NCBI GenBank assembly: GCA_041288095.1 | Contig: JBGGMJ010000092.1 | Span: forward strand, 57 to 64,056 | Direction of reading: 5' to 3' | Length of the DNA: 64,000 nucleotides | From: Myxococcota bacterium | GTDB lineage: Bacteria > Myxococcota > XYA12-FULL-58-9 > JALHOP01 | Shown here: in pieces, positions 1 to 64,000 of the stretch | How positions within the stretch are numbered: position 1 is the stretch's first letter | Layout: every line of letters begins with the position of its first letter | The notes under the pieces: generated by a model | The model's input: only the letters and a program-made list of their open reading frames with translations | Told to the model about the DNA's origin: nothing | Databases searched by the model: none | Position numbers and translations under genes: made by a program

Positions 1-93
1 GATGACGTGGACACATTCGCCATGCTCCCGCGCGGCGCAAGCCTTCAGGGACACCAAGAGCTCGTCGGCCGCTAAAGTGGACAAGTCGTTCAT
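1..93 (-). CDS. 5' end of a CDS running off the left edge (31 codons visible); hypothetical
   Basis: ATG at 93-91 (minus) with AGGA about 6 nt upstream. Translation MNDLSTLAADELLVSLKACAAREHGECVHVI stays open to position 1. It is absent from the ORF track because the window cuts it. The family is not callable from 31 aa. Confidence 0.3.
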   Translation of the reverse strand, partial: MNDLSTLAADELLVSLKACAAREHGECVHVI

Positions 94-543
94 GACTCAT
101 CCTAACACGGGAATTTTTTCCCCTTTGCAGCCCCGTGGTGCCCCGCAAACGGCCGCGGATGCGAAAATCACGGAAGCCGCCGCAGAAACGCAACAGCGCG
201 CACGCGAACGCGCGCCAAGGCCATTCCAGAGCACGCCGGAAGCGCTAAGGCGCCGACACCGAAAAGCGACGTCAATACCAAAGTGAAGCCATTGTCGTTT
301 TTCCACATGCCCGCGTACGCAAAATACGCGTTAACGCGCATTTCTTCATTGTCCGCTATAGCGGCGCAGCCCCTTGCGAAGCACAACCCTCCGGCCCCAC
401 GCAGCAAGCAGGCGCCAAGGCAAACGCCCGCCCCCGGGTCTCCTCCACCCCCTGGGAGCAGATCCACCGATGCCCCAAACAGCAGACGCTAAAACGGCTC
501 GCAAGTGACCACAAAACAAGCCGAAGAGCTCACGACCACAGCG

Positions 544-2829
544 CTACGGCGCCGGCCGCCGCCGCCGCACGATCCGATTGTTCTCCGTGTCGGCGATGTA
601 CATATCCTCGCCAACCGCGACCATGTTGACCGGTGTGTTCAGCGTGTCGATGCCGATGCCGCCGTTGTTCGCGAGGTTCACGGTGAACGACGGCTGGCCG
701 AGGACATAGTCCGCCGGAGCGTTGTTGGTCGCCGGTACGCCGCGCCACACCAGCACGCGGTTCCCGGTCGTGACGTAGAACAAGCCGTCGGCGTAGTGCA
801 GGCCCAGGACGTTACCGGTGGTCGTTGGTCCCGCCGGCTGCGCCACCGCCAGGGCCATCGACGCCTGACCGAGCACGACATCCGCGGGCGCCGCGTTGGT
901 CGTTGGGATGCTGTTCCAGATGAGCACGCGGTGGTTGCCGGTGTCGGCGACGGCGATGCCGTTCGGGGTGAAGCAGACATCGCGCGACGAGCGCAGCGAC
1001 GAGGCAGAGAGACCGCCCGTGTTCGAGGTGACGACATCCATGCTGGGTTGGCCCAGGACAACGTCGGCTGCGTCGTTGGCGTCGGTCGGAATGGTGTTCC
1101 ACAAGAGGATGCGGTTGTAGCTCGTGTCCGCTACGGCGAAGCGCGTGCCATCGCTGTCGAGGTTCGTCGGCTGGCGGAACGTCGAGCCATCGACCACCGC
1201 GCTGGGCGCAATGGCGTCGAGCGTTGGCTGGCCGAGCGCCCGCGCCGGCGGCACGTTGGCCGTAGGCACGCCGTCCCACACGAGGATGCGGTGGTGGTCG
1301 CGGTCGATGACGTGGAGATTCCCGCCGATGACGCGAGCCGCTGTCGGGAACAGGAGGCTCTCGCCGTCCGTTTGGTCCTCGTGCGGGTCGTAAGTGACGA
1401 GGTCGGGCTGGCCGAGCACGAAGTCGGCGGGGGTGCCGGGGGCGCTGGAAAGCGCATTCCAACCGAGCACGCGGTGATAGATGAAGTCGACGACGAGGAC
1501 CTGCTCGCCGTTCACCACCACGTCCATCGGTAGGCCCAAGGCCAGACCGTTCACCCCAGAAGCGGGCGTACGCTTCGAGCCGCTGTTCAAGCCCGGCTGA
1601 CCGATGACCGCGATAGCGGCTCGTGAGGCCACGGGGTCGAAGAGGCTCGTCGCATAAACCAAAACGCGGTGCGCCAGCGCGTCGGCGAGGTAGACCTCGT
1701 TGCCGCCCACCGCCAAGGCGCGTGGTGAAGCCAGGGTCGTGGCGCTGTACAGCGGTACCAAGCCGCCGACGTGAATCGAGCCACCGAAGACGATGTTCGC
1801 CGCTTGGTTGTTCGCCGTGATGGGCACGTTGAACACCAAGGCGCGGCTGCCGGCCGAATCGAAGACCACCGTGTTGGTGCCCGCGAAGCCGAAGCCATCG
1901 GGTGTTTCGAGCGAGGAGGCGGTCTGCGATGGCGGAAGCGTCCCGGTGATGAAGTTTGCCTGGCCGAGCACGAAGCTCGGTGGCACCGCGGCGCCCGGCA
2001 CCGTGTTCCACACGAGCACGCGATTGTTGCCGGAGTCGGCGATGAATAGCCGTGTGCCGTCGCTCGCGACCGCCGCCGGCACGAACATGCCGTTGGCATT
2101 GACCGAGGTCCCGGCGTTGGCCGCGCCGCTCGTCAGGTTCGGCTGGCCGAGGGCGAAGCTCGCCGCGACACCGTTCACCGTCGGCACGTTGTTCCACACC
2201 ATGACGCGGTTCTGCGCGGTATCGGCCACGAAGAGCGCGCTGCCGACGAGGGCGACGCCGCGAGGGCCATTCATCCCCGTCGCGGTGATGCCGCGACCGC
2301 CGCTCGTCGAGAAATCAGGCTGACCGACGACCACGGAAGCCGCCTCGAAGTTGGTGGTCGGAAGGGGCTGCCAGATCAAGACGCGCGAGTTGGACGTGTC
2401 CGCGACAGCGAGCGTGTCGCTGTTGCAGGCGATGCCGTCGGGGAAGCTGAGCCCGCGCGCATCGACCCCCGCGTAGTTGGAGGCGCGAGTCGTGAAGGTC
2501 GGCTGGCCGAGCACCAGTGACGGACGGCCGCGCGCCGGGAAGCTGTCCCAGACGAGGACGCGGTGGTGGAACTGGTCCGCCACGAAGAGCCTGCCGCCGC
2601 AGATCGCGAGGTCGCTCGGCAGCTCCAACCCGTCCTCGAGGTTCGCGTTGACCAGCCCCGACGCTTGCCCCAGGAGCACCACGGCCGTGTCGTCGTCCGT
2701 GGGTCCGCTATCGCCGTCACCCTGGTCGTTATCCCCGTCGCCGTCGAAGTCTCCCGGCGTATCGTCGAGCAGCGCCGACCGGGCGCAAGCGCCGACCGCC
2801 AAGGCCGCGACCAGCGGCACGAAGCGCAT
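544..2829 (-). CDS. NHL-repeat beta-propeller lipoprotein (secreted)
   Basis: An internal ATG gives MRFVPLVAALAVGAC, a lipoprotein-type signal. An acidic D/G-rich linker follows, then more than 10 repeats of an NHL-like unit (..NRVLVW.., ..HRVLVW.., ..NRVMVW..). The start overlaps the sctT stop (TGATG at 2831-2827). The track ORF start at 2883 was trimmed. Confidence 0.75.
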   Translation of the reverse strand: MRFVPLVAALAVGACARSALLDDTPGDFDGDGDNDQGDGDSGPTDDDTAVVLLGQASGLVNANLEDGLELPSDLAICGGRLFVADQFHHRVLVWDSFPARGRPSLVLGQPTFTTRASNYAGVDARGLSFPDGIACNSDTLAVADTSNSRVLIWQPLPTTNFEAASVVVGQPDFSTSGGRGITATGMNGPRGVALVGSALFVADTAQNRVMVWNNVPTVNGVAASFALGQPNLTSGAANAGTSVNANGMFVPAAVASDGTRLFIADSGNNRVLVWNTVPGAAVPPSFVLGQANFITGTLPPSQTASSLETPDGFGFAGTNTVVFDSAGSRALVFNVPITANNQAANIVFGGSIHVGGLVPLYSATTLASPRALAVGGNEVYLADALAHRVLVYATSLFDPVASRAAIAVIGQPGLNSGSKRTPASGVNGLALGLPMDVVVNGEQVLVVDFIYHRVLGWNALSSAPGTPADFVLGQPDLVTYDPHEDQTDGESLLFPTAARVIGGNLHVIDRDHHRILVWDGVPTANVPPARALGQPTLDAIAPSAVVDGSTFRQPTNLDSDGTRFAVADTSYNRILLWNTIPTDANDAADVVLGQPSMDVVTSNTGGLSASSLRSSRDVCFTPNGIAVADTGNHRVLIWNSIPTTNAAPADVVLGQASMALAVAQPAGPTTTGNVLGLHYADGLFYVTTGNRVLVWRGVPATNNAPADYVLGQPSFTVNLANNGGIGIDTLNTPVNMVAVGEDMYIADTENNRIVRRRRPAP

Positions 2830-3650
2830 CAAGTGCCGCGCACCAGCAGCGAGATCAGCTCTTCGACGACGCTGAGCGCCCATTCGAGATAGGCCAACAT
2901 GCGCGTGACCAGCGGCTCCATCGCGATGAAGATCATGATGATGCCGGCCATGGCCTTGACCGGCATCGAAAGGAAGTAGGCGTTGAGCTGCGGCGCCACG
3001 CGGTTGAGGATGCCGAACACCAGGTCGGTGATGAAGGTCGCGGCGATGACCGGCGTCGCGATGAGAACGCCGATGAACAGCATCTCGCCGGTGACGCGCA
3101 TGATGAGATCGAAGAACGGCCAGAGCGCGCCGCCGTAGTCCAGGTGTACGTCGAGCGGGATGACTTCGAAGGAGTGAGCGTAGGCCTGCAGGAAGATGCG
3201 GTGGCCCCCCATCGCCATGAAGACGACCAGCATGAGCTGGAAGAAAAGGTCACCGATGGGGGTGGCGCGCTCGCCGGAGAGCGGCACCATGACCTCGGCC
3301 ATCGAGGTGCCACGCACGGTATCGATGACGCGGCCGGCGACCGACAGCGTATCGAAGCTCGAGGCCATGAAGCCGATGGTGAAGCCGATGAAGACTTCCT
3401 TCATCATCAAGAAGAAGAACGGAATGGGCGTGACCGGCACGGCCCCGGTCATCGTCGCCCGCGCCAGCGGCCACACCAAGATGGTGACCATCACACCGAT
3501 GCCCATCTTGATTTCGGGCGGGATGTTCTTGCCGCCGAGCCACGGCGTCTGCGTGACCATCGTCAGGGTGCGCGTCGCCATCAACGCCGCGATGAGCATC
3601 TCCTGCTGATAGTTGAGCGCAATGCCGAGGCGCTGGAGCAGGGCTTCCAT
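2829..3650 (-). CDS. sctT: T3SS export apparatus protein SctT (FliR/YscT family)
   Basis: 273-aa polytopic membrane ORF of FliR/SctT size and character. It lies directly after sctS and sctR in the conserved R-S-T order. Confidence 0.85.
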   Translation of the reverse strand: MEALLQRLGIALNYQQEMLIAALMATRTLTMVTQTPWLGGKNIPPEIKMGIGVMVTILVWPLARATMTGAVPVTPIPFFFLMMKEVFIGFTIGFMASSFDTLSVAGRVIDTVRGTSMAEVMVPLSGERATPIGDLFFQLMLVVFMAMGGHRIFLQAYAHSFEVIPLDVHLDYGGALWPFFDLIMRVTGEMLFIGVLIATPVIAATFITDLVFGILNRVAPQLNAYFLSMPVKAMAGIIMIFIAMEPLVTRMLAYLEWALSVVEELISLLVRGT

Positions 3651-3673
3651 GGGGCGTCAGCGGCCTCGCTCGA

Positions 3674-3952
3674 TCAATAAACGACGTTCGGAAAATTCTC
3701 GAAGCACATCTGCGTGAACTTCAGCAGCGCCGAGCCGAGCCACGGGCCGAAGGCGGCGAGCGACGCGAAGATGATGATCATCTTCGGTACGAACGTGAGC
3801 GTCGCCTCTTGGATCTGCGTCACCGCTTGGAACAGCGAGATGATGAGACCGACGATCATCGACAAGATGATCGGCGGACCGCAGACCACGATGACCATGA
3901 GCAACGCTTCGTTGGTCACGCGGATGACGAAGTTGATGACTTGCTGATCCAT
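3674..3952 (-). CDS. sctS: T3SS export apparatus protein SctS (FliQ/YscS family)
   Basis: 92-aa two-helix hairpin membrane protein (..LLMVIVVCGPPIILSMIVGLIISLFQAVTQIQEATLTFVPK..), typical of FliQ/SctS. Confidence 0.9.
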   Translation of the reverse strand: MDQQVINFVIRVTNEALLMVIVVCGPPIILSMIVGLIISLFQAVTQIQEATLTFVPKMIIIFASLAAFGPWLGSALLKFTQMCFENFPNVVY

Positions 3953-3974
3953 GGGCTTTTTCCTCGCGTGAAGC

Positions 3975-4808
3975 TTACGAGTAACCGAGCACCAGTCCGC
4001 GCGTGATCAGGTACCAACCGTCCACCAAAACGAACAATAATATCTTGAACGGCAGGGAGATGGTGGTGGGCGAAAGCATCTGCATGCCGAGCGCCATCAG
4101 GATGTTCGAGACGACCATGTCGATGACCAGGAACGGCACGAAGAGAATGAAGCCGATCTGGAACGATTCCTTGAGCTCGCTGATGACGAACGCCGGCACG
4201 ATGACGGTGAAATCCTCGTCCGTGAGCGACGCGCGGTCGCGCGGCTCGCGCATGCGCCAGGCGAGCTTGAAGAACATGTCTCGGTCCTTGAGGTGCGCGT
4301 GCTTGATGAGGAAGCGGCGCATCGGGTGCTGCGCGTCGCGCGCTCCCGCGATGATCTGATCGACGGTGAACGACATGATGTCGTTCTTACCGCCGCTCGC
4401 CCGCATGTTGTCCTTGGTGGCGTTGTACATTTCGAGACCCACCGGCGTCATGATGTACACGGTGAGGATGATGGCGAGGCCGGTGATGACCTGCGTCGGT
4501 GGGATCTGTTGCGTGCCGATTGCCTGACGCACGATCGAGAGAACGACCGCGATCTTCACGAACGAGGTCACCATGATCAGAACGAACGGCACCATCGCCA
4601 AGGCCGCCAAAGCGGTCATCAAGACGAGTGGCTTGTTGGTGATCTCGTCCTTACCGAGGAGCTCGTCGAGGCGCTGCGCCTGAGCGTTGGCGGTCACGAG
4701 CAAGGCGAACGAAGCGGCGGCGAGGGCCGGCCAGAAACGCTTGATGCGCTTCCACGAGCGCTCGAGCGCTTGTCGCACGAAGCCTGCATTTGGTTCAGGT
4801 TTCGCCAT
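3975..4808 (-). CDS. sctR: T3SS export apparatus protein SctR (FliP/YscR family)
   Basis: FliP-family core (..SFVKIAVVLSIVRQAIGTQQIPPTQVITGLAIILTVYIMTPV.. and ..FQIGFILFVPFLVIDMVVSNILMALGMQMLSP..). The start was trimmed to the internal ATG (MAKPEPNAG), which overlaps the end of the upstream fliO-like gene. The track ORF extends to 5057. Confidence 0.9.
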   Translation of the reverse strand: MAKPEPNAGFVRQALERSWKRIKRFWPALAAASFALLVTANAQAQRLDELLGKDEITNKPLVLMTALAALAMVPFVLIMVTSFVKIAVVLSIVRQAIGTQQIPPTQVITGLAIILTVYIMTPVGLEMYNATKDNMRASGGKNDIMSFTVDQIIAGARDAQHPMRRFLIKHAHLKDRDMFFKLAWRMREPRDRASLTDEDFTVIVPAFVISELKESFQIGFILFVPFLVIDMVVSNILMALGMQMLSPTTISLPFKILLFVLVDGWYLITRGLVLGYS

Positions 4809-5385
4809 GGTCGTCCTCGCTCGGTTTTTTGGGGGAAATGGCTTCGAGCACGGCGCGAAATCCGGCAGGGCCGCCGCGCGTGGTGTCGCTGGGTGGTTGT
4901 GAGGCGCCGAGCTTCTGCAGCACGTTGATGCCGCCTTCGGTGACGCCGAGGAGCATGCGGTCGGGGCCGACATCGATGACCAGGAGACTGTTCTTCTGAT
5001 CGACGAGAATGCGCTCGATGATGCGCACGATGCGGCCGTCGCGCGGGCCCATGGCACCGGGGAGCAGACGGGCGGCCCCGAACTTGAAGACGACCCAGAT
5101 GATGGCGATGACGATGCTGAGGGCGAACATCGTCTTGACGAGCTGCCCGACGAGCGAGGGAGTGTCGGGAGGCTCGCCGTTGTCCTGTCGCGCGCGGTCG
5201 TACGCCGAAGGCGGCGGCTCCTCGGCTGCCGTCAATCGGTGATCGGCCATCGGTGATCGGCTATCGATCAACGGCTTATCGACCGCCTCCTTCTCCGTCA
5301 GCGGACTTCCCGGCGGGCGCTCCTGCGCTCCCGCGTCCGCGACAGCGGACACAAGCAGCACCGCGAGCAGCACGCCGCGTGACAT
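4795..5385 (-). CDS. fliO: FliO-like protein (signal/TM segment plus conserved FliO C-terminal region)
   Basis: ..FALSIVIAIIWVVFKFGAARLL..GRIVRIIERILVDQKNSLLVIDVGPDRMLLGVTEGGINVLQKL.. aligns by eye to Salmonella FliO (..IIALILAAAWLVKRLGF..LGARERVVVVDVEDARLVLGVTAGQINLLHKL). It sits between sctQ and sctR, exactly as fliO sits between fliN and fliP. Its start overlaps the sctQ stop (TGATG). Confidence 0.65.
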   Translation of the reverse strand: MSRGVLLAVLLVSAVADAGAQERPPGSPLTEKEAVDKPLIDSRSPMADHRLTAAEEPPPSAYDRARQDNGEPPDTPSLVGQLVKTMFALSIVIAIIWVVFKFGAARLLPGAMGPRDGRIVRIIERILVDQKNSLLVIDVGPDRMLLGVTEGGINVLQKLGASQPPSDTTRGGPAGFRAVLEAISPKKPSEDDHGET

Positions 5386-6608
5386 CAGGTGCCGGTCACT
5401 TGCAGCAAGCGCACACCCAGCTCGCCATCGACCTCGATGAGCTCGCCACGCGCGAACACCTTGCCGTTGACCACGAGGTCGACGGGATCATTCGGCCCTC
5501 GCGGCAGCCGCAATATCTGACCTTGCCGCAAGCGAATCACCTGGGCGGTGTTCATGCGAATGCGCCCGAGCTCGACGACTACCGGCGCGGGAACGTCCCG
5601 CAACAGGCCTTCGGTCTCTGGGAGGTTGTCTTCGCCCTGATTTTCGCCACTGTCCGCCATTTGGCTCTCCGCTGGTTCTTCCTGCACGACGATGTCCGCC
5701 ACCACGAGACGCGAGCGGTCGCCGTCGGATTCGATTTGCGCTTTCAGTCCACCGTTCTTGCCGAGGCCGACCTTGACGAAAGCCATGCCCTTCAGGCCCT
5801 GCGGGCTCAACGCGAGCTGATGATTCTCGAGGATGACGATGTCGCCCACTTCGAGGTCGGCGATGTCGTCCGGTCCGAGATCGAGCTGCGCTACCTCGAC
5901 ACGGCCGGTGACGTCGCGCTCTCCTAAAGCCGCGAACACCGTGCGCATGTGTTGGTGCTCGGCTTGTGGCCCGCCCGACTGCGCGACGAGCTGCTGGAAG
6001 TGCGAGGTGATCAGCGAGTCGGGGATCAGCACCCGCAGATAACCGACCTTCTTGCCAATCGAGAGCGAGAGGGCGAGGGCATGGTAGCCCGGCTCGGTGT
6101 CGATGATCGCCTGTAGCTCTTCGAGGCGCGAGGCGAAGCGATCGAGGGTTAGAGCCAGCTCCTTGCCGGTCTCCCAGCCGTCATGCACGAAGCCCATGGC
6201 CTTGAGCACGACGAAGGAGAGGACACCCTCTTCGATCTCGGTGAGCGGGCGCTGGATGCGGCCCACCTCGCCGTTACCGCCCAGCAGCCGGTCGATGCAC
6301 AACGTCGCGATCGAGGGGTCGAGGTCGGCGAGGATCTTGTGCTCGGTCGCGCCGCAGCCGACGACCAAGAGGCAGCCCACCGCCGGCAAGATGGAGCCGA
6401 GGTTGGCCCGGGCTATCGCCGAGGTCTGCTGCACCGAGACCTGGCAGGGCGCTTTGAGGTGCGTCTCGAGCACCGCGCCGAGGTCCGCGAGGAACGTGCG
6501 CCCGAGCGGCCGGCGAGAGAAGTATGCCGACAGGCTCTGCATGACCGCGATCTGGTCGTGCGTGTAGCGCGGTAAGTTCGTGAAAAGAAAAGGTCGAACT
6601 TGCGGCAT
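5385..6608 (-). CDS. sctQ: T3SS cytoplasmic sorting platform/C-ring protein SctQ (FliM/FliN, SpoA domains)
   Basis: C-terminal SpoA/FliN domain (..VVVELGRIRMNTAQVIRLRQGQILRLPRGPNDPVDLVVNGKVFARGELIEVDGELGVRLLQV..). An upstream second SpoA-like segment is present. There is also a FliM-like central motif (..IDRLLGGNGE..RPLTEIEEGV..). The start is taken at ATG 6608 (MPQVRPF); the track start 6638 is also possible. Confidence 0.8.
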   Translation of the reverse strand: MPQVRPFLFTNLPRYTHDQIAVMQSLSAYFSRRPLGRTFLADLGAVLETHLKAPCQVSVQQTSAIARANLGSILPAVGCLLVVGCGATEHKILADLDPSIATLCIDRLLGGNGEVGRIQRPLTEIEEGVLSFVVLKAMGFVHDGWETGKELALTLDRFASRLEELQAIIDTEPGYHALALSLSIGKKVGYLRVLIPDSLITSHFQQLVAQSGGPQAEHQHMRTVFAALGERDVTGRVEVAQLDLGPDDIADLEVGDIVILENHQLALSPQGLKGMAFVKVGLGKNGGLKAQIESDGDRSRLVVADIVVQEEPAESQMADSGENQGEDNLPETEGLLRDVPAPVVVELGRIRMNTAQVIRLRQGQILRLPRGPNDPVDLVVNGKVFARGELIEVDGELGVRLLQVTGT

Positions 6609-6656
6609 GGTACCCGCTGGCGACGCTAACACCCACACCCGCCAGCTTCAAGCGAT

Positions 6657-8561
6657 CTAGAGGTCCAACTGAACCCCGATCTCGACGACGTTTTTGGAGG
6701 GGATCTTGAAGTGCTGGTCCGCGGTGACGGCGTTCCGCGATAGGAGACCGTAAACCCGCTCGGGAAACGAGCTCATCAGACCAGCCTCCCCGGCGATGAC
6801 CGACTCCCGGCCGAGGAAGTAGGTGAGCTCCTTCGGGTCACCAGGGACCCCGAGCTCCTGGGTCGCGCGTGCCACCATCTCCGGGACGTTCGGCTGCTCC
6901 ATGAACCCGAAACGGGCCACGACGCGGTAGAAGCCGTGCCCCAGGTCCCTGGCGGTCATGCGTTGCTCTGGGTCGACGATCGGAACCTGTTCGCTTTGAA
7001 CGGTGAAGAGAATGACGTGCTCGTGCAGCGTCTGGGAGCGCTCGACGAAGTGAACGAGGACCGGAGGCACCGTGCGCAGACTCGAGGCCATGAACACCGC
7101 GGTGCCGGGCACCCGCGCCAGACACTTGTCGGCGAGCTCGGGAATGACCTCGTCGTAAGAGGCGAGCTTGGCCTCGTAATGGTCACGGATGATGGCGCGG
7201 CCCTTACTCCAGATGAGCATCGCCGCCACGAAGAGCAGCCCGATGAAGAGCGGCACCCAGCCGCCGTGTCGGATCTTCGCGACGTTCGCCAAGAGGAAAG
7301 GGATGTCGAACGAGAGGAAGAGCACGAGGATGGCGATGGCCGCGGTCGCCGGCCAATTCCAGCTGCGGCGCATCACCATGTAGTAGACGATCGAGGTGAG
7401 CGTCATGGTGCCGGTGACCGCGATGCCGTAGGCGCCGGCCAGGGCCTCCGAGGCTTGGAACTCGGTGACCAAGAGGACGCAGGCCACCGCCAAGAGCAGG
7501 TTGATCTGTGGAACGTAGACCTGCCGCTCCATCTCGGCCGCGGTGTGGCGGATCGTCATGCGCGGCAGGTAGCCGAGCTGGATGGCCTGGCGGGTGAGCG
7601 AAAAGGCGCCCGAGATCAGCGCTTGCGAAGCGATGACGGTCGCGAGGCTCGAGAGAGCAACCAGCCCCCAGGTGAGTGGCCCGGTCGGCACCAGCGCGAA
7701 GAACGGGTTGCCGATGCGCGTCGGATCCTTGAGCAGCATCGCGCCCTGTCCGAAATAGCAGAGCACCAACGCCGGCATCACGTAGCTGAGCCACGCGATG
7801 CGAATCGGTTTCGCGCCGAAGTGCCCCATGTCGGCATAGAGCGCCTCGCCGCCGGTCACGCAGAGCACCACCGGACCGAGCACGAAGAACGAGCGCGGAC
7901 CGTGATGTGCGAAAAAGCGGACAGCGTGATGCGGCGACAAGGCAGTGAGCACCTCGAGATCGTCGCTGATGTGCATGGCGCCGAGCACCGCGATGACGCC
8001 GAACCAGACGATCATCACGGGCCCGAACACGCGGCCCACGACGTGGGTGCCGCGGCGCTGCACCAGAAAGAGCGCGATCAGAATGGCGCAGGTGATTGGC
8101 ACCACGAGATGCGCGAGATGCGGCGCGACCACCGTCACGCCCTCGACCGCGGAGAGCACCGAGAACGCGGGCGTGATCGCGCCGTCCCCGTAGAGCAACG
8201 CGGCTCCGACCACGACCAGAAACGCGATCGGCGACATGCGGCGGGCGCGGTTCTCGCGGTAGCGCTGCGGCAGGATGGCGAGCAACGCGAAGATGCCGCC
8301 CTCGCCACGGTTGTCGGCGCGCATGATGAAGATCAGGTACTTGATGGTGACGACGACGGTCAGCGACCAGAAGATGAGCGAGAGGACGCCGAGCACGTCC
8401 TCGCGTGACACCAGACTGCCGCGCAGGCTCTCACGCAGCGTGTAGAGCGGGCTCGTACCGATGTCGCCGAAGACGACGCCGAGGGCGCCCAACGTGAGAC
8501 TTGCGGTACTGGCGCGACGCACGCGGCGACAATAGTCACTAAAAATGGGGACACACACCAT
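6657..8561 (-). CDS. kup: KUP/HAK/KT family potassium uptake protein
   Basis: Hallmark N-terminal motif GVVFGDIGTSPLYT, about 12 TM segments, and a C-terminal cytosolic domain. Length is 634 aa. Confidence 0.92.
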   Translation of the reverse strand: MVCVPIFSDYCRRVRRASTASLTLGALGVVFGDIGTSPLYTLRESLRGSLVSREDVLGVLSLIFWSLTVVVTIKYLIFIMRADNRGEGGIFALLAILPQRYRENRARRMSPIAFLVVVGAALLYGDGAITPAFSVLSAVEGVTVVAPHLAHLVVPITCAILIALFLVQRRGTHVVGRVFGPVMIVWFGVIAVLGAMHISDDLEVLTALSPHHAVRFFAHHGPRSFFVLGPVVLCVTGGEALYADMGHFGAKPIRIAWLSYVMPALVLCYFGQGAMLLKDPTRIGNPFFALVPTGPLTWGLVALSSLATVIASQALISGAFSLTRQAIQLGYLPRMTIRHTAAEMERQVYVPQINLLLAVACVLLVTEFQASEALAGAYGIAVTGTMTLTSIVYYMVMRRSWNWPATAAIAILVLFLSFDIPFLLANVAKIRHGGWVPLFIGLLFVAAMLIWSKGRAIIRDHYEAKLASYDEVIPELADKCLARVPGTAVFMASSLRTVPPVLVHFVERSQTLHEHVILFTVQSEQVPIVDPEQRMTARDLGHGFYRVVARFGFMEQPNVPEMVARATQELGVPGDPKELTYFLGRESVIAGEAGLMSSFPERVYGLLSRNAVTADQHFKIPSKNVVEIGVQLDL

Positions 8562-8611
8562 TTTTCGCCGAGGCGGCGAGAGGTGTGCAGTCGAAAAATG
8601 GAGTATGTCCC

Positions 8612-9457
8612 TTAGAACGCCGAGACGCGGAAGCTCTCGAGCGACATGCCGGCCGAGTCGAAGGCCCGCGCCAGATCACCTTCACTCGCCTTGAACAAGC
8701 GGCGGATGTTGGCGTCGCTCGACACAACGGTGGCGCTGATCTTGCGGCCGTTGGCGCTCACCTTGACGCTCGAGCCACCGAGCACATCGTCGCGCAGGTC
8801 GATCTGGAACTCGGTGAGACCCTTCGGGTCGACCTTCACGCCGCAGGCTTTGACGAGCGAAGCGATGAGCGCTTGCGGGATCTTCACGGTGCCGCCGGCG
8901 CTCTGCACCTCGGACGTCGCGGCAACCTGCTGCTGCTGCATCGGCATGCCCATCTGGCCGCCGCCCATCTGTCCGCTATCGCCTTCACTGCCACCGCCGC
9001 CCTGACGCTCCTCGTCTTCACGCGCGACGGCCGCGATATGGTCGTTGTACTTCTCGACCCTCTTGTCGCTGTCCTTCTGCGACTGCACCTGACGCTCGTG
9101 CTCGGCGCCGCGCGTGTCTTGCAGCTCCGTCTGGCGACCCTTCCCCTCCGCGCGGGTCTGCTCCTGCGACGAGGCGCTCTGCTTCAAGAGCTCGGCCTGG
9201 AGGTTACGCGATTGGATGCCGCTCTTGGCGAGGAGGTTCGATTGAGCCTGACCGCGTCGCGCCGAGTTTTGCTGCTGGCGCGCGTTGTTGTTCATGGTCT
9301 GCTGCTGCTTGACGACCTTGATGGCGGATTGCGTCTTGGCGTTGACGACGCGCGAGAAGTCCTCGCTCGACTTCTCGTTTTTGGTGCGCATGTCCTTTTC
9401 GAGGCGCTTCTGGTCCTCGTAACGTTGCGCGGCGCGTTCTTCTTCGACCCGACTCAT
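8612..9457 (-). CDS. Putative needle/hook-length regulator SctP (FliK/YscP-like T3S4 C-terminal domain)
   Basis: The N-terminal half is charged, Q/K/E-rich and low in complexity. The C-terminal part (..FQIDLRDDVLGGSSVKVSANGRKISATVVSSDANIRRLFKASEGDLARAFDSAGMSLESFRV) follows the FliK/Flg_hook pattern (L.L.P..LG.v.v.v....i.v.f.......r..l......L...l...G..l....v). The position after sctO matches fliJ-fliK order. Confidence 0.5.
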   Translation of the reverse strand: MSRVEEERAAQRYEDQKRLEKDMRTKNEKSSEDFSRVVNAKTQSAIKVVKQQQTMNNNARQQQNSARRGQAQSNLLAKSGIQSRNLQAELLKQSASSQEQTRAEGKGRQTELQDTRGAEHERQVQSQKDSDKRVEKYNDHIAAVAREDEERQGGGGSEGDSGQMGGGQMGMPMQQQQVAATSEVQSAGGTVKIPQALIASLVKACGVKVDPKGLTEFQIDLRDDVLGGSSVKVSANGRKISATVVSSDANIRRLFKASEGDLARAFDSAGMSLESFRVSAF

Positions 9458-9466
9458 CCCAACCCC

Positions 9467-9985
9467 TTACGGTGCTTCTCCGGCCAACTGCGACAGGGCA
9501 TCGCCAGTAATACGATACACCGTCCACTCGTCCATGGGTTTGGCCCCCAGGGCTTTGTAGAAACCAATGGCGGGCTCATTCCAGTCCAGGACCGACCATT
9601 CGAAGCGCCCGCAGCCCCTTTCTAGGGCTATTCGGGCCAGATGGGCCAAGAGAGCTCGGCCATAACCTTTGCCGCGGTGCGTCGGACGGACGAACAGGTC
9701 TTCGAGGTAGATGCCGCGCCGGCCGAGCCAGGTCGAGTAGTTGTGGAAGAAGAGGGCGAAGCCGACCGCCTCGGTGTTCTCCCAGGCGATGAGCACCTCG
9801 GCTTGCGGCGACGGTCCAAAGAGCGTCTGCGTGAGCGACTGCTCGGTCGCTTTCACTTGATCGGCCGCGCGCTCGTAGGTCGCGAGCTCCTTGATGAGCC
9901 CCAGGATGATCCCGACTTCACCCACGCGCGCGGGGATGATTCGGAAGTCACCGGGAAGCGGCCGGCGTCCCGAGTCGCTGCTCAC
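9467..9985 (-). CDS. GNAT family N-acetyltransferase (SSAT/SpeG-like)
   Basis: GNAT acetyl-CoA motif region ..IYLEDLFVRPTHRGKGYGRALLAHLARIA.., followed by FEWSVLDWNEPAIGFYKALGA. The GTG start overlaps the sctO stop (GTGA). Confidence 0.85.
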   Translation of the reverse strand: MSSDSGRRPLPGDFRIIPARVGEVGIILGLIKELATYERAADQVKATEQSLTQTLFGPSPQAEVLIAWENTEAVGFALFFHNYSTWLGRRGIYLEDLFVRPTHRGKGYGRALLAHLARIALERGCGRFEWSVLDWNEPAIGFYKALGAKPMDEWTVYRITGDALSQLAGEAP

Positions 9986-10476
9986 TTATCGCGTCCCAAG
10001 TAGATGGTCTGGGCGATCTCGTCCATGACGGCCTCCTCGCGCGCTTCCTGCTCCTTCTTGACCTCGGCGGCCCACTTCTCCTTGTGCTTCTCGAGCGCCT
10101 TGAGGTCCTGAGTGGCGAGCACGACCTGCTTGCGGGCGTCGTCGACCTCGTCCTTCTTCTGGGCGACGACCTGCTTCTGCCCCTCGATGGCGTTCTCTTG
10201 GGCCTCTTCCTGTTCTTTCAGGCGCTCGATGTAGACGTTGGCGCCGACGACGTCTTGGGCGGCCATCATGCCCTTCATCGACTTCTCGGCGTACTCGCGC
10301 ATCTTGGCCTCGCGCTTGGCGATCATGCGTTCGAGCTCGTCTTCCATTTCCTTCTGGCGCTTCTGCTCGGCGGCGAGCTCGGCCAGCTTCACACCCAGGA
10401 AACGCTCGGCCTCTTCCTTGCGCCGCTCGCGAAGGGTGACAAGGGCCTGAAGGCGATAGTCGGGTTTTACAGCCAT
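9982..10476 (-). CDS. Putative T3SS stalk protein SctO (FliJ/YscO-like coiled coil)
   Basis: 164-aa ORF that is entirely heptad-like and charged, of FliJ/YscO size. The C-terminal ..LKALEKHKEKWAAEVKKEQEAREEAVMDEIA is FliJ-like. It lies downstream of sctN in the flagellar fliI-fliJ-fliK order, after inserted cargo. Confidence 0.55.
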   Translation of the reverse strand: MAVKPDYRLQALVTLRERRKEEAERFLGVKLAELAAEQKRQKEMEDELERMIAKREAKMREYAEKSMKGMMAAQDVVGANVYIERLKEQEEAQENAIEGQKQVVAQKKDEVDDARKQVVLATQDLKALEKHKEKWAAEVKKEQEAREEAVMDEIAQTIYLGRDK

Positions 10477-10513
10477 GCCGAGGCACCAGTCTTACATAGG
10501 CGGCGGGCGCTGG

Positions 10514-11284
10514 CTATCGCTTACGAAGGGCCTGTAGCGCCTCTTCGAATGCCTCGCGACTGACCTCACGCGTGCCGTCACGCGGAGCCGTAATCCGAGC
10601 GAGATAGCTCATGTCGCGGACGAAAGAGGCGGTCTTCGCATCGTAGGCGAGCACGTCGAGCCCGCCATCGGCGGTGACGACCGCCTGAACCGGTCGATCC
10701 CCGACGAGAAAAAAGCCCGCCAAGCTTGCTGCTCCACTCGCGGACGAGAGGCGACGCGGTGAGGCTATGAGCTCGCGGCCGAGGAGCTCAACCGACCGTT
10801 TGTGCGTAGCCGTCAGACTCACGCTTCGGCGCATGAAGCCGGAGATCTCGCGTTCGTACTTGCGCAACAGGCGCTGCGGATCGTCGACCCCCGATGCCCC
10901 GAGCGCGCGGACGTTGCTGATGCGCTCCGCGACTTTCACCGCGAACGCGAGCTGACCCAAGCCATCGACGTCGCCCGTCCCCGATCGGTAGCGCGCGAGC
11001 TCATCGACGGCGGTCGCGATCGCGGTTCCGAAGCGCTGCTCGACGTCGTTGCGGCCGCAGGTTCTCTCATCGAGGACGTCGTGAAGGTAGGCCACGATCT
11101 GATGCTCCGGCCCGGTGAATCCGAGCTCGCGCATCGTTTTGGCGACATCGTCGAGGTGTCGCGCGTGAGGCCACGTGCCGTAGGTTCGCGCGCCGTGCGC
11201 CTGCAGCGCGAAGAGGCGCGCCGCGTCGGGTGTCGCGGCGGAGCCCGTGCGCGCCGCCTCTGTCCTCTTGATGTCGATCGGCAT
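10514..11284 (-). CDS. SpoT/Mesh1-type HD-domain hydrolase (candidate alarmone hydrolase / immunity protein)
   Basis: N-terminal half: ..FALQAHGARTYGTWPHARHLDDVAKTM..IVAYLHDVLDERTCGRNDVEQRFGTAIATAVDEL.. This matches the H..HD..D pattern and spacing of (p)ppGpp-hydrolase HD domains (..H.gQ.R..G.PY..H...VA ... LHDv.EDT......i...FG..va.lV..lt). The ATG overlaps the stop of the upstream 779-aa ORF (TGATG). Confidence 0.7.
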   Translation of the reverse strand: MPIDIKRTEAARTGSAATPDAARLFALQAHGARTYGTWPHARHLDDVAKTMRELGFTGPEHQIVAYLHDVLDERTCGRNDVEQRFGTAIATAVDELARYRSGTGDVDGLGQLAFAVKVAERISNVRALGASGVDDPQRLLRKYEREISGFMRRSVSLTATHKRSVELLGRELIASPRRLSSASGAASLAGFFLVGDRPVQAVVTADGGLDVLAYDAKTASFVRDMSYLARITAPRDGTREVSREAFEEALQALRKR

Positions 11285-13623
11285 CAGGGGGCCCTCACGT
11301 TGTATTGGCCTAGCGTGTCCGCCATGCGACGACGGTAGAGCTCGTTGAGCTGGACGAAGGCGGGATTCAGACTGCCGTCCGCGTTGCGCATCGGTGGGTA
11401 CTTGCTGGGGTTCGCGAGCGCGTCAGCATAGAGAGCCTGCGTCTGTTGGCGCAACGCCGCGATGGCATCGGCCTCCGCGGCCCTAAGCGGTCGGTTCGTT
11501 CGCACGGCCTCCCGCTCGATGTGCGAAATGGCTTCGTAGTACGAATGCTCGATCTTGCCGGCATTGAAGATGCCGCGCTGGTGCAGTTGCAGCTCGAAGA
11601 TTTGACCGCCCTCGCCACGGATCTGCAGCTTCACGTCCCGGTACCCAGACAGCTGCGGTCTGCTGAAGCGGTCGATCTGCTCGACGATGCGATCCCCGTA
11701 GCGTGCCCGGATCGTTGCGAGCGCCGCGCGCACCTGGGCTTCGGTTTCGTAGACGAGGCTGCCGCGATTCAGATCCCTGAGCGCATTCGCGTCGAGGTTC
11801 GTCTCGCCGACTGTCTTCTTCCAGGCGCGTGCCTCTCCCTTCACGCCTGGGGAGATGTGCGTGCCATTGGTGAGACGCGCGACGTCCGCGAGCTCTGCTT
11901 GCACACCGGGGTCCAAGGCTCTCGCCTCGCGCATGCGGGCGCCCAGCTCGGCGCGCGCCCGGCCAATGGGTCGGTTGTAGGTCCAACCCTCCGGCCTCGC
12001 TGGAGCGACACCCATGCGCGCGGTGTTTCCCAACCAGAAGCCCATCTGAGCGATCATCGCTAGCCGCTCTTGCGGACCGAGCTGGTTCCAGTGCGTCGCG
12101 AGACGCACACCGCTATCGCCGACCACCGCCGCATCGGCGCCAATCGCGGCGCGCTGCAGGTGCGGCGCGACCCGCGATGCCGTCGACAACACGCCGACCG
12201 TGGCCTGAGCGGTCGAGCGCACGGTCACTCCGAGCGCCGCGCCGCCGAGCATGCTCGCCCCGATGGTCAAGTAATGGAGGCGCGCCTCCGAGTTGGCGAA
12301 CGGATCGATGCTTTCGCCGTGACGAGCACGGTCGTAGAGCTGGCTCCCGGAGCGCCCCGCGAAGTAGAGCGAGGCACCACCGGCGACCACCGGTGCCGCA
12401 AGGCCGCCGGAGCCTACGAGCATGACGCCTGCCGCGGCGGTTCCTAGCACCGCGACCGCCACATCCGCGTGGTCCTGCACGTGGTCCCACGTGCTGTTCT
12501 TGATCTCCGTTGGCGCGTAGGTCGAGTCAGCCATGCGCCCTGTTTCGGGGAAGAGCAGCGTGCCACGCGGCAGCTTGTTGTTGTCGCGATAGTCCGCGAT
12601 GTCGTTGTAGACGCGGCCCTGGTGATCGACGAACCGGCTCGCTCCGGCGCTTGTCTCGACGCGAAACAGCGGCAGCCGCTGCAACCCGAGCGTTGGATTG
12701 CTATAGAATACCGGCAGCGTCGACACCCTCGCCGGCTCGCCACCGACCTCGCGGATGGCTCTCGCGACCGGCTCGATGGCGCGTTCGGCCGGGCCCCCGA
12801 AGAGAGGGTCCCTGCTCATGTCGAACTGCCTCGCCCCCTCGAGATCTCTCGGCCCCTGCGTCGGAGGGATCCCCATGGCAACGCCGATCTCGTTGCTCAA
12901 GCCGACGCCGGTCAGGGGCTGCGTCGTATCACCGCGCAGCACACGGTAAGGCGCGAGATCCGCGGCAACCGCGTCACGGAACGTCGCGGGGTCCGACGTC
13001 AAGAAGCGGTGCGTTCTCGCCAAGCCGTCCGCCGGCCGAATGCTGAGGTTCGCTACAGCGGACACTGGCGCGCCGGCACCGGTCAGCGCGGCACCGTCGA
13101 CTGTCGCGACGACCTGATCGGCGCGTAGTGGCGGGTCGGCCGGCAGCTCACGCAGCAAGCCACCGAGGGTCGGGTCATTCGCGGGCCCCGCCAATCGGCC
13201 AAGGAGCTGTGCCTGCAACTCGCGAGGCATGCGCGCGATGGTGCTGCTCATGACGGCGGCGTTACCGCGGGACATGACCAAGCGCAGCGCTTCCTGTGGG
13301 TCGCTGGGGAGATTCACCCCGGGGTCGACGTGCTGGCGAAAGGCGGCGGCCAATCTGGGATCGGATGCGAATGCTGCCTGCAGCGCCCCTCCGTCGCGCA
13401 TCTGCCGCTGCAACCCGTGCCAGTCGGCGGTGAAGTGTCGAACCCGATCTCCCTCCACCATCCGCACCACGAGCGGGTTGACCTGGGTTTGCCCAGGCGC
13501 GAACCCCGACCTCATTGTCCCGTCGCGCATGACCATCAGATCGAACGTGGCACCCGGGTGTCTCCTCGCGAGCTCCCGCACCAAGGCGCCGTCGAGCGCG
13601 CTGCCGTCCCCGACGCGTGGCAT
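11284..13623 (-). CDS. Large protein with C-terminal RelA/SpoT-like nucleotide pyrophosphokinase (toxSAS-like) domain; candidate T3SS effector/toxin
   Basis: Residues ~590-700 carry GVKGEARAWKK, LRDLNRGSLVY, SGYRDVKLQI, IFELQLHQ and IEHSYYE, in the order and spacing of RelA/SpoT synthetase motifs. Residues ~386-470 form a Gly/Ala-rich hydrophobic block. There is no cleavable signal peptide. Confidence 0.6.
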   Translation of the reverse strand: MPRVGDGSALDGALVRELARRHPGATFDLMVMRDGTMRSGFAPGQTQVNPLVVRMVEGDRVRHFTADWHGLQRQMRDGGALQAAFASDPRLAAAFRQHVDPGVNLPSDPQEALRLVMSRGNAAVMSSTIARMPRELQAQLLGRLAGPANDPTLGGLLRELPADPPLRADQVVATVDGAALTGAGAPVSAVANLSIRPADGLARTHRFLTSDPATFRDAVAADLAPYRVLRGDTTQPLTGVGLSNEIGVAMGIPPTQGPRDLEGARQFDMSRDPLFGGPAERAIEPVARAIREVGGEPARVSTLPVFYSNPTLGLQRLPLFRVETSAGASRFVDHQGRVYNDIADYRDNNKLPRGTLLFPETGRMADSTYAPTEIKNSTWDHVQDHADVAVAVLGTAAAGVMLVGSGGLAAPVVAGGASLYFAGRSGSQLYDRARHGESIDPFANSEARLHYLTIGASMLGGAALGVTVRSTAQATVGVLSTASRVAPHLQRAAIGADAAVVGDSGVRLATHWNQLGPQERLAMIAQMGFWLGNTARMGVAPARPEGWTYNRPIGRARAELGARMREARALDPGVQAELADVARLTNGTHISPGVKGEARAWKKTVGETNLDANALRDLNRGSLVYETEAQVRAALATIRARYGDRIVEQIDRFSRPQLSGYRDVKLQIRGEGGQIFELQLHQRGIFNAGKIEHSYYEAISHIEREAVRTNRPLRAAEADAIAALRQQTQALYADALANPSKYPPMRNADGSLNPAFVQLNELYRRRMADTLGQYNVRAP

Positions 13624-13644
13624 CCCGGCGGCCGTCCGCGCGAG

Positions 13645-14055
13645 CTAGTCCAGCGCTGGTCGGTGATCCGCGACGTAACGATCGAGCACCCGCGGATCAC
13701 CGGGGACGCCGATGCGTCGCAGCTCGCTCTGCCAACCAGCGCTCAGCGCCGCGGGGACGTTTGCCGGCAACTCCGTGCGAACCACCTCGGCGGGGAGCCG
13801 TGCCCAAACCGCGGCGCTCCGGGCCACTTCCACGTGGACCCGTTCGAGACGGCTTCGAACGTCGCCTGGCTCCGGTGGCGTGACGCCCGTCGAGCGGTCC
13901 TGAACAGGTACGACCGGCCTGCGATCGACCTCACCAGACCTCGGTACCGCGCTCGGAGCTTTCGCCGGGGAGTCCGCTTGCGCGGTCACTACCCGACCAT
14001 CGACCTGCACCGCGGGCAACGCTCCCGCTGATGCTGTCAGGGCTCCGGTCCCCAA
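13645..14055 (-). CDS. Hypothetical protein upstream of the toxin candidate (possible chaperone/adaptor; unsupported)
   Basis: ORF only, with its stop 21 nt before the 779-aa ORF start. No family signature was recognised. High GC makes spurious ORFs common. Confidence 0.3.
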   Translation of the reverse strand: MGTGALTASAGALPAVQVDGRVVTAQADSPAKAPSAVPRSGEVDRRPVVPVQDRSTGVTPPEPGDVRSRLERVHVEVARSAAVWARLPAEVVRTELPANVPAALSAGWQSELRRIGVPGDPRVLDRYVADHRPALD

Positions 14056-14372
14056 TCGTACTCCGTTCGGCCTCGATGCCGAAGCGCGCTGGGGCGCGCC
14101 CTAGCAGCTTATCCTGAGTGTACTTCTCCCGCGGCATCGCGCGCATCTGTTGAATTGACGGCCTCGCCCGACAGACGGTCATCGATCGGCGATACGGTGA
14201 GCCGCGGGGATCGGCCAGGGGATGGTCGGCAAACGATTAATTTCTCCGCAAATACGGTATGTTATACGGTTTTACGGGTGCGCTCGCCTGCTGACACGGC
14301 TGCGCTCCCGAAGACGCAACGCGCGTGGGTGAACAACCGAACTTCATGGCTCACTCAAGAGCGGAGAGAGCC

Positions 14373-14714
14373 ATGAACGCAGTCCACCACGTATCCCAAC
14401 CGGTCAGCGGCATCGCGGCCAGCTTGCCTGACATCGGTGCCGCGCTGCGGGCCACGGGTGTCCTCGAGCTGTCAGGCAAGAACGCGAAGTTCGCGAGCGC
14501 CAAGTGGCTGTCGGCGCCGGTGAGCGTGATCAAGTCGCTGAGCCCAGTCGACCTGGTGATTTGCAGGGCAAAAGGCTGCAAGACCCTCGGCGATCTCATG
14601 GCTCTGCGCGTCGCCTGGGTGCCGTATTTCAGCGAGTCGCCCGGTCTCAAGCTCTTGTGCGCCCAGAACGCCCTGCGCCCGGTGCTCATGACCTACGGCG
14701 CGCAGAAGGCTTAG
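14373..14714 (+). CDS. Hypothetical small protein (114 aa)
   Basis: ATG 14373 is preceded by GGAGAGAG. The gene is transcribed divergently from a lower-GC intergenic region, and its 3' end overlaps the convergent 673-aa gene by 4 nt. No family was recognised. Confidence 0.4.
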   Translation: MNAVHHVSQPVSGIAASLPDIGAALRATGVLELSGKNAKFASAKWLSAPVSVIKSLSPVDLVICRAKGCKTLGDLMALRVAWVPYFSESPGLKLLCAQNALRPVLMTYGAQKA

Positions 14715-16732
14715 CCGCGGATAATTCGTTGGTAGCGCGCCTCGAGCCTGGCGACCACGCGATCGAAAGCGCCTGCGCCGAACCTCTCGTCATAGACGGC
14801 CTGCAGCCGCGGGCGGAGCTCGCTGGGCGTGCGCTCCATCGCCCCTACGAGCTCCTGCGGGTCGGCGGCGCGCAGGGAGATGGCGTGCAACATGTCGATG
14901 ATGTCGTAAGGACCTTCGCGAGCTTCGTGCAGCAAACGCGCTCGCCAAGGGAGGTCGCGGTCGAGCGCTCCCTCCTGTGCGCTCGTGCGCATGGTAAATG
15001 CACGAGAGATTGCGGTCTCGTGCGAGATGCCGTGCAGCGAGAGGAAGAGATCAGCGAAGGTCTGGCGTTGGTCTGGCGGCACGCGGCGCAAGATCGCCGA
15101 GACCGCGGGGCCGCGCTCGTCGCCGTTACTTAGCAAGGTGCGCTGAAGGTCCTCGGCGATCGTGCCGAGATCGCGATCGGCGCTGGTGGCCATCGCGGCG
15201 TCGAGGCGTGGATCGCTCGCGCGCAACCGCGCGATGACCTCGTTGCTGCTCGCGTCGCGCAGCTGGTCGTGGCTCACTCGCCGCCCCTCGCCATAGTAGC
15301 GCTGAACGACGCGCAGCATCTCATCGGCGTCGAGCTCGCCCGCGAGGTAGAGCCGCGCTGTCGTGGCGAGGTACCCCTCGAGCCTGCCCTCGGTGAGCGC
15401 GCTGATGCGGACGGCCCACTCCTCTGGGTTGCCGCCTTCGCCCTGCGCGGCCCGGTGTGTGCGGCCATTGATCTCGGCGAGCATGTCGGGCCCGCCCAAC
15501 GCTTGAGCGTACAGATCTCGAATCTCAGCGAAGCGTTCCCCATCGACCGCGTTCTCGAGGGCCGCGAAGAGGTACGGCAGGTCGGAGCGCGAGCGCGGTG
15601 TCGAGGCGCGCCAGACCGCGAAGGCGAGGTCGGCGTCGCGTGGCTTACCTTGTGGCTGGCTTGCGTCTTCGCGCTCGACGAGGCGGATGTGCGCTTCGAA
15701 GGCGGTCAGCTCGCGCGGCGGCTGGATGCGACTGAGCTCGCTCGTCAGGCGAGGCGGGAACTCCTCGGCATACCGTACGCGATAGGAGGCGGCGAGCGCC
15801 TGTTGCTCGCGACGGTTGAGCTGGTTGAACTGGGCAAGTAGCCGGTCTCGGCGCTCGACACCTCCGAGGTTCTTCACCGCCATGAAGATCTGATCGCCGA
15901 GCGAGAAGCGGCTGTCGGGATTGCTGCGCAAGGCGCGGAAGAGCCGGCGCTCGGCGTCCGCGGAGCCGCCGGCCAGTCTGCCAAAGCGTCCCTGTAGCAT
16001 GTCCTCGAAAGCCCGCTCCGGCGTCATGGCGGCATGGCGCTGTTGCCCGGGCTGCGCCCGCTCTGGTGGCCCTCGCAAGATGCCTTCGCCGATCAGACGC
16101 TCGAGTCGCGCCTGATCGCCTTTCGACAGGCCATAGAACACCGATCGCAGGACATCGGGTCCGCCGCCGCGGCCGAACACGAACTCGGTAACCCGGTTCG
16201 CGAGAGCGTTCAGATCCGGGTTCTGTCGGAAGGCGGCAGGCGTCGACGACGGTTCGACCCGTCGCGGATCAGGACGCGGTTCGGTCTGCGCCGTCGGCCT
16301 CGCGAGCTCGAGCTGCGCCGGGACCGAACGATCGGCGTGCATGACCTCGCCGAGGGCGCGCCCCTGATTGGCGCTGAGCGCGGTGGCTTCGACGATCAGC
16401 GCCCGCACCTCGGCGTGTTGGGTCTCCGCCAAGATCCTCTGGACCTGCGCCGGCGTCGCCCCGCGCAAGAGCTCGCGGAGGTCGTCGAGCTTCTGCTTTC
16501 GATGATCGGCGCCACGCCGGGTAGCGGCACTCAACGCCTTGTCGACGTCGGTTCCGGAGACACCCTCGAGGCCGCCGCCGGGGACGAGGCGGCGGTTGGG
16601 TACCTTCTTCGGTTCCTCTTTGGTCTCGACCGTCTCGGTGGCCTGCGTTGGCTGCGCGGGCCCGCTGGTCTGCCCCGCCGGCCCGTTGATCACGGCAGGG
16701 ATTGGTCCTTGGCCAACTCGATCCAGCGACAT
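14711..16732 (-). CDS. Hypothetical 673-aa protein with annexin-repeat-like units; candidate T3SS substrate
   Basis: The N-terminus is disordered and P/Q/T-rich, with no signal peptide. Repeated helical units resemble annexin repeats (GVSGTDVDKAL..; GGVERRDRLLAQFNQLNRREQQALAASYRVRYAEEFPPRLTSELS; ERGPAVSAILRRVPPDQRQTFADLFLSLHG..; ..TPSELRPRLQAVYDERFG..). It lies immediately downstream of sctN. Confidence 0.55.
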   Translation of the reverse strand: MSLDRVGQGPIPAVINGPAGQTSGPAQPTQATETVETKEEPKKVPNRRLVPGGGLEGVSGTDVDKALSAATRRGADHRKQKLDDLRELLRGATPAQVQRILAETQHAEVRALIVEATALSANQGRALGEVMHADRSVPAQLELARPTAQTEPRPDPRRVEPSSTPAAFRQNPDLNALANRVTEFVFGRGGGPDVLRSVFYGLSKGDQARLERLIGEGILRGPPERAQPGQQRHAAMTPERAFEDMLQGRFGRLAGGSADAERRLFRALRSNPDSRFSLGDQIFMAVKNLGGVERRDRLLAQFNQLNRREQQALAASYRVRYAEEFPPRLTSELSRIQPPRELTAFEAHIRLVEREDASQPQGKPRDADLAFAVWRASTPRSRSDLPYLFAALENAVDGERFAEIRDLYAQALGGPDMLAEINGRTHRAAQGEGGNPEEWAVRISALTEGRLEGYLATTARLYLAGELDADEMLRVVQRYYGEGRRVSHDQLRDASSNEVIARLRASDPRLDAAMATSADRDLGTIAEDLQRTLLSNGDERGPAVSAILRRVPPDQRQTFADLFLSLHGISHETAISRAFTMRTSAQEGALDRDLPWRARLLHEAREGPYDIIDMLHAISLRAADPQELVGAMERTPSELRPRLQAVYDERFGAGAFDRVVARLEARYQRIIRG

Positions 16733-16804
16733 CTATTCGATTCTAACCGGCCGGGAGCGAACTGTGGAGCCTAGTCCGCCCGGCACCGCGTCAGCATTGC
16801 GGAA

Positions 16805-24414: not shown

Positions 24415-25902
24415 TCATCCGCCGGTGCCCTTTTCGCCCTCGTCTCGCTTCCGATCGGTCGCGTCCTCATCGGCGGCTTTCTCGATGGCCTTCGCCGACC
24501 AGCCCCCGCCAAGGGCCTGCACCAGGGCGACGGTGCCGGTGAGCTGGTTCTCGAGCACGGTGAGGGCGCTCTGCTCGTTGGTGAGCGCGGTTTGCTGCGC
24601 CGTGATCACCGCCGTGTAGTCGACGGTGCCGGCCTTGTAGCGGTTGGTCTGGATGCGCTCAGCCTCACGCGCCGCGTCGACGGCGCGTTGCTGGAACTGC
24701 GATTGCTCGACGAAGAGGTGCAAGCCGACGAGTTGGTCTTCGACCTGCTGCATCGCGGTGAGCGCGGTCTGGCGATAAGCAGCTACCGTTTGCTCGTATT
24801 GCTCGCGCGCGACCGTGACCTGCCCGGAGCGCCGGCCCCAGTCCCAGACCGTGCCCGCGAGGGTCGGTCCAATCGACCAGAAGAGACTCGCCGTATCGAA
24901 GAGTGACCCGAGCACGGATGACTGGTAACCCAACGACCCCGTGAGCGAGATGGTGGGAAAGTACGCCGCTATAGCGACACCGATCTGAGCATTGGCGGCG
25001 GCCATGCGGCGCTCGGCGGCGGCGACGTCCGGACGGCGCTCGAGCAACACCGACGGCAAGGTGATGGGGACTTCGGGGAGACTGCGCGGCATGTCCGCTA
25101 TGGCGATCGAGATCTCGGACGGCGGCTTGCCCACCAGCACCGCGATGGCGTGCTCGAGACGCGCGCGCTGCACTTTGATGCCGATGGATTGGGCGTGCGC
25201 GCTCTCGAGCTGCGTTTGCGCGAGCGACACGTCCGCTTTGGTGGCGATACCCGCGTCGTACTGATTCTTGGCGATAGTGTACGCGCGTCCATAAGCTTCG
25301 GCTGCGACCTCGAAGAGCCGCCGCTGCTCGTCGCGTGAGCGCAGCTGAAAGTAGGCGGTTGCGAGCTGCGACTGCGCCGAGAGCTTCGCGGAGGCAATGT
25401 CGGCGGCCGACGCTTGGGCTTCCGCCGCGTTGCTCTCGATGGTCCGCCGGATGCGGCCCCAGACGTCGAGCTCCCAGGTGATCCCGGTCGAGGCGTTGTA
25501 GATGGTGCGCGGACCGCCACCCGTGGTGCCGCCACCGACCGTGGCGCCGCCGACGTTGGTGCCTACCGCGCCGCTCGTTCGCCGTACGCCGCCGTTCACA
25601 TTGAGGGCCGGCAAGATGCCGGCTTTCGCGCTCTGCAACACTCCTCGCGCTTCACGATAGGCCGCTTCGGCTTGCTTCAAGTTCTGGTTCGACACCTCGA
25701 CCTGTCGCATGAGCTCGTCGAGCGTCGCATCGGCGAACACCGCCCACCAATCGCCGCGGTCGGCGTCGTCCGCGGGCTCGACGACCTTCCAACCTTCGAT
25801 CTCCTTGTAGCTCGGTGGTTCCGCCGCCTTCGGCTTGTCGTAATCGGGGCCGACCTTGCAGGCCGCGATAGCGAACAGTGAGATGAGCGCGATGCGTTTC
25901 AT
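24415..25902 (-). CDS. RND efflux outer membrane factor lipoprotein (NodT family)
   Basis: Lipobox SLFAIAAC followed by [10 protein letters not shown], and two OEP-like repeats. The ATG overlaps (ATGA) the stop of the upstream permease reading frame. Confidence 0.9.
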
Positions 25903-26042
25903 GCAGTCCTCGCGACGCGCTTCTCAGCGCGCTTGAGTCGCCATTTGTCGAGAGCCAGATAGACGATTGGCGTGGTGTAGAGCGTCAGCGCTTGGCTGAA
26001 GATCAAGCCGCCGACGATGGCGACGCCCAGTGGTTGTCGCAG
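25899..26042 (-). pseudogene. Detached C-terminal 47 codons of the MdtC-like permease, downstream of an in-frame TAG
   Basis: In the same frame directly after TAG (26045-26043) the sequence reads [47 protein letters not shown]. This is the conserved RND C-terminus (compare the paralogue ..[36 protein letters not shown]..). Confidence 0.65.
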
Positions 26043-29000
26043 CTAGGCGCCGTCACCACTGCGCAGGGCCAGCGGCAGCGCTCCCAGCAAGGCCGCGAGC
26101 GTCGTCATCATGATCGGCCGAAAACGCAGCAGGCAGGCTTCGCGGATCGCATCGTGCGGCGACAGCCCGCGATTGCGCTCGGCGTCGAGCGCGAAGTCCA
26201 CCATCATGATGGCGTTCTTCTTGACGATGCCGATGAGCAAGATGATGCCGATGAGCGCCATCAGGTTGAGATCCATACCGACCATGAGCAACGCGATGAG
26301 GGCGCCGACTCCCGCCGAGGGCAGCGTCGACAAGATGGTAATCGGGTGCACGTAGCTCTCGTAGAGCACGCCCAAGACGATGTAGACCGCGAGCAGGGCG
26401 CACAGAATGAGGATGGGCTGGTTCGAGAGAGAGTCGGCGAACGCTTTCGCGGACCCCAAGAATCCACCTTGGATGGTCGACGGTACGCTGATCTCCGCCA
26501 TCTTGGCGCGAATACGGGTGAGCGCGTCGCCGAGCGACGTGCCTGGCAGCAAGTTGAACGAGATGCTGGTGGCGACGAACAACCCTTGGTGATTGACCGA
26601 CAACGGCGTGTTGCTGAAGGTGCGCTCGGCAATCGCGGACAGCGGGATCATCGTGGCGCTGCTCGTGCTCACCGCCGACCCGGTCGACGCCGAGTTGCGG
26701 CTCACGCTCGCGACCTGGTTGGTGGCGCGGTTGCGCGCCGACTCGTCGATGGTCGCCGAGGTGTTCGTCGACACGAAGGTACCGGGCAGCGCATTGGTGC
26801 CGACCGAGCCACGGACCGCGCCGCCGCTGCTCGCGATGTAGATCTCGTCGAGCGCCTGCGGCGTGTCGCGGTACTTCTGCGCCACCTCCATCACCACGTG
26901 GTACTGATTGAGGGTGTTGTAGATCGTCGACACCTGGCGCTGGCCGAAAGCGTCGTAGAGGTTGTTGTCGACCTGCTGCACGGTGAGCCCGTAGCGTGAC
27001 GCGGTATCGCGGTCGATGTTGAGGCGCAGCTCGAGACCGCGGTCTTGGTTGTCGGACTCGACGTCGGCGAGCCCATCGATCGTGCGCAGGGCGCGCACGA
27101 TCTGTGGTGTCCACTCGCGGAGCTCCGCGAGGTTGTCGCCTTGCAAGGTGAATTGATAGAGGCCCGTGCCCGGGCGGCCGCCCATGCGGAACTCTTGCGC
27201 CGGTTGCAGAAAGAGCTGTGCACCCGCGACGTTCGCGAGCTTGCCGCGCAAACGACCGATGACCTGGTCGGCGGACATCTTGCGCTCCGCGAGCGGTCTC
27301 AGATTGGCGAACGTGAAGCCGCCGCCCGTGCCTTGCGCGAAGCCGACGACGCCGTCGATGGCGGGATCCTCCATCATGATACGTTGGGCTTCCGCGAACT
27401 TCTCGCGCAGCGCTTGGAACGAGATGCTCTGATCGGTGCGCAAATTGCCGAGGATGCGCCCGGTGTCCTGCTGGGGAAAAAATCCCTTGGGGATGACTCC
27501 ATAGAGGTAGACGTTGATCGCCACCGTCGCGACCAACGAGAGGCCGACGAGCTTCGGATGCGTCAACGCCCAGCCGAGAGTGCGCTGATAGAAGCGCGCC
27601 ATCGGTCCGAAGATGCGCTCGCCGATGCGGAAGGGAACACTGCTGTCTCCGCCATGGCGAAGCACGTAGGCGCACATCATCGGTGTCGTCGATAGCGACA
27701 CCACGAGCGACACCAGCACCGCGACCGACAAGACCACCGCGAACTCACGGAACAGTCGCCCGATGATGCCGCCCATCATGAGGATCGGCGTGAACACCGC
27801 GATGAGCGAGATGCTCATCGACATGACCGTGAAGCCGACCTCGGAGGCGCCCTGCAGCGCCGCTTGCATGCGCGACATGCCGGCTTCCATGTGGCGCGAG
27901 ACGTTCTCGAGTACCACCACCGCGTCATCGACGACGAACCCGGTGGCGACGGTGAGGGCCATGAGCGAGAGGTTGTTCAGACTGTAGTCGCACAGGTACA
28001 TGACGCCGAAGGTAGCGACGAGCGACACCGGCACGACGACGGCGGGGATGAGCGCCGAGCGCGGGTCTCGCAAGAACAACAGCACCACGCCAATCACCAG
28101 GATTACCGCGATGACGAGCGTGATCTCGACTTCGTGCAGCGAAGCGCGAATCGTCGCCGTGCGGTCGCTGACCGCCAGTAGCGTCATGTCGCTGGGAATG
28201 GCGGCTTGCAGCTCGGGCACGAGCGCACGCACGCGATCGACGGTCCCGATGATGTTGGCGCCGGGCTGGCGCGAGATGACGATGACGACGGCGCGTTGGC
28301 CGTTGTAGAGGCCGATGTTGCGCGTGTCTTCGACCGAATCGATGACCTCGGCGACGTCCGCGAGCGCGACCGCCGCGCCGTTGCGATACGCGATGACGAC
28401 GTCGTGGTAGTCCGCCGCCGTGCGTGCCTGATCATTCAGATAGATTTGATAGCTCTTGCCGTCGGCCTCGATCGCACCCTTAGGGGTGTTCGCGTTGGCG
28501 GACGAGAGAGCCGCGCGCACGTCTTCGAGTCCGATGCCGTACTTGAAGAGCGCGGTTGGGTTGAGCTCGACGCGCACCGCCGGCAGCGAGCTACCGCCGA
28601 CGCGGACGTCGCCCACGCCTTCGACCTGCGACAACTTCTGGCCGATGATGGTCGAGCCGGCGTCGTAGAGCTGACCTTGGCTGCGCGTCTGCGAGGTCAG
28701 CGCCAGCACCAGGATGGGTGCATCGGCGGGGTTCACCTTGCGGTACGTCGGATTGCTGCGCAGGGCCGCGGGTAGATCGGCGCGAGCCGCGTTGATGGCC
28801 GCTTGCACGTCGCGCGCGGCGCCGTCGATGGAGCGCGACAAGCCGAATTGGAGCGTGATGTTGGTCGAGCCGACGGTGCTGGACGAGGTCATCTCGGTGA
28901 CGTCGGCGATGCGGCCCAGGTAGCGCTCGAGCGGAGTCGCGACGCTCGCCGACACCGTCTCGGGGCTGGCGCCGGGGAGCTGCGCCCAGACGTTGATGGT

Positions 29001-29129
29001 CGGAAAATCCACCTGCGGCAGCGGCGATACCGGCAGCAGGAAGAACGCGACGATGCCGGCGAGCAGCAGACCGATGGTGAGCAGCGTCGTCGCCACGGGG
29101 CGCTTGATGAAGAGCGCCGACGGGTTCAC
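26043..29129 (-). CDS. RND multidrug efflux permease (MdtC/AcrB family), truncated by an in-frame amber codon
   Basis: 1028-aa, 12-TM RND permease ([25 protein letters not shown]..). The start overlaps the upstream permease stop. The reading frame continues past the TAG to 25899. Confidence 0.9.
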
Positions 29130-32100
29130 GCGGGCTCTCCCAGTTGGGTGTCCGTCGCGGCGGGCGACGACTTCCAGCGACGCGCCAAGCGATCGAAGTA
29201 CAGATAGATCACCGGCGTCGTGAACAGCGTGAGCACCTGTGACACCAAGAGCCCACCGACGATGGTGAGGCCGAGTGGATTGCGGAGCTCACTGCCCATG
29301 CCCTGACCGAGCATGAGCGGGAGGGCGCCGAAGAGCGCCGCGAAGGTGGTCATCATGATCGGACGGAAGCGCAACAGCGCCGCCTCGCGAATGGCCTCGT
29401 GCGGCGACCTGCCGTGCTCGCGCTCCGCTTCCAGCGCGAAGTCGATCATCATGATCGCGTTCTTCTTGACGATGCCGATGAGCAGCACGATGCCGATGAT
29501 GGCGATGACGCCGAGGTCCTTGCCGGCGAGCAAGAGCGCGAGCAACGCGCCGATGCCCGCGGACGGCAGCGTCGACAAGATGGTCACCGGATGGATGAAG
29601 CTTTCGTAGAGGACGCCGAGGATGATGTACATGGTGACGATCGCCGCGATCACCAAGATGAGCTCGTTCGCCAAAGCGGCCTGAAAGGCGAGCGCCGCGC
29701 CTTGGAACCGCGACACCACGCTCGCGGGCAGGCCGATCTCCGCCTCGACCTTGCGAATGGCATCGACGGCGGCGCCGAGCGAGACACCGGGCGCCAGGTT
29801 GAACGAGATGGTGGCCGCCGGGAACTGCGCGAGATGCGAGATTTGCAGCGCCACCGGGCGTTCTTCGACGCTCGCGATAGCGGACAACGGCACCTGACCC
29901 CCGGTCGCGGCGGGCAAATACAAGTTGTCGAGCGCGTTGACGGAGCGTTGAAACTCGGGAGCCGCTTCGAGAATGACGCGGTACTGGTTCGACTGCGAAT
30001 AGATGGTGCTGACGATGCGCTGGCCGAACGAGTCGTAGAGCGCGTTGCCGACGGTGGCTGGGCTTATGCCGAAGCGCGACGCGGTCGGGCGGTCGATTGT
30101 GATGTAGAGCGAACGGCCGCCGTTGGAGAGGTCACTCGCGACGTCGGCGAGCTGCGGCAGGTCGCGGAGCTTCTCGACGAGCCTTGGCGTCCAGACGTTG
30201 AGCTCGGTGAGCGACGCGTCTTGCAACGTGAGCTGGTACTGCGTGCGCGAGATGCGCGAATCGATCGTCAGATCCTGCACGGGTTGCAGATAGAGCGAGA
30301 TGCCAGGGATATCGCGGGCCCGGTCGGTGATGCGACGAACGATCTCCGCGGCCGTGGCGTCACGCTTACCGTGCTCCTTGAGCGAGATCTGCACGCGGCC
30401 CGTGTTGATGGTGGCATTGGTTCCGTCGATGCCCACGAAGGACGATAGGTTCTCGACGTCGGGATCCTCGAGAATGACGTCCGCCAAAGCGTGCTGGCGC
30501 TCGGCCATGGCGGCGAAGCCGATGGACTCGTCGGCTTCGGTGACGCCCTGAATGAGCCCAGTGTCCTGGACCGGGAAGAAGCCCTTGGGCACGACGAGAC
30601 AGAGCAGGGCCGTAAGCGCCACCGTCCCGACCGCGACGAGCAGGGTCATCCGTTGGCGCTCGAGCACCCAGTCGAGGGCCACCGCGTACTGCTCGACGAC
30701 CCAATCGAACCAGATCTGGATGCGCTTCTTCTTGGCGCCGTGACCATGGCTCTTCAAGAGCCGCGCGCACAGCATCGGCACCAGCGACAACGACACCACG
30801 GCCGAGATGAGAATGGTGACCGCGAGCGTGATCGCGAACTCGCGAAACAAGCGGCCGACGACGTCACCCATGAAGAGGAGAGGGATGAGCACGGCGATGA
30901 GCGACACCGTGAGCGAGATGATGGTGAAGCCGATCTGGCCGGCGCCCTTGAGCGCGGCTTCGAGCGGTGACTCGCCCTCCTCGAGGTAGCGGGCGATGTT
31001 CTCGATCATGACGATGGCGTCGTCGACCACGAAGCCGGTGGCGATGGTGAGCGCCATCAGCGATAGGTTATTGAGGCTGAAGCCGCAGGCGTACATCACA
31101 GCGAAGGTCCCGACGATCGACAGCGGCACCGACAAGCTCGGGATCAAGGTGGCGCGCAGGTCACCCAGGAACAGGTAGATGACCAAGACCACGAGCGCGA
31201 TCGACACGAGCAGCTCGAGTTGCACATCGTCGACCGAGGCGCGGATGGTCGTCGTACGGTCGGTGAGCACGTCGATGTCGATGCCCGCGGGCAGGTTGCT
31301 CCGCAATTGCGGCAGCAGCTCCTTGATGGCGTCGACCGTTTGGATGACGTTCGCGCCCGGCTGACGCTGAATGTTGAGAACGATGCCCGGCGTCTTGTCG
31401 ACCCAGGCAATCAGCTTCACGTTCTCGGCGTCTTGGGCGATCTCCGCCACGTCGGAGAGGCGGACGGGCGCGCCGTTGCGGTAGGCGATGACCAGGTCGC
31501 CGTAGGCCGCGGCGTTGGGCAGCTGATCGTTGGCGTTGATGGTGTAAGAGCGCAGCGGACCGTCGAGCGTGCCCTTCGGCGAGTTGACGTTGGCGTTGGC
31601 GATGGTGGTCCGCAGGTCGTCGATGGCGAGCCCGTAGCCGGCGAGGGCTCTGACGTTGGCGCGGATGCGCACGGCGGGGCGCTGCCCTCCGCCCATGCGG
31701 ACGATGCCGACGCCGGGGAGCTGTGAGATCTTCTGAGCGAGCCGGGTCTCGACGATGTCCTGCACCTGGGGGAGCGGCAGTGTCTTCGAGGTGGCGACCA
31801 AGGAGAGGATGGGCGCGTCGGCGGGATTCACCTTGGCGTAGACCGGCGGCGCCGGCAGATCGCTCGGCAACAGGTTACCCGCGGCGTTGATGGCCGCCTG
31901 CACCTCTTGCTCGGCGACGTCGAGCGCCATGTCCAGATTGAACTGCAGCGTGAGCACCGAGGCGCCCGCCGAGCTCGTGCTCGCCATCTGCGTCAAGCCG
32001 GGGATCTGGCCGAATGTACGCTCGAGCGGAGCGGTCACCGACGAGGTCATGACCTCCGCGGAAGCACCGGGATAGAAGGTGCTGATCTGGATGGTGGGAT

Positions 32101-32224
32101 AGTCGACCTGCGGTAGCGCCGAGATGGGGAGCTGGCGGTACGCGACGATGCCCACCAGCATGATCGCGACCATGAAGAGCGTCGTCGCGACCGGCCGGAG
32201 GATGAATGGCCGGGAGGGGATCAT
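29126..32224 (-). CDS. RND multidrug efflux permease (MdtB/AcrB family)
   Basis: 1032-aa RND permease ([25 protein letters not shown]..). It has the conserved C-terminal ..[36 protein letters not shown]. Confidence 0.92.
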
Positions 32225-33504
32225 TGGACCGGGCTTATGGCCTTCGGTGAGCGACGATCAGCGGTCGCGTTCCGGTCATCGGCGTTCGGCTCTCGGCCGT
32301 CGGCGCTCGGCGTTCGGCCATCGATCTTCGGCGCTTCCGATTTCGGCGCGTCCGATGTCATCACCTTGGCCCCGTCACGCAGACGATCGGTCCCCTCGAC
32401 GGCGACCTGCTCGCCACCGTCGAGACCCTGCAAAACGGCGATGCGGCCTTCGAACGCCGGTCCGAGCTTCACCGGCCGCGTCTTCGCCGTATCGCCTTCG
32501 ATGACGTACACGAACGTGCCGTCGGCGCCCCGCTGCACTCCCGCGGTCGGCATGATGACGGCGTTGCTCAGGGTGTCGACCACGATGCGGACGTTCACGA
32601 ACTGGTTCGGTGTGAGCGTCTCGTCGGCGTTCTCGAACATGGCGCGCATCTTCACGGTGCCGGTGGTGGTGTCGATCACGTTGTCGATCGTGGAGAGGGT
32701 GCCCTCTGCGAGCGCGACGTCTCCGCTCCGATCGTAGACGGTCACTTTGAGCTGGGCGCCCGAGCGGAACCGCTTGGAGACCGCCGCGAGCTCGCCTTCG
32801 GGGACCGGGAAGACGACGGAGATCGGATGCAGCTGCGTGATGACGACGATGCCGGCGGCATCACCGGCCGCGACGTAGTTGCCGACGTCGACCTTGCGCA
32901 AACCGACACGACCATCGACCGGCGCCGTGATGCGGGCGAACGACACGTTCACCCGCGCCGCGGCGATCTGACCCTGGTCTGACTTGAGCGTCGCCTGCGC
33001 CTGGCGGACCGTCGCGCGCTGGGTGTCGAGCTGCTGCCGCGAGACCGAGTCTTCTTCGATGAGCTTCTCGTAGCGGCTGAGATCCATCTCGGCGTTTTTG
33101 AGCGCTGCTTCATCGCGAGCGAGCGCACCCTCTGCTTGGTCGAGAGCGGCCTGATATGCCCGCGGATCGATCTGCGCGAGCAGGTCGCCCTTCTTGACGT
33201 CCTGGCCTTCGCGGAAGCCGATCTGGGTGATCTGACCGGCCACCTGACTGCGGACGGTGACGGTAGCGAGCGAGGTCACGGTGCCCAGCGCGTCGAGCAT
33301 GATGGGCAGGTCACCCCGTTCGGCGATCGCCGTGCGTACGGGAGTGGGACCTTGGGGCGGCTTCTTGCCGCGCCCTTCGGCTGCGGACTGGATGCGGCGG
33401 ACGATGAGGACGACCGCGAGGACGGCCACGAGGACCGGTATGGCAATGCGTAGATACTTCTTCATCAACGCGCCAATAGGCAGGTTTTGGCGCAGTTGAA
33501 CCAT
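32221..33504 (-). CDS. RND efflux periplasmic adaptor (membrane fusion protein, MdtA family)
   Basis: N-terminal TM anchor, then biotinyl-lipoyl/hairpin/beta-barrel MFP pattern (..[45 protein letters not shown]..). An alternative start is ATG 33465 (MKKYL). Confidence 0.9.
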
Positions 33505-33607
33505 GGTTCTGGGGGTCTCGGATTACAAGGGGGAACAGCGTTAATAACAATGAAGCCAAGGGTTTCGCGCGTCTGCGACATCGCGGCGCACAGATGGCAT
33601 TGCCCTC

Positions 33608-35098
33608 GTGGCATCGGAAAATAGGCGGACCGTGGCGCGCGCGATCCCGATAACCGGGCTCCACCAGAGGTTTATCGTGATCAAGCGCATCGAACCCATC
33701 GCTGCTGTCCAACCAGTCCAGGCCGCGGGCGCGACCCCGACCTACAGCACCGCCACCAATCCGCCGAGCATCCGCTTCAACATCCACCCGCATACGCTGA
33801 CGCTCACCGGCGAACAGATCGAGGCCGCCGCCGCCAAGCCCGCCGGTACCGTGACCGTCTTCGCGGTCGGCGGGAATCACCCGCACAACCTGAACCTCAC
33901 CACCGAGGAAGCGCAGGCGCTCGTGCGTGACGGCAAGGTGCAGTCGAAGGCTGACGGCGGCCACACGCACATCGTCAATTTCCAACGACAGGCGAGCGGC
34001 GATGTCACCGCCCTGATCGAGCCGGCGGCACCCGCGGCTCCCGGTTCACTTCGTCGCGCGATCGCTTCGCAGGCGACGTCCGGCTTCCCCCAGGGCGGCA
34101 TCACCATCAAGGACCCGCTGCACTACTTCGTGCGCTCGTCGGTCGATGGCCAGTACATGGGCCGCGGCTTCAAGGCCGGAGAACAGCGCGCGATGGTGGT
34201 CACGGACACCGCCACGGGCTCGACCTTCACTTTCGACTTCGGCGCCTACGACCCGTCGTTCGCCAAGACGTTCCTGTACTTCCAGGGCTTCGACGAGAAC
34301 AAAAAGGAGATGTGCTTCGTCGTGCCGATGAGCTTTTTCAAGGAGCAGGCGGCGTCGCTCTTGCCGACCGCTAACGCGGTCACGGGCCCGGTGCACAAGA
34401 CCTTCACGCTCGAGTGGTTCGCAAAGCACGCGCCCAACAAGCTCACGCGCATCCCGGGGGTCTTGGTCTATCAGGACCTGCCGCTCCATGGCCGCTTCGC
34501 CGTGCAGTGCACGGGTCAGGTTTGGGATGAGGCAGTGAAGCCGCCGACCGACCTCGAATACATTCCGAAGGCGGGGAGCTTCGCCGACACCGACGAGATC
34601 TGGCTGACGCCGCTTTACACGCCGACGACGCCCATCAAGATCCCGTCACCGCTGGTCGGCAACGTGCAGCTCAATGACCAAGGCGACCGGGTGGTCGCGC
34701 AGCGCATCGTCGGCTCGGGCGCCGAGGCCAAGTGCGAGTTCGTGGTCTACGAAGTTCGCGGCGAAGTAGCGCCCGGCGGTACTCCGAGCTTGCACGAGGT
34801 CTACAAGCTCGCCGCCCAAGCGGACAAGGCCGACATGCTCGGCCACAACCTCCTCACCTTCGAGCGCCGCGCTGGCGCCGAGCGCTCCGAGGTCGTGCTG
34901 CACGACATCCGCAAGGGCAAGGACATCATCCTCGCGTCCGCGAAACCGGACTGCGTCTACAAGTTCCCGCACTTCGTGGCCGAGCCCAACGGCGGCGGCA
35001 TCGAAGTCCGCTTCGTCGAGCAGCAATGGACGAAGGACGCCGCGGGCAACTACACGGGTGCGACGAACGTCTTCAAGAGCGTCCGCATCGTCAACTGA
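33608..35098 (+). CDS. Hypothetical protein with N-terminal His-x-His motifs
   Basis: Long ORF on the opposite strand between the RND operon and the sigma gene. Motifs are IHPHTLTLTGEQIEAA, GNHPHNLNLTTEEAQAL and GGHTHIVNF. The real start may be GTG 33677 (VIKRIEP). No signal peptide and no family were recognised. Confidence 0.55.
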   Translation: MASENRRTVARAIPITGLHQRFIVIKRIEPIAAVQPVQAAGATPTYSTATNPPSIRFNIHPHTLTLTGEQIEAAAAKPAGTVTVFAVGGNHPHNLNLTTEEAQALVRDGKVQSKADGGHTHIVNFQRQASGDVTALIEPAAPAAPGSLRRAIASQATSGFPQGGITIKDPLHYFVRSSVDGQYMGRGFKAGEQRAMVVTDTATGSTFTFDFGAYDPSFAKTFLYFQGFDENKKEMCFVVPMSFFKEQAASLLPTANAVTGPVHKTFTLEWFAKHAPNKLTRIPGVLVYQDLPLHGRFAVQCTGQVWDEAVKPPTDLEYIPKAGSFADTDEIWLTPLYTPTTPIKIPSPLVGNVQLNDQGDRVVAQRIVGSGAEAKCEFVVYEVRGEVAPGGTPSLHEVYKLAAQADKADMLGHNLLTFERRAGAERSEVVLHDIRKGKDIILASAKPDCVYKFPHFVAEPNGGGIEVRFVEQQWTKDAAGNYTGATNVFKSVRIVN

Positions 35099-35131
35099 CG
35101 TTTCGGAGTCCGGCAGCGCGCTCCGCGCTGC

Positions 35132-36016
35132 CTATGATCCGAGCGAGTCTTCGAGCAGCCTATGCAGCTTGTCGATGACGCGGGCGTGCAGTCGACTCGT
35201 CCATGACTTCGACAAGCCGAGCTTCTCGCCGACTTCCTGCAGCGACATCTCTTTGTAGTAGTACATCTCGAGGAGCTGACGTTCCTGCTCCGAGAGCTTC
35301 TTGATGGTCTCGCGAACGAGGGACCGCGCTTGCTCGAGGCCGAGATTTTCCTCGGCGCCGGGCGAACCGTCGTCCTTGATCTGCAGACCTTCGGTGCCGT
35401 CGATCGTCGTGATGTAGACCGCCGCGAGGCCTTGAACCGCCGACGCGAGGTCTTGGACGGCGTGCTCGAAGGGGTTCGCCGGTGCTTCGGTGCCCGACTC
35501 TTGCGCCGCCGCGACCTGCGACAAGTACTCGTTGGCGCGCTCTTCGAAGCGGGCGCGCGCGTACTCGCTGCGGCTCATCCAGCCCATGCCGCGGAGGCCG
35601 TCGTAGATGGCGCCGCGGATGCGGTAGTACGCGAACGTCATGAAGTTCGCGCCGAACTGCGGGTCGTAGCGGTCGGCCGCTTCGAGCAGACCGATCATGC
35701 CGTATTCGACGAGATCCTCGAAGTCGATCTCCTTGGCGACCGTCTTCTTGATCTTGCCCGCGATGGAGCGGACGTACGGCATGTACTTTTCGATCAGGAC
35801 CTGACGAGGCAGGGCCTTGGGATCGTCGCTCGGCGACGCTCCGCCCTTCTCGATGGTTTTGTCGGCAGCCTTGTCCGCGACCTTACCGCTGGTTGCCTCG
35901 GTGCCGGCGCGCATGGTCTCGCTCGCGTCACCCTTGGTGGCTGCCGCTCCGGCCGCCGCAGCGGACGCGGGAACTTTGCCGGCTGGCTTCTTTGCTTTCG
36001 CCCCAGACTCGCTCAT
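35132..36016 (-). CDS. fliA: FliA/WhiG-type (sigma-28-like) RNA polymerase sigma factor with A/K-rich N-terminal extension
   Basis: Region 2: ..LVEYGMIGLLEAADRYDPQFGANFMTFAYYRIRGAIYDGLRGMGWMSRS (compare E. coli FliA ..AVQRIRGAMLDELRSRDWVPRS). Region 4: ..LLEMYYYKEMSLQEVGEKLGLSKSWTSRLHARVIDKLH (compare ..[35 protein letters not shown]). Confidence 0.8.
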   Translation of the reverse strand: MSESGAKAKKPAGKVPASAAAAGAAATKGDASETMRAGTEATSGKVADKAADKTIEKGGASPSDDPKALPRQVLIEKYMPYVRSIAGKIKKTVAKEIDFEDLVEYGMIGLLEAADRYDPQFGANFMTFAYYRIRGAIYDGLRGMGWMSRSEYARARFEERANEYLSQVAAAQESGTEAPANPFEHAVQDLASAVQGLAAVYITTIDGTEGLQIKDDGSPGAEENLGLEQARSLVRETIKKLSEQERQLLEMYYYKEMSLQEVGEKLGLSKSWTSRLHARVIDKLHRLLEDSLGS

Positions 36017-36128
36017 TCGAACTCAGGCTCCCAGGACAGGCTTATGGCTCGTGGGACATTACACCCCACACGCCTGCAAGGCGAGCGCCGTCGACGCTCT
36101 CCTTGTGACACGGGTACGTTTGACCGCT

Positions 36129-36608
36129 TTAACGTTGGACCGGCGATCGTAGGGTCCAGTCGGTGACTTCATCGACGAGCTGAGCCAAGACCGGCACCCC
36201 GTCGAGCTGCGACGCAATGGCGTCGTAGAGGGTTTCGAGCTCGCGCTCGTCCGCCTGGTCGAAGATCTTTCCGAACTTCTTCCCGCGGATGATGCACTGG
36301 GCGAACATACGGGCCCGTGCTTTGCGGTCGGCGCTCGGATTCTTGCGCAGCAAGATGGCGAATTGCTCGGCGACCTGGGCGAGCTGCTGGTTCGTGAACT
36401 GGATGGGCCCGACGTTCGGCCTGTTCTTCGTAGCGATGCCGGCAAGACCTTGCGCGATGTTGGCCTTGACGAAGCTGTCCATCACCTTCTCGGCGCCGGC
36501 TCCCTTGGCGGAAGTCTCCGTGGTCTTGGCGTCGGTCTTCTCGGCGCGATCGGCTTGTCCAGGCTGCGTATTGCCGACCTGAGGGCGGCCATCACCAATC
36601 TTCGTCAT
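36129..36608 (-). CDS. Hypothetical 159-aa protein with disordered N-terminus (candidate secreted regulator/anti-sigma; speculative)
   Basis: ORF located between the TPR chaperone gene and the sigma factor gene. The N-terminal ~45 aa are low in complexity (MTKIGDGRPQVGNTQPGQADRAEKTDAKTTETSAKGAG..). No family was recognised. Confidence 0.5.
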   Translation of the reverse strand: MTKIGDGRPQVGNTQPGQADRAEKTDAKTTETSAKGAGAEKVMDSFVKANIAQGLAGIATKNRPNVGPIQFTNQQLAQVAEQFAILLRKNPSADRKARARMFAQCIIRGKKFGKIFDQADERELETLYDAIASQLDGVPVLAQLVDEVTDWTLRSPVQR

Positions 36609-36738
36609 AAGTTCTCCGGAAAAGTCAGGAGTCGCAGGCTGCGTTTGTCGGAACGCTTCGCACTGCGGTCATGGGGCCGTATGGCTTGTCTTGTCAACGT
36701 GGTCCACGCGAATAGCGCGGAATGCTAGCACCAACAGG

Positions 36739-37155
36739 TCAACCGAAGATACCGAGCTCGTGCGCTTCTTTCAGGTACTTCGCGAACTGACCCGCGGGCC
36801 CTTCGGGCTCGAGAGCGATTGCCTTGTCGACCGCTTGAACGGCGTCCTTCGGCTTCTTGAGGAAGAAGAGCGCCTCGCCGATCGAGGCGTGTGCCGCGGC
36901 GGAGCCCGGATTGAGCTCGGCGGCCTTCTGATGCGCTTTGAGCGCCGGCGTGAAGCGGCCCATCGAGAAGTAGAGGTTGCCGAGCGCGAGGTGCGGGACC
37001 TCGCTGTGCGGGATGAGCGCCGAGACCCCCGCGAAGACCTCTTCGGCTTCCTTGTTCTTCCCGAGCTCCATGTAGAGGTAGCCGGCCTCGAGGAGCAGGG
37101 TTACGTCGCGTTGGGGGACCGGAATAATGCCCTGGATGATGAGATCTTCAGCCAT
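36739..37155 (-). CDS. TPR-repeat protein, T3SS class II chaperone-like (LcrH/SycD/CesD type)
   Basis: 138 aa with three TPR units (..GYLYMELGKNKEAEEVFAGV..LGNLYFSMGRFTPALKAHQKAAELNPGSAAAHASIGEALFFLKKPKDAVQAVDKAIALEP). It lies directly downstream of the needle-like gene. Confidence 0.6.
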   Translation of the reverse strand: MAEDLIIQGIIPVPQRDVTLLLEAGYLYMELGKNKEAEEVFAGVSALIPHSEVPHLALGNLYFSMGRFTPALKAHQKAAELNPGSAAAHASIGEALFFLKKPKDAVQAVDKAIALEPEGPAGQFAKYLKEAHELGIFG

Positions 37156-37242
37156 GTGACGTCGTTATACTCCCTGGTCGGCTTGGCGTGGCAAGGTACA
37201 TAAACGAGTTTGGGGGGTGTGGGTTGCGGGGCCACGAGGTCG

Positions 37243-37274
37243 CAAAAAAAACGGGGCCCCAATGGAGCCCCGTT
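37243..37274 (-). terminator. Rho-independent terminator after the needle-like gene
   Basis: The minus-strand transcript reads CGGGGC-UCCAUUGGG-GCCCCG followed by U8 (plus-strand A-run 37244-37251). It lies 56 nt after the stop at 37330. Confidence 0.7.
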
Positions 37275-37329
37275 TTGACGAACGATGAGAAGTCGCGAGT
37301 GGCGGGCGCGGCCGGAGCCGCGCGCTCTA

Positions 37330-37887
37330 TTAACGAACGTTGTTGATAGAGTTCTTCGCCGTATCGTGCTTCGTCTTCATGATGTTCGACAGCGTCGTGA
37401 ACTGACGGTTGTCGGCTTGCATGTTCTGCTGCAGGCCCAAGTACTGCAGGTTGAAGCTCTGGTTGAGCTCCTGCATGCGCTTGGTCTCTTGGAGCAGAAT
37501 GGCTGACGAGTCACCCGAGGCTGCGAGACCGTCGAGCGCCGTGTTGCCGGTGGCATAGCCGCCGGTGCCGGCCATTGCACCACCGCCGGTGACCAGACCG
37601 CCGCCGCTCGACATGGTGCCGACGCTGGCGCCGCTGATGCCCGTGGCCCCTTGGCCGGTGGCGTGCGACTTGAGGGTACCTACACCCGAGATGGCCGCGG
37701 AGAGAACCGCGCCGCCGGGGATGTACGGAGCCGCCAACTGTCCGGCGTTGAGCACCGCATTGGTGGTGCGCGAAAGGCCGGTGGACAGGACGCTGCCGAA
37801 GTCCGTCTTAGGAGCCTGACGGGCACGGCTCTGGTCGATATCGACCCGAAGTCCTGACTGTTGTGGCTGGTCAATCTTGGAATCCAT
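37330..37887 (-). CDS. Needle-filament family protein (SctF/MxiH/PrgI-like C-terminus) with long Gly/Ala/Ser-rich N-terminal extension
   Basis: The last 33 aa, QQNMQADNRQFTTLSNIMKTKHDTAKNSINNVR, align without gaps to the MxiH C-terminus QSKLSEYTLYRNAQSNTVKVIKDVDAAIIQNFR. Shared positions are Q1, SN15-16, K19, D23, I29, N31 and terminal R. AGGAG RBS is present. Length is 185 aa, versus ~80 aa for classical needle subunits. Confidence 0.55.
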   Translation of the reverse strand: MDSKIDQPQQSGLRVDIDQSRARQAPKTDFGSVLSTGLSRTTNAVLNAGQLAAPYIPGGAVLSAAISGVGTLKSHATGQGATGISGASVGTMSSGGGLVTGGGAMAGTGGYATGNTALDGLAASGDSSAILLQETKRMQELNQSFNLQYLGLQQNMQADNRQFTTLSNIMKTKHDTAKNSINNVR

Positions 37888-38003
37888 CGCCGACTTCTCC
37901 TCTCAAAACTGCTGCTAGGCTACTCGCTAGCACGAGTCGATTATTGGTAGCGCCGCGCGTGCTAACTACTCGCTGCGCTTTCGTTCGTCTTTGCTGCCTA
38001 ACC

Positions 38004-38030
38004 TTATCGATGGGGCCGGATTCGGGTTGT
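38004..38030 (-). promoter_or_regulatory. Candidate sigma-28-like promoter of the needle-like gene (ACAACC-N15-CGATAA)
   Basis: The minus strand reads TC-ACAACC-CGAATCCGGCCCCAT-CGATAA-G, 117 nt upstream of the ATG at 37887. The architecture is the same as at 24263-24237. Confidence 0.45.
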
Positions 38031-38152
38031 GAAAATGACGTGCCAAGCGTCAGTTCGAATGTACGCAACAAAATTTAGTGTAGGCGTAGCGGGCACTTAC
38101 GAACACGCGTGAGCACGGTCGCGCTGTCAGCCTGTCGCGTAACATGTTGATT

Positions 38153-38488
38153 TTACTTCGTTCCTTGGGTTTCTAGCTCAGCCTTTGTCTGGAACAAATA
38201 CTCCATCAGATCGGCGGCGCGCTCGACCGCGATCATGGCTTTTTTGACTGCCGCCTTGTCCTTCTGGGCCTTCTTGTCCTCGTCGAAGGTCGCCAGACCG
38301 TCGAGGATGTCGGTCAGCTTGGCGTTGATGGTGTCGTGGGTCTCGTTCTCGAGGATGCGCTCGATGCGCGCAAACCCCAGCGAGCGCTCTTCTTCGGGCT
38401 CGGCCTTCTGTGGACCTCGGCGTTGCACCGTTGGCTTGCGCGTGTCGGCGATCTTGAAGGACTGAAGATTCCCGCCTTTGTTGGCCAT
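38153..38488 (-). CDS. Hypothetical small charged protein (111 aa)
   Basis: ATG with GGAG upstream. The product is helical and K/E-rich (..FDEDKKAQKDKAAVKKAMIAVERAADLMEYLF..). No family was recognised. Confidence 0.5.
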   Translation of the reverse strand: MANKGGNLQSFKIADTRKPTVQRRGPQKAEPEEERSLGFARIERILENETHDTINAKLTDILDGLATFDEDKKAQKDKAAVKKAMIAVERAADLMEYLFQTKAELETQGTK

Positions 38489-38508
38489 AAACGCTCCAAG
38501 CTCTGCTG

Positions 38509-39156
38509 TCAGTTCACGCAGCTCGCGCTGCCGTCGTCTTCTGGAGATGTACCATCGCAGAGCTCACGTAGGTTGGTACAGCTATCCGCGTCCAAATCGA
38601 GAATTTCCGCTATCGTCGTCTGGTCGCGGCAGTCCGCGGCTACCTCGGTGGTGCCGGCGTCGGTGGCGATGAGCGAGCGTGCGAAGCAAAGGGCGCTGGC
38701 GAGCGGCCCCTTGGGGCCGTTGAGCAGGTCACGCAGATCCGCCACGTCGTCGTCGGTGTCGACGTACATCCCGGTGATGTCGTCGTCGCTGAAGGTGACC
38801 GAGACGGTGCCTTCGCTGTCCCTGAGTCGCTGCGGCGTCAGGTCGGCCTGGGTAATGGCGTAGCGCACGGGTAGGGCGCGGCCGTCGCCTGGTACGGCAA
38901 AGCGGAGCACCAGGAAGCGGGTGATGCCCGTGGGGATGTCGCCGCACGTTCCGCTGGCGCGGCCGGCGCTATCGACGGTCAAGTTGCAGGGCGCGAGGTT
39001 GCCGCTGATGAACAGGGTCGCTGCTAGCCCCGCCGGCACCGTGGAGCCGCAGGTGAGGTCCGATGCCTGGGGCATGACGAGCTGTACCTCGACGTCGTCC
39101 CCACCGCAGGCGCATGTTGCCGCTATCGCGGACAAGAGGAAGGCGCGCCTGATCAT
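38509..39156 (-). CDS. Hypothetical Cys-rich lipoprotein
   Basis: The internal ATG gives MIRRAFLLSAIAATCAC (lipobox). The start overlaps the stop of the upstream gene. The track ORF 5' extension (to 39291) is R-rich and was rejected. Confidence 0.55.
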   Translation of the reverse strand: MIRRAFLLSAIAATCACGGDDVEVQLVMPQASDLTCGSTVPAGLAATLFISGNLAPCNLTVDSAGRASGTCGDIPTGITRFLVLRFAVPGDGRALPVRYAITQADLTPQRLRDSEGTVSVTFSDDDITGMYVDTDDDVADLRDLLNGPKGPLASALCFARSLIATDAGTTEVAADCRDQTTIAEILDLDADSCTNLRELCDGTSPEDDGSASCVN

Positions 39157-39860
39157 CGGGACTCCAGCCCTTGAGAGCTGATCTCGAAAGCAATGCGGTC
39201 GGGATAGTCGCGCCCGCCACCGCTGGTCGCCAAGACGATGATGCCGACGGTGGCGAGGAGCGCCGCGCCGCCGGCGGCGTACCAGACCCAACGTTTGCAG
39301 TAGAACGGTTGGTCGCTCTCACCAGCCTCGCAGCGCGCGAGAAAACCCTGCTGCGTATGCTGGGCCGTCACCATGGGCGCCTCTTCGGGGGCGGTGCCGT
39401 GCTCCTCGACGACGACCGGGCTCACCATGGCGTCCGGCAGGGGACACTCGGGCGCGCGCTTGACCGCTCGAGCGAACAGCGGCGCGTCTGGACTGCCTAC
39501 CCGCGAAGGTCCGTTGCCGTTCTCGTCGAACACCTCGACGAAATACTCGAGCGCGCCCGTCAGCTCGTTCTTCGCGATGGTGGCGCGCCAGAGCTCGCCG
39601 TCGCGGGTGAAGTTGACGTGCTTCCAGGTCTTGTCGCTCGCCAGGTGGTAGACGAGCTTGGGCTCATAGAGCTCCGATTGATCGGCGAAGCGCGCCACGA
39701 CTGTGAATGGCCGATCTTTCTGGAAGGCCTCGCAGGGCTTGAAGCCGATCACCGGCGGCGCCGTATCGGCGTTTTGTTCGGCCCGAGCCCTCGCGGGCAG
39801 GACGGCGGTCAAAGAGGCGAGCACGAGCGCGGCCGCGCGACGCATGCGAGCGAAGCTCAT
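39153..39860 (-). CDS. Hypothetical secreted protein with C-terminal TM anchor
   Basis: Signal peptide MSFARMRRAAALVLASLTAVLPARARA and C-terminal TM segment WVWYAAGGAALLATVGIIVLA. The ATG overlaps the kinase stop (ATGA at 39860-39857). The track ORF 5' extension to 40478 was rejected. Confidence 0.55.
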   Translation of the reverse strand: MSFARMRRAAALVLASLTAVLPARARAEQNADTAPPVIGFKPCEAFQKDRPFTVVARFADQSELYEPKLVYHLASDKTWKHVNFTRDGELWRATIAKNELTGALEYFVEVFDENGNGPSRVGSPDAPLFARAVKRAPECPLPDAMVSPVVVEEHGTAPEEAPMVTAQHTQQGFLARCEAGESDQPFYCKRWVWYAAGGAALLATVGIIVLATSGGGRDYPDRIAFEISSQGLESR

Positions 39861-41728
39861 CGGGTTCGCCGCAGCGTCACATGTAGTCTTCGTCCTTCCT
39901 TCGGGTTTGCGAGGTCGCAGGTGACCATGCCTTCCACGGCGCGCACCGTCTGCGGTGACCGGCCCGAGGTGGCGTTGTTGCAAGTCACGATGGCCCAGGG
40001 GTCGGGCTCGAGCGTGAAGCTCATCACGTCGTCGAGCACGGCATAGCGGACAGTGAGCGCGAACGGATCGGCGGCGACGTCGCCGCCGGAGCCGAGCACG
40101 AAATCGCCGCCGTTGTCGGCGACGCGCACGCTCTGACCTCTGCCTCCCCGGACCAACTTGAGTGAGGGCTCGGTGACGATCTGCACGCTCCCGAGGCCCG
40201 AGCTCCCCGACTTGCCGTGCGTATCGCCGGTGCCTTTTGCGTCCTTCTTGTCGGACTTTTCGCGGGACGGGCTGCCGACCGCCGGAGCGTTGCGGCCCGA
40301 CTTGATGACCATCTCGTCGATGCGCGGCCGCATGGGTTCCGCGGCCTTGGCCTTCTCGATGAGGCGGCGCACGGCGGGATCGTTGACGTCGACATCGGCG
40401 CGCGGGAGGCCCAAGATTCGCCGCGTTTCTTCCATGGCGACGGCGTGACGATGGGCGATGGTGGCCCGCGTGATCCATACCGAGCCGGCGACAGTGACGA
40501 CCACGATCATCGCCAGGGCGACGAAAAACGGCAGGCGTGATTGCACCATGAGCCCAGCCTCTTCGGCCAGGGTGCGTCCGCTATTGCGACGCTCACGCGC
40601 GATGGTGCTGCCGTTCGTGTCCATGGGATCGAGCGAGGACGCTCGCGACGCCGCGTTGACGTCGGCGGCCTCATCGGGTGTGAGCTGGCGCGTGTGGCGG
40701 TCGCGCGGCACCCCGCGCTGTTGCCCTCTCTCCTTGCTGAGCTGGTACTCGGTTTGGGTGTTCTCGAGAGCGCTCGCGATGATGCGCCGCTCGCTGGCGA
40801 TCTGATCCTCGAAGATGTCGCCCATATAGGCGGCGAGCGGTGTCGGCGGCTGCTCGAGGTCCCCGCTGCGCAGCAGGGCATGAAGGTCGTCGGCGAGCTC
40901 GCTACAGTCGCTATAGCGGTCACTCAGCTTCTTTGCGAGAGCCTTGGCGATGATCGGATCGAAGGGGGCGAGCTTGCGGCTGTGTTGCGATACCGGCGGT
41001 GGCTCGAGGCGCTGGATGGCGTCCATCGAGAGCACGGCATTCGACTTCACGAAGGGATTGCTGCCGGTGAGCGTCTCGTAGAGGCAGATACCGACCGAGA
41101 AGATGTCGCTGCGCTTGTCGAGCGGTTGGGCGGCGCTCTGCTCCGGCGACATGTAGACGAACTTGCCCTTGATGGTGCCGGTTTCGGTGCGCTCCCCCGA
41201 AGAACCGCTCTTGGCGATGCCGAAGTCGATGAGCTTCAGGTCTCCGCTATAGGAGATCAGCAGATTCGCCGGGTTGACGTCGCGGTGGATGATCGACAAC
41301 TCGGTGCCCGAGAGGCCGGTGGCGTTGTGCGCGAACGAGAGACCCGAGCACAGGTCCGCTATCACGGTAGCGGCATGGGCCGCCGGCACCGACTCACCCA
41401 GCTTGCGGGCACGATCGATGACCTCGCGCAGCGGCTTACCCGCGACGTACTCCATGGCGAGGTAGTAGGACTGCTCGATCTCGCCCATCTCGTAGATCTG
41501 CACGATGTGCGGATGCGAGAGCTGCGCGGCGATGCGCGCCTCGGCGAAGAACATGTTGACGAACTGATCGTTCGCCGTGTGGTGCGGCAGGATCCGTTTG
41601 ATGACCAGCAGCTTCTTGAAGCCAACGGGGCCACGAAGCTTCGCAAGGAAGATCTCTCCCATGCCGCCCATCGCGAGCCGCTTGATCAGGAAGTACTTCC
41701 CGTATGTGGTGCCTTCGCCGCCGATCAT
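39857..41728 (-). CDS. Hanks-type Ser/Thr protein kinase with TM segment and C-terminal extracytoplasmic domain
   Basis: Kinase motifs GGMGEIFLAK (G-loop), VIKRI (Lys), HRDVNPANLL (catalytic loop), DFGIAK and SPEQ. A TM segment LPFFVALAMIVVVTVAGSVWI follows. Confidence 0.9.
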   Translation of the reverse strand: MIGGEGTTYGKYFLIKRLAMGGMGEIFLAKLRGPVGFKKLLVIKRILPHHTANDQFVNMFFAEARIAAQLSHPHIVQIYEMGEIEQSYYLAMEYVAGKPLREVIDRARKLGESVPAAHAATVIADLCSGLSFAHNATGLSGTELSIIHRDVNPANLLISYSGDLKLIDFGIAKSGSSGERTETGTIKGKFVYMSPEQSAAQPLDKRSDIFSVGICLYETLTGSNPFVKSNAVLSMDAIQRLEPPPVSQHSRKLAPFDPIIAKALAKKLSDRYSDCSELADDLHALLRSGDLEQPPTPLAAYMGDIFEDQIASERRIIASALENTQTEYQLSKERGQQRGVPRDRHTRQLTPDEAADVNAASRASSLDPMDTNGSTIARERRNSGRTLAEEAGLMVQSRLPFFVALAMIVVVTVAGSVWITRATIAHRHAVAMEETRRILGLPRADVDVNDPAVRRLIEKAKAAEPMRPRIDEMVIKSGRNAPAVGSPSREKSDKKDAKGTGDTHGKSGSSGLGSVQIVTEPSLKLVRGGRGQSVRVADNGGDFVLGSGGDVAADPFALTVRYAVLDDVMSFTLEPDPWAIVTCNNATSGRSPQTVRAVEGMVTCDLANPKEGRRLHVTLRRTR

Positions 41729-41820
41729 TTCGGACCACGCCGCCCTACGAGGATCGCTCGCAACGGGTGCCGGGGAAGTCTAGAAGTGGCTGAATATGTG
41801 GTCAAGCAAAGCTGCGACCT

Positions 41821-41843
41821 TGCTCCACAAACTGCTCCACAAA
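41821..41843. repeat. Tandem direct repeat TGCTCCACAAA x2 (1-nt spacer) in the kinase-operon upstream region
   Basis: TGCTCCACAAA-C-TGCTCCACAAA was read directly at 41821-41843, between the fmt stop (41852) and the kinase start (41728). Confidence 0.6.
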
Positions 41844-41851
41844 GATTGGGG

Positions 41852-42793
41852 TCAGGACCCGGCGACGTCGAAGTTGGCGCCCGAGGCGATCCCGCGCCCG
41901 GCCACCCAGGCCGCGGCCGGCATCATTCTTTTGCCCGGCAACTGCACTTCCTCGAGCAGCAAGCCCTCGTGACCACATGCGACCACAACGCCGTTCTTGT
42001 CGGCTCGCAGGACCGCGCCGGCCGCGCCGGCGGCTTCGACCCGTCGCGCCTTTCCTATGGCAACCGGTTGACCCCCGAGCATGACCCGCGCGCCGGGCCA
42101 GGGAGTCATGGCTCGTACCTGTCGCTCGAGCTCCACCGCCGGATGCCTTAAGTCGAGCAGGCCGTCGCTCTTGGCGAGCGGCGGGGCATGGGTGACCCCG
42201 GTGGCCGCCTGCGGTGTCGCCGTTAGCTTGCCGTCGAGGATCCTGGACAGTGTCTGTAATAGCGTACGCGCGCCGAGCTCCGCGAGCTTCGGAGTGAGCG
42301 AGGCGGTGGTGTCGTCCGCTGTAATCGACAAGCGAGCCTCGGCGTACACCGGTCCGGTGTCGAGGCCCTCCTCCATCCGCATGATGCCGACCCCGGTCTC
42401 GGCGTCACCTTTCCAGATCGCGTAGGCGATGGGTGCCGCGCCGCGCCACCGCGGCAGGAGCGAGGCGTGCACGTTGATGCAGCCGTGCTTGGGGACCGCG
42501 AGCAGCGTCGGCGTGAGAATGCGACCATAAGCGGCCACGACGGCGACGTCGGGAGCGAAGCTCGCGAAGGTGGCGGCGGTCTCGGGCACCTTCATCTTTG
42601 CCGGCTGAAAGACCGTGATGCCGTGCTCGAGCGCGAGCTGCTTCACTGGTGATGGCGTGAGGACTTGTCCGCGTCCGACAGGTCGATCGGGCTGGGTGAT
42701 GACGCCGACGACCTCGTGCTCAGCCGAGTCGATGAGCGCGCGCAACGACGGCACGGCGAACTCGGGAGTGCCCATGAAGACGACGCGGGCCAT
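41852..42793 (-). CDS. fmt: Methionyl-tRNA formyltransferase
   Basis: MARVVFMGTPEFAVPSL.., ..INVHASLLPRWRGAAPI.. (the SLLP motif), and a C-terminal tRNA-binding domain. It is adjacent to def. Confidence 0.92.
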   Translation of the reverse strand: MARVVFMGTPEFAVPSLRALIDSAEHEVVGVITQPDRPVGRGQVLTPSPVKQLALEHGITVFQPAKMKVPETAATFASFAPDVAVVAAYGRILTPTLLAVPKHGCINVHASLLPRWRGAAPIAYAIWKGDAETGVGIMRMEEGLDTGPVYAEARLSITADDTTASLTPKLAELGARTLLQTLSRILDGKLTATPQAATGVTHAPPLAKSDGLLDLRHPAVELERQVRAMTPWPGARVMLGGQPVAIGKARRVEAAGAAGAVLRADKNGVVVACGHEGLLLEEVQLPGKRMMPAAAWVAGRGIASGANFDVAGS

Positions 42794-42796
42794 GGC

Positions 42797-43381
42797 CTAA
42801 AGGTTCTGCGCCGCCTCGACGCCGTCATCGGTCTCTTCGCTCTTCAAGCGCACCATCTTCCGCTTGATGACGTCGCGCTTCAGCTTGGAGAGGTAGTCGA
42901 CGAACATCTTGCCGTTCAAGTGATCGATCTCGTGTTGCAAGCAGACGGCGAAGAGGCCGTGCGCGTCGAGCTCGAAAGGCTTGCCGTCTTTGTCGAAGGC
43001 TTTCACGAGCACGTGCTCGCGGCGCTTGACGTCTTCGGTGATGCCGGGGACCGAGAGGCAGCCCTCGTTCCAGGTGATGTCACCGTCGGCGCTCACGATC
43101 TCCGGGTTGATGACGGCGAGTGGACCCTTGTAGCCCCAGGAAGCGAGCTCGGCGCCGACTTCGGGATCTGTCTCACCGTCCTTGCGTGGATCGAGGTCGA
43201 TGACGATGACCCGTTGCGCGACGGCGATCTGCGTGGCGGCGAGACCGATGCCCCGCGCCTTGTACATGGTGTCGAACATGTCGGCCACGAGGGTGCGCAG
43301 GCCGTCGTCGAAGTTGGTGACTGGCTTGGCCACTTCGGCGAGCGCCGGATCGGGCCAAACGACGATCTTGCGGACGGTCAT
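42797..43381 (-). CDS. def: Peptide deformylase
   Basis: Three motifs are present: GIGLAATQI, EGCLSVPG and QHEIDHLNG. The start was trimmed to MTVRKIVVWPDP; the track start is 43417. Confidence 0.92.
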   Translation of the reverse strand: MTVRKIVVWPDPALAEVAKPVTNFDDGLRTLVADMFDTMYKARGIGLAATQIAVAQRVIVIDLDPRKDGETDPEVGAELASWGYKGPLAVINPEIVSADGDITWNEGCLSVPGITEDVKRREHVLVKAFDKDGKPFELDAHGLFAVCLQHEIDHLNGKMFVDYLSKLKRDVIKRKMVRLKSEETDDGVEAAQNL

Positions 43382-43433
43382 GCGGCGATATTGACCATGC
43401 GTTTTCGGGGTTGGCAAGCCACGTGCGGGTGCC

Positions 43434-43916
43434 TCATCGGCCTGTGCGTCGCATGATGCGCTGGAGCTCGCGCTTGGTGTCGCGGTCCTTGATGTCGCGC
43501 CGCCGATCGATGTCGGTCTTGCTCTTGCCGATACCGATCTCGACCTTCACGCGACCGTCCTTGAAATACATCGACAGCGGAATGGCGTTTTCGCCCTTCT
43601 CGCGGATGCGAACGTCGAGGCGCTCGATCTCGTGGGCATGCAGCAGCAGCTTTCGCATCCGCGTCGGCTCGTGGTTGAAGATGTTGCCAGCGCTATATTC
43701 GGGGATGTGCGCGTTCGAGAGGAACGCTTCGCTATTGCGGATGAGCACGTAGGCGTCGTTGAGCATGACGCGGCCTTCGCGGCACGACTTGACTTCGGTG
43801 CCGGTGAGCACCATGCCGGCTTCGAGTTTGTCGCTGAAGGCGTAGTTGTGGAGCGCGCGTCGGTTGTCGGCGATCAACTTCTTGCCAACCGCTCCGTCTT
43901 GCTTTTTCTTGCTCAT
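43434..43916 (-). CDS. smpB: SsrA-binding protein SmpB
   Basis: ..IADNRRALHNYAFSDKLEAGMVLTGTEVKS..NAHIPEY..HEPTRMRKLLLH..E..L.. is the typical SmpB sequence. Length is 160 aa. Confidence 0.92.
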   Translation of the reverse strand: MSKKKQDGAVGKKLIADNRRALHNYAFSDKLEAGMVLTGTEVKSCREGRVMLNDAYVLIRNSEAFLSNAHIPEYSAGNIFNHEPTRMRKLLLHAHEIERLDVRIREKGENAIPLSMYFKDGRVKVEIGIGKSKTDIDRRRDIKDRDTKRELQRIMRRTGR

Positions 43917-43936
43917 GTTCTCGCGGAGGATTCCGA

Positions 43937-44362
43937 ATGCTGCGTGCTACTTTGTTCACTGCTGCCGCTGTCGCCTTGATCGCCTGTAACGATTCCAATG
44001 CGCCCGGGAAGGTCACCGGCAAAGACGTCCGGGATTCGTTCGGCGAGGCAGCCCGTACCACCAACGCGTACGTTAGCCAAACCCGCGCCGACGTGGTTGC
44101 CAAGGGGAAGACCGAGATCGCCAAGGCCGATGCCGAGCTCGCGGTCCTGCGCGCCAAGGCCAACGGGGCGGCCGCGGATGCCAAGGCGGGCATCGACGCG
44201 TCCATCACCAAGCTCGAAAAGGAGCGCGCCGAGGCGGCGTCCAAGCTGGACGAGCTGCAGAACGCCACCGGAGACGCCTGGAAGGACATGACCGCGGGCC
44301 TCGACCGGGCGCTCGACGAGCTCGGTGAAGCCGGCAAAGACGCCAAGAACCGCTTCGACTGA
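43937..44362 (+). CDS. Hypothetical helical lipoprotein
   Basis: Lipobox AVALIAC, followed by A/K/E-rich helical sequence. Confidence 0.55.
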   Translation: MLRATLFTAAAVALIACNDSNAPGKVTGKDVRDSFGEAARTTNAYVSQTRADVVAKGKTEIAKADAELAVLRAKANGAAADAKAGIDASITKLEKERAEAASKLDELQNATGDAWKDMTAGLDRALDELGEAGKDAKNRFD

Positions 44363-44408
44363 GCGGCCCTCGGTTGTCGACCTCCGGCCCCGATGATATC
44401 GACCCTCC

Positions 44409-45158
44409 ATGTCCCGTCTCGTTAGCGGCTTTCTCGCGCTAGCCATTGCCATCCTTGCCGCGCCGGCCAACGCCTATCTGTTGCCGGCCAGCTTCCTCAT
44501 CCGCCAGATGGCCGAGCGCCGGGCCAAGGCCGAGGTCCGCGACTGCGTCGTGCAACTGACCGCTGAAGTGGACGGCCGCGACGATCAGGTCGACGAGCGC
44601 ATTTACGTGAAGAACCCCGAGCGCCTGCGGCTCGAGCGTGACCTCGGTGAGACCAACTACGTCGTGGTCGAGCGTGAAGGGAAGCGGGCGGAGGGCGACA
44701 CCACCGCGGTCAAGGCGACGAGAAATCCCTCGACGGAGCTCCTCGCCACCTTGCTGATGCCGAAGGGCCGCGAGCCCGAGGACATGGCGGCGCGCACCAT
44801 CTCGGTGTTGCAGGGTCTCGGCATCGAGACCAAGCAGGTCGCCATCACCATCTACGGCAAAGACGCGCGCGAGACGGCGTACGTAATCGGCGCCAAGCCG
44901 CAAGAGACCGACAAGCCCCAGCTCTGGGTCGACAGCACGACGTTCTTGCCGGTGCGCCTCATCAGCTACGTCGACGAGGGCGGCAAGAAGGTGCGCTACG
45001 AGTCGCGCTTCTTCGACTACACCACCGGCGTCGGCGACTTCTTCCCGCGCATCATCGAGAACTACCGCGCCGGCAAGCTCGTGCGCCGCGCCGAGGTCGC
45101 CGACATCAAGGTGAACCAAGACCTACCGGATACGCTCTTCCAAGTGCCCGCGGGCTGA
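44409..45158 (+). CDS. Hypothetical periplasmic protein (LolA/RseB-like fold suspected)
   Basis: Signal peptide MSRLVSGFLALAIAILAAPANA. The rest is beta-rich and ends ..LPDTLFQVP, as in LolA-like proteins. This is a weak call. Confidence 0.45.
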   Translation: MSRLVSGFLALAIAILAAPANAYLLPASFLIRQMAERRAKAEVRDCVVQLTAEVDGRDDQVDERIYVKNPERLRLERDLGETNYVVVEREGKRAEGDTTAVKATRNPSTELLATLLMPKGREPEDMAARTISVLQGLGIETKQVAITIYGKDARETAYVIGAKPQETDKPQLWVDSTTFLPVRLISYVDEGGKKVRYESRFFDYTTGVGDFFPRIIENYRAGKLVRRAEVADIKVNQDLPDTLFQVPAG

Positions 45159-45160
45159 CG

Positions 45161-45820
45161 GTGCCCGCCGCGCTCTTCGACCTCGACGGTACGCTGGTCG
45201 ACAACATGGTGTTCCATGCGCGGGCATGGATGCAGCTCTGCGAGCGCCACGGGATCCCCGCGCGCGTCGAGCAATTCGAGCGCGAGTTCGCGGGGAAGAA
45301 AAACGGTGAGATCATCGAGACGCTGCTCGGGCCGGGCATCGAGCCGGCGCGGGCGCGTGCTTTAGCGGACGAGAAAGAAGCCGTGTACAGGCGCATCTAC
45401 GAGCCGCATGTCGCCTGGGTCCCCGGGGCGCACCACCTGATCATGCGCCTGCGGGCGGCAGGCACACCGGTCGCCGTCGCCACCGCGGCACCACGCCAGA
45501 ATCGTGAAATGGTGCTCGGCTCGTTGCGGGCGCTCGGACTCTTCGATGCCATCGTCGGCGGCGAGCAGGTCGCCAACGGCAAGCCGGCCCCCGACATCTT
45601 CTTGGAAGCGGCGAAAAAGCTCGGCGTACCGCCGGCGGGCTGCGTGGTCTTCGAGGATGCGGTGAACGGCGTCCTCGCCGGCAAGAGCGCGGAGATGTTC
45701 ACCGTCGGCATTTGCACGAGCGAGCTCGCGTCCGCTTTAGCGGCTATTGGCGCCGATGAGACGGCGCGGGATTTCACGGGGCTCACCGCGTCGGTACTGG
45801 CGCGGCTCGGCCTCGGCTGA
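45161..45820 (+). CDS. HAD-superfamily hydrolase (beta-phosphoglucomutase-like subfamily IA)
   Basis: Motif I is FDLDGTLVDN. Motifs II and III are ..VATAAP.. and ..KPAPDIFLEAAKKLGVPPAGCVVFEDAVNGVLAG. The start codon is GTG. Confidence 0.8.
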   Translation: MPAALFDLDGTLVDNMVFHARAWMQLCERHGIPARVEQFEREFAGKKNGEIIETLLGPGIEPARARALADEKEAVYRRIYEPHVAWVPGAHHLIMRLRAAGTPVAVATAAPRQNREMVLGSLRALGLFDAIVGGEQVANGKPAPDIFLEAAKKLGVPPAGCVVFEDAVNGVLAGKSAEMFTVGICTSELASALAAIGADETARDFTGLTASVLARLGLG

Positions 45821-45851
45821 CGGTTCTGTCGGAGGGGGCGTTTAGAATCAG

Positions 45852-48290
45852 ATGGTGCGAGCACGCGTCGTCTTGAACGAACCGGTGGGACTGCTCGATT
45901 ACGGCATCCCGGCCGCGGTCGCCCACGCGGTGACGCCGGGCGTCGCGGTGCGTGTACCCCTCGGGAAACGGCGCACCAGCGCCTACGTCGTCGATCTCGT
46001 CGATACGCCGCTCGCCGCCGACATCACCATCAAAGACCTCGAGGGCATCGACGCCGAGCGTCCGGCGTTGCCGGCGAAGCTCCTCGAGCTCGTGGTCTTC
46101 GCCGCCCACTACTACGACGTGTCTCCGGGTGACGTGCTCGATGCCGCGTTGCCGGCTCTGGCACGAGCGGGCTCGGCGCGCTTCAAGATTACCGATCGGG
46201 GTCTCACGCATCGCGCTGACACATCGGCCAAAGAGGTCGATGTGGCGCTGCTCGATGTCGCCGCCAAGTTCCCCAAGGGCTTCACGGTCGCCGCGCTGGA
46301 GCGTGAGCTCGCTTGGCCGCGCCGCACCGCGACTTCGCGCCTGAAGCGGCACGTGACCGCGGGTTGGCTCGCCTACGCCGCGAAGAAGAAGGGCGGCCCT
46401 CGCGAAGTCATCGGCTACAAGCGCATCGAAGCAGCCGCGGAGCTCATCGAGGCCCTGAAGCCCAAGGCGCGAGCGCTGTTCGAGGCGATGCCGTTGGGTG
46501 AACCAGTCAGCGCCGCCTGGCTGGGGAAGATCGACGAGCGCGCCTACGACCGCGTGAAGAAGCTCGAGAAGGCGGGCCTGATCGTCCGCGAACGCCTCGA
46601 GCAGCGCCTCACCCCGTTCGCTTCGGCGGACGGATCGGAAGAGGTCGCGCACACCGGCGCCTCGGCGGTGCCGCCACCTTCGACGCCCGAACAAGCCGCC
46701 GCCATCGCCGCCATCGAAGAGTCACTCGGCGAGCGTGCATACTCGACGTTCTTGCTCAACGGGGTCACCGGCAGCGGTAAGACCGAGGTCTACCTGCGTG
46801 TCATCGACAAGGTCCTGGCGCGCGGGCAGACGGCGCTGGTCCTCGTGCCGGAGATCGCTCTTACGCCGCAGCTCGGCGCGCGTTTTCGTGCTCGCTTTGG
46901 CGGACAAGTGGCGACCTTCCATTCGGGCCTCACCGTGGCCGAGCGCCGCGACGAATGGGAGCGGGTGGTTCGCGGCGAAGCACGCATCGGCCTTGGGGCG
47001 CGCTCGGCGTTGTTCCTACCACTCACCGATGTGGGCATCATCATCGTCGACGAGGAGCACGAGACCTCGTTCAAGCAAGACGAAACTCCACGCTACAACG
47101 CGCGCGACCTCGCGGTGTTTCGCGGCCGCCAAGAGAACGCCGTGGTCGTCTTGGGCTCGGCGACGCCGTCACTCGAGTCCCGCGGCAATGTCGTGCAAGG
47201 GCGCTACCGCGAGCTGATGATGCGGACCCGGGTCCTCGAACGACCCATGCCCGAGGTGAAACAGGTCGACTTGACCAAGGGCGAGCGGGTCGGCGACGGC
47301 ATCTTCACGGCGCCCCTGGCCGCGGCCATCGAGCGCGGGCTCGCGGCGGACGAGCAGACGATTCTCTTCTTGAACCGGCGCGGTTTTGCCTCGGTCATCT
47401 ACTGCGGCGATTGCGGGCACACGTACAAGTGCGAGTCTTGCGACGTGTCACTCACCTTGCACCGGCGGCGCGGTCAATTGGCCTGCCACTATTGCGGACA
47501 CGAAGAAGAGGCGCCGGACGACTGCACGGCGTGCAAGGGGCACAACTTGCAGCAGCACGGTCTCGGCACCGAGCGCGTCGAGGCGGAGCTGCGTATGCTG
47601 CTCGGGCCCATCCCGGTGGCTCGGCTCGATCGTGACACCGTCCGCCGGCGTTCGGATCTGACACGCGAGCTCACGCGCTTCGCGTGCGGCGAGGCAAAGG
47701 TGCTCATCGGCACGCAAATGGTCGCCAAGGGCCACGACTTTCCCGGCGTTACCTTGGTCGGCGTGGTGAGCGCGGACGCCGGCCTATCGTTCCCGGACTT
47801 TCGCGCGGCCGAGCGCACCTTCCAGTTGCTCACCCAGGTGGCGGGGCGGGCCGGGCGTGGCGACAAGCCGGGCATCGTCATGGTGCAGACCTACGACCCG
47901 GAGCACTACGCCATCAAAGCGGCGGCCAAACACGACTACGAGACCTTCGCGCGCCACGAGCTCTCCCTGCGCGAAGAGCTCGGCTATCCGCCGTATACGC
48001 ACCTCGTCCTGTCGCGTTACGAGTGCGAAAACGAGCGCCTGGCGCACGAAGCGGCCAAAACCGACGCCGAGCGCATGCGCGACCTCGCGGCTGCCCGGCA
48101 GGCAGACAAGGTGCAAGTCCTGGGGCCGGCGGTGGCGCCGCTGGCGCGTTTGCAGGGCCGGCACCGGGTTCAGGTGCTGCTCAAGGGCAAAGATAGGGCG
48201 AGCTTGCGCGACGTCATGCGCGCCATGCGGCGCTCGCACCCCCACGAGGTGCGCCAGGTTGTTGATGTCGATCCATTCAGCATGCTGTAA
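45852..48290 (+). CDS. priA: Primosomal protein N' (replication restart helicase PriA)
   Basis: Walker A GVTGSGKTEVY, DEEH box (IIIVDEEHETSFKQ), and Cys-rich zinc region CGDCGHTYKCESCDVSLTLHRRRGQLACHYCGH...C.AC. Length is 812 aa. Confidence 0.92.
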   Translation: MVRARVVLNEPVGLLDYGIPAAVAHAVTPGVAVRVPLGKRRTSAYVVDLVDTPLAADITIKDLEGIDAERPALPAKLLELVVFAAHYYDVSPGDVLDAALPALARAGSARFKITDRGLTHRADTSAKEVDVALLDVAAKFPKGFTVAALERELAWPRRTATSRLKRHVTAGWLAYAAKKKGGPREVIGYKRIEAAAELIEALKPKARALFEAMPLGEPVSAAWLGKIDERAYDRVKKLEKAGLIVRERLEQRLTPFASADGSEEVAHTGASAVPPPSTPEQAAAIAAIEESLGERAYSTFLLNGVTGSGKTEVYLRVIDKVLARGQTALVLVPEIALTPQLGARFRARFGGQVATFHSGLTVAERRDEWERVVRGEARIGLGARSALFLPLTDVGIIIVDEEHETSFKQDETPRYNARDLAVFRGRQENAVVVLGSATPSLESRGNVVQGRYRELMMRTRVLERPMPEVKQVDLTKGERVGDGIFTAPLAAAIERGLAADEQTILFLNRRGFASVIYCGDCGHTYKCESCDVSLTLHRRRGQLACHYCGHEEEAPDDCTACKGHNLQQHGLGTERVEAELRMLLGPIPVARLDRDTVRRRSDLTRELTRFACGEAKVLIGTQMVAKGHDFPGVTLVGVVSADAGLSFPDFRAAERTFQLLTQVAGRAGRGDKPGIVMVQTYDPEHYAIKAAAKHDYETFARHELSLREELGYPPYTHLVLSRYECENERLAHEAAKTDAERMRDLAAARQADKVQVLGPAVAPLARLQGRHRVQVLLKGKDRASLRDVMRAMRRSHPHEVRQVVDVDPFSML

Positions 48291-48324
48291 TCGCCGCGCC
48301 AAGGCCTGAACCCCGAAAGCTCTT

Positions 48325-51300
48325 ATGGGCGCGTCCACCATCCTCGTTCTCGACGACGGGCAACACTCGCTCGAGGGCCTTACGGGTGCGCTCGACGAGG
48401 CCGGCTATGCGCCTGTTTCGATCACCGAGAGTGACGATCCCATCGACCAGTTCGAAGCCCTGACGCCGGAGCTCGTCTTCCTGAGCCTCAAGTCGGAGGG
48501 GGCGCTCGAAATTTGCGAAGCCATTCGTCTTACTGGCCATGGCGCCATCGTCCCGATCATCTTCGTCGGCAACGGTCACGCGAAGGTACGCTCCGCTTCC
48601 GAGGCGCTGGCTTTCGGGGGCGACTATCACTTCGGCGAGCCGCTCGAGCTCGGGAAGATTCTCGCCAAGGTGCAAACCTACGTGGGCGCGCCGCCGGCCG
48701 TGCACGAGGAGATCACCCGCGTCGACATCGCGCCGGTCGTCGATCTGGCGCGTCTCGCCGGTGGCACCGCGAATGTCGACGTGCGGACGCCGGCATCGGC
48801 GTCGGCCCTCGCGAGCGCGTCGGACGACTTGCTGGCCCAGATCGAAGCCGAAAGCCGCGCCGAGGCGGAGCGGCAAACGCGCGAACAGGCCAGGCGACGA
48901 GCCGACGATGAAGCGGAGCGCTTCTTGGCCGAAGAGGCGCAGCGCCAGGCTGACGAAGACCTCGCGCAATTGACCGCTGAAGCCGACGAACACCGAGCGG
49001 CGGAGGAGAAGCGTCGGAGCGACGAGGTGCGACGCCAGGCGGACTACGCCGCGCAGCTGCGCGCCGAGCGCGAGGAGCAGGAAGCGCGTCGCAAGGCGGA
49101 CGAGGAGGCCGAGCGATTCGCCGAGGCAGAGGAGCGCCGCCTCGAAGCCCGACGTGCCGAGGAGGCCGCGACCGAGAAACGACGTGCGGAGGAAGCCGCG
49201 GCCGAGAAACGGCGGGCCGAGGAAGAGTCACGCCGCCGGGCAGTGGCGGAAGCAGAGCGCATCGCGGAGGAAGCGCGTCGCGAAGCCGAAGAGGATACGC
49301 GTCGCCGCGCCGAGGAACAGGCCAAGCGCCTGGCCGAAGAGGCTCGGCGAGAGGCCGAGGAGCAGGCACGGGCCGAGGCCGAGGAACGCTCGCGTCGCGA
49401 GGCGGAAGCGCGGAAAGCCGAGGAGCGTCGCCGAGAAGAAGAAGAGCGCGAGCGTCGCGAAGTGGAGGCGCGTGAGCGCCGTGAGGCGGAGGAGCGCGCC
49501 CGTCGCGAGCAAGAGGAACGCGAACGGCGGGAAGCCGAAGAGCGGGCGCGTCGCGAAGCGGAAGAACGCGAACGTCGCGATGCCGAGGAACGGGCGCGTC
49601 GCGAGCAAGAGGAGCGCGAACGTCGCGAGACCGAAGAACGCGAGCGCCGCGAACGCGAAGAGCGCGAGCGCCGCGAGGCCGAGGAGCAGGCGCGCCGCGA
49701 AGAAGAGGAACAGGCCCGCCGCGAAGCCGAGCTGAAGGCGCGTCGTGAGCTCGAAGAGCGCATGCGCCGCGAGGCGGAAGAGCAGGCGCGTCGTGAAGCC
49801 GAAGAGCGCGAGCGTCGTGAAGCCGAGGAACGTGAGCGCCGCGAGGCCGAGGAGCAGGCGCGCCGTGAGGCCGAGGAAAGGGCTCGCCGCGAGGCCGAGG
49901 AAGCGGCCCGGCGGGAAGAGGAGCGCCTCCGTGCCGAAGAGGCCGCACGACTCGAAGAAGAGCGCCGCGAGGCCGAACGTCTCCGTGCCGAAGAGGCGCG
50001 CCGGCAAGCCGAGGAAGAAGCGCGTCGTCAGGCCGAGGAAGAACGCCGCCGAGTCGAAGAAGAAGCGCGTCGTCAAGCCGAGGAAGCTCGCCGCCTAGAG
50101 GAAGAAGCCCGCCGCCGTGCCGAGGCCGAAGCGGAAGCCCTTCGGCTCGCCGAGGAGGAAATCCGCCAACAACGGGCCGCCGAGGAAGCGCGTCGCAAGG
50201 CCGAGGAAGAAGCCAAACGTCGCCTCGAAGAAGAGCGCCGCCGCGTCGAAGCCGAGGCCAAACGTCGCGCCGACGAGGCCGAAGCCGAAGCCCGGCGCCT
50301 CGCCGAGGAAGCTCGTCGCAAGCTCGAAGAAGAGCTGGCGCGGGCCGAGGCCGAGCGACGAGCCGCGGAAGAGGCGAACGAGCGAGCAGCCGAAGAGCTA
50401 CGGCGTCGCTCGGAAGAGGCCGCTCGTCGCAAGTTCGCTCCGGCGACGGTCGGGTCACGCGCCGAGTCGCCGCTCGCGGAATCGACGCGCACGGACAGTG
50501 GGCGTCTCGAAGCGCCACGCGAGGATCGCCGCTCCGAGGTCATTCGCGGCGAGACCGGGCTCACCATCGCCGCCACGCTCACGCCTTTGTCGGGCAACAA
50601 GAGCGTGGAGCTCCAACGTCCGTCCGCGATCGAAGACACGGAACCGCGACAGCCGACCCCGCACGTACCTGCCGAGACGCCACCGCTGGCCGAGTCGAGA
50701 ACGAGCTCATTGGTGGCGGCGATGGCCGGCACCCCGGCACGCTCTCGGCCTCATCTACGCGCCTTCACACCCGAAGACGGTGCCTTCAACGCTAGCGCCG
50801 ACATGGCCGACTTGCTCGCCGAGGCCTTCCGCCAGCAGGTCACCGGCCGCATCGACTTCATCTCCGGTACGCGCCAGAAGTCCGTCGTCTTCGAGCGCGG
50901 GCAGCCGGTCGACGCCTACTCGAGCCAGGTCTATGACCGGATGGAAGAGTACCTGGCGCGCGAGGGCCGCATCACCAAGGCGCAGTACCAAGAAGTCCGC
51001 GTCAAAGGTCTGCGCGGTCCGCGTCGCATCGGCGCCTTCCTGGTCAACGAAGGGTACCTGCGGCCGGACGAGCTGTTCACCGCGGTGCGCGGCCACCTCG
51101 AGGAGCTCGTCTTCTCGCTCTTCGAATGGGACGAGGCACGCTACACATACGTCGCCGAGCACGTCGACGACGACGACCGCGTCACCCTCGAGAAGGACGC
51201 GCGCGCCCTCGTCGCCGAGGGCATCCGCCGCAAGTATCTCTTGCCCCGTGCGGTGCAAAAGCTGGGCAGTCCGAGCTCGCTCCTGACGCGCACGGACCCC

Positions 51301-51801
51301 GAAGGTCGCATCGACGCGGACGCGCTCGGTCTCACGCCAGAGGAGCGCCAGATCGCGCGCTTGGTCGACGGCAACCGCAACATCGACGACATCGTCTTCT
51401 CTAGCGGACTCGGTGCTCTGCGCGTTTACCACGTGCTCGCGGCCCTGTGCGCCACGGGCTACGTGGAGGTCGCTGTCCGAGGCATCGAAGGTCTGAACCT
51501 GAACGGCGCCACGGATCTCGACGGCATCGACCGCCAGCGCATCCTCGAGCGCGTCGAGCAAGTGCGTCAGGCGGACTACTTCCAGATCTTGGGCGTCGCG
51601 CGCGGCGCCACCACATACGAAGTCGAAGCGGCGTTCGAGCGCATCACCCGCGAGCTCGCGCCCCCGCGCCTCTCGCCTGCGATCCGCGGCGCTCTCAAGA
51701 ACGAGATCGACGAGATCGAGCGTGTCCTCGAAGACGCACGCGACGTGCTGCGCGACCAGCGCATGCGCGAGTCGTACGCCCGCAACCTGCCGCGGCTGTA
51801 G
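48325..51801 (+). CDS. Large multidomain protein: degenerate receiver-like N-terminus, ~500-aa E/R/A-rich repeat region, DUF4388-like domain, degenerate J-like C-terminus
   Basis: The N-terminus reads ILVLDDGQHS..ELVFLSLKS.., with Ser where the phospho-acceptor Asp is expected. The DUF4388-like segment is VTGRIDFISGTRQKSVVFERGQPVDAYSS. The C-terminal DYFQILGVARGATTYEVEAAFERITRELAPPRL is J-domain-like but lacks HPD. Confidence 0.7.
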   Translation: MGASTILVLDDGQHSLEGLTGALDEAGYAPVSITESDDPIDQFEALTPELVFLSLKSEGALEICEAIRLTGHGAIVPIIFVGNGHAKVRSASEALAFGGDYHFGEPLELGKILAKVQTYVGAPPAVHEEITRVDIAPVVDLARLAGGTANVDVRTPASASALASASDDLLAQIEAESRAEAERQTREQARRRADDEAERFLAEEAQRQADEDLAQLTAEADEHRAAEEKRRSDEVRRQADYAAQLRAEREEQEARRKADEEAERFAEAEERRLEARRAEEAATEKRRAEEAAAEKRRAEEESRRRAVAEAERIAEEARREAEEDTRRRAEEQAKRLAEEARREAEEQARAEAEERSRREAEARKAEERRREEEERERREVEARERREAEERARREQEERERREAEERARREAEERERRDAEERARREQEERERRETEERERREREERERREAEEQARREEEEQARREAELKARRELEERMRREAEEQARREAEERERREAEERERREAEEQARREAEERARREAEEAARREEERLRAEEAARLEEERREAERLRAEEARRQAEEEARRQAEEERRRVEEEARRQAEEARRLEEEARRRAEAEAEALRLAEEEIRQQRAAEEARRKAEEEAKRRLEEERRRVEAEAKRRADEAEAEARRLAEEARRKLEEELARAEAERRAAEEANERAAEELRRRSEEAARRKFAPATVGSRAESPLAESTRTDSGRLEAPREDRRSEVIRGETGLTIAATLTPLSGNKSVELQRPSAIEDTEPRQPTPHVPAETPPLAESRTSSLVAAMAGTPARSRPHLRAFTPEDGAFNASADMADLLAEAFRQQVTGRIDFISGTRQKSVVFERGQPVDAYSSQVYDRMEEYLAREGRITKAQYQEVRVKGLRGPRRIGAFLVNEGYLRPDELFTAVRGHLEELVFSLFEWDEARYTYVAEHVDDDDRVTLEKDARALVAEGIRRKYLLPRAVQKLGSPSSLLTRTDPEGRIDADALGLTPEERQIARLVDGNRNIDDIVFSSGLGALRVYHVLAALCATGYVEVAVRGIEGLNLNGATDLDGIDRQRILERVEQVRQADYFQILGVARGATTYEVEAAFERITRELAPPRLSPAIRGALKNEIDEIERVLEDARDVLRDQRMRESYARNLPRL
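48856..50440 (+). repeat. Coding low-complexity region: degenerate tandem E/R/A repeats (EERERREAEERARRE-type)
   Basis: The repeats can be read directly in the translation and the DNA (GAGGAACGCGAACGGCGGGAAGCCGAAGAGCGGGCGCGTCGCGAAGCG-type units). The region generates long spurious ORFs in other frames and on the opposite strand. Confidence 0.8.
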
Positions 51802-51815
51802 CGGCGGGGGTCAGC

Positions 51816-52349
51816 GTGCGTATCGCCTTCACCGGGTCGCATCGTTGCGGCAAGTCCACGCTCATCGCCAAGGTCGCCGAGGACCTGGACGGCTACGAGG
51901 TAGTGGATGAGCCGTATATCCACCTCGAGGAAGAAGGGCACGACTTTGCCCACCCGCCGTCGCTCGAGGACTTCCTCGCGCAGCTCGAGTGCTCCTTGAA
52001 GCTCGTGGACGACGCCGGTGCCGACCTCTTGTTCGATCGCTGCCCGATCGACTTCGTCGGCTACTTGCTCGCGCACGTCGAAGCCGATGCCTTCGACCTC
52101 GATGTTTGGATCGATCGCATCCGCGCCGCCCTCCGACGCCTCGATCTCATGGTCTTCGTGCCGATCGAAGATCCCGACCGCATCAAGGTCTCGCGCAGCG
52201 AGGATCTCGATCTCCGCGCCGACGTCGACGCGAAGCTCAAGGAGCTCATCCTCGACGACCGCCTAGACATAGGTGTGGAGGTGCTGGTCGTCGAAGGCAA
52301 ACGCAGCGCCCGCTTGGCGCAAGTGCTCGCACGCGTGCGGCGGGGCTAG
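51816..52349 (+). CDS. P-loop NTPase (AAA-like ATPase), hypothetical
   Basis: The GTG start gives VRIAFTGSHRCGKSTL (Walker A), and a later ..LMVFVPIED.. is Walker B-like. The track ORF 5' extension (from 51447) overlaps the previous gene and was rejected. Confidence 0.55.
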   Translation: MRIAFTGSHRCGKSTLIAKVAEDLDGYEVVDEPYIHLEEEGHDFAHPPSLEDFLAQLECSLKLVDDAGADLLFDRCPIDFVGYLLAHVEADAFDLDVWIDRIRAALRRLDLMVFVPIEDPDRIKVSRSEDLDLRADVDAKLKELILDDRLDIGVEVLVVEGKRSARLAQVLARVRRG

Positions 52350-53287
52350 CCCGCGCGGAACAAACCGAGCTGCGCCGTACCGTCGAGGCGTGGACCTTGT
52401 GATTGCACGGGTTCGACCGTGACCGGAGCGCCGGTCATCAGCGAGAGCTGGGTGCCAGGCGACGCGGTGGCGAGGAGCTGCGCCACGACCGGGGTGCCTT
52501 TCGCGGGGAAGTTGCCCTGCAAGGCGGCGCGCACGATCTCGATGGTGTCGGGCGCGAAGTTGCCGCGGCAGATCCACTGCAAGTAGCTCGGGTCGTTCTC
52601 GACGAGCATGCGCAACGATTTGCCCTTGTTCTTGCCGAAGCTGATGGTCGCCTCGTCGTCGACCCAAACGATCTTGCCCTGACCGTCGAGCCAGTCGGGT
52701 GGGCGGCAGACCGCGTGGAGACCCTCGACCTCGGCGGGAAGGTCGCTATAGCGGTTTACTTGAGCGAGGAGGACATCGGCGGCGGCGAGTGCATCGGCTT
52801 CGGCTGCATGGGCCGCGGTCAGCTCGCGGTTGCAATAGAAGCGCAGCGCGGCGGAGAGATCGCGCGGCTCGCGCATGGTGAAGATGCGGAACGAATCGAT
52901 GACCTTGGTGTCGGCGGCGGGGAAGGTACGGCCCGCGCGCCCGAACTCGTTGGCGAGCAGCGGCAGATCGAAGTGCTCGATGTTGAAACCGGTCAGATCA
53001 CAGCCGCTGAAGAACGCGTGCAGGTCGGCCGCGGCTTGCTCGAAGCGGGGCGCGTTGGCGACGTCGGCATCGGTGATGCCGTGCACCGCGGTGGCCTGTG
53101 GCGCGATCGGCCGCGCCGGGTTCAACCTCTGGGTGCGCACCTCGCGCCTACCGTCGGTGTGGAGCTTCACGCAGCAGATCTCGACGATGCGGTCGCTCGC
53201 AATGTCGAGCCCGGTGGTCTCCAGGTCGAAGGAAACGATGGGGCGTGTCAGCCGCAAACGCGGCGTCGTCGGGGGCTCACCGGCCAT
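52346..53287 (-). CDS. DEDDh 3'-5' exonuclease (DnaQ/epsilon-like) with C-terminal extension
   Basis: Exo I is VSFDLETTGL, Exo II is ..GFNIEHFDLPLL.. and Exo III is ..HAAEADALAAADVL. Confidence 0.8.
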   Translation of the reverse strand: MAGEPPTTPRLRLTRPIVSFDLETTGLDIASDRIVEICCVKLHTDGRREVRTQRLNPARPIAPQATAVHGITDADVANAPRFEQAAADLHAFFSGCDLTGFNIEHFDLPLLANEFGRAGRTFPAADTKVIDSFRIFTMREPRDLSAALRFYCNRELTAAHAAEADALAAADVLLAQVNRYSDLPAEVEGLHAVCRPPDWLDGQGKIVWVDDEATISFGKNKGKSLRMLVENDPSYLQWICRGNFAPDTIEIVRAALQGNFPAKGTPVVAQLLATASPGTQLSLMTGAPVTVEPVQSQGPRLDGTAQLGLFRAG

Positions 53288-53355
53288 GTTGGGATAGTAG
53301 CGCGCGGGTCTGTCAGTTTGGCTTTCGCGCGCCCTCTCGTGGTACTAGCGCGCCC

Positions 53356-55008
53356 ATGAATCTACGTGCGGCGATCGCGCCGATGGCGTTTCTCCTGGTT
53401 TTTTCGGGCTTTTCCGATGCCAGGGCGGCAGGCGTCTTCGCCTTCGAGGGGCTGCCGGGGCTCGCGGAGACCCAACATCTGGAAGCCGTCCTGCTGATCG
53501 AGGACCTGCGCGAGCTACGCGCCAAGATGGAGCTCCAGCGCAATCTCGTCGCGCGTACCGCCTTCGGTCGCGACTACCTGAAGGCAGAGCACCAGCGCGC
53601 CATGCTCGGCGTCGATATGTACGGCGAGATCGATCGCCTGCTCGCGCTCGCCGCGCCCAAGGGCGCCAAGGTACCCGTCGTCGCCGCCGTCCTCTCCGAG
53701 GGCGAGGGTGTGATGCACGGCCAGCTCGCCATCAAGGTCGAGGACGGGGCGATCGAGCGTTTCGCGAAAGCACCGAACGAGAGCGCCATCACCTTCACCA
53801 ACGACAACGGCGCCCTCAAGGTCACGATGTATGGCGCTACCCTGCCCGCCAAAGTGGACGGTGGTTGGTTGCGCATCGGCTCGACGGACGCCGCCCTGGC
53901 GCTGGCCGGGACGAAGACACTGACCGCTTTGCCGGACGCCATCACGCGCTGGACAAAGGACTCGCACGTCGTCCTCGCCGTCCTCGGCGGCGGCGTCGTC
54001 AGCGCGGGTTTGAACAAGGCTTTCGCGGACAACCCGATGGCGCAGAACCTGGTGAGCGAGGCCAGGGCGATCGCGATGACCGTCCGCATTGACGACGATC
54101 TCTCACAAGTCGCGCGCGTCGTTTTCGACTCCGAAGCGGTGAAGCAGATGGCGCCGATGATCAAGGGTCAGGCGAAGACCACGAGCGCCGCCGCGACCTG
54201 GGACGCCGAAGCGCTGACCGCCGTTTCGATCGCCGTGCCTCCCATGCTGCTCACGGGGGCGCTGACGATCGCACAGATGCAGATGCCCGAGATCGCCGAC
54301 CCTTCGGTGCAAGAGGTCATCAAGGCGGCGCAAGCCGTGGATGGTCGCTTGAGCCTAGCGACCTTCGGTGCCCCCGGTGACTGGGCCATCGCCGCCGACT
54401 TCATCGATGCGGCGGCCGCGCAGACCTTCGTGAACAGCGGCGCCAACGCGCTCAAGACGGTGCTCGATCGTTACGCCGTCGAGCCCGGTCTCATGCGGGT
54501 CGAAGGCAAAAGCGGCTCCGAGGTCGTGAAGCTCCGCCCCGACGTCACTCTCCCGGACACGACGGTCGCGGCGCTCGGCAACAGCGTCGTCGCCGCGCGC
54601 CAGCGGGTGCGCATCGAGCGCCTGTCGGATCTGCGCAACGCGAAGAAGGGCAAGTCGCTCCTCGATGGTCCGCTCACCCCGGCGATACGCGAGGTGCTGG
54701 CACGGCCAAGCATTCTGCAGGCGTACGTCGTCACGGGGTATGACGGCACGACGCTCGAGTGGTTCTACTGGCCCGCGAAGATGGCCGAAGTGACGCTCAA
54801 GCAAATGCGTGATCTCATTCCCAAGGACGCGCTCGACCCCAACCTTTATGGCGCTGCTTTCGCGAACCCAGCGTCGATGACCATGAGCCGCTTGCCGCTG
54901 ACGCTCGCGGTCGCGGGCTTTGGCTTGGCCTCGGTCTACGACTACGCGGTCGCGCTCGACGTCGACGACAGCGCGGTGGTCCTCCAACTCGCGGGGTCGC
55001 AGCTATGA
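53356..55008 (+). CDS. Hypothetical secreted protein (550 aa)
   Basis: The internal ATG gives the signal peptide MNLRAAIAPMAFLLVFSGFSDARA. The track ORF 5' extension from 53098 is R-rich, overlaps the exonuclease gene, and was rejected. No family was recognised. Confidence 0.6.
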   Translation: MNLRAAIAPMAFLLVFSGFSDARAAGVFAFEGLPGLAETQHLEAVLLIEDLRELRAKMELQRNLVARTAFGRDYLKAEHQRAMLGVDMYGEIDRLLALAAPKGAKVPVVAAVLSEGEGVMHGQLAIKVEDGAIERFAKAPNESAITFTNDNGALKVTMYGATLPAKVDGGWLRIGSTDAALALAGTKTLTALPDAITRWTKDSHVVLAVLGGGVVSAGLNKAFADNPMAQNLVSEARAIAMTVRIDDDLSQVARVVFDSEAVKQMAPMIKGQAKTTSAAATWDAEALTAVSIAVPPMLLTGALTIAQMQMPEIADPSVQEVIKAAQAVDGRLSLATFGAPGDWAIAADFIDAAAAQTFVNSGANALKTVLDRYAVEPGLMRVEGKSGSEVVKLRPDVTLPDTTVAALGNSVVAARQRVRIERLSDLRNAKKGKSLLDGPLTPAIREVLARPSILQAYVVTGYDGTTLEWFYWPAKMAEVTLKQMRDLIPKDALDPNLYGAAFANPASMTMSRLPLTLAVAGFGLASVYDYAVALDVDDSAVVLQLAGSQL

Positions 55009-55685
55009 AGCGCTCACTCACCATCGTCATCACGGCTATGCTGGCAGCCTGCGGCGGCAAGAAGCCCGGCGCCGCCTCATCGCCGCCGCGTCCCGCCGAG
55101 AGCAAGCAGTACTACGAAGCGCTCGATGCCCGTTATAACGGAGACAGCCGCGCCTACTACGACGGCCTGCTCGAGCTCGCTCACGATGACCCCGACAGCC
55201 GCGCCGGTCGCAAGGCACGCGCCATCTTGCAGGCCGACGACGGTCTGTTGATGTTGGCCGTGCTCGGCTCGGTCGCCGGTGCCGCGATACCCAACTTCAC
55301 GCGCTACCAGAACAAGGCGAAGGAAGCCGAAGCGCGGACGGCCCTGCAAATGGTCTACACCGCGCAGAGCGCGTACTTCGCCGAGAAGAAGCGCTACTGC
55401 CGCACCTTCAAGGAGTGCGGCTACGAGCCCCTGCCCGATCAGAAGTACATCCTCTTCATGACGCCGAAAGAGATGGCGCTGGCGCCCGGCAGCGACGATC
55501 TGATGCGCACCATCGTGGCGACCGAAGCGCGCGAGGCACTGCTCACCGCCAACGTGAAGCCGCGCGTGGAGAAGAAGAAGTTCCTGGTGGCCGCCGTCGC
55601 CAATCTCGACGGTGACGACATCATGGATGTCTGGACCATCGACGAGACGGGTAACCTCGTTCACGTCGTGAGCGACCTCGAGTGA
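55005..55685 (+). CDS. Lipoprotein with an internal type IV pilin-like alpha1 helix segment
   Basis: Lipobox ITAMLAAC at the N-terminus. At ~aa 80-125, LLMLAVLGSVAGAAIPNFTRYQNKAKEAEARTALQMVYTAQSAYFAEKKRY matches the pilin N-terminal helix consensus (..AAIAIPNF..YQ.KAK.SEAK.NL..I.TAQ.AY.). No G/FTLIE prepilin cleavage motif is present. Confidence 0.6.
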   Translation: MKRSLTIVITAMLAACGGKKPGAASSPPRPAESKQYYEALDARYNGDSRAYYDGLLELAHDDPDSRAGRKARAILQADDGLLMLAVLGSVAGAAIPNFTRYQNKAKEAEARTALQMVYTAQSAYFAEKKRYCRTFKECGYEPLPDQKYILFMTPKEMALAPGSDDLMRTIVATEAREALLTANVKPRVEKKKFLVAAVANLDGDDIMDVWTIDETGNLVHVVSDLE

Positions 55686-56743
55686 CGTCGATGGCTGGGG
55701 AGGCGCGTAACAAACTCCCCAACGGCGCGCGTGTGGCGCTGCGCTTCGGCTTGAAGGTGGCGCTCACCGTCGGCGCCTTCTACCTGCTGTTGACGCACAA
55801 GGTGGACGCGGGCGACGGCACGCGCATTACCATCGCCGCCGCGGTGCACGAGCATCTGCGTGAGCTCGATCCCGCGCGCTTCTGGCCGTTGATCCTGGTC
55901 GCGGCGTCCGTCAAAGCGGTCGGCGTTTTCGCGTCGATGGTGCGCTGGCAGCTATTGCTCGTTGGTCAGGGCATCCGCTTCAATTTCATGCACACGGTGG
56001 GCACCTTCCTCATCGGACGTTTTCTCGGCACCTTCCTGCCGTCGACCATCGGCCTCGATGGTTACAAGCTCTATGATGCCGCCAAGCACAGTGGCCGCGC
56101 CGTTCCCGCTGCCGCGGCGACCGCCGTCGAGAAGGTCATGGGCCTCGCGGGGATCTTCCTCACGTTCCTGATCACCGTGCCCTTCGGTTACCGTGTCCTC
56201 GGTGAGCACGCCGGCCTCGCGGTCGCGGTCACGGTGCCGCTCGCGGCAGGCGTCGTCGCGGCGGCGTTCGCTTTGCTCTTCCAGCCGACCTGGGCACCGC
56301 GTCTCGCCAAGCTCGCGTTCTTCGGCAACGCGAAGATCACCGGCTTCGTCGAAAAGCTGACTGCGTCCGCCATGGCATACAAAGGAAAGGGCCGTCTGCT
56401 CGCCGCGGTAGCCGCGCTGTCGTTCGTGGTGCATTTCACCACGGCCGCCCTCTATTTCTTCACCGCCTTGGCAATCGGGGCCGAGGGCGCGAGCTTCGGG
56501 GCCGTGAGCTTCGCTTCGAGCATCCAGATCGTCGCTACGGTACTCACGCCCTTCACGATCGCCGGCGAAGGTGTGCGCGAGATCGTCCAGGCACTCCTCC
56601 TGGCCAAGCACATCGGAGCCACGCAATCGGTGCTTTCGGCCGCTCTGGGCTTCTGGGCCGCCGAGGCTTTGACGCTTTCAGGCGCCTTTTTTTGGTGGGC
56701 CCGCCGCGGGGATTATCGACCGAAAGCGGTGCAAGTGAGCTAA
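55682..56743 (+). CDS. Polytopic membrane protein, lysylphosphatidylglycerol-synthase-TM/UPF0104 (flippase-like) family
   Basis: About 8 TM segments with ..WQLLLVGQGIRFNFMHTVGTFLIGRFLGTFLPSTIGLDGYKLYD.., typical of UPF0104. The start may instead be ATG 55691. Confidence 0.6.
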   Translation: MTSMAGEARNKLPNGARVALRFGLKVALTVGAFYLLLTHKVDAGDGTRITIAAAVHEHLRELDPARFWPLILVAASVKAVGVFASMVRWQLLLVGQGIRFNFMHTVGTFLIGRFLGTFLPSTIGLDGYKLYDAAKHSGRAVPAAAATAVEKVMGLAGIFLTFLITVPFGYRVLGEHAGLAVAVTVPLAAGVVAAAFALLFQPTWAPRLAKLAFFGNAKITGFVEKLTASAMAYKGKGRLLAAVAALSFVVHFTTAALYFFTALAIGAEGASFGAVSFASSIQIVATVLTPFTIAGEGVREIVQALLLAKHIGATQSVLSAALGFWAAEALTLSGAFFWWARRGDYRPKAVQVS

Positions 56744-56755
56744 ACTCGGGCTCAC

Positions 56756-57508
56756 ATGCTGCATCTGCTCAAGCGCCATCCAATCGCCACGCGGGCGCAT
56801 TTCGACTTCACCCTGGCGCTGACCTTCGCCTTGCCGGCGGACACCCTCACGCCGAGCCTCTACCCGGGGCTGACGCTCGACGCTTGGAACGGCCTCGGCT
56901 TCGTCTGCATCGCCATGGTGCAAACGCGCGCTATGCGCCCGGCCTTCTTGCCCGAGTGGCTCTCGGGCAGCTTCATGCTCACTGGCTACCGCATCTTCGT
57001 CCGCTATAAGACACAAGACGGCAGGACGCTGCGCGGGCTGCAGGTGCTGCGCTCGGACACCGACCGCCCGGCGATGGTGATGCTCGGCAACCTCTTCACC
57101 CACTATCGCTACGAGCACGCCACCATCGGGGTGCAGCGGGAGCAAGCGACGCTACGCGTGCAGGCGACGACGCCGGGGCAGGGCGCCGATCTCGATGTGG
57201 TGATCGACACCAGCGCTCCCGATGATGTGTTGCCCAGCGGCTCACCGTTTCCCGATGCGCGCACGGCGCGCCGCTTCGCCGGCCCGATGCCGTACACGTT
57301 TTCATACGAGCCCGAGACGCGCTCGATCGTTCGCATCGAGGGTCGCCGCCGCGGCTGGAAGCCGAGGATGGTCGCGGCGCGTGTCGAGCACACGAGCTTC
57401 TTCGCGCGGCGAGGTCTTCCCGAGCCGACACTCGCCAGCGCCTTCATGGTCGAGGATGTGCCGTACCACTGGAGTCGCGGTGTGCTCGAGCGGGTGCGCG
57501 CCGCGTGA
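56756..57508 (+). CDS. Hypothetical protein, DUF2071/acetoacetate-decarboxylase-fold-like (weak)
   Basis: ..GLTLDAWNGLGFVCIAMVQTRAMRPAFLP..FMLTGYRIFVRYKTQDGRTLRGLQVLRSDTD.. resembles the DUF2071 pattern. This is a by-eye call only. Confidence 0.45.
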   Translation: MLHLLKRHPIATRAHFDFTLALTFALPADTLTPSLYPGLTLDAWNGLGFVCIAMVQTRAMRPAFLPEWLSGSFMLTGYRIFVRYKTQDGRTLRGLQVLRSDTDRPAMVMLGNLFTHYRYEHATIGVQREQATLRVQATTPGQGADLDVVIDTSAPDDVLPSGSPFPDARTARRFAGPMPYTFSYEPETRSIVRIEGRRRGWKPRMVAARVEHTSFFARRGLPEPTLASAFMVEDVPYHWSRGVLERVRAA

Positions 57509-58269
57509 AGCCGCCACCAAGACAACGCGCCGGCCGTGGACGCTATGACGGGCTGACCAACGTCTTCCTCTTCAACTGGCCGAGCTTCGCCATCTCCGGC
57601 GCTCTCGCGTTTGCTTTGGTGTTCGCCTCGCGCTTCGTCGACTTCAAGGTGCGCGCGCTCATGCTCGGCACCGGCATGCTCATCTTCGCCGGCATCTTCA
57701 GCGTCGTCGTCATCACCCACTGGATCTACGACCGTTCGAATCTCTATAGCTGGGACTGGTTGCTCATGCATGTGCCGGTTCCGCCAAAGCGGATCCTGAA
57801 CATCCATGCCGGCTACGACGAGAGCGCCGACGCCTTGGCTCGCCTGTTTCCCCAGGCGGAGATCATCAACTGCGACATCTTCGACCCGACCTACGCGACC
57901 TCGCCCTCGATCGTTCGCGCGCGCGAGCGCAACCGACGGCGCGACACCTTGAAAGGCACCACCGACAAGCTGCCCATCGACGACGCCTGGGCTGACCTCG
58001 TGGTGGGGTTCCTCGCCCTCCACGAGGTACGCGACGCCAAGAAGCGCAAGCAACTCTTCGGCGAGCTGCGCCGCGTGACCACGACGAACGCGCGCATGAT
58101 TATCGTCGAGCACCTGCGCGACGCCGCGAACTTCGTCGTCTACGGCCCCGGCGCCTTCCACTTCTTGCCGCGCCAAGCTTGGCTCGATTCCACCGAGGGC
58201 AGCTTCAGCATGGGCACGGAACAAACCATCACGCCGTTCGTCCACGTGCTCGAGTTCAAGCGGATATGA
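57505..58269 (+). CDS. Class I SAM-dependent methyltransferase with two N-terminal TM segments
   Basis: Motif I-like region ILNIHAGYDES is present. Further along are ..INCDIFDP.. and ..ADLVVGFLALHEV... The start overlaps the stop of the previous gene. Confidence 0.65.
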   Translation: MKPPPRQRAGRGRYDGLTNVFLFNWPSFAISGALAFALVFASRFVDFKVRALMLGTGMLIFAGIFSVVVITHWIYDRSNLYSWDWLLMHVPVPPKRILNIHAGYDESADALARLFPQAEIINCDIFDPTYATSPSIVRARERNRRRDTLKGTTDKLPIDDAWADLVVGFLALHEVRDAKKRKQLFGELRRVTTTNARMIIVEHLRDAANFVVYGPGAFHFLPRQAWLDSTEGSFSMGTEQTITPFVHVLEFKRI

Positions 58270-58679
58270 GCGGGCTCGAGCTGGCGCTGCGCATCACCGG
58301 CGCCAGCCATCTGTTGCTCGCTATCGCGCACATCCCGATCTCGCGTCATCTCGGCTGGAAGGCTGACATCGAGACCGCAAGCCTTCTGACCCGGCAAATC
58401 TTCTGGGTGCACTGCTTCTTCATCTGCCTGGTGCTCACGATGATGGGGGCGCTGGGGGTCTACGACCCGCAAACGCTCATCGCGCGCAGTCAGCTCGGCC
58501 TCTACGTGACCGGCGGCATCACGCTCTTCTGGGCCATTCGCCTGGTGTGCCAGTGGTTCGTCTACGACAGTGCGCTATGGCGTGGGAAACGCTTCGAGAC
58601 CGCGATGCACGTGCTCTTCTCGGCGGTCTGGGTGCTCTACGTAGTGGTCTACGGCGCCGCGTTTCGCGGCCAAATCTAA
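58266..58679 (+). CDS. Hypothetical 4-TM membrane protein
   Basis: ATG at 58266 overlaps the methyltransferase stop (ATGA). The product is hydrophobic (MSGLELALRITGASHLLLAIAHIPI..). Confidence 0.55.
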   Translation: MSGLELALRITGASHLLLAIAHIPISRHLGWKADIETASLLTRQIFWVHCFFICLVLTMMGALGVYDPQTLIARSQLGLYVTGGITLFWAIRLVCQWFVYDSALWRGKRFETAMHVLFSAVWVLYVVVYGAAFRGQI

Positions 58680-59902
58680 CGCCGACGGCGGGGGAGCTTG
58701 ATCGGCTCGGTGTCTGGCAAGTAGCCGGGCAGCGTTGCGTAGAACGCCATCGACTTCTCGAGGTCGTCGATGCGTACGTGGTCGTTGATCGGTCCGCTAT
58801 AGCTTTCTTCAGACGGACCGAAGCCGATGGTCGGCACCTTGGCCATGCCCATCGTGTAGACGCCGGCGGTCGACATGGTCCAGTTGCCGATGGCGGGCGC
58901 CTTCTTGAAGACGCTCTTGTAGGCATTACCGGCGCTGACGACGAGTGGATGATCGTCGTCCAAGCACCAGGTCGGGAAGTACTTCTCCATGGGCAGGCGC
59001 AGGCCGCGATAGCTCGGCTGGTCGTAGCCGACGATTTCGATTTTGGCGCGGGTGCCCTTGGTGAGCTCTTTGATCTGCGACAGCACCTTCTTGCGCTGCT
59101 CGGTCGATGTCAGGCGGCGATCGATGGTGATGCGCACCGACTCTGGCAGCATGTTCGGGCCGTTGTAGTCGCAATCGATGTGCGTGACCGCGATCGTGGC
59201 CTTGCCCAAGTACTTGTCGACGGGGAGCTGGGCGTTGAGCGCCTGCACACCCTCGATGATCTTGGTCATCCCGTAGATGGCATTGAAGCCCTTCTCGGGA
59301 TTCGAGGCGTGTACGGGTTGGCCGCGTAAGGTGACCTGAATCTCGGCGCGCCCGCGGTGTCCGCGGTTGATGCGCATGCCGGTCGGCATCGAGAGCACGA
59401 CGAAGTGCGGGTAGGTCTTCTCGACGTCGAAGATCGCCTTGTAGGCGAGGCCTTCGCATTCCTCGGCCTGAATGGAGCCAACGATGTAGACGGTCGCGTC
59501 GGCGGCGAGGTCGAGCTCTTGGATGATGGCGCCCGCGAACACGATCGCGGCGAGACCACCCTTGTTGTTGGCGGCGCCGTGGCCGAAGACTTTGCCGGCC
59601 TTCATGTCCCCGGTGTAGGGGTCGAAGCGCCACGAGCTGCGGTCACCGATGCCGGGTGTGTCGAGGTGGGCGTCGAAGACGATCTTGGTGCGGCCGTCGC
59701 CAATCTTGCCGACAACATTGCCAAAACGGTCGACTTCAGCGCTTGGGTAGCCCAAGCGAAGCATTTCACGCCGAACCAACGCGGCAATCGCCTCCTCGCT
59801 CCGACTAGGAGAGGGGATGGCGATGAGCTCACGCAAAAACTCGGCACTGCGATTGCGATGTCGCTTGGCGGCAGCGACGATGCGCTCGCGCATCTCGTCC
59901 AT
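58676..59902 (-). CDS. M20 family metallopeptidase (ArgE/DapE/YgeY-like)
   Basis: ..FLRELIAIPSPSRSEE.., ..IVFDAHLDTPG.., ..GHGAANNKGGLAA.. and ..EECEG.. are typical M20 metal-binding and catalytic motifs. The start was trimmed to MDEMRERI; the track start is 60049. Confidence 0.85.
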   Translation of the reverse strand: MDEMRERIVAAAKRHRNRSAEFLRELIAIPSPSRSEEAIAALVRREMLRLGYPSAEVDRFGNVVGKIGDGRTKIVFDAHLDTPGIGDRSSWRFDPYTGDMKAGKVFGHGAANNKGGLAAIVFAGAIIQELDLAADATVYIVGSIQAEECEGLAYKAIFDVEKTYPHFVVLSMPTGMRINRGHRGRAEIQVTLRGQPVHASNPEKGFNAIYGMTKIIEGVQALNAQLPVDKYLGKATIAVTHIDCDYNGPNMLPESVRITIDRRLTSTEQRKKVLSQIKELTKGTRAKIEIVGYDQPSYRGLRLPMEKYFPTWCLDDDHPLVVSAGNAYKSVFKKAPAIGNWTMSTAGVYTMGMAKVPTIGFGPSEESYSGPINDHVRIDDLEKSMAFYATLPGYLPDTEPIKLPRRRR

Positions 59903-59998
59903 GAATGCTCCGCCGAAACTTTCGTATGGAAAAGGGCGCCAAGCAAATAATATTTGCAGTCGAAACGTTATGTTGGGCGATCCGAGGGGGCCCGAACC

Positions 59999-60595
59999 AT
60001 GCGCTTCTTGGTGCTTGTCGTGCTCGGTTTTTGGGGCGCCGAGGCCCACGCCGGGGCTCTGCGCGAGGGCGATCTGCTCTTCCAGACCTCACGATCGTCC
60101 CAGTCCAAGGCGATCGCCGTCGCCACCAAAAGCAAATTCACGCATGTGGGCATCTTCACCCTCCGGGAGGGGAAGGCGTACGTCCTCGAGGCCGTGCAGC
60201 CGGTGAAGCTGACCCCGCTAGACGAGTGGCAGCGGCGGGGCCTGAAGGGAAAGGTGACGGTGCGCCGCCTCGCCGACACCGGGCCCCTGACCACCGAAGT
60301 CCTGGGCAAGATGCGCGAGGTCGCCCAAGGCTTCATCGGTCACGACTACGACACGGCCTTTGGCTGGGACGACGACAAGCTCTACTGCAGCGAGCTCGTC
60401 TACAAAGTCTACGACCGCGGCGCCGGCATCCAGCTCGGCAGTCTGCAAAAACTGCGCGACTTCGACCTCAAGAGCTCCGAAGTGAAAAAGAAGCTCCGTG
60501 AACGCTACGGCGAACAGGTGCCTCTCGACATGGAAGTGATCTCGCCGCAGGCCATCTTCGACGACCCACGGCTCGTCACCATCGAAGACGGCTAG
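59999..60595 (+). CDS. YiiX-like permuted papain/NlpC-P60 fold protein (secreted)
   Basis: Signal peptide MRFLVLVVLGFWGAEAHA. Next come ..GDLLFQTSRSSQSKAIAVATKSKFTHVGI.. and ..KLYCSELVYKVY.., with the Cys-containing motif characteristic of the YiiX/DUF830 type. Confidence 0.6.
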   Translation: MRFLVLVVLGFWGAEAHAGALREGDLLFQTSRSSQSKAIAVATKSKFTHVGIFTLREGKAYVLEAVQPVKLTPLDEWQRRGLKGKVTVRRLADTGPLTTEVLGKMREVAQGFIGHDYDTAFGWDDDKLYCSELVYKVYDRGAGIQLGSLQKLRDFDLKSSEVKKKLRERYGEQVPLDMEVISPQAIFDDPRLVTIEDG

Positions 60596-63522
60596 GGCGC
60601 CGCGTACTGATAGATCGTCAGAGTTGGATTCGCGATGGAGCCGGTGTCCAAGCGGCACCAGTCGGTGACGTTGATCGTCCAGGTCCCGTTCGCGGGCTTG
60701 CCTCCGAAGACGGTGTCGAGCTGCAGCTCACTGGTGCCGGTGCGGTTGTTCATCGGATAGAAGTCGCCGCCGTTCACCGCGACGGTCGCCAACGGTGTTG
60801 CGAGATTTCCCGCGTGCCAGTTGGCGAACCGGAAAACACCGCCTGTGAGGTCTTGCTGATGACCGGCGTTGTTCGACGCGTCGGTTCCCCCGGGTCTGTT
60901 GACGATCGTCGCTTCGGTTGCGTCAGGGTGAACCAGCTTGAGCAGCATGTCGCCCGGCCACGTGTGCGAAAGGCTCACGTCGAGGCGAGCTTGCGCGACC
61001 GTGACAGCCGCGGTGACCGGAATGTCGACGACCAACGCGCTACCCGGGGCCTCGCCGCAGGTGTCGCTCGGGCCGTCCGGTATAACGGACGTACCCGCGA
61101 CGCTGAACTGAGCGCCGCAGTCGACGATGAAGTTGACCGGGCCAGCCGCCGGGGTGGTGCCGCTACCGTTGAGCACGTGGCAGAAGCGTCCATTCGAGTC
61201 GGTGACGATGACGCTGTACGGGCTGTTGGGCAGCGCCGGCGGCAGGCTGAACGCGGTGCCCGTGAGCGATGCCGTCAGCGGCGCGGTGCCGTTACCGAAG
61301 CCGTCCTGCACCACGATACCGGTCGCATCGCCGTAGAGCATGCCCAGCATGTCGTTGCCGTCGGTACAGTTGATGTCGGCGTTGCTGATCGAGCCGGCAC
61401 CGAACACGCCCGAGGGGGCCGTGCACGACTTGCCGCTGGGGTAGGTGACGATGTCGATCGCATAGGCGTCGCCGTCGATAAAGCCTACGCCCGTGGTGTA
61501 CGTCGTCGCAGTGCCGGGTACCGCGAGGTTCTGCATCGGTACGCCATTGCGGCGGATGCGCAACACCATGCCGTCGACGCCGGCCAAGCCGTTGACCGCG
61601 CCGCCCAAGGTGAAGCCACCGTTGACGCAGTCGACGCCGACCACCGCGGCAGCGCCGCCGATGGTGCCGGTGCCGTTGCTCACGGTGCACACGCGCAAGG
61701 GAGTCGGCGGTGTGAGGATGCCGACGGTGTAATCCTCGCCGCTCAAGACGGTCCCGACGAAGGTCGCGACGCCGTCGGCATTGATGTCGAGTGTCTCGCT
61801 TGCGTCCTTCTCGACCACGAGCCCACTGGCTCCGTTCAGGTGCGCATCGACGGTGACTGCATAGCTGTTGACCGTGCAGCTCACGGCGATGTCGTCGATG
61901 AGGCCGCCCATCACCGTACGGGTCGCCGTCGCCGCGTCGCCCGCGAAGACACAGGTCTGCCAAGGCGCTTGCGGTTGATCGAGCACACTGACGGTCGCTA
62001 CCGAACCGCTGAGGATGGGATCCACGAAGAAGTAGTCGAGCGGGGGGACCGCGACCGTCTGCTCCGCCGGACTCGATCCGTCGTTCCACACCAAGCGCAG
62101 CTGCAAGCCGGTGCCCGTAAGCCCACTGACGCTGCCGCCGATCGGGTAGGAGTTGGTGGTGCACGTCACCGCGACGTCGGTGACGCTCGCCGCCGCGATG
62201 GCGCCGGTGCCGTTGGCGACGGCGCAGGTTTGCCAAGGCTCGATTGGTGAGCTCATCGCGCTGATGTCGTACGGGGCGGCGTCCGCGTAGGTCTTGAGGA
62301 AGGCGAAGGAGCCGTTGCCGCTGATATCGACGGTGGCGCCGTTGTCGTCACTCAGCACCAGGCCGCTGCCGACCAGGCCCGTCACCGTACCGCTGACGGT
62401 GTATCCGCCATCGCAGACGACGAGCACGGAGCTGACGTCGTTCGAGACCACTTGGCCGGTGCCGCCGACGACGAGACAAGTCTGCGCGGCGGGCTGGGTG
62501 CCCACCGAGACCTCGTAGTTGTCGCCGGGCGCGATCGGCGCGGCGAAGGCGTGGACACCGTCCGCTTCGACGGAGACCGTCTCGGTACCCGTGGTGCTGT
62601 CGTTCTCGAGCGTGAGGCCGGCGCCGGTGAGACCGACGACCGTCACCGAGAGCAGGTATGCGGGACCGCAATTGACGGCCACCGTGGCGGCGGCGTTGGC
62701 GATGACTCCACTGCCGGAGGTGACGAGGCAGACTTCGGTGGGAGACAACGGGTAGCCCGTCACGCCCACTCCGTAGGCAACGCCGCTCGCGACCTGGGTC
62801 GGGAAGGTGAAGGCGACGTCGGCGCCGGGCGTCACCGACGCCGATACCGGCAGGCTGTCGGCGCCGTTGTGGAGCACCAAGCCGGTGCCATGGAGACCGT
62901 GAACCACGCCATTCACCGCGTAGGTGTTGGTAACGCAGTCGATAGCGACGTTGCTCACGTCGTCATCGGCGATCGTGGCATCGCCGTTGGCGATGGTGCA
63001 GGTCTGCCAAGGGTTCGAAGGCTGCGTCACCACGGTGACGGTGTAGTGCGTGCCGGGTCGTAGCGGCGACGGAAACGAGAACATCCCGTTGGCGGTGATC
63101 GCTTGGTCGTGCGCGCCGTTGTAGGCGATCACGAGGCCGGTGCCGGCGAGCCCGTTTACGGTGCCGGCGAGCGTCGGGTCGTTGCCGCAGTTGACCGCGA
63201 TGCTCGTGACGTTGCCGCGCACCACCGTGCCTTCACCACCGGTGATCACGCAGGTTTGCGTAGCGGGTTGAGTCGCGATGGTCACATCGAACGCCGCGCC
63301 GTTGCGTAAGCGCGTCGGGAAGACGAAGTCGCCGTCCTCGGTCACGGAGAGGGTTTCCTCTCCGTTGTGCAGCACGATAGCGCCGGACAGACCGGTGACC
63401 GTACCGCCGATGCTGAAGACTGCTACGTTGCTGGGAGAAGACGAGTGACACGCCGCCAGCGTCGCGAGTGCGAGCAAGCCAAGCTTCGTCACCCGCGGCA
63501 ACGGGACGCGGGGGGATTCCAT
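60592..63522 (-). CDS. Large lipoprotein with ~9 tandem Ig-like repeats and C-terminal proprotein-convertase P-domain
   Basis: Lipobox LATLAAC. The repeated ~95-aa unit reads ..TV.GL.G.GLVL.N.G....V..NG.F.F......G..Y.V.V..QP.....C.V.NG.G.......V..V.V.C. The C-terminal ..VSLSHTWPGDMLLKLVHPDATEATIVNRPGG..GTWTINVTDW.. is P-domain-like. The start was trimmed to MESPRV. Confidence 0.75.
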   Translation of the reverse strand: MESPRVPLPRVTKLGLLALATLAACHSSSPSNVAVFSIGGTVTGLSGAIVLHNGEETLSVTEDGDFVFPTRLRNGAAFDVTIATQPATQTCVITGGEGTVVRGNVTSIAVNCGNDPTLAGTVNGLAGTGLVIAYNGAHDQAITANGMFSFPSPLRPGTHYTVTVVTQPSNPWQTCTIANGDATIADDDVSNVAIDCVTNTYAVNGVVHGLHGTGLVLHNGADSLPVSASVTPGADVAFTFPTQVASGVAYGVGVTGYPLSPTEVCLVTSGSGVIANAAATVAVNCGPAYLLSVTVVGLTGAGLTLENDSTTGTETVSVEADGVHAFAAPIAPGDNYEVSVGTQPAAQTCLVVGGTGQVVSNDVSSVLVVCDGGYTVSGTVTGLVGSGLVLSDDNGATVDISGNGSFAFLKTYADAAPYDISAMSSPIEPWQTCAVANGTGAIAAASVTDVAVTCTTNSYPIGGSVSGLTGTGLQLRLVWNDGSSPAEQTVAVPPLDYFFVDPILSGSVATVSVLDQPQAPWQTCVFAGDAATATRTVMGGLIDDIAVSCTVNSYAVTVDAHLNGASGLVVEKDASETLDINADGVATFVGTVLSGEDYTVGILTPPTPLRVCTVSNGTGTIGGAAAVVGVDCVNGGFTLGGAVNGLAGVDGMVLRIRRNGVPMQNLAVPGTATTYTTGVGFIDGDAYAIDIVTYPSGKSCTAPSGVFGAGSISNADINCTDGNDMLGMLYGDATGIVVQDGFGNGTAPLTASLTGTAFSLPPALPNSPYSVIVTDSNGRFCHVLNGSGTTPAAGPVNFIVDCGAQFSVAGTSVIPDGPSDTCGEAPGSALVVDIPVTAAVTVAQARLDVSLSHTWPGDMLLKLVHPDATEATIVNRPGGTDASNNAGHQQDLTGGVFRFANWHAGNLATPLATVAVNGGDFYPMNNRTGTSELQLDTVFGGKPANGTWTINVTDWCRLDTGSIANPTLTIYQYAAP

Positions 63523-63581
63523 TGGCCGGGTAAGGTGCCAGCCCCCACGCTGTAAGAGCAAACAATTCACGCGGCGTGGCT

Positions 63582-64000
63582 CTACTTATCGGGGACGAAA
63601 CGCAACGGGTACGTCAGCGTCAGCCCCGCGTTGTAGCGCGGCGGTGGGAAGTGCAGATCGTAGGCGCGCTTGACGACGCAGCCGCTCAACGTGGCGGATC
63701 CTGTCTCGTTGCTCGTCACCACGACGTTGTCGACGCCGCCGCCGGCGTTGACGTCGATGCTCAAGCCCAAGGTGCCCGCGAGGCTCGGCTTCTGCTTGCG
63801 CTCCTTGTCGTAGCAGGCGCGGAAATCCTGGGACGCGCTGCCGAAGGTCGCGTCGATCTGTGCTTGCGACAGCCAGCCGATGAACTTCTCGCCCTGCGGT
63901 GGTGTGAAGCGCATGGGATGGTTGAGCGTCACCGGCTTGCCCTTGTAGGGCTCTGGAAAACGTAGCGAGCGCACCTGAATCGCTGCGCAGGTGTCGAACT
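63582..64000 (-). CDS. C-terminal part of a protein with AgmX/PglI (TonB-C-like) C-terminal domain; 5' end outside the window
   Basis: ..GWLSQAQIDATFGSASQDFRACYDKERKQKPSLAGTLGLSIDVNAGGGVDNVVVTSNETGSATLSGCVVKRAYDLHFPPP..LTLTYPLRF matches the myxobacterial AgmX/PglI C-terminal pattern. The frame stays open upstream to position 64000. Confidence 0.55.
   Translation of the reverse strand, partial: FDTCAAIQVRSLRFPEPYKGKPVTLNHPMRFTPPQGEKFIGWLSQAQIDATFGSASQDFRACYDKERKQKPSLAGTLGLSIDVNAGGGVDNVVVTSNETGSATLSGCVVKRAYDLHFPPPRYNAGLTLTYPLRFVPDK

What the first reader, a model, noticed from the sequence alone, without database searches (positions are those of the whole stretch)
10514..13623. RelA/SpoT-synthetase-fold toxin candidate coupled to a SpoT/Mesh1-type HD hydrolase, embedded inside the T3SS operon
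The 779-aa ORF has no family signature I can recognise over its first ~580 aa. Residues ~590-700 (nt ~11524-11871), however, line up motif for motif with the RelA/SpoT nucleotide pyrophosphokinase fold. GVKGEARAWKK corresponds to RxKxxxSxxxK, and LRDLNRGSLVY to DxxGxRi. SGYRDVKLQI corresponds to GYxSxHxxv, IFELQLHQ to vEiQiRT, and IEHSYYE to eHxxYK. Its stop overlaps (TGATG) the start of a 256-aa ORF. The N-terminal half of that ORF matches the (p)ppGpp-hydrolase HD domain (H...HD...D with LHDVLDERT and FGTAIATAVDEL). A synthetase-fold toxin paired with an alarmone hydrolase is the logic of toxSAS/SAH toxin-antitoxin pairs. A secreted (p)ppApp synthetase (Tas1 of Pseudomonas aeruginosa) is a known T6SS antibacterial effector. 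I do not know of this pairing being described as cargo of a type III secretion locus. The pair interrupts the otherwise conserved sctN(fliI)-sctO(fliJ) junction. In a predatory myxobacterium, a T3SS-associated nucleotide-depleting effector with a self-protecting hydrolase would be coherent; that part is inference.
Basis: partly seen in the sequence, partly recalled or inferred. Interest (0 to 1): 0.9.

Follow-up and report, generated by a model that had tools for sequence, protein, structure and literature searches.

The report
T3SS-linked alarmone-synthetase toxin with hydrolase immunity
Inside a type III secretion gene cluster of an uncultured myxobacterium sits a toxin gene whose tail resembles the bacteria-killing enzyme Tas1, followed by a likely antidote gene, and the toxin's front half is a carrier module that sits beside type III secretion genes in many other bacteria.

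Summary
A 779-aa ORF (11284-13623, minus) overlaps by TGATG a 256-aa ORF (10514-11284, minus), between sctN and sctO.

Residues ~571-740 are a RelA/SpoT-fold pyrophosphokinase. A profile of its family hits Tas1 (E 7.6e-17) and canonical synthetases. The AF2 model (pLDDT 92.7) matches only such folds, and all family-invariant residues are kept.

The 256-aa protein is a small alarmone hydrolase. It passes the Pfam HD_4 cut-off and its model best matches P. aeruginosa SAH. Two catalytic motifs carry conservative changes (ED to DE, Asp to Glu), and it has an extra, unassigned C-terminal domain.

That module sits in or beside T3SS clusters in 13 of 16 informative loci (Bradyrhizobium, Bosea, Paracoccus, Ensifer, Methylobacterium, Burkholderia). 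There it carries other C-terminal toxins (nucleases) followed by YezG-like or SUKH immunity genes.

The toxin domain also occurs on PAAR, VgrG and eCIS proteins. The pair is therefore best read as a polymorphic toxin-immunity module tied to a T3SS.

Secretion, toxicity, product and target remain untested.

The parts
11284..13623 (-). Toxin gene, 779 aa: variable N-terminus, DUF4781 carrier module, Tas1-like RelA/SpoT toxin domain, C-terminal tail
   Evidence: ORF; Pfam DUF4781 E 2.7e-27 and weak RelA_SpoT; GC3 0.81
11989..13395 (-). DUF4781 carrier module (aa ~77-545), homologous to T3SS-cluster proteins of Bradyrhizobium, Bosea, Methylobacterium, Paracoccus and another Myxococcota MAG
   Evidence: blastp E 1e-46 to 1e-52 over aa 77-545; alignment A4; tblastn against plasmids
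12367..12474 (-). Gly/Ala-rich hydrophobic stretch (aa 384-419), long enough for a two-helix hairpin, conserved across DUF4781 proteins. It is the only strongly hydrophobic segment of the protein. A weaker one lies at aa ~451-470.
   Evidence: Kyte-Doolittle 19-residue mean up to 1.92; conserved block in A4
11404..11913 (-). Toxin domain (aa ~571-740): RelA/SpoT-fold pyrophosphokinase, Tas1-like. K595, R599, K603, D617, GYRD 660-663, E677, H693 and Y696 are all kept.
   Evidence: 1020 relatives; alignment A1; Tas1 E 7.6e-17; 27 of 38 members hit Pfam RelA_SpoT; AF2 pLDDT 92.7; Foldseek top 50 all RSH synthetases
11287..11403 (-). C-terminal tail (aa 741-779) beyond the family domain, modelled as a helix; function unknown
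   Evidence: Unaligned overhang in A1; H185-204 in the model. In 67% of relatives the domain ends within 15 residues of the C-terminus.
10514..11284 (-). Putative immunity gene, 256 aa, start overlapping the toxin stop (TGATG)
   Evidence: Same arrangement in a 78%-identical relative with a 4-nt overlap and on three near-identical contigs.
10745..11227 (-). Small-alarmone-hydrolase (SpoT/Mesh1-type HD) domain, aa ~20-180. H43, H68-D69 and N124 are kept. It has D72-E73 instead of ED, and E120 instead of the metal-ligand Asp.
   Evidence: HD_4 32.1 bits against cut-off 27.2; profile hits to SAH, MESH1 and Rel hydrolases at E 4e-21 to 7e-13; Foldseek best match P. aeruginosa SAH 6yvc, TM 0.75; motif comparison
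10517..10732 (-). Extra beta-rich C-terminal domain of the HD protein (aa ~185-256), unassigned. In another protein (P0005) the same module sits N-terminal to an HD domain.
   Evidence: Alignments A3 and A6; no Pfam or PDB match; secondary structure
9982..10476 (-). sctO (YscO-like / FliJ), 37 nt downstream of the HD gene on the same strand
   Evidence: YscO-like 99.6 bits; FliJ TIGR02473
16805..18148 (-). sctN, the T3SS ATPase
   Evidence: ATP-synt_ab plus T3SS_ATPase_C; 47% identity to Bosea SctN
14056..14324 (.). Intergenic stretch (GC 0.62) between the plus-strand ORF and the region upstream of the toxin gene; likely holds divergent promoters. No sigma-70-like site was found.
13645..13647 (-). 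In-frame TAG 21 nt upstream of the toxin ATG. A sister assembly reads Glu here and annotates a start 54 codons further upstream.

Best explanation
The two genes form a polymorphic-toxin / immunity pair tied to the type III secretion system. The 779-aa protein has a carrier part (DUF4781 module, aa ~77-545, with a conserved hydrophobic stretch) and a C-terminal warhead (aa ~571-740). The warhead is a Tas1-like RelA/SpoT pyrophosphokinase. I infer that it transfers pyrophosphate from ATP to an acceptor. The acceptor is most likely adenine nucleotides, giving (p)ppApp and depleting ATP as Tas1 does. Less likely it is the tRNA 3' end or guanine nucleotides. The translationally coupled 256-aa protein protects the producer. 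Its SpoT/Mesh1-type HD domain would remove the 3'-pyrophosphate from the product, and its extra C-terminal domain may bind the toxin. I infer that the T3SS encoded around the pair exports the toxin, and that the hydrophobic DUF4781 module helps it reach or cross the target-cell membrane. Shown here: domain identities, conserved catalytic residues, gene coupling, the modular swapping of warheads and immunity genes on the DUF4781 carrier, and the recurrent T3SS neighbourhood. Inferred: enzymatic product, toxicity, mode of neutralisation, T3SS-dependent export, and whether the target is a bacterium or a eukaryote.
For: Toxin domain. phmmer against 1.84 billion representatives gave 1020 hits at E<=1e-3, and the domain ends within 15 residues of the C-terminus in 67% of the best 150. 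The family profile hits Tas1 (6ox6) at E 7.6e-17, then YwaC/RelP 4.5e-9, RelA 5.8e-7 and RelSeq 3.3e-6. 27 of 38 members hit Pfam RelA_SpoT, best E 1.1e-14. The AF2 model has pLDDT 92.7, and the top 50 Foldseek PDB hits are all RelA/SpoT synthetases including Tas1, an exported Streptomyces SAS and CapRel. The invariant residues K595, K603, D617, D663, E677 and Y696 are kept.

Polymorphic-toxin behaviour. Relatives of the domain sit on PAAR, VgrG, eCIS_core, LysM and DUF4781 proteins and next to a WXG100 gene.

Immunity. The HD gene passes the HD_4 cut-off. Its best fold match is P. aeruginosa SAH and its profile hits SAH, MESH1 and Rel hydrolases. It overlaps the toxin stop, and the pairing is conserved in a 78%-identical relative.

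Carrier and T3SS link. DUF4781 genes lie in or within about 15 kb of T3SS clusters in Bosea, Paracoccus sanguinis, Ensifer and B. cenocepacia. They occupy a fixed SctV-TPR-DUF4781-small ORF position in five Bradyrhizobium genomes, Methylobacterium jeotgali and four metagenome contigs, one of which (L026) has hit coordinates identical to the Methylobacterium locus and may duplicate it. There they carry Endonuclea_NS_2 warheads followed by YezG-like or SUKH immunity genes. A paper reports a HopBF1+DUF4781 protein in B. cenocepacia T3SS clusters (PMC12580581).

In the window the pair is followed within 37 nt by sctO-GNAT-sctP on the same strand. The protein has no N-terminal hydrophobic segment of the kind a Sec signal would need.
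Against: The window sequence alone does not reach the Pfam RelA_SpoT cut-off (17-20 bits against 27). The assignment rests on the family profile and the fold. The HD protein has D72-E73 instead of the catalytic ED pair and Glu120 instead of the metal-binding Asp, whereas a 46%-identical relative not preceded by a same-strand gene keeps the canonical residues. It may therefore hydrolyse poorly and act by binding. T3SS linkage of DUF4781 is not universal. There are no T3SS genes within 15-30 kb in Paracoccus contaminans, within 10 kb in metagenome locus L027, or around a weak partial match in B. pyrrocinia. No TPR chaperone gene lies next to the toxin in the window. sctU, sctV and a secretin were not found in the window, so completeness of this T3SS is unknown. 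Short stand-alone members of the toxin family have no adjacent same-strand immunity gene, so not every member need be toxic. The true start codon is uncertain (in-frame TAG). Nothing was tested experimentally.
Confidence: 0.6

Rival explanations
1. This is an ordinary intracellular toxSAS-SAH toxin-antitoxin (or phage-defence) module that happens to have landed in the T3SS cluster. The toxin is never exported and arrests the producer's own growth when triggered.
For: Toxin and antidote genes overlap, as in TA operons. SAH-type hydrolases are known antitoxins of toxSAS modules (Jimmerson et al. 2020, PMC7229694, listed; the SAH-antitoxin statement is from my own knowledge of that paper). Some short family members stand alone.
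Against: The toxin domain is only the last ~170 of 779 residues. The rest is a conserved carrier that carries other warheads (nucleases) with other immunity genes and sits in T3SS clusters. There is no PADLOC hit for either protein. Relatives of the domain are fused to PAAR, VgrG and eCIS export modules.
Confidence: 0.1
2. It is a real exported toxin but travels by another route (T6SS, outer-membrane exchange, vesicles or lysis). The T3SS neighbourhood reflects co-regulation or shared mobile ancestry only.
For: The same toxin domain is clearly cargo of T6SS and eCIS elsewhere. Three DUF4781 loci lack nearby T3SS genes. The window lacks sctU, sctV and sctC. The M. xanthus T3SS* is described as needle-less with unknown substrates (PMC12428579).
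Against: The protein has no PAAR, VgrG, Rhs, LXG or eCIS domain. The DUF4781 gene holds a fixed position directly after sctV and a TPR gene in ten loci. That is the position translocators and their TPR chaperones hold in Ysc-type clusters (comparison from established knowledge). The window pair is packed head-to-tail with sctO and sctP.
Confidence: 0.15
3. The DUF4781 protein is primarily a structural T3SS translocator or tip component that inserts into target membranes. The C-terminal enzyme is an accessory acting on eukaryotic hosts (amoebae, fungi, plants), and the HD gene only protects the producer before export. On this reading it is not an antibacterial weapon.
For: The hydrophobic stretch is conserved. 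A TPR gene lies immediately upstream in rhizobial loci. Most carriers are plant-associated bacteria whose T3SS target eukaryotes. HopBF1, a eukaryote-directed kinase, is fused to DUF4781 in Burkholderia.
Against: There is no sequence match to known translocator families. YezG-like and SUKH immunity genes are typical of interbacterial toxin systems. The warheads are swapped, whereas structural proteins are usually conserved.
Confidence: 0.25
4. It is a non-toxic signalling pair: a local alarmone synthetase and hydrolase that tune expression or activity of the T3SS.
For: RelA/SpoT synthetases and HD hydrolases are classically regulatory. Stand-alone short family members exist without immunity genes.
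Against: Tas1, a toxin, is the top sequence-profile hit. Relatives are fused to PAAR, VgrG and eCIS. The same carrier bears nucleases with immunity genes elsewhere. The 570-aa hydrophobic carrier has no precedent in regulatory SAS.
Confidence: 0.05

Closest known systems
Tas1 / Tis1 of Pseudomonas aeruginosa (T6SS (p)ppApp-synthetase effector and its immunity protein; PDB 6ox6)
   Same: Tas1 is the top hit of the toxin family's sequence profile (E 7.6e-17), and the fold matches with TM 0.53-0.57. Both are a C-terminal warhead on an exported protein with the protective gene directly downstream.
   Different: The carrier is DUF4781 in a T3SS cluster, not a T6SS-associated N-terminus. The motif is GYRD rather than Tas1's GYSG, and ELQLH rather than EIQVN. 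The protective gene is an HD hydrolase with an extra domain, not a Tis1-type binder. The product is unknown.
toxSAS toxin-antitoxin modules with SAH-type antitoxins (FaRel, PhRel, CapRel families; Jimmerson et al. 2020)
   Same: A RelA/SpoT-fold toxin is coupled to an alarmone-hydrolase-fold gene by overlapping reading frames. The logic is to degrade the product.
   Different: toxSAS are small intracellular single-domain toxins. Here the domain is the tail of a 779-aa protein with an export-associated carrier. There is no PADLOC match.
P. aeruginosa small alarmone hydrolase (PaSAH, PDB 6yvc) and Mesh1-type SAHs
   Same: These are the best structural matches of the 256-aa protein (TM 0.75, rmsd 2.7 A). 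It has the HD_4 signature, and H43, H68-D69 and N124 are kept. From my own knowledge, PaSAH degrades (p)ppApp and protects against Tas1 (Steinchen et al. 2021).
   Different: It has ED to DE and Asp to Glu in two catalytic motifs, an added ~70-aa beta-rich C-terminal domain, and genetic coupling to a toxin gene.
Classical polymorphic toxin systems (Rhs/PAAR/VgrG of T6SS, LXG of T7SS, CdiA of T5SS, eCIS cargo)
   Same: The architecture is a conserved N-terminal delivery module plus a swappable C-terminal toxin plus a cognate immunity gene downstream (YezG-like, SUKH or HD).
   Different: The delivery module (DUF4781) is linked to T3SS clusters. My literature searches found no description of T3SS as a route for polymorphic toxins with immunity genes.
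T3SS hydrophobic translocators with TPR class II chaperones (YopB/LcrH, IpaB/IpgC)
   Same: There is a hydrophobic hairpin-like segment. In rhizobial loci the gene follows sctV and a TPR gene, as yopB follows lcrH (established knowledge).
   Different: There is no sequence similarity to the SseC, IpaB or YopB families. There is no TPR gene next to the window's copy. The protein carries an enzymatic warhead and an immunity gene.

Membership tests
RelA/SpoT (RSH) synthetase superfamily, Tas1-like toxin clade | Match to Pfam RelA_SpoT (PF04607) at or above the curated cut-off | tested here: not met
   The window protein scores 17.0 bits (whole protein) and 20.1 bits (domain alone) against a cut-off of 27. 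However, 27 of 38 aligned relatives match at E<=0.01, best E 1.1e-14, and some exceed the cut-off (33.6, 33.0 and 51.2 bits).
RelA/SpoT (RSH) synthetase superfamily, Tas1-like toxin clade | Significant profile-level homology to experimentally characterised RSH synthetases | tested here: met
   The A1 profile hits Tas1 at 7.6e-17, YwaC at 4.5e-9, E. coli RelA at 5.8e-7 and RelSeq at 3.3e-6. The 22 best hits are all RSH enzymes.
RelA/SpoT (RSH) synthetase superfamily, Tas1-like toxin clade | RSH synthetase fold | tested here: met
   AF2 pLDDT 92.7, pTM 0.85. The Foldseek PDB top 50 are all RSH synthetases, probability 1.00, TM up to 0.57.
RelA/SpoT (RSH) synthetase superfamily, Tas1-like toxin clade | Catalytic and substrate-binding motifs: basic R/K cluster, Mg-binding Asp, GY motif, catalytic Glu of ExQ, H..Y | tested here: met
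   K595, R599, K603, D617, G660-Y661-R662-D663, E677-x-Q679, H693 and Y696 are all present and sit on invariant or >=90% conserved columns.
RelA/SpoT (RSH) synthetase superfamily, Tas1-like toxin clade | Pyrophosphokinase activity and toxicity | not testable with these tools
   Needs expression and nucleotide or tRNA analysis.
Small alarmone hydrolase (SpoT/Mesh1-type HD domain) | Pfam HD_4 at or above the cut-off | tested here: met
   32.1 bits against 27.2, aa 24-100.
Small alarmone hydrolase (SpoT/Mesh1-type HD domain) | SAH fold | tested here: met
   AF2 pLDDT 80.9. Best Foldseek hits are PaSAH 6yvc (TM 0.75), MESH1 and RelH. The profile hits SAH, MESH1 and Rel at E 4e-21 to 7e-13.
Small alarmone hydrolase (SpoT/Mesh1-type HD domain) | Complete catalytic set H...HD..ED...D...N | tested here: inconclusive
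   H43, H68, D69 and N124 are kept. The ED pair reads D72-E73 and the last metal ligand is E120, both here and in the 78% relative. The 46% relative P0004 and P0005 keep ED and D. The changes are conservative and their effect is unknown.
Small alarmone hydrolase (SpoT/Mesh1-type HD domain) | Hydrolysis of 3'-pyrophosphate from alarmones | not testable with these tools
   Needs an enzyme assay.
Polymorphic toxin system | The same toxin domain is found at the C-terminus of proteins with unrelated N-terminal delivery modules | tested here: met
   PAAR, VgrG, eCIS_core, LysM and DUF4781, plus a WXG100-adjacent case. In 67% of hits the domain ends within 15 aa of the C-terminus.
Polymorphic toxin system | The same N-terminal module carries alternative C-terminal toxin domains | tested here: met
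   DUF4781 carries a Tas1-like domain (window, P0014, P0031, P0059). It carries Endonuclea_NS_2 in Bosea, Paracoccus, Bradyrhizobium and Methylobacterium. It carries unassigned tails in L005, L009 and L028. HopBF1 is reported in Burkholderia.
Polymorphic toxin system | Cognate immunity gene immediately downstream | tested here: met
   The HD gene overlaps the toxin stop. Downstream of the nuclease versions are YezG-like genes (34.7 and 35.8 bits against cut-off 21.7) and SUKH genes.
toxSAS toxin-antitoxin module | Small, essentially single-domain SAS toxin acting inside the producer | tested here: not met
   The toxin domain is aa 571-740 of a 779-aa protein with a 470-aa conserved carrier. 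There are no PADLOC hits.
T3SS substrate (effector or translocator) | Encoded within a T3SS gene cluster | tested here: met
   The window order is sctJ, a FliG-like gene, sctL and sctN upstream; then sctO, sctP-like, sctQ, sctR and sctT downstream on the same strand.
T3SS substrate (effector or translocator) | The carrier module is recurrently T3SS-linked in independent lineages | tested here: met
   13 of 16 informative loci have T3SS genes within about 15 kb (L026 may duplicate L010), and 10 are in a fixed SctV-TPR-DUF4781 order.
T3SS substrate (effector or translocator) | Dedicated chaperone gene adjacent | tested here: inconclusive
   A TPR gene lies directly upstream in rhizobial loci. 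None is adjacent in the window; the only weak TPR match is 23 kb away.
T3SS substrate (effector or translocator) | T3SS-dependent secretion | not testable with these tools
   Needs secretion assays in wild type against sctN or sctV mutants.

The most novel reading that the evidence does not exclude
DUF4781 proteins are a previously unrecognised class of T3SS-delivered polymorphic toxins. A membrane-inserting, translocator-like carrier takes interchangeable warheads (a Tas1-like alarmone synthetase, nucleases, a HopBF1-type kinase) into target cells, and each warhead is paired with its own immunity gene. In Myxococcota such a protein would be the first candidate cargo for the enigmatic myxobacterial T3SS. 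In rhizobia and Burkholderia it would mean that T3SSs are also used for contact-dependent killing with self-protection, a role so far assigned to T4SS-T7SS and CDI systems.
Probability: 0.3. Interest if true: 0.9.

Novelty: new variant of a known kind. Interest (0 to 1): 0.75.

Why it matters
Known routes for Tas1-like RelA/SpoT toxins are the T6SS and TA modules; fusions seen here also point to eCIS. Polymorphic toxins with immunity genes are known for T5SS, T6SS, T7SS and eCIS. I found no description of a T3SS-linked class.

A 2025 review states that the needle-less myxobacterial T3SS* is needed for prey lysis and is only hypothesised to supply toxic effectors (PMC12428579). A toxin-immunity pair at the head of an sctO-sctP gene string gives a concrete candidate.

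The carrier module also sits in T3SS clusters of culturable Bradyrhizobium, Bosea, Paracoccus, Ensifer, Methylobacterium and Burkholderia. The idea can therefore be tested directly even though the window's organism is uncultured.

It also gives a first functional context to a Pfam domain of unknown function (DUF4781).

Tried and rejected
- **Whole-protein homologue search.** The word-indexed search with the 779-aa protein returned only a partial copy of itself. The exhaustive representative search with the C-terminal domain alone was needed.
- **Collection scans.** Scans of genome and metagenome contigs with the whole protein found no relatives. Alignments A1 and A4 were too diverse for pattern scans. 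A three-sequence alignment (A5) worked.
- **MixRel/MixSpo.** I first suspected these RSH subfamilies were myxobacterial. The two passages found do not tie them to myxobacteria; one lists them for Xanthomonas.
- **Upstream extension of the toxin gene.** I tested whether the 136-aa ORF upstream of the in-frame TAG (13645-14055) is a lost N-terminal extension. It has no homology to any DUF4781 protein, and its GC3 is lower than its GC1, which is atypical for coding sequence here. This remains unresolved.
- **HD C-terminal domain.** I tested whether it is a known immunity or Tis1-like domain. It has no Pfam or PDB sequence match.
- **Known phage-defence family.** There are no PADLOC hits.
- **Recent horizontal insertion.** GC and GC3 are like the neighbours.
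- **Promoter, terminator and Rfam scans** of the region found nothing.
- **Similarity of the hydrophobic segment to haemolysin BL L1** (E 0.24) was dismissed as compositional.

Full report
**1. What is in the sequence**

The junction reads TGATG, so stop and start share one base. GC3 of both ORFs (0.81 and 0.79) lies in the range of the neighbouring secretion genes (0.79-0.92). There is therefore no compositional sign of recent import.

The window comes from an uncultured Myxococcota MAG (source names). Near-identical fragments (99.5-99.9%) carrying toxin-HD-sctO occur in three other assemblies.

**2. Gene neighbourhood**

All of the following are on the minus strand unless stated (Pfam):
- sctJ (22667-23545)
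- a FliG-like gene (21615-22637)
- an unknown 634-aa ORF
- sctL (18178-19032)
- sctN (16805-18148)
- an unknown 673-aa ORF (14711-16732)
- a plus-strand ORF (14325-14714) with coding-like GC3 (0.82)
- a ~270-nt intergenic stretch
- the toxin gene and the HD gene
- sctO (9982-10476, 37 nt after the HD stop)
- a GNAT acetyltransferase gene that overlaps sctO by 4 nt
- an sctP/FliK-like gene
- a Kup potassium transporter gene
- sctQ, sctR and sctT
- an NHL-repeat protein gene

So the pair does lie between sctN and sctO, but it is not a simple interruption. It heads a second co-directional gene string, and the cluster holds several other non-secretion genes. tblastn with SctU, SctV and secretin queries found none of them in the window.

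**3. The C-terminal domain is a Tas1-like RelA/SpoT enzyme**

Alone, the window sequence only grazes Pfam RelA_SpoT (17-20 bits; cut-off 27) and PDB RelA (E 0.6).

An exhaustive phmmer search with aa 570-779 found 1020 relatives at E<=1e-3 and 151 at E<=1e-10. A 38-sequence alignment (A1) gives six invariant columns: K595, K603, D617, D663, E677 and Y696. Further columns are at least 90% conserved: R599, R652, F653, G660, Y661, R662 and H693.

The A1 profile hits Tas1 (6ox6) at E 7.6e-17. It then hits YwaC/RelP, E. coli RelA, RelSeq, M. tuberculosis Rel and RelQ. 27 of 38 members match Pfam RelA_SpoT.

An AlphaFold2 model built on 29 sequences has pLDDT 92.7. Its 50 best Foldseek matches in the PDB are all RelA/SpoT synthetases: RelQ, Tas1, RelP, an exported Streptomyces SAS and CapRel.

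The fold and superfamily are therefore secure. The acceptor substrate (adenine nucleotides, guanine nucleotides or tRNA) cannot be read from sequence. Tas1 is the top hit of the sequence profile, which is why I favour (p)ppApp synthesis.

**4. It behaves as a polymorphic-toxin warhead**

In 67% of the best 150 hits the domain ends within 15 residues of the C-terminus, in proteins of 128 to 4329 aa. The N-terminal parts include PAAR, a full VgrG, eCIS_core, LysM and DUF4781. One member follows a WXG100 gene and precedes an array of 125-aa paralogues.

Some short stand-alone members (~270 aa) have no adjacent same-strand partner. Not every member need be a toxin.

**5. The 256-aa protein is a small alarmone hydrolase with peculiarities**

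It passes the Pfam HD_4 cut-off (32.1 bits against 27.2). A four-sequence profile hits a Leptospira SAH (4e-21), human MESH1 (5e-18), Thermus Rel hydrolase (3e-16), RelH and P. aeruginosa SAH (7e-13). The AF2 model (pLDDT 80.9) best matches P. aeruginosa SAH 6yvc (TM 0.75, rmsd 2.7 Å), then Mesh1 and RelH.

H43, H68-D69 and N124 are in place. Two features depart from the canonical set:
- The catalytic Glu-Asp pair reads Asp72-Glu73.
- The last metal-ligand Asp is Glu120.

The 78%-identical relative P0003 shows the same two changes. That relative also follows a long gene with a 4-nt overlap. The 46% relative P0004, which has no same-strand upstream gene, and P0005 both keep the canonical residues. 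Hydrolase activity is therefore plausible but not assured.

Residues ~185-256 form an extra beta-rich domain with no Pfam or PDB match. In P0005 the same module is N-terminal to an HD domain. It could be a toxin-binding part; that is inference.

**6.

Pfam DUF4781 matches aa 325-523 (E 2.7e-27). blastp homology to relatives spans aa ~77-545. The module has a soluble conserved core (LPLFRV...RFVD..GR.Y...NNKLPPG). This is followed by a Gly/Ala-rich hydrophobic stretch (aa 384-419), which is the only strongly hydrophobic segment of the protein.

tblastn against plasmids and two pattern scans returned 20 further loci. Their contexts are as follows.
- **Bosea vestrisii plasmid:** sctN-sctL-nolU-sctJ-nolB, then sctV, a TPR gene, a 1104-aa DUF4781 gene and a 131-aa ORF.
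- **Paracoccus sanguinis plasmid:** yscN ... sctJ ... a 979-aa DUF4781 gene, then a 185-aa ORF and a SUKH gene.
- **Ensifer adhaerens pD:** the gene lies ~5 kb from sctU, a secretin gene and sctV.
- **B. cenocepacia:** SctR, SctU and SctT lie within 15 kb. A published survey notes a HopBF1+DUF4781 protein in its T3SS clusters (PMC12580581).
- **Five Bradyrhizobium genomes, Methylobacterium jeotgali and four metagenome contigs:** all show the same order SctJ/NolB | ... SctV-TPR-DUF4781-small ORF. One metagenome contig (L026) has hit coordinates identical to the Methylobacterium locus L010 and may duplicate it.
- **Exceptions:** Paracoccus contaminans, metagenome locus L027 and a weak partial match inside a giant B. 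pyrrocinia protein.
- **Uninformative:** three short or truncated contigs (L007, L009, L028).

That makes 13 of 16 informative loci T3SS-linked.

The C-terminal domains differ between carriers. Endonuclea_NS_2 occurs in the Alphaproteobacteria (up to 95 bits). Unassigned tails occur in Ensifer, the second Myxococcota MAG and L028. The Tas1-like domain occurs here and in three representative clusters (P0014, P0031, P0059).

The downstream small ORFs include YezG-like immunity proteins (34.7 and 35.8 bits; cut-off 21.7) and SUKH/SMI1-KNR4 proteins. This is the signature of a polymorphic toxin family: a constant delivery module, swapped warheads and matching immunity genes.

**7. Most likely mechanism**

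I propose that the T3SS exports the 779-aa protein. Its DUF4781 module would help it associate with or cross the target membrane. The warhead would then pyrophosphorylate an acceptor using ATP, most likely producing (p)ppApp and draining ATP. The co-translated HD protein would protect the producer by degrading the product, by binding the toxin, or both.

Shown here are the domain identities, residue conservation, gene coupling, modularity and genomic linkage. Everything about activity, export and target is inferred.

In Ysc-type clusters the order sctV ... TPR chaperone - hydrophobic translocator is classical (established knowledge). The rhizobial SctV-TPR-DUF4781 order therefore suggests a translocator-like role. 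There is no sequence similarity to known translocators, and no TPR gene adjoins the window's copy.

**8. Rivals**

- An intracellular toxSAS-SAH TA module is unlikely, given the long conserved carrier and the absence of PADLOC hits.
- Export by another route cannot be excluded. The warhead travels by T6SS and eCIS elsewhere, and three DUF4781 loci lack nearby T3SS genes.
- The target may be eukaryotic rather than bacterial.
- A purely regulatory alarmone pair fits poorly with the Tas1 affinity and the nuclease-bearing siblings.

**9. Novelty**

Tas1-type toxins, SAH-type protection and polymorphic toxin systems are all known. The link to a T3SS and the role of DUF4781 as a carrier are not described in the literature I could search. 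A 2025 review states that the myxobacterial needle-less T3SS* is only hypothesised to supply toxic effectors.

I classify this as a new variant of a known kind, with high interest, because culturable carriers make it directly testable.

Noticed in passing
window 14711-16732 (minus): The 673-aa ORF between sctN and the toxin gene has no Pfam family. Its only PDB sequence hits (23, E 0.03-0.15) are all annexin V, aligning aa 608-671 to an annexin repeat, and the sequence looks internally repetitive. It may be a bacterial annexin-like, membrane-binding protein and another candidate T3SS substrate.
   Followed up: partly
window 14325-14714 (plus): This ORF of 129 aa (about 113 aa from the first ATG) lies on the opposite strand. 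It converges on the 673-aa ORF with a 4-nt overlap and diverges from the toxin gene. Its GC1/GC2/GC3 of 0.61/0.48/0.82 is typical of real coding sequence here. It has no Pfam or PADLOC match. It splits the secretion cluster into two transcription units.
   Followed up: partly
window 13645-13647 (minus): An in-frame TAG lies 21 nt upstream of the toxin ATG. A partial protein from a sister assembly (P0001) reads Glu at this codon and starts 54 codons upstream at a GTG. The upstream stretch has no homology to other DUF4781 proteins and an atypical GC3 (0.72, below its GC1 of 0.80). The true start is unresolved.
   Followed up: partly
window 544-2883, 6657-8561 and 9467-9985 (all minus): Non-secretion genes are interleaved with T3SS core genes on the same strand. 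A GNAT acetyltransferase gene overlaps sctO by 4 nt and ends 9 nt before sctP. A Kup potassium transporter gene lies between sctP and sctQ. An NHL-repeat protein gene overlaps the end of sctT. This is unusual packing for a T3SS cluster.
   Followed up: no
window, whole: tblastn with SctU, SctV and secretin queries from rhizobial clusters found no match anywhere in the 64-kb window, although SctN and SctJ were found. The export gate and secretin genes must lie elsewhere or be absent. A TolC-like OEP gene (24415-25902) follows the cluster. The large ORFs beyond it were not examined.
   Followed up: partly
window 10517-10732 (minus); also P0005: The ~70-aa beta-rich C-terminal domain of the HD protein (motif DGGLDVLAYD..TG.F.RD.SYL.R) is a mobile module. 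In P0005 it is N-terminal to an HD domain. It has no Pfam or PDB match.
   Followed up: partly
L008, L010-L014, L024-L026, L029 (about 8800-12700 in each): In Bradyrhizobium, Methylobacterium and related metagenome contigs the order SctV - TPR protein - DUF4781/nuclease protein - YezG-like immunity gene is conserved. This means a toxin-immunity pair sits in the position where Ysc-type clusters encode a chaperone and translocators.
   Followed up: partly
L021, L022, L023 (3001-3860 in each): Short (~270-aa) stand-alone members of the Tas1-like family, for example in a Microcoleaceae cyanobacterium, have no adjacent same-strand partner gene. The family may include non-toxic or differently controlled enzymes.
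   Followed up: no
P0059 (816 aa), residues ~580-816: One DUF4781 plus Tas1-like protein carries a further ~240-aa C-terminal region after the toxin domain, with no Pfam match. It may be a second warhead or a fused protective domain.
   Followed up: no
L015 1-60 versus window 12377-12386: A near-identical contig from another assembly lacks 10 nt inside a short direct repeat (CCGGTGGT...CCGGTGGT) in the hydrophobic-stretch coding region, close to its contig end. This is probably an assembly artefact. If real, it would frameshift the toxin gene.
   Followed up: no

Follow-up and report, generated by a model that had tools for sequence, protein, structure and literature searches.

The window, that is, the whole 64-kb stretch of DNA that we analyzed, comes from an uncultured soil myxobacterium and carries a type III secretion (T3SS) locus. 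Within this locus, three genes follow one another on the minus strand: one for a three-repeat TPR protein of 138 aa (36739–37155), a candidate T3SS chaperone; one for a 159-aa protein (36129–36608), hereafter p159; and one for a FliA/WhiG-like sigma factor of 294 aa (35132–36016). All three had been proposed as open reading frames in a preliminary description of this DNA, and all are present at these minus-strand positions, with GC contents across the codon positions as in real genes and a third-position GC content (GC3) of 0.81–0.84. The sigma factor motifs quoted in that description (RIRGAIYDGLRGMGWMSRS and SKSWTSRLHARVIDKL) and the N terminus quoted for p159 (MTKIGDGRPQVGNTQPGQADRAEKTDAKTTE) are found in the translations. 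The three genes occupy three different reading frames, and in-frame CGG codons occur in those of p159 and the sigma factor, so that the window offers no usable read-through fusion.

Two needle-family genes, the candidate targets of the sigma factor, are encoded on the same strand. The first (37330–37887) specifies a 185-aa protein that has a Gly-rich extension at its N terminus and a needle-like C terminus. It is preceded by p111 (38153–38488), a small conserved protein that is present in most related loci, has no family match in Pfam or NCBIfam and, by position, is equivalent to SctE/YscE. The second (23635–24126), coding for an SctI/SctF-like needle/inner-rod protein of 163 aa, lies directly upstream of sctJ; its orthologs carry the T3SS_needle_F domain (PF09392), and in relatives, it directly follows the sigma factor gene. 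The order of the locus is p111, needle, TPR, p159, (sigma), needle/rod, sctJ, a fliG/sctK-like gene, and sctL. The Yersinia virC genes run yscE-F-G-H-I-J-K-L, and the locus is colinear with them, which places p159 in the slot of YopR; the colinearity with yscE-F-G-H had not been considered in the preliminary description.

Conservation of the three-gene unit

The TPR, p159, and sigma genes are adjacent and on the same strand in every nonredundant p159 locus that has both flanks (19 of 19). T3SS genes lie beside the trio in all 19, and the linkage holds down to p159 identities of 23–30%. In most lineages, p159 and sigma either overlap, by up to 4 nt, or lie at most 40 nt apart, and the members of the trio are often translationally coupled; the distance between TPR and p159 is 130–179 nt in the genus of the window. 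The TPR gene lies directly upstream of p159 in every locus and, in the window and most other loci, directly after the gene of the 185-aa needle-family protein. In L023 and L024, which lack this needle paralog, the trio is still complete, and its TPR and p159 genes overlap (by 4 nt in L023). In L039, the sigma factor is present, and the slot of p159 is filled by an unrecognizable 112-aa protein.

The sigma factor and its candidate promoters

The sigma factor consists of a variable, disordered N-terminal extension of ~70 aa followed by regions 2 to 4, with Pfam matches to Sigma70_r2 and Sigma70_r4, and its orthologs are 62–100% identical across the order. Its top family is TIGR02479 (FliA_WhiG), at 163.7 bits under a curated cut-off of 189.6, with the alignment spanning model positions 1–223 of 224; on the same model, the ortholog from L026 scores 157.5 bits and a true flagellar FliA, from a congener, 214.7. 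The closest solved relatives are FliA (98 bits), WhiG (92), the Aquifex sigma-28 (88), and Escherichia coli FliA (83), with SigB- and SigF-type structures below them at 52–54 bits. Both the top family, albeit below its cut-off, and these structural relatives uphold the FliA/WhiG-like character originally ascribed to the protein. It also scores 94 bits against NF004572, the NCBI equivalog model for “RNA polymerase sigma factor sigma-28,” which we take to represent the chlamydial sigma-28.

The motif ACAACC-N15-CGATAA occurs as an exact match before the 185-aa needle-like gene (38004–38030, minus strand) and as a second exact copy before the 163-aa needle/rod gene (24237–24263, minus strand). 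In its more general form, nCAACC-N15-CGATAA, it stands before both needle-family genes of the window and is conserved in 11 divergent loci; upstream of the 185-aa ortholog, at a distance of 48–117 nt, it is kept in L003–L005, L007, L008, L031, L034, L036, and L040, the deviations being one extra mismatch in CAACC in L003 and L036 and a 14-nt spacer in L003. The sigma-28-like promoters claimed for both genes are thereby confirmed as conserved elements, and the sigma factor, if it reads promoters with a GCCGATAA-type -10 element at a spacing of ~15 nt as FliA/WhiG factors do, may be the one that uses them. A sigma-28-like motif before the TPR-p159-sigma unit, as autoregulation would call for, was not found; a scan of the region with the sigma-70 consensus gave no promoter, and the same scan also missed a real terminator.

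This intrinsic terminator (37243–37275, minus strand), a hairpin followed by a T8 run, separates the needle-like gene from the TPR-p159-sigma genes. The folding energy of the hairpin is -26 kcal/mol (z = -4.1), and metatranscriptome depth falls to zero at its position. Within the region, metatranscriptome depth peaks at the 185-aa needle gene, a unit bounded by the predicted promoter and the terminator. The junction of p159 and sigma (35885–36396) is covered by a soil metatranscriptome contig of a relative with ~92% identity, and the two genes are cotranscribed in this close relative. Unlike p159 and sigma, the TPR gene has almost no metatranscriptome coverage and, in this genus, may therefore not share their transcript.

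The TPR protein and p159

The TPR protein was originally called an LcrH/SycD-like chaperone. There is indeed a TPR gene on the same strand upstream of p159, and the protein matches many TPR families in Pfam, but its match to LcrH_SycD (TIGR02552) is weak, at 37.4 bits against a cut-off of 104.8. SctY (26 bits) is likewise below threshold, and CdsG (NF052304) reaches 23.2 bits where 170 is the cut-off. In the PDB, designed consensus TPRs match best, the protein being otherwise generic and consensus-like, and the genes of translocators, the usual partners of SycD/LcrH, were not found in the locus.

p159 belongs to no known family and defines a new one, of ~160 aa, for which we assembled sets of 26 close and 62 representative homologs. 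It is a single-copy gene in 20 of 22 genomes of the same order and is absent from all 19 other Myxococcota examined. A metagenome search for loci with alignment A1 returned 10, the second alignment, A2, being too diverse to serve. Nothing in Pfam or NCBIfam matched p159 at E < 0.1, and PDB searches with profiles of both alignments and with Foldseek on the AlphaFold2 monomer gave no relative, the best hits (E of 0.7–3) being designed helical bundles. Gene fusions were also sought and none found: relatives of p159 are all at most 178 aa long, and orthologs of the sigma factor all fall within 216–312 aa.

Members of the family share a conserved extreme N terminus (M-T/S-x-I-G-G-x-P-P), which leads through 35–60 aa of variable, disordered sequence to a helical core, and a C-terminal amphipathic helix, SP(V/F)xAQLVD(D/E)VT, that is nearly invariant. 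The N-terminal disorder claimed for p159 is reproduced by prediction (residues 1–36), and the gross build of an exported regulator emerges from the alignment and the monomer model alike. The C-terminal helix is placed at low confidence in the monomer (pLDDT 45–59), as one expects of a segment whose folding is coupled to binding. The tip of the family, M-(T/S)-x-I-G, recalls the MKI start of the FlgMs of relatives.

Contact between p159 and the sigma factor was modeled with AlphaFold2 on a natural read-through fusion (p159, linker, sigma) from L027, in which both stop codons were translated as Gly. This locus was chosen among those in which the neighbors share a frame; compared with the window, its p159 is 66% and its sigma factor 87% identical, and the alignment of the fusion contained 12 sigma rows. 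The model has a pTM of 0.39 and no interpretable interface, and the arrangement of the sigma domains is unlike both anti-sigma-bound and holoenzyme forms (TM ~0.3). The pLDDT of the C-terminal p159 helix is 80–87 in the fusion, a rise that is confounded by the deeper alignment. Mirror-tree and partial-correlation analyses of p159, TPR, and sigma distances gave r = 0.76–0.79 for all pairs and no discrimination between them, p159-sigma not being favored over p159-TPR. Same-frame fusions of TPR-p159 or needle-TPR-p159 are possible in L007, L005, and L036.

FlgM and the other FliA paralogs

The preliminary description had seen in the N terminus of p159 a superficial likeness to FlgM, and suggested that, if p159 is a secreted anti-sigma factor, the flagellar FlgM/FliA checkpoint would be conserved in the nonflagellar T3SS of an organism type with no flagellum. 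Neither homology to FlgM nor the absence of flagella is borne out. As a FlgM (PF04316/TIGR03824), p159 is rejected by Pfam and NCBIfam, in which the true FlgMs of the lineage score 29–47 bits, and by hhalign, which aligned A2 with 16 FlgMs of relatives at a probability of 0.7%; a scan of all 49 p159 family members matched 61 families, and the 25 of these that were listed do not include FlgM. As p159 is no FlgM homolog, the flagellar pair itself is not conserved here, and the genuine FlgMs attach to other FliA paralogs. Nor is the lineage without flagella: flagellin is encoded in all three congeners and in 14 of 21 other genomes of the order. Real FlgM genes lie within complete flagellar clusters in the three congeners, and in one of these the cluster includes a FliA of its own beside FlgM. 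In the genome of the window itself, a 90%-complete MAG, FlhA/SctV occurs once, and no gene for flagellin, rod, or hook was found.

Two further FliA-family sigma factors occur in the lineage, each near a FlgM-family gene, where the T3SS sigma factor has p159 instead. The flagellar FliA has its FlgM-family gene in the same flagellar cluster, ~5 kb away. On contig C127 of the window's genome, outside any flagellar cluster, a FlgM-family gene lies ~40 nt downstream of a second FliA-like sigma factor, which is 28–31% identical to that of the T3SS. Five genomes of the order contain the TPR-p159-sigma module and lack both flagellin and FlgM-family matches, so FlgM cannot be the general partner of the T3SS sigma factor.

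A possible exported antagonist or needle-assembly substrate

The trio probably ties the expression of needle genes to secretion. Our leading, if tentative, explanation is that p159 is an exported and chaperoned antagonist of the T3SS sigma factor, analogous to FlgM for FliA and BtrA for BtrS. The sigma factor would transcribe both needle-family genes from their nCAACC-N15-CGATAA promoters, and p159, made together with it, would bind it and keep it inactive, the likeliest contact being the invariant C-terminal helix. p159 would also be a substrate for T3SS export, with the disordered N terminus acting as the export signal and the TPR protein binding it as its chaperone; given a working export apparatus, p159 would leave the cell, the sigma factor would be freed, and needle subunits would be made. 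The conserved promoters before genes of exported needle-family proteins follow the logic of a secretion checkpoint, and we count them in favor of this explanation. In its favor are also the linkage and frequent coupling of the trio, the distribution of p159 across the order, the contig over the p159-sigma junction, the high expression of the needle gene, the build of p159, and the FlgM-family neighbors of the other two FliA-family sigma factors where this one has p159. The lack of similarity between p159 and FlgM or any known family, the L027 fusion model, the virC-like gene order, the poor transcript coverage of the TPR gene, the undiscriminating distance correlations, and the 112-aa protein of L039 count against it. 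A bolder version, in which p159 founds a new, non-FlgM family of T3SS-exported anti-sigma factors and the TPR protein is both export chaperone and anti-anti-sigma factor, seems to us doubtful.

FlgM, acting on FliA, is a precedent for a secreted anti-sigma factor. In both systems, a FliA/WhiG-type sigma factor goes with a CGATAA-type -10 element before genes for filament-like subunits that are exported; the neighboring small protein is disordered at its N terminus and helical toward its C terminus, and the export apparatus may act as the sensor. The proteins are nonetheless nonhomologous: p159 is ~60 aa longer and encoded upstream of its sigma factor, whereas FlgM is encoded downstream; sigma-28 itself chaperones FlgM, whereas p159 is preceded by a TPR protein; and the -35 element is TAAA or CAAGG for FliA but CAACC in the candidate promoters of the T3SS sigma factor. 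FlgM/FliA is moreover flagellar, whereas the p159 unit belongs to a nonflagellar T3SS in a lineage that has true FlgM/FliA pairs as well. RsiG, the partner of WhiG in Streptomyces, provides a non-FlgM, helical anti-sigma factor for a sigma factor of the FliA/WhiG family, and structures of WhiG with RsiG rank among the top structural matches to the sigma part; RsiG, however, needs c-di-GMP and is not exported, and p159, on inspection, showed no motif pair of the RsiG type (ExxxSxxRxxxQxxxD). A nonflagellar T3SS with a dedicated sigma factor is known from Bordetella, where BtrA (BspR) is a secreted anti-sigma factor of BtrS and the T3SS chaperone BtcB is needed for its export (PMC10732220). BtrS is an ECF sigma factor and BtcB a CesT-family chaperone, whereas the window has a FliA-type sigma factor and a TPR protein; p159, a putative antagonist and export substrate, bears no relation to BtrA.

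YopR resembles p159 in size, at ~165 aa, and in its helical core. A less likely alternative is that the module serves needle assembly structurally and lacks any anti-sigma function: p111, the needle protein of 185 aa, TPR, and p159 would fill the SctE/SctF/SctG/YscH(YopR) slots, TPR and p111 would chaperone the needle, p159 would be an early substrate controlling its polymerization, and the sigma factor would be regulated otherwise. The colinearity of the genes from p111 to sctL with virC, the gene set named in a title (Allaoui et al. 1995) in the reference list of PMC3565153, raises just this possibility, that p159 is simply a YopR-like substrate and TPR a needle chaperone; the shared order comprises the needle, a TPR-like chaperone, a ~160-aa substrate slot, the inner rod gene, and sctJ, a sigma gene being absent from Ysc operons. 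p159 fits YopR in its position between sctG and sctI and, by gene order and model, in its length of ~160 aa, disordered N terminus, and helical core, and YopR is an early secreted substrate that is needed for needle polymerization and interacts with YscN (PMC3565153). The weak CdsG and SctY matches of the TPR protein also point this way, as does the L027 model, which predicted no complex with the sigma factor. Against it, there is no detectable sequence similarity to the Ysc proteins: the YopR core, PF09025 (T3SS_needle_reg), has no match in the whole genome at E ≤ 10, no p159 member consistently matches it, it does not figure in the 25 listed families of the family scan (61 in all), and the CdsG score falls far short of its cut-off. 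Furthermore, p159 is coupled to sigma more often than to any other gene, and the trio persists in the two loci that lack the 185-aa paralog. FlgM combines the roles of exported substrate and anti-sigma factor, so the structural explanation does not exclude an exported antagonist.

Less probable again is regulation by a free chaperone, in which the TPR protein, titrated by an exported client (p159 and/or the needle), would act on the sigma factor, once secretion has removed that client, as a coactivator or by relieving inhibition, as in IpgC-MxiE and SicA-InvF, with p159 only a sensor substrate. The TPR gene is invariably linked with genes for a transcription factor and a small, partly disordered protein; Shigella and Salmonella provide examples of class II TPR chaperones as coactivators; and the order of antagonist, middle protein, and sigma factor resembles that of rsbV-rsbW-sigB and spoIIAA-AB-sigF. 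The known chaperone coactivators, however, partner AraC-family regulators and not sigma factors, the TPR protein has no T3SS-specific signal above threshold, and the TPR-p159 gap in this genus comes with little TPR transcript coverage. The idea that p159 is a positive accessory factor or stabilizer of the sigma factor, or an unrelated protein preserved by operon inertia, and that the T3SS sigma factor has its true antagonist in the FlgM-like protein of C127 draws on the position of the C127 gene and on the FliA-like regions 2 and 4 that the T3SS sigma factor retains but is improbable given the five module genomes with no FlgM-family match, the coupling of the C127 gene to its own, divergent sigma factor, and the order-wide conservation and invariant C-terminal helix of p159, which argue for a specific function.

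Implications for the evolution of secretion control

The flagellum is the presumed ancestor of nonflagellar T3SSs, among which systems of the Myxococcota type branch first (PMC3459982). A FliA paralog fixed in a T3SS locus would mean that the flagellar regulatory circuit was partly carried over with the structural genes, the T3SS sigma factor having a class of promoters of its own, placed ahead of the needle genes, and a chaperone and small protein as its dedicated pair. If p159 is an exported antagonist, the FlgM-like checkpoint would have been invented a second time, independently. If it is indeed a new anti-sigma family, the earliest-branching T3SS would have kept a “class 3” checkpoint, with a FliA paralog, CGATAA promoters, and export-triggered release, and its antagonist would have been rebuilt from an early substrate in the YopR slot.

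Chlamydia, too, has a FliA-family sigma factor where the only complete type III machine is nonflagellar, and we know of no p159 homolog there. The authors of a study on the chlamydial sigma-28 speculate on a secreted anti-sigma-28 with a chaperone as anti-anti-sigma factor (PMC10597470), an architecture just like the one proposed here for the trio, although the chlamydial fliA does not lie in a needle operon and its regulon (hctB, tsp) does not consist of needle genes. An exported p159 antagonist would offer a template for the search, namely a TPR chaperone, a partly disordered protein of ~160 aa, and a sigma-28-type sigma factor, and, if p159 is a new anti-sigma family, a concrete model for the chlamydial anti-sigma-28 (PMC10597470). 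Three FliA-type sigma factors coexist in one lineage, with a separate partner for each and -35 elements that differ among them, and are also a clear natural example of regulatory insulation after duplication.

Layout and Conservation of the Module

The window comes from a 5.85-Mb, 90% complete MAG of an uncultured soil Myxococcota bacterium, and its minus strand carries a Myxococcota-type T3SS locus with sctT, sctS, sctR, FliO-like, FliM/N-like, FliK-like, sctO, sctN, sctL, FliG-like and sctJ genes and a 163-aa needle/rod-family gene (23635-24126, minus strand). The locus is split by an RND efflux operon and a 496-aa gene on the opposite strand (24415-35098), beyond which follow, again on the minus strand, the genes for a sigma factor (35132-36016), a 159-aa ORF that we call p159 (36129-36608) and a 138-aa TPR protein (36739-37155). 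On the 5' side of this module lie an intrinsic terminator (37243-37275; -26 kcal/mol, z = -4.1), needle185, a needle-family gene of 185 aa (37330-37887), p111, a 111-aa ORF (38153-38488), a 260-aa ORF and a Ser/Thr kinase gene. In most lineages, the sigma gene leads directly into the needle/rod gene, sctJ, FliG-like, sctL, sctN and sctO, and the RND operon is thus a local insertion. Neither sctU nor sctV was found in the 64-kb window; the genome's sole FlhA/SctV gene (C31:3248-8564, locus L038) is on another contig than the remaining T3SS and adjoins a PP2C-type phosphatase-like ORF and an RpoH-like sigma factor (names read from translated N-termini), the latter scoring 69.9 bits on TIGR02479.

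The order TPR–p159–sigma on one strand was found in all 19 nonredundant p159 loci with flanks, drawn from genomes, metagenomes and Logan assemblies, and was the same whether a locus was reached via p159 or via sigma; in three further p159 loci the contig stops at p159. Among these related loci, the p159 and sigma genes overlap by 4 nt in L022, L025 and L033 and are 3-40 nt apart in L036, L001, L003, L007, L023, L034, L035, L040 and L041, the TPR and p159 genes overlap by 4 nt in L023, and spacers of 100-180 nt are limited to the window's genus and a few others. At the level of whole genomes, 20 of 22 from the same order have one copy of p159, and none of 19 other Myxococcota genomes sampled has it. 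Averaged over pairs, divergence is lowest for sigma (0.24), higher for the TPR protein (0.32) and highest for p159 (0.52). The module is real and ancient within one Myxococcota order. In L039, whose sigma shows 69% identity, the TPR and sigma genes enclose instead the gene for a protein of 112 aa (L039:4606-4944). Pro-rich at its N-terminus, this protein escapes the p159 profile and is either a p159 that has diverged extremely or one that has taken its place.

A Divergent FliA/WhiG-Type Sigma Factor

The best family for the sigma factor is TIGR02479 (FliA_WhiG), aligned over the whole model at 163.7 bits and so short of the 189.6 cut-off; its closest solved relatives are Pseudomonas aeruginosa FliA, Streptomyces WhiG, Aquifex sigma-28 and Escherichia coli FliA, with SigB- and SigF-type structures scoring far lower. 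For calibration, a genuine flagellar FliA of the same genus reaches 214.7 bits on this model and the T3SS sigma of a distant locus 157.5, and the window's sigma shares ~33% identity with the flagellar FliA of its own lineage. The FliA/WhiG type assigned in the preliminary description, whose quoted sequence strings all occur in the window, is therefore upheld, and the scores and identities mark the T3SS sigma, as judged by sequence, as a divergent paralogue of that family. It is 62-100% identical across >120 clusters, its regions 2.4 and 4.2 staying nearly invariant even where p159 falls to about 30-38% identity; the three FliA-family paralogues of the lineage are 28-34% identical to each other.

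p159 and Genuine FlgM Proteins

Searches of Pfam and NCBIfam returned no family match for p159, and across 49 scanned family members no family matched consistently among the 25 listed of 61. A word-indexed search found 26 relatives; a full HMM search over 1.84 billion representatives yielded 62, all of 178 aa or less and the full-length ones mostly 142-178 aa. Their alignments show a conserved N-terminal tip, M-(T/S)-x-I-G-G-x-P-P, then 35-60 aa of variable, low-complexity sequence, a helical body in which R95, R98 and A99 are conserved, and a nearly invariant C-terminal segment, SP(V/F)xAQLVD(D/E)VT. An AlphaFold2 monomer model (18 sequences; pLDDT 63 overall) leaves residues 1-36 disordered, in keeping with the N-terminal disorder noted earlier, and forms helices over 37-136 (about 75-83), the invariant C-terminal helix reaching only 45-59. 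Neither Foldseek nor profile searches found PDB relatives.

Since the window's three genes lie in different frames, we probed binding of p159 to sigma by folding, as a single chain, the read-through product of the related locus L027, where p159 and sigma (66% and 87% identical to the window's) share one frame, as they do in L026 and L036. Two stops were read as Gly, the linker consisted of 51 junk residues and sigma's disordered N-terminus of ~60 aa, and the alignment combined three natural fusions with 59 p159 and 12 sigma sequences. The model, with a pTM of 0.39 and no interpretable interface, gives pLDDT values of 84-95 for the p159 core, 80-87 for its C-terminal helix and about 90-97 for sigma regions 2 and 4; the higher p159 confidence could reflect docking or merely the deeper alignment. 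Foldseek placed sigma-28/FlgM, WhiG/RsiG and holoenzyme sigmas all at TM ~0.3 to the fusion's sigma part.

The preliminary description had seen a superficial likeness of the p159 N-terminus to those of FlgM anti-sigma factors and had placed the sigma factor in an organism type lacking flagella; homology to FlgM was not supported, and the lineage is not flagellum-free. Besides the missing profile matches, hhalign of the p159 family against 16 FlgMs of relatives gave a probability of 0.7%. To our knowledge, the phylum is usually regarded as nonflagellated; all three same-genus genomes nevertheless carry flagellin, 5-6 rod/hook genes and strong FlgM, and one holds a complete flagellar cluster (L057, G002:C2:137000-156000) in the order flhA, flhF, fleN, fliA, flgF, flgG, flgA, flgH, flgI, flgJ, flgM, flgN, flgK, flgL, flagellin, fliD, fliS. 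Flagellin turned up in 25 of 41 related Myxococcota genomes, and flagella thus seem common in this section of the phylum. In the window's own MAG, at 90% completeness, one FlhA/SctV was found but no flagellin and no rod or hook gene, which may reflect real loss or one unbinned cluster of ~35 kb. It does encode another FliA/WhiG-like sigma, which has 275 aa and scores 166 bits on TIGR02479; ~40 nt downstream lies the gene for an 80-aa FlgM-family protein, above cut-off on PF04316 (31 bits) and below it on TIGR03824 (29 bits, cut-off 40.75). This pair (C127:21744-22853, or L021:9745-10854; plus strand) has housekeeping genes as its neighbours and is remote from flagellar and T3SS clusters alike, and the same-genus genomes have it in addition to a separate flagellar FliA/FlgM pair. 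p159 is retained in each of six genomes of the order that lack flagellin, and five of these yielded no FlgM-family match at all. The module thus does not depend on flagella, and a general partnership of FlgM with the T3SS sigma can be dismissed.

Promoters and Expression

The motif ACAACC-N15-CGATAA occurs exactly twice in the window, against a chance expectation of ~0.008 exact matches (12 specified bases), both copies being intergenic, on the minus strand and upstream of the two needle-family genes. Across 11 divergent loci, the orthologous needle-family genes are preceded at 48-117 nt by nCAACC-N15-CGATAA, except in L003, where the distance is 216 nt and the gene start uncertain; the needle185 motif of L003 and that of L036 depart from it at one further position of the -35 hexamer. 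No such motif precedes the TPR–p159–sigma unit. The needle genes carry a conserved sigma-28-like promoter class tied to the module, and we infer its pairing with the T3SS sigma. In L057, candidate flagellar class-3 promoters read CAAGG-N15-CGATGA before flagellin (L057:12449-12476) and CAAGG-N15-CGATGC before flgM (L057:9366-9392). These are related to the T3SS motif yet distinct from it in both hexamers, which suggests that the lineage has two insulated sigma/promoter pairs, one flagellar and one for the T3SS.

A soil metatranscriptome (run X10) contains contigs from a relative about 90-93% identical to the window. As far as contig depth, a crude expression measure, can tell, needle185 is the highest of the region (24-46; window 37304-37944), compared with 5-12 for p159–sigma and about 0 for the TPR gene; this unevenness argues against DNA carry-over. 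Coverage of needle185 ends at its predicted promoter and terminator, and one contig (35885-36396) begins within p159 and extends over the spacer into the sigma gene. The module is expressed in this relative, the TPR gene being almost uncovered, and, given its depth and bounded coverage, the T3SS needle gene is actively expressed in soil. No Shine–Dalgarno sequence is recognisable ahead of the TPR gene (window 37156-37245). An element TTGCCA-N17/18-(A)GTATAA, unreported by a consensus promoter scan, ends ~9 nt short of the start codon ATG, and the TPR mRNA may therefore have almost no leader.

Discussion

The most economical mechanism, which we favour tentatively, is a secretion-coupled switch: p159 would be produced together with sigma, chaperoned by the TPR protein, and would restrain sigma until exported, its export setting the timing of needle-subunit synthesis. 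A rather unlikely, purely structural account covers two of the three genes, making p159 a substrate in the YopR slot and the TPR protein a needle chaperone, as the TPR-like YscG is in Yersinia. It builds on gene order: p111–needle–TPR–p159–[sigma]–needle/rod–sctJ–FliG/SctK-like–sctL (window 23635-24126 and 35132-38488; L001, L003, L007, L036, L041) is colinear with yscE-F-G-H-I-J-K-L of Ysc-type injectisomes, the sigma gene being the sole extra, which points to an old conserved operon layout common to basal Myxococcota-type and derived T3SS families. Moreover, p159 resembles YopR (YscH) in size and build. YopR is a substrate that is secreted early, interacts with YscN and is required for needle polymerisation (PMC3565153). 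No sequence relationship to YopR is detectable, however, a PF09025 search finding nothing, and the TPR protein is sub-threshold for CdsG, SctY and LcrH; by sequence, the LcrH/SycD-like chaperone of the preliminary description is a generic consensus TPR. By analogy with FlgM, which is both export substrate and regulator, a YopR-like position would be compatible with an anti-sigma role. A free-chaperone mechanism seems improbable, and other readings more so.

Beside this favoured switch, the principle of a secreted anti-sigma factor in nonflagellar T3SSs is not new, given the precedent of BtrA/BtrS/BtcB (PMC10732220). New are a FliA-type sigma with a non-FlgM partner family in the earliest-branching nonflagellar T3SS lineage, and their coexistence with genuine FliA/FlgM pairs; a full-text literature search found no paper describing the module. 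It also bears on the anti-sigma-28 and chaperone postulated, and still unidentified, in Chlamydia (PMC10597470). A Ser/Thr protein kinase gene (39857-41728) lies a few genes 5' of the module and is kept in most related loci (L001, L003, L007, L036). This conserved neighbour is reminiscent of the kinase Pkn5 of the chlamydial T3SS cluster.

Follow-up and report, generated by a model that had tools for sequence, protein, structure and literature searches.

A sigma-28-related promoter motif upstream of a needle-like gene and sctI in a Myxococcota type III secretion cluster, and the sigma factor most likely to read it

The DNA considered here, a 64-kb stretch of a Myxococcota metagenome-assembled genome (MAG) that we refer to as the window, carries a non-flagellar type III secretion cluster. 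Two small genes in it, one encoding a needle-like protein and the other an SctI-like protein, are preceded by the same motif, ACAACC-N15-CGATAA. Is this motif a promoter and, if so, which sigma factor reads it? The features that bear on the question are collected in Table 1.

The motif and the two genes behind it

The original prediction placed one copy of the motif at 38004-38030 on the minus strand, where the pattern is matched exactly (ACAACCCGAATCCGGCCCCATCGATAA), and a second upstream of sctI, which was likewise found (ACAACCAGCGCTGCTCCTGTCCGATAA). With up to one mismatch allowed, the 64-kb window contains no match beyond these two; shuffled versions of the window gave a mean of 0.11 matches, and 2 of 100 shuffles reached two. 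Both strong sites are intergenic, and no further strong site lies between genes in the window. The intergenic region 37888-38152 was said to be poorer in GC than its surroundings, and is so (54.0%, versus 62.7% for the needle-like coding sequence and 65.4% for the window). An intragenic motif-like site at 37839 was treated as a chance match because it is not conserved in congeners.

Table 1. Coordinates of the features discussed, as positions in the window.
Feature	Position	Strand	Description
111-aa conserved gene, upstream of needle-like gene	38153..38488	-	syntenic in most loci
T-rich tract	38031..38037	-	CATTTTC here, TTTTTT in most same-order relatives; immediately upstream of -35 box
-35 box ACAACC	38025..38030	-	exact pattern match; core CAAC 38026-38029; conserved upstream of orthologues
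-10 box CGATAA	38004..38009	-	matches sigma-28 -10 core; GATAA invariant in 13-sequence alignment
Predicted transcription start zone	37995..38002	-	conserved GGTAG after -10 box; RNA contig end at 38002 equivalent
5' UTR, ~105-115 nt	37888..37994	-	Shine-Dalgarno GAGAGGAG before ATG
Needle-like gene, 185 aa	37330..37887	-	conserved N-terminal block, Gly/Ser-rich linker, C-terminal helix ending ...SNIMKTKHDTAKNSINNVR
Intrinsic terminator	~37240..37276	-	13-bp GC-rich stem, 3-nt loop, U8 tail
TPR protein, LcrH/SycD type (class II type III secretion chaperone-like)	36739..37155	-	Pfam TPR families
159-aa protein	36129..36608	-	first ~39 residues disordered, then helical; conserved within order only
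FliA/WhiG-like sigma factor, 294 aa	35132..36016	-	best family TIGR02479; proposed motif reader
Second motif copy	24237..24263	-	upstream of sctI
sctI-like gene, 163 aa	23635..24126	-	weak PF17001 match
Terminator-like hairpin and T-run after sctI	23569..23615	-	sequence; RNA contigs end near 23633-23650

In an alignment of 13 promoter regions, positions T26-T29 of the T-rich tract are invariant or nearly so, and the tract is possibly an UP-like element. Conservation of the needle-like 5' UTR is confined in the same alignment to the Shine-Dalgarno/ATG end, and no Rfam family came near threshold in it (the sub-threshold matches of the scan came from the terminator alone), for which reasons a structured RNA in this leader was rejected.

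Orthologues of the needle-like protein were found in 52 of 61 related genomes, with 432 relatives in a wider search of genome contigs. Its likeness to a needle is limited to the motif in its C-terminal helix and to genomic context; no SctF needle family was matched in Pfam or NCBIfam with E-value limits of 0.1 or 0.01, and a profile of 15 orthologues returned nothing from the PDB at E up to 10. AlphaFold models the C-terminal helix (residues 127-184) with a block-mean pLDDT of 73-87 and the rest of the protein with low confidence (pTM 0.21). The neighbouring TPR protein matches TIGR02552 (LcrH_SycD) weakly, at 1.8e-9 and below the cut-off, and its gene is syntenic in most loci.

A strong terminator had been predicted to isolate the needle-like gene from the TPR gene, and both parts of this hold. 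About 53 nt past the stop codon lies a GC-rich hairpin followed by U8, with a centroid energy of -22.2 kcal/mol and a z-score of -2.8, and RNA ends there; a hairpin with a T-run, of differing sequence, occupies the equivalent place in 18 of 45 related loci. In assembled soil metatranscriptome contigs, which derive from close relatives that are 90-95% identical to this strain and not from the strain itself, RNA depth is 24-44 over the needle-like gene and 0 over the TPR gene. The 111-aa gene on the other side is transcribed separately (depth 4-7, versus 20-45 for the needle-like gene).

The relatives' RNA also bears on the expectation of a transcript 5' end near 37995-38000 and does not refute it. 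The boundary of the needle-like contig falls at 38002, just past the -10 box. In run X27, a 560-nt contig has its end at the position equivalent to G38002, and in the soil runs X3, X26 and X27 nothing covers 38003-38146; in run X25, which is of uncertain type, one contig crosses the promoter. For sctI, RNA contigs span 23633-24218 at a depth of 31-50, with a depth of 0 over sctJ. At contig-level resolution, the distance from the -10 box to the contig 5' end is 2 nt for the needle-like gene and 19 nt for sctI, and both genes appear in soil metatranscriptomes as short, abundant RNA units that extend from just downstream of the motif to the terminators. On another contig with several motif sites (L136), most metatranscriptome matches were noise, coming from genes that other organisms conserve as well, and a single site showed contig ends, ~41 nt downstream of the motif.

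Recurrence and conservation of the motif

An identical architecture at the two related genes had been considered unlikely to be coincidental, and the motif is enriched genome-wide, at a fixed spacing, far beyond chance. In the 5.85-Mb MAG, CAAC-N16/17-CGATA occurs 257 times, where each control spacing yields about 20 sites; CAAC stands 20 or 21 nt upstream of the CGATA start 164 and 93 times, and 7-43 times at other offsets. The stricter [AG]CAACC-N15-CGATAA occurs 27 times and its N16 form 14 times, while the other spacings from N10 to N21 give 0-1 and reversed-sequence controls 0-3. A chance match was rejected on the grounds that this enrichment is spacing-specific across the genome. Of the 257 sites, 170 are intergenic, compared with 47 of 247 at control spacings, and most lie <100 nt before the start of a gene on the same strand. 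The claim that the motif is shared by the two small secretion genes thus stands insofar as both carry a copy, but the motif is not private to them, because there are 257 sites in the genome, ~170 of them intergenic. Its genome-wide consensus is cGCAAC-N14-gcCGATA(A/C), with a -10 element of g (52%) C (58%) CGATA A/C; the needle-like site reads ATCGATAA, and its ACAACC is a minor variant of the -35 consensus GCAAC.

The motif was further expected to be conserved upstream of orthologous needle-like genes. It is the sole conserved block there, in the order and in most of the phylum, and precedes the orthologues at 28 of 30 loci and at 56 of 80, Archangium included. The gene order needle-like, TPR, small ORF, sigma and sctI is syntenic across Myxococcota. 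In most relatives the needle-like gene and sctI belong to a single cluster in which sctI comes immediately after the sigma gene; of 34 related loci, 21 have the motif in the interval separating these last two genes. Anaeromyxobacter loci have neither a sigma gene in their flanks nor the motif, and one genome without a linked-type sigma (G043) has no sites and carries a sigma-54-like promoter before its needle-like gene.

A conserved block of this kind could also be a transcription-factor site or serve some other non-promoter role, with its likeness to sigma-28 promoters a coincidence. The T-tract and CAACCGAAA block before the needle-like gene are together longer than the genome-wide -35 consensus, and therefore an additional protein could bind there. 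At ~170 sites, however, there are two short blocks with one fixed spacing, in one orientation relative to the genes and 25-120 nt before start codons; RNA contigs begin directly after the motif at two genes, and no alternative sigma-70-like promoter was found within 35000-38600. We consider a non-promoter role extremely improbable. We take the motif to be a real promoter, related to those of late flagellar genes and conserved across Myxococcota.

Besides the needle-like gene and sctI, well over a hundred genes lie behind the motif, mostly of unknown function. A scan of 40 downstream proteins assigned no Pfam family to 36; the N-termini are poor in Leu, and in few cases resemble signal peptides. 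These proteins are possible substrates of the secretion system. One site, on contig C23, precedes a Flp pilin gene, and an accompanying Tad machinery was discounted, as inspection of the neighbours by eye revealed no obvious tad genes.

The sigma factor proposed to read the motif

Sigma-28 (FliA) reads class 3 promoters of the form TAAAGTTT-N11-GCCGATAA, that is TAAAGT-N15-CGATAA, for example at fliC of E. coli and Salmonella. The motif has the same -10 element (gcCGATAa, GCCGATAA) and the same register of the two boxes: only N15 and N16 are enriched, and the flagellin promoters of relatives also have N15. The -35 box is another matter, with cGCAAC as consensus and ACAACC at the needle-like site in place of TAAA (TAAAGTTT), and to our knowledge it differs from all described sigma-28 -35 boxes. 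A second, TAAAG-type class of sigma-28 promoter was considered for this genome and rejected, as an offset-based k-mer test showed no enrichment of TAAA upstream of CGATA(A/C); raw TAAAG-type counts are inflated because of coding bias.

The sigma factor encoded in the cluster belongs by best HMM match to the same family. It scores 163.7 bits against TIGR02479 (E = 5.3e-48, profile positions 1-223 of 224), which is below the cut-off of 189.6; in congeners, the canonical flagellar FliA reaches about 215 bits. It has the group-3 architecture, with Sigma70_r2 at residues 74-143 and r4 at 238-284, ~95 residues apart (Pfam), and can be aligned with E. coli FliA over its full length save for an N-terminal extension of ~70 aa. 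Region 4.2 reads SKSWTSRLHAR, versus ESRVSQLHSQ in E. coli FliA, and the SKSW signature is common to all linked sigmas examined. A classical FliA is partnered with FlgM and controls late flagellar genes; the gene considered here lies in a non-flagellar cluster, and neither the 159-aa nor the 111-aa neighbour matches the FlgM family at E up to 1. The 159-aa protein has no Pfam, NCBIfam or PDB match, and a FlgM-like identity was set aside for want of Pfam or PDB support and because its model is of low confidence (pLDDT 60.6, pTM 0.46).

Across genomes, the median number of GCAAC-N16-CGATAA sites is 17 where a linked sigma is present, 4 with canonical FliA only and 1 with neither (Mann-Whitney p = 0.0015 and 2e-6), in a comparison that phylogeny confounds and in which the exact pattern undercounts in low-GC genomes. 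Among phylum-level relatives alone the linked-sigma enrichment has p = 8e-4. Most of the apparent exceptions (G004, G029, G030, G052, G056) proved to carry a linked-type sigma. In one genome with a linked sigma (G037) there is 1 site versus 1 control, and another (G023) has 12 sites versus 0 controls, with no sigma found in the 8 kb examined.

The same sigma-28-class promoter might be read by another FliA paralogue, either the FliA-like member of an orphan FliA-like/FlgM-like pair on contig C127 or the canonical flagellar FliA, while the cluster sigma does something else. Genomes of the genus have two or three FliA-like genes, the second here belonging to the pair at G000:C127:21744-22853 and a third occurring in congeners. 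Next after the C127 gene comes one for a FlgM-family protein (PF04316, 2.4e-7), FlgM being the classical partner of sigma-28 whose activity is coupled to secretion, and the highest motif counts (59-88) occur in the genus that holds all the FliA paralogues. Yet genomes with a linked sigma only, and no flagellin, still hold 11 (G010), 51 (G015) and 33 (G004) sites versus 0, 3 and 0 controls, whereas flagellated genomes with canonical FliA only (G024, G032, G042, G055, G059) hold 0-4, and the present genome, from whose assembly canonical FliA, flagellin and FlgEFG are missing, still has 59. Within the genus and the order, flagellin promoters carry TAAAGG or TCAAGG-N15-CGATGA, the classical sigma-28 version. 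The C127 protein, like flagellar FliA, keeps an ESR/DSR...QLH-type helix in region 4.2, and a TAAA-type -35 box is therefore predicted for it; moreover, C127-type paralogues were recognised in families f1 and f3 only, while the motif is phylum-wide. A reader other than the cluster sigma from within the FliA family is thus unlikely in our judgement.

A further alternative is an ECF-type promoter, with an AAC -35 box, a CG-rich -10 box and a 16-nt spacer, read by an ECF sigma of the genome in the manner of HrpL. GCAAC-N16-CGAT does resemble the ECF consensus promoters TGAAAC-N16-CGTA and TGCAAC-N17-CGTG, and type III secretion is under ECF sigma factors in Pseudomonas syringae and Bordetella. 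The AAC is present here, but the -10 box is CGATAA and its consensus gcCGATAa is the full sigma-28 element, not CGT. There is no autoregulated ECF gene, because none of 121 genes behind motif sites is sigma-like; the cluster has no ECF sigma, its own sigma aligns over the whole length with FliA, and it is the linked group-3 sigma that motif abundance tracks. An ECF reader seems to us very improbable.

We therefore favour, with a probability of roughly 0.78, a sigma-28-class promoter that is most likely read by the cluster-encoded FliA/WhiG-like sigma. The motif itself, its spacing-specific enrichment, its placement before genes, its conservation, its abundance in step with the syntenic sigma gene and the contig-level transcript boundaries in relatives are observations, whereas we infer which sigma binds and where exactly transcription starts. 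RNA polymerase carrying this sigma, encoded 1.3 kb downstream, would bind the CAACC -35 and CGATAA -10 boxes and start transcription a few bases after the latter, at about 37995-38002, and the product would be a monocistronic ~0.7-kb mRNA for the needle-like protein, ended by the hairpin and U8. The same factor would also drive sctI and some 150 or more other promoters of this genome as the cluster's own master sigma, and would be a paralogue of flagellar FliA that kept its -10 specificity and spacing and changed its -35 box from TAAAG to GCAAC. The assignment comes without an autoregulatory signature, because the sigma and TPR genes lack the consensus motif; autoregulation from a promoter before the TPR, 159-aa or sigma genes was rejected, with a consensus copy in 0 of 34 loci. 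A weak GCAAC-N16-CGTTTA was seen by eye upstream of the TPR gene in the window.

Relation to known systems

Like sigma-28 class 3 promoters, the motif would drive a small, abundantly needed, secreted subunit of filament or rod type from a short transcript. The system differs from them in its GCAAC or xCAACC -35 box, in a sigma that scores below the family cut-off and has its own region 4.2, and in a non-flagellar cluster with no adjoining FlgM found and a regulon of mostly non-flagellar genes of unknown function.

HrpL of Pseudomonas syringae and Erwinia is a cluster-encoded alternative sigma whose hrp box, GGAACC-N15/16-CCACNNA, precedes the pilus/needle subunit, secretion genes and dispersed secreted proteins and serves as a genome-wide handle for finding effectors. 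By analogy, the cluster sigma may work in a similar way, with the differences that HrpL is an ECF (group 4) factor while the cluster sigma is group 3 and FliA-like, and that the -10 boxes are unrelated. The simple pattern described here lists candidate co-regulated genes genome-wide, as the hrp box did for the effectors of plant pathogens.

In Bdellovibrio bacteriovorus, the FliA motif TTAAG-N16-CCGATA is found at 92 of 140 attack-phase promoters (PMC3627812). Both cases have a sigma-28-type motif at at least 100 promoters in a predatory lineage, with many uncharacterised proteins among the products. In Bdellovibrio a single flagellar FliA has expanded and flagellar genes are still in its regulon, whereas the reader proposed here would be a distinct paralogue that has a -35 specificity of its own and is tied to a type III cluster, and canonical FliA coexists in relatives.

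The cluster is of the same kind as the 'needleless' T3SS* of Myxococcus xanthus, MXAN_2434-2464, which comprises SctJ, SctI, SctN, SctL and LcrH-like chaperones, has no secretin and is conserved in Myxococcota (PMC10433427, PMC12075869); the M. xanthus cluster was compared by its published description. These two papers describe no regulator or sigma factor, and by their account neither needle homologues nor effectors are known; our literature search likewise turned up nothing relevant on a sigma factor for the T3SS* of myxobacteria.

More tentatively, and at somewhat less than even odds, the FliA paralogue of the cluster might be the master regulator of the T3SS* secretome, with the motif marking the needle-like and rod subunits together with ~100 or more dispersed orphan-protein genes as substrates or effectors of a predation-linked system. 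If so, those dispersed proteins, few of which have a signal-peptide-like N-terminus, would be the long-sought T3SS* substrates or effectors, and the flagellar class 3 logic, in which sigma-28 switches on late secreted subunits, would survive in a non-flagellar relative of the injectisome. The cluster sigma could then be freed when an inhibitor is exported, for which the adjacent, disordered 159-aa protein or the FlgM-like protein would be candidates, and its changed -35 specificity would insulate it from a coexisting flagellar FliA. The pair of sigmas would offer a natural example of duplication followed by -35 divergence at unchanged promoter geometry, which would separate flagellar and secretion regulons within one cell. 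This agrees with the view that the flagellum gave rise to non-flagellar type III systems, which kept part of its control circuit. The conserved promoter and cluster-encoded sigma provide a regulatory handle on T3SS* that is testable in cultivable Myxococcota. In Archangium and Myxococcaceae MAG loci, the order is needle-like gene, TPR, sigma and sctI, and the motif stands before the needle-like gene.

The promoter before the needle-like gene and sctI

The window carries, on its minus strand, a non-flagellar type III secretion cluster (see table) that corresponds to the type III system described as needleless (T3SS*) in M. xanthus, for which the papers cited here report no needle, regulator or effector (PMC10433427, PMC12075869). 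ACAACC-N15-CGATAA matches exactly two places in the window, and these are still the only two when up to one mismatch is allowed (mean in dinucleotide shuffles, 0.11). The original prediction had placed one copy in a 265-bp gap of low GC content before the needle-like gene and another before sctI, with a strong terminator shortly past the needle-like gene, and everything it described at this locus is present. GC content is 54.0% in the gap, 62.7% in the 185-aa gene and 65.4% in the window as a whole, and ~53 nt after the stop codon stands a hairpin whose 13-bp GC-rich stem is closed by a 3-nt loop and followed by a U8 tail (centroid energy -22.2 kcal/mol, z-score -2.8), which a simple terminator scan did not pick up. 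The reading of a shared promoter is supported. A second high-scoring motif-like site at 37839 (-), in codons 8-19 of the needle-like gene (CACAACAGTCAGGACTTCGGGTCGATAT), is absent from congeners at that place and is probably a chance match.

Features of the secretion cluster in the window
Feature	Coordinates	Strand	Remark
111-aa gene	38153-38488	-	upstream of the 265-bp gap
Motif copy 1	38004-38030	-	in the gap between the 111-aa and 185-aa genes
Needle-like gene, 185 aa	37330-37887	-	
LcrH/SycD-like TPR protein	36739-37155	-	downstream of needle-like gene
159-aa protein	36129-36608	-	downstream of needle-like gene; no family assigned
Sigma factor, 294 aa (linked sigma)	35132-36016	-	downstream of needle-like gene
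Motif copy 2	24237-24263	-	before sctI
sctI-like	23635-24126	-	weak family match
Hairpin and T-run	23569-23615	-	after sctI, from sequence
SctJ	22667-23545	-	type III secretion cluster
FliG-like	21615-22637	-	type III secretion cluster
SctL/FliH	18178-19032	-	type III secretion cluster
SctN	16805-18148	-	type III secretion cluster

Related genomes usually have the 111-aa gene, needle-like gene, TPR gene, small ORF, sigma gene and sctI in this order on a single strand. In the window's genus, a block at 24415-35098 (an RND efflux operon and a 496-aa gene without an assigned family) parts the sigma gene from sctI, and because the two are 130-350 bp apart in most other Myxococcota loci, it looks like an insertion into the cluster.

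Orthologues of the 185-aa protein occur in 52 of 61 related genomes, and in 28 of the 30 loci fetched the start codon is preceded, at a distance of 75-155 nt, by a variant of TTTTT-xCA(A/G)CC-N15-xGATAA(G/T)GTA. Among 80 further loci from named records (uncultured MAGs with Archangium gephyra and Anaeromyxobacter records), 56 have the motif before the needle-like gene, that of A. gephyra reading GCAACTGTTCCGGACGATCACCGATAA; the expected conservation upstream of orthologues is thus borne out. Loci lacking it are mostly C-terminal-domain-only matches in records labelled as other phyla, the others being Anaeromyxobacter/Anaeromyxobacteraceae loci (L088, L095, L106) and L056, and no sigma gene was found in the flanks of these four. 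At L056 (the same as L035, G043:C400), a sigma-54-like TGGCAC-N5-TTGT precedes the needle-like gene and sctI follows directly, which suggests that in this lineage the promoter was replaced once the sigma factor was lost or was never gained. Across 13 aligned promoter regions from the window's order, the only conserved columns are the T-tract, CAACC, GATAA, the next G-T and the Shine-Dalgarno/ATG end, a pattern that we read as the phylogenetic footprint of the promoter. Of 34 loci, 21 have the sctI copy in the stretch from the sigma gene to sctI and 0 have the motif before the TPR gene; a hairpin with a T-run follows the needle-like gene in 18/45, with unrelated stem sequences. The secretion clusters of A. 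gephyra and of MAGs from Archangiaceae and Myxococcaceae also keep the needle-like gene (L085, L086, L090, L111, L116), and the C-terminal 55 residues of its product recur at 63-78% identity in records labelled Acidobacteriota, Chitinophagaceae and other phyla.

RNA from relatives was found as contigs 90-95% identical to the window in the soil metatranscriptomes of a single study (three runs: X3, X26 and X27); the contigs are strandless and give no true depth profile. The longest needle-like contig, from X27 and 560 nt in length, has its 5' end at the position that corresponds to G38002, 2 bases past CGATAA, others have theirs at 37944 and 37891, and no contig from these runs covers 38003-38146. 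On the 3' side the contigs stop around 37290-37340, at the terminator or short of it. One contig in X25, a run of uncertain type, crosses this promoter. For sctI, contigs span 23633-24218 (582 and 602 nt at depth 31-35, a third at depth 50), and none was found upstream of the motif or over sctJ; one end runs into the Illumina adapter-like GATCGGAAGA, suggesting a real molecule end near 24218. In relatives, the 5' boundary of both units therefore lies just downstream of the motif, 2 nt (needle-like) and 19 nt (sctI) from the -10 box at contig-level rather than start-site resolution, and the transcript end anticipated near 37995-38000 has its contig-level counterpart at 38002. Contig depth is 15-45 over the needle-like gene and 4-7 over the 111-aa gene, and in X3 it is 0 over the TPR gene, in agreement with the predicted separate unit closed by the terminator, and 5-12 over the 159-aa and sigma genes. 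Judged by these boundaries and depths, the needle-like gene and sctI each behave like a short, abundant unit with a termination of its own.

A genome-wide promoter class

The window's own MAG (G000; 5.85 Mb, 212 contigs, 66% GC, ~90% complete) contains 27 copies of [AG]CAACC-N15-CGATAA and 14 of the N16 form, compared with 0-1 at each control spacing (N10-N14, N17-N21) and 0-3 in reversed-sequence controls. With CGATA as anchor, CAAC begins 20 nt upstream in 164 cases and 21 nt upstream in 93, against 7-43 at other offsets; the consensus is c-G-CAAC-N14-g-c-CGATA-(A/C), and no enriched second -35 class was found before CGATA(A/C/T) in this genome. ACAACC is a minor variant (12 ACAAC to 59 GCAAC at the main offset before CGATAA). 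By rough GC3-based gene calls (4,334 genes, 85% coding), 170 of 257 sites are intergenic, versus 47 of 247 at control spacings, and 115 of the 160 intergenic sites with a downstream same-strand gene lie <100 nt from its longest-ORF start. As only ~9 of the 170 intergenic matches are expected by chance, ~160 are taken as real promoters, and we hold with high confidence that the motif is a true promoter. Sigma-28 promoters have the form TAAAGTTT-N11-GCCGATAA, that is, TAAAGT-N15-CGATAA; the motif shares their -10 box and register, and differs from them in the -35 box only. The same genome has ~117-140 copies of the 11-mer GTCCGCGATAG, often longer as GTCCGCGATAGCG (e.g. C1:35534, C2:13379), where ~4 are expected; 120/140 fall inside coding sequence, the flanks show no conservation, and it is an over-represented oligomer.

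Probable assignment to the linked sigma factor

The best family of the linked sigma is FliA/WhiG (TIGR02479), whose whole profile aligns at 163.7 bits against a curated cut-off of 189.6. Because it scores below this cut-off, and because the motif departs from sigma-28 promoters in the -35 box that helps to define them, it is filed as a divergent FliA paralogue and not as FliA.

The window's genus has three FliA-like clades. Canonical FliA (~215 bits) adjoins flagellin and FlgEFG genes in congeners at a single locus (G001:C2:514918-539226, G002:C2, G003:C59), which is found in many uncultured Myxococcota (35 of 61 related genomes, the window's genus included). The window's MAG lacks flagellin, FlgEFG and canonical FliA, either because they were lost or because, at 90% completeness, the contig that carries them is missing. 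Likely flagellin promoters read TAAAGG-N15-CGATGA or TCAAGG-N15-CGATGA in two congeners (G001, G002) and TAAAGG-N15-CGATGC in G005, of another family. The second clade is an orphan paralogue of 275 aa (G000:C127:21744-22571 (+)), with an 80-aa FlgM-family anti-sigma gene immediately after it (pair to 22853) and no flagellar genes nearby.

The linked sigma is the third, and its presence tracks the motif. The median number of GCAAC-N16-CGATAA sites per genome is 17 where it is present, 4 with canonical FliA only (p = 0.0015) and 1 with neither (p = 2e-6); restricted to phylum-level relatives, the comparison gives p = 8e-4. Genomes with the linked sigma only and no flagellin are enriched (G010, 11 sites vs 0 in the control; G015, 51 vs 3; G004, 33 vs 0), flagellated genomes with canonical FliA only (G024, G032, G042, G055, G059) have 0-4 sites and are not enriched, and G043, with no linked-type sigma, has zero. 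Apparent exceptions (G004, G029, G030, G052, G056) do have a linked-type sigma, masked by threshold or contig ends. The recognition helix of region 4.2 bears an SKSW signature in every linked sigma examined (SKSWTSRLHAR for the window and its order, with SKSWMSRKHAQ and SKSWTCRRHAQ among the variants further off), at the place where E. coli FliA has ESRVSQLHSQ, congener flagellar FliA ESRACQLIGE and the orphan paralogue a FliA-like DSRVCQLHTQ. The altered positions probably correspond to sigma-70 residues that contact the -35 box, which fits a promoter changed at -35 and kept at -10. On this evidence, which is correlative and confounded by phylogeny, we put the probability that the linked sigma reads the motif at roughly three in four.

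A possible secretion regulon

The linked sigma-28 paralogue would direct RNA polymerase to xCAAC-N16-CGATAA, so that needle-like and rod-like subunits would be made in bulk from short terminated transcripts and a dispersed gene set switched on simultaneously. Its own gene lacks a consensus copy of the motif; as the needle-like gene stands upstream, read-through of the terminator could feed it. The TPR chaperone-like, disordered 159-aa and distant FlgM-like proteins are candidates for secretion-coupled control of the sigma factor. The working logic would be like that of flagellar class 3 control, in which FliA serves flagellin, and at the level of the regulon like that of HrpL with its hrp box. 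The closest functional parallels are HrpL and the FliA of Bdellovibrio, which has TTAAG-N16-CCGATA at 92 of 140 attack-phase promoters (PMC3627812). A literature search found no sigma factor described for myxobacterial T3SS*.

The regulon was taken as the 121 genes with a site ≤200 nt upstream, and the first 40 residues of their products, after start refinement, were compared with the rest of the proteome. They are poorer in leucine (7.5% vs 10.2%, p = 1.6e-9), richer in S+T+P+Q (25.1% vs 21.2%, p = 2.6e-6) and less often bear a strongly hydrophobic N-terminal stretch (5% vs 20%, p = 4.7e-5). No Pfam family was found at E ≤ 0.001 for 36 of 40 proteins scanned, a set chosen partly by eye with several obviously enzyme-like sequences left out; in the one strictly consecutive batch the count was 8/10. 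Among the recognisable members are a Flp pilin, a trypsin-like protease, an SCP2 protein and an alpha/beta hydrolase and, by eye, subtilisin-like, amine-oxidase-like and other enzymes. A type III substrate repertoire would look like this, and the members are candidate substrates; that they form the effector regulon of the secretion system is a tentative lead, somewhat less probable than its converse.

The Flp/Fap-type pilin gene (83 aa, G000:C23:7871-8122 (-)) lies behind a motif site, and a look by eye at the surrounding genes showed no evident tad genes; T3SS* of M. xanthus acts jointly with a Tad-like pilus. Behind the site at 82327 (-) on G000:C10, a protein of ~402-412 aa without a Pfam family ends in ...TSNVSKTLHEMAMTAVRNIR. 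It is a second protein with a needle-like C-terminal helix behind the motif, and could serve as a tip, a translocator or a filament-like partner.
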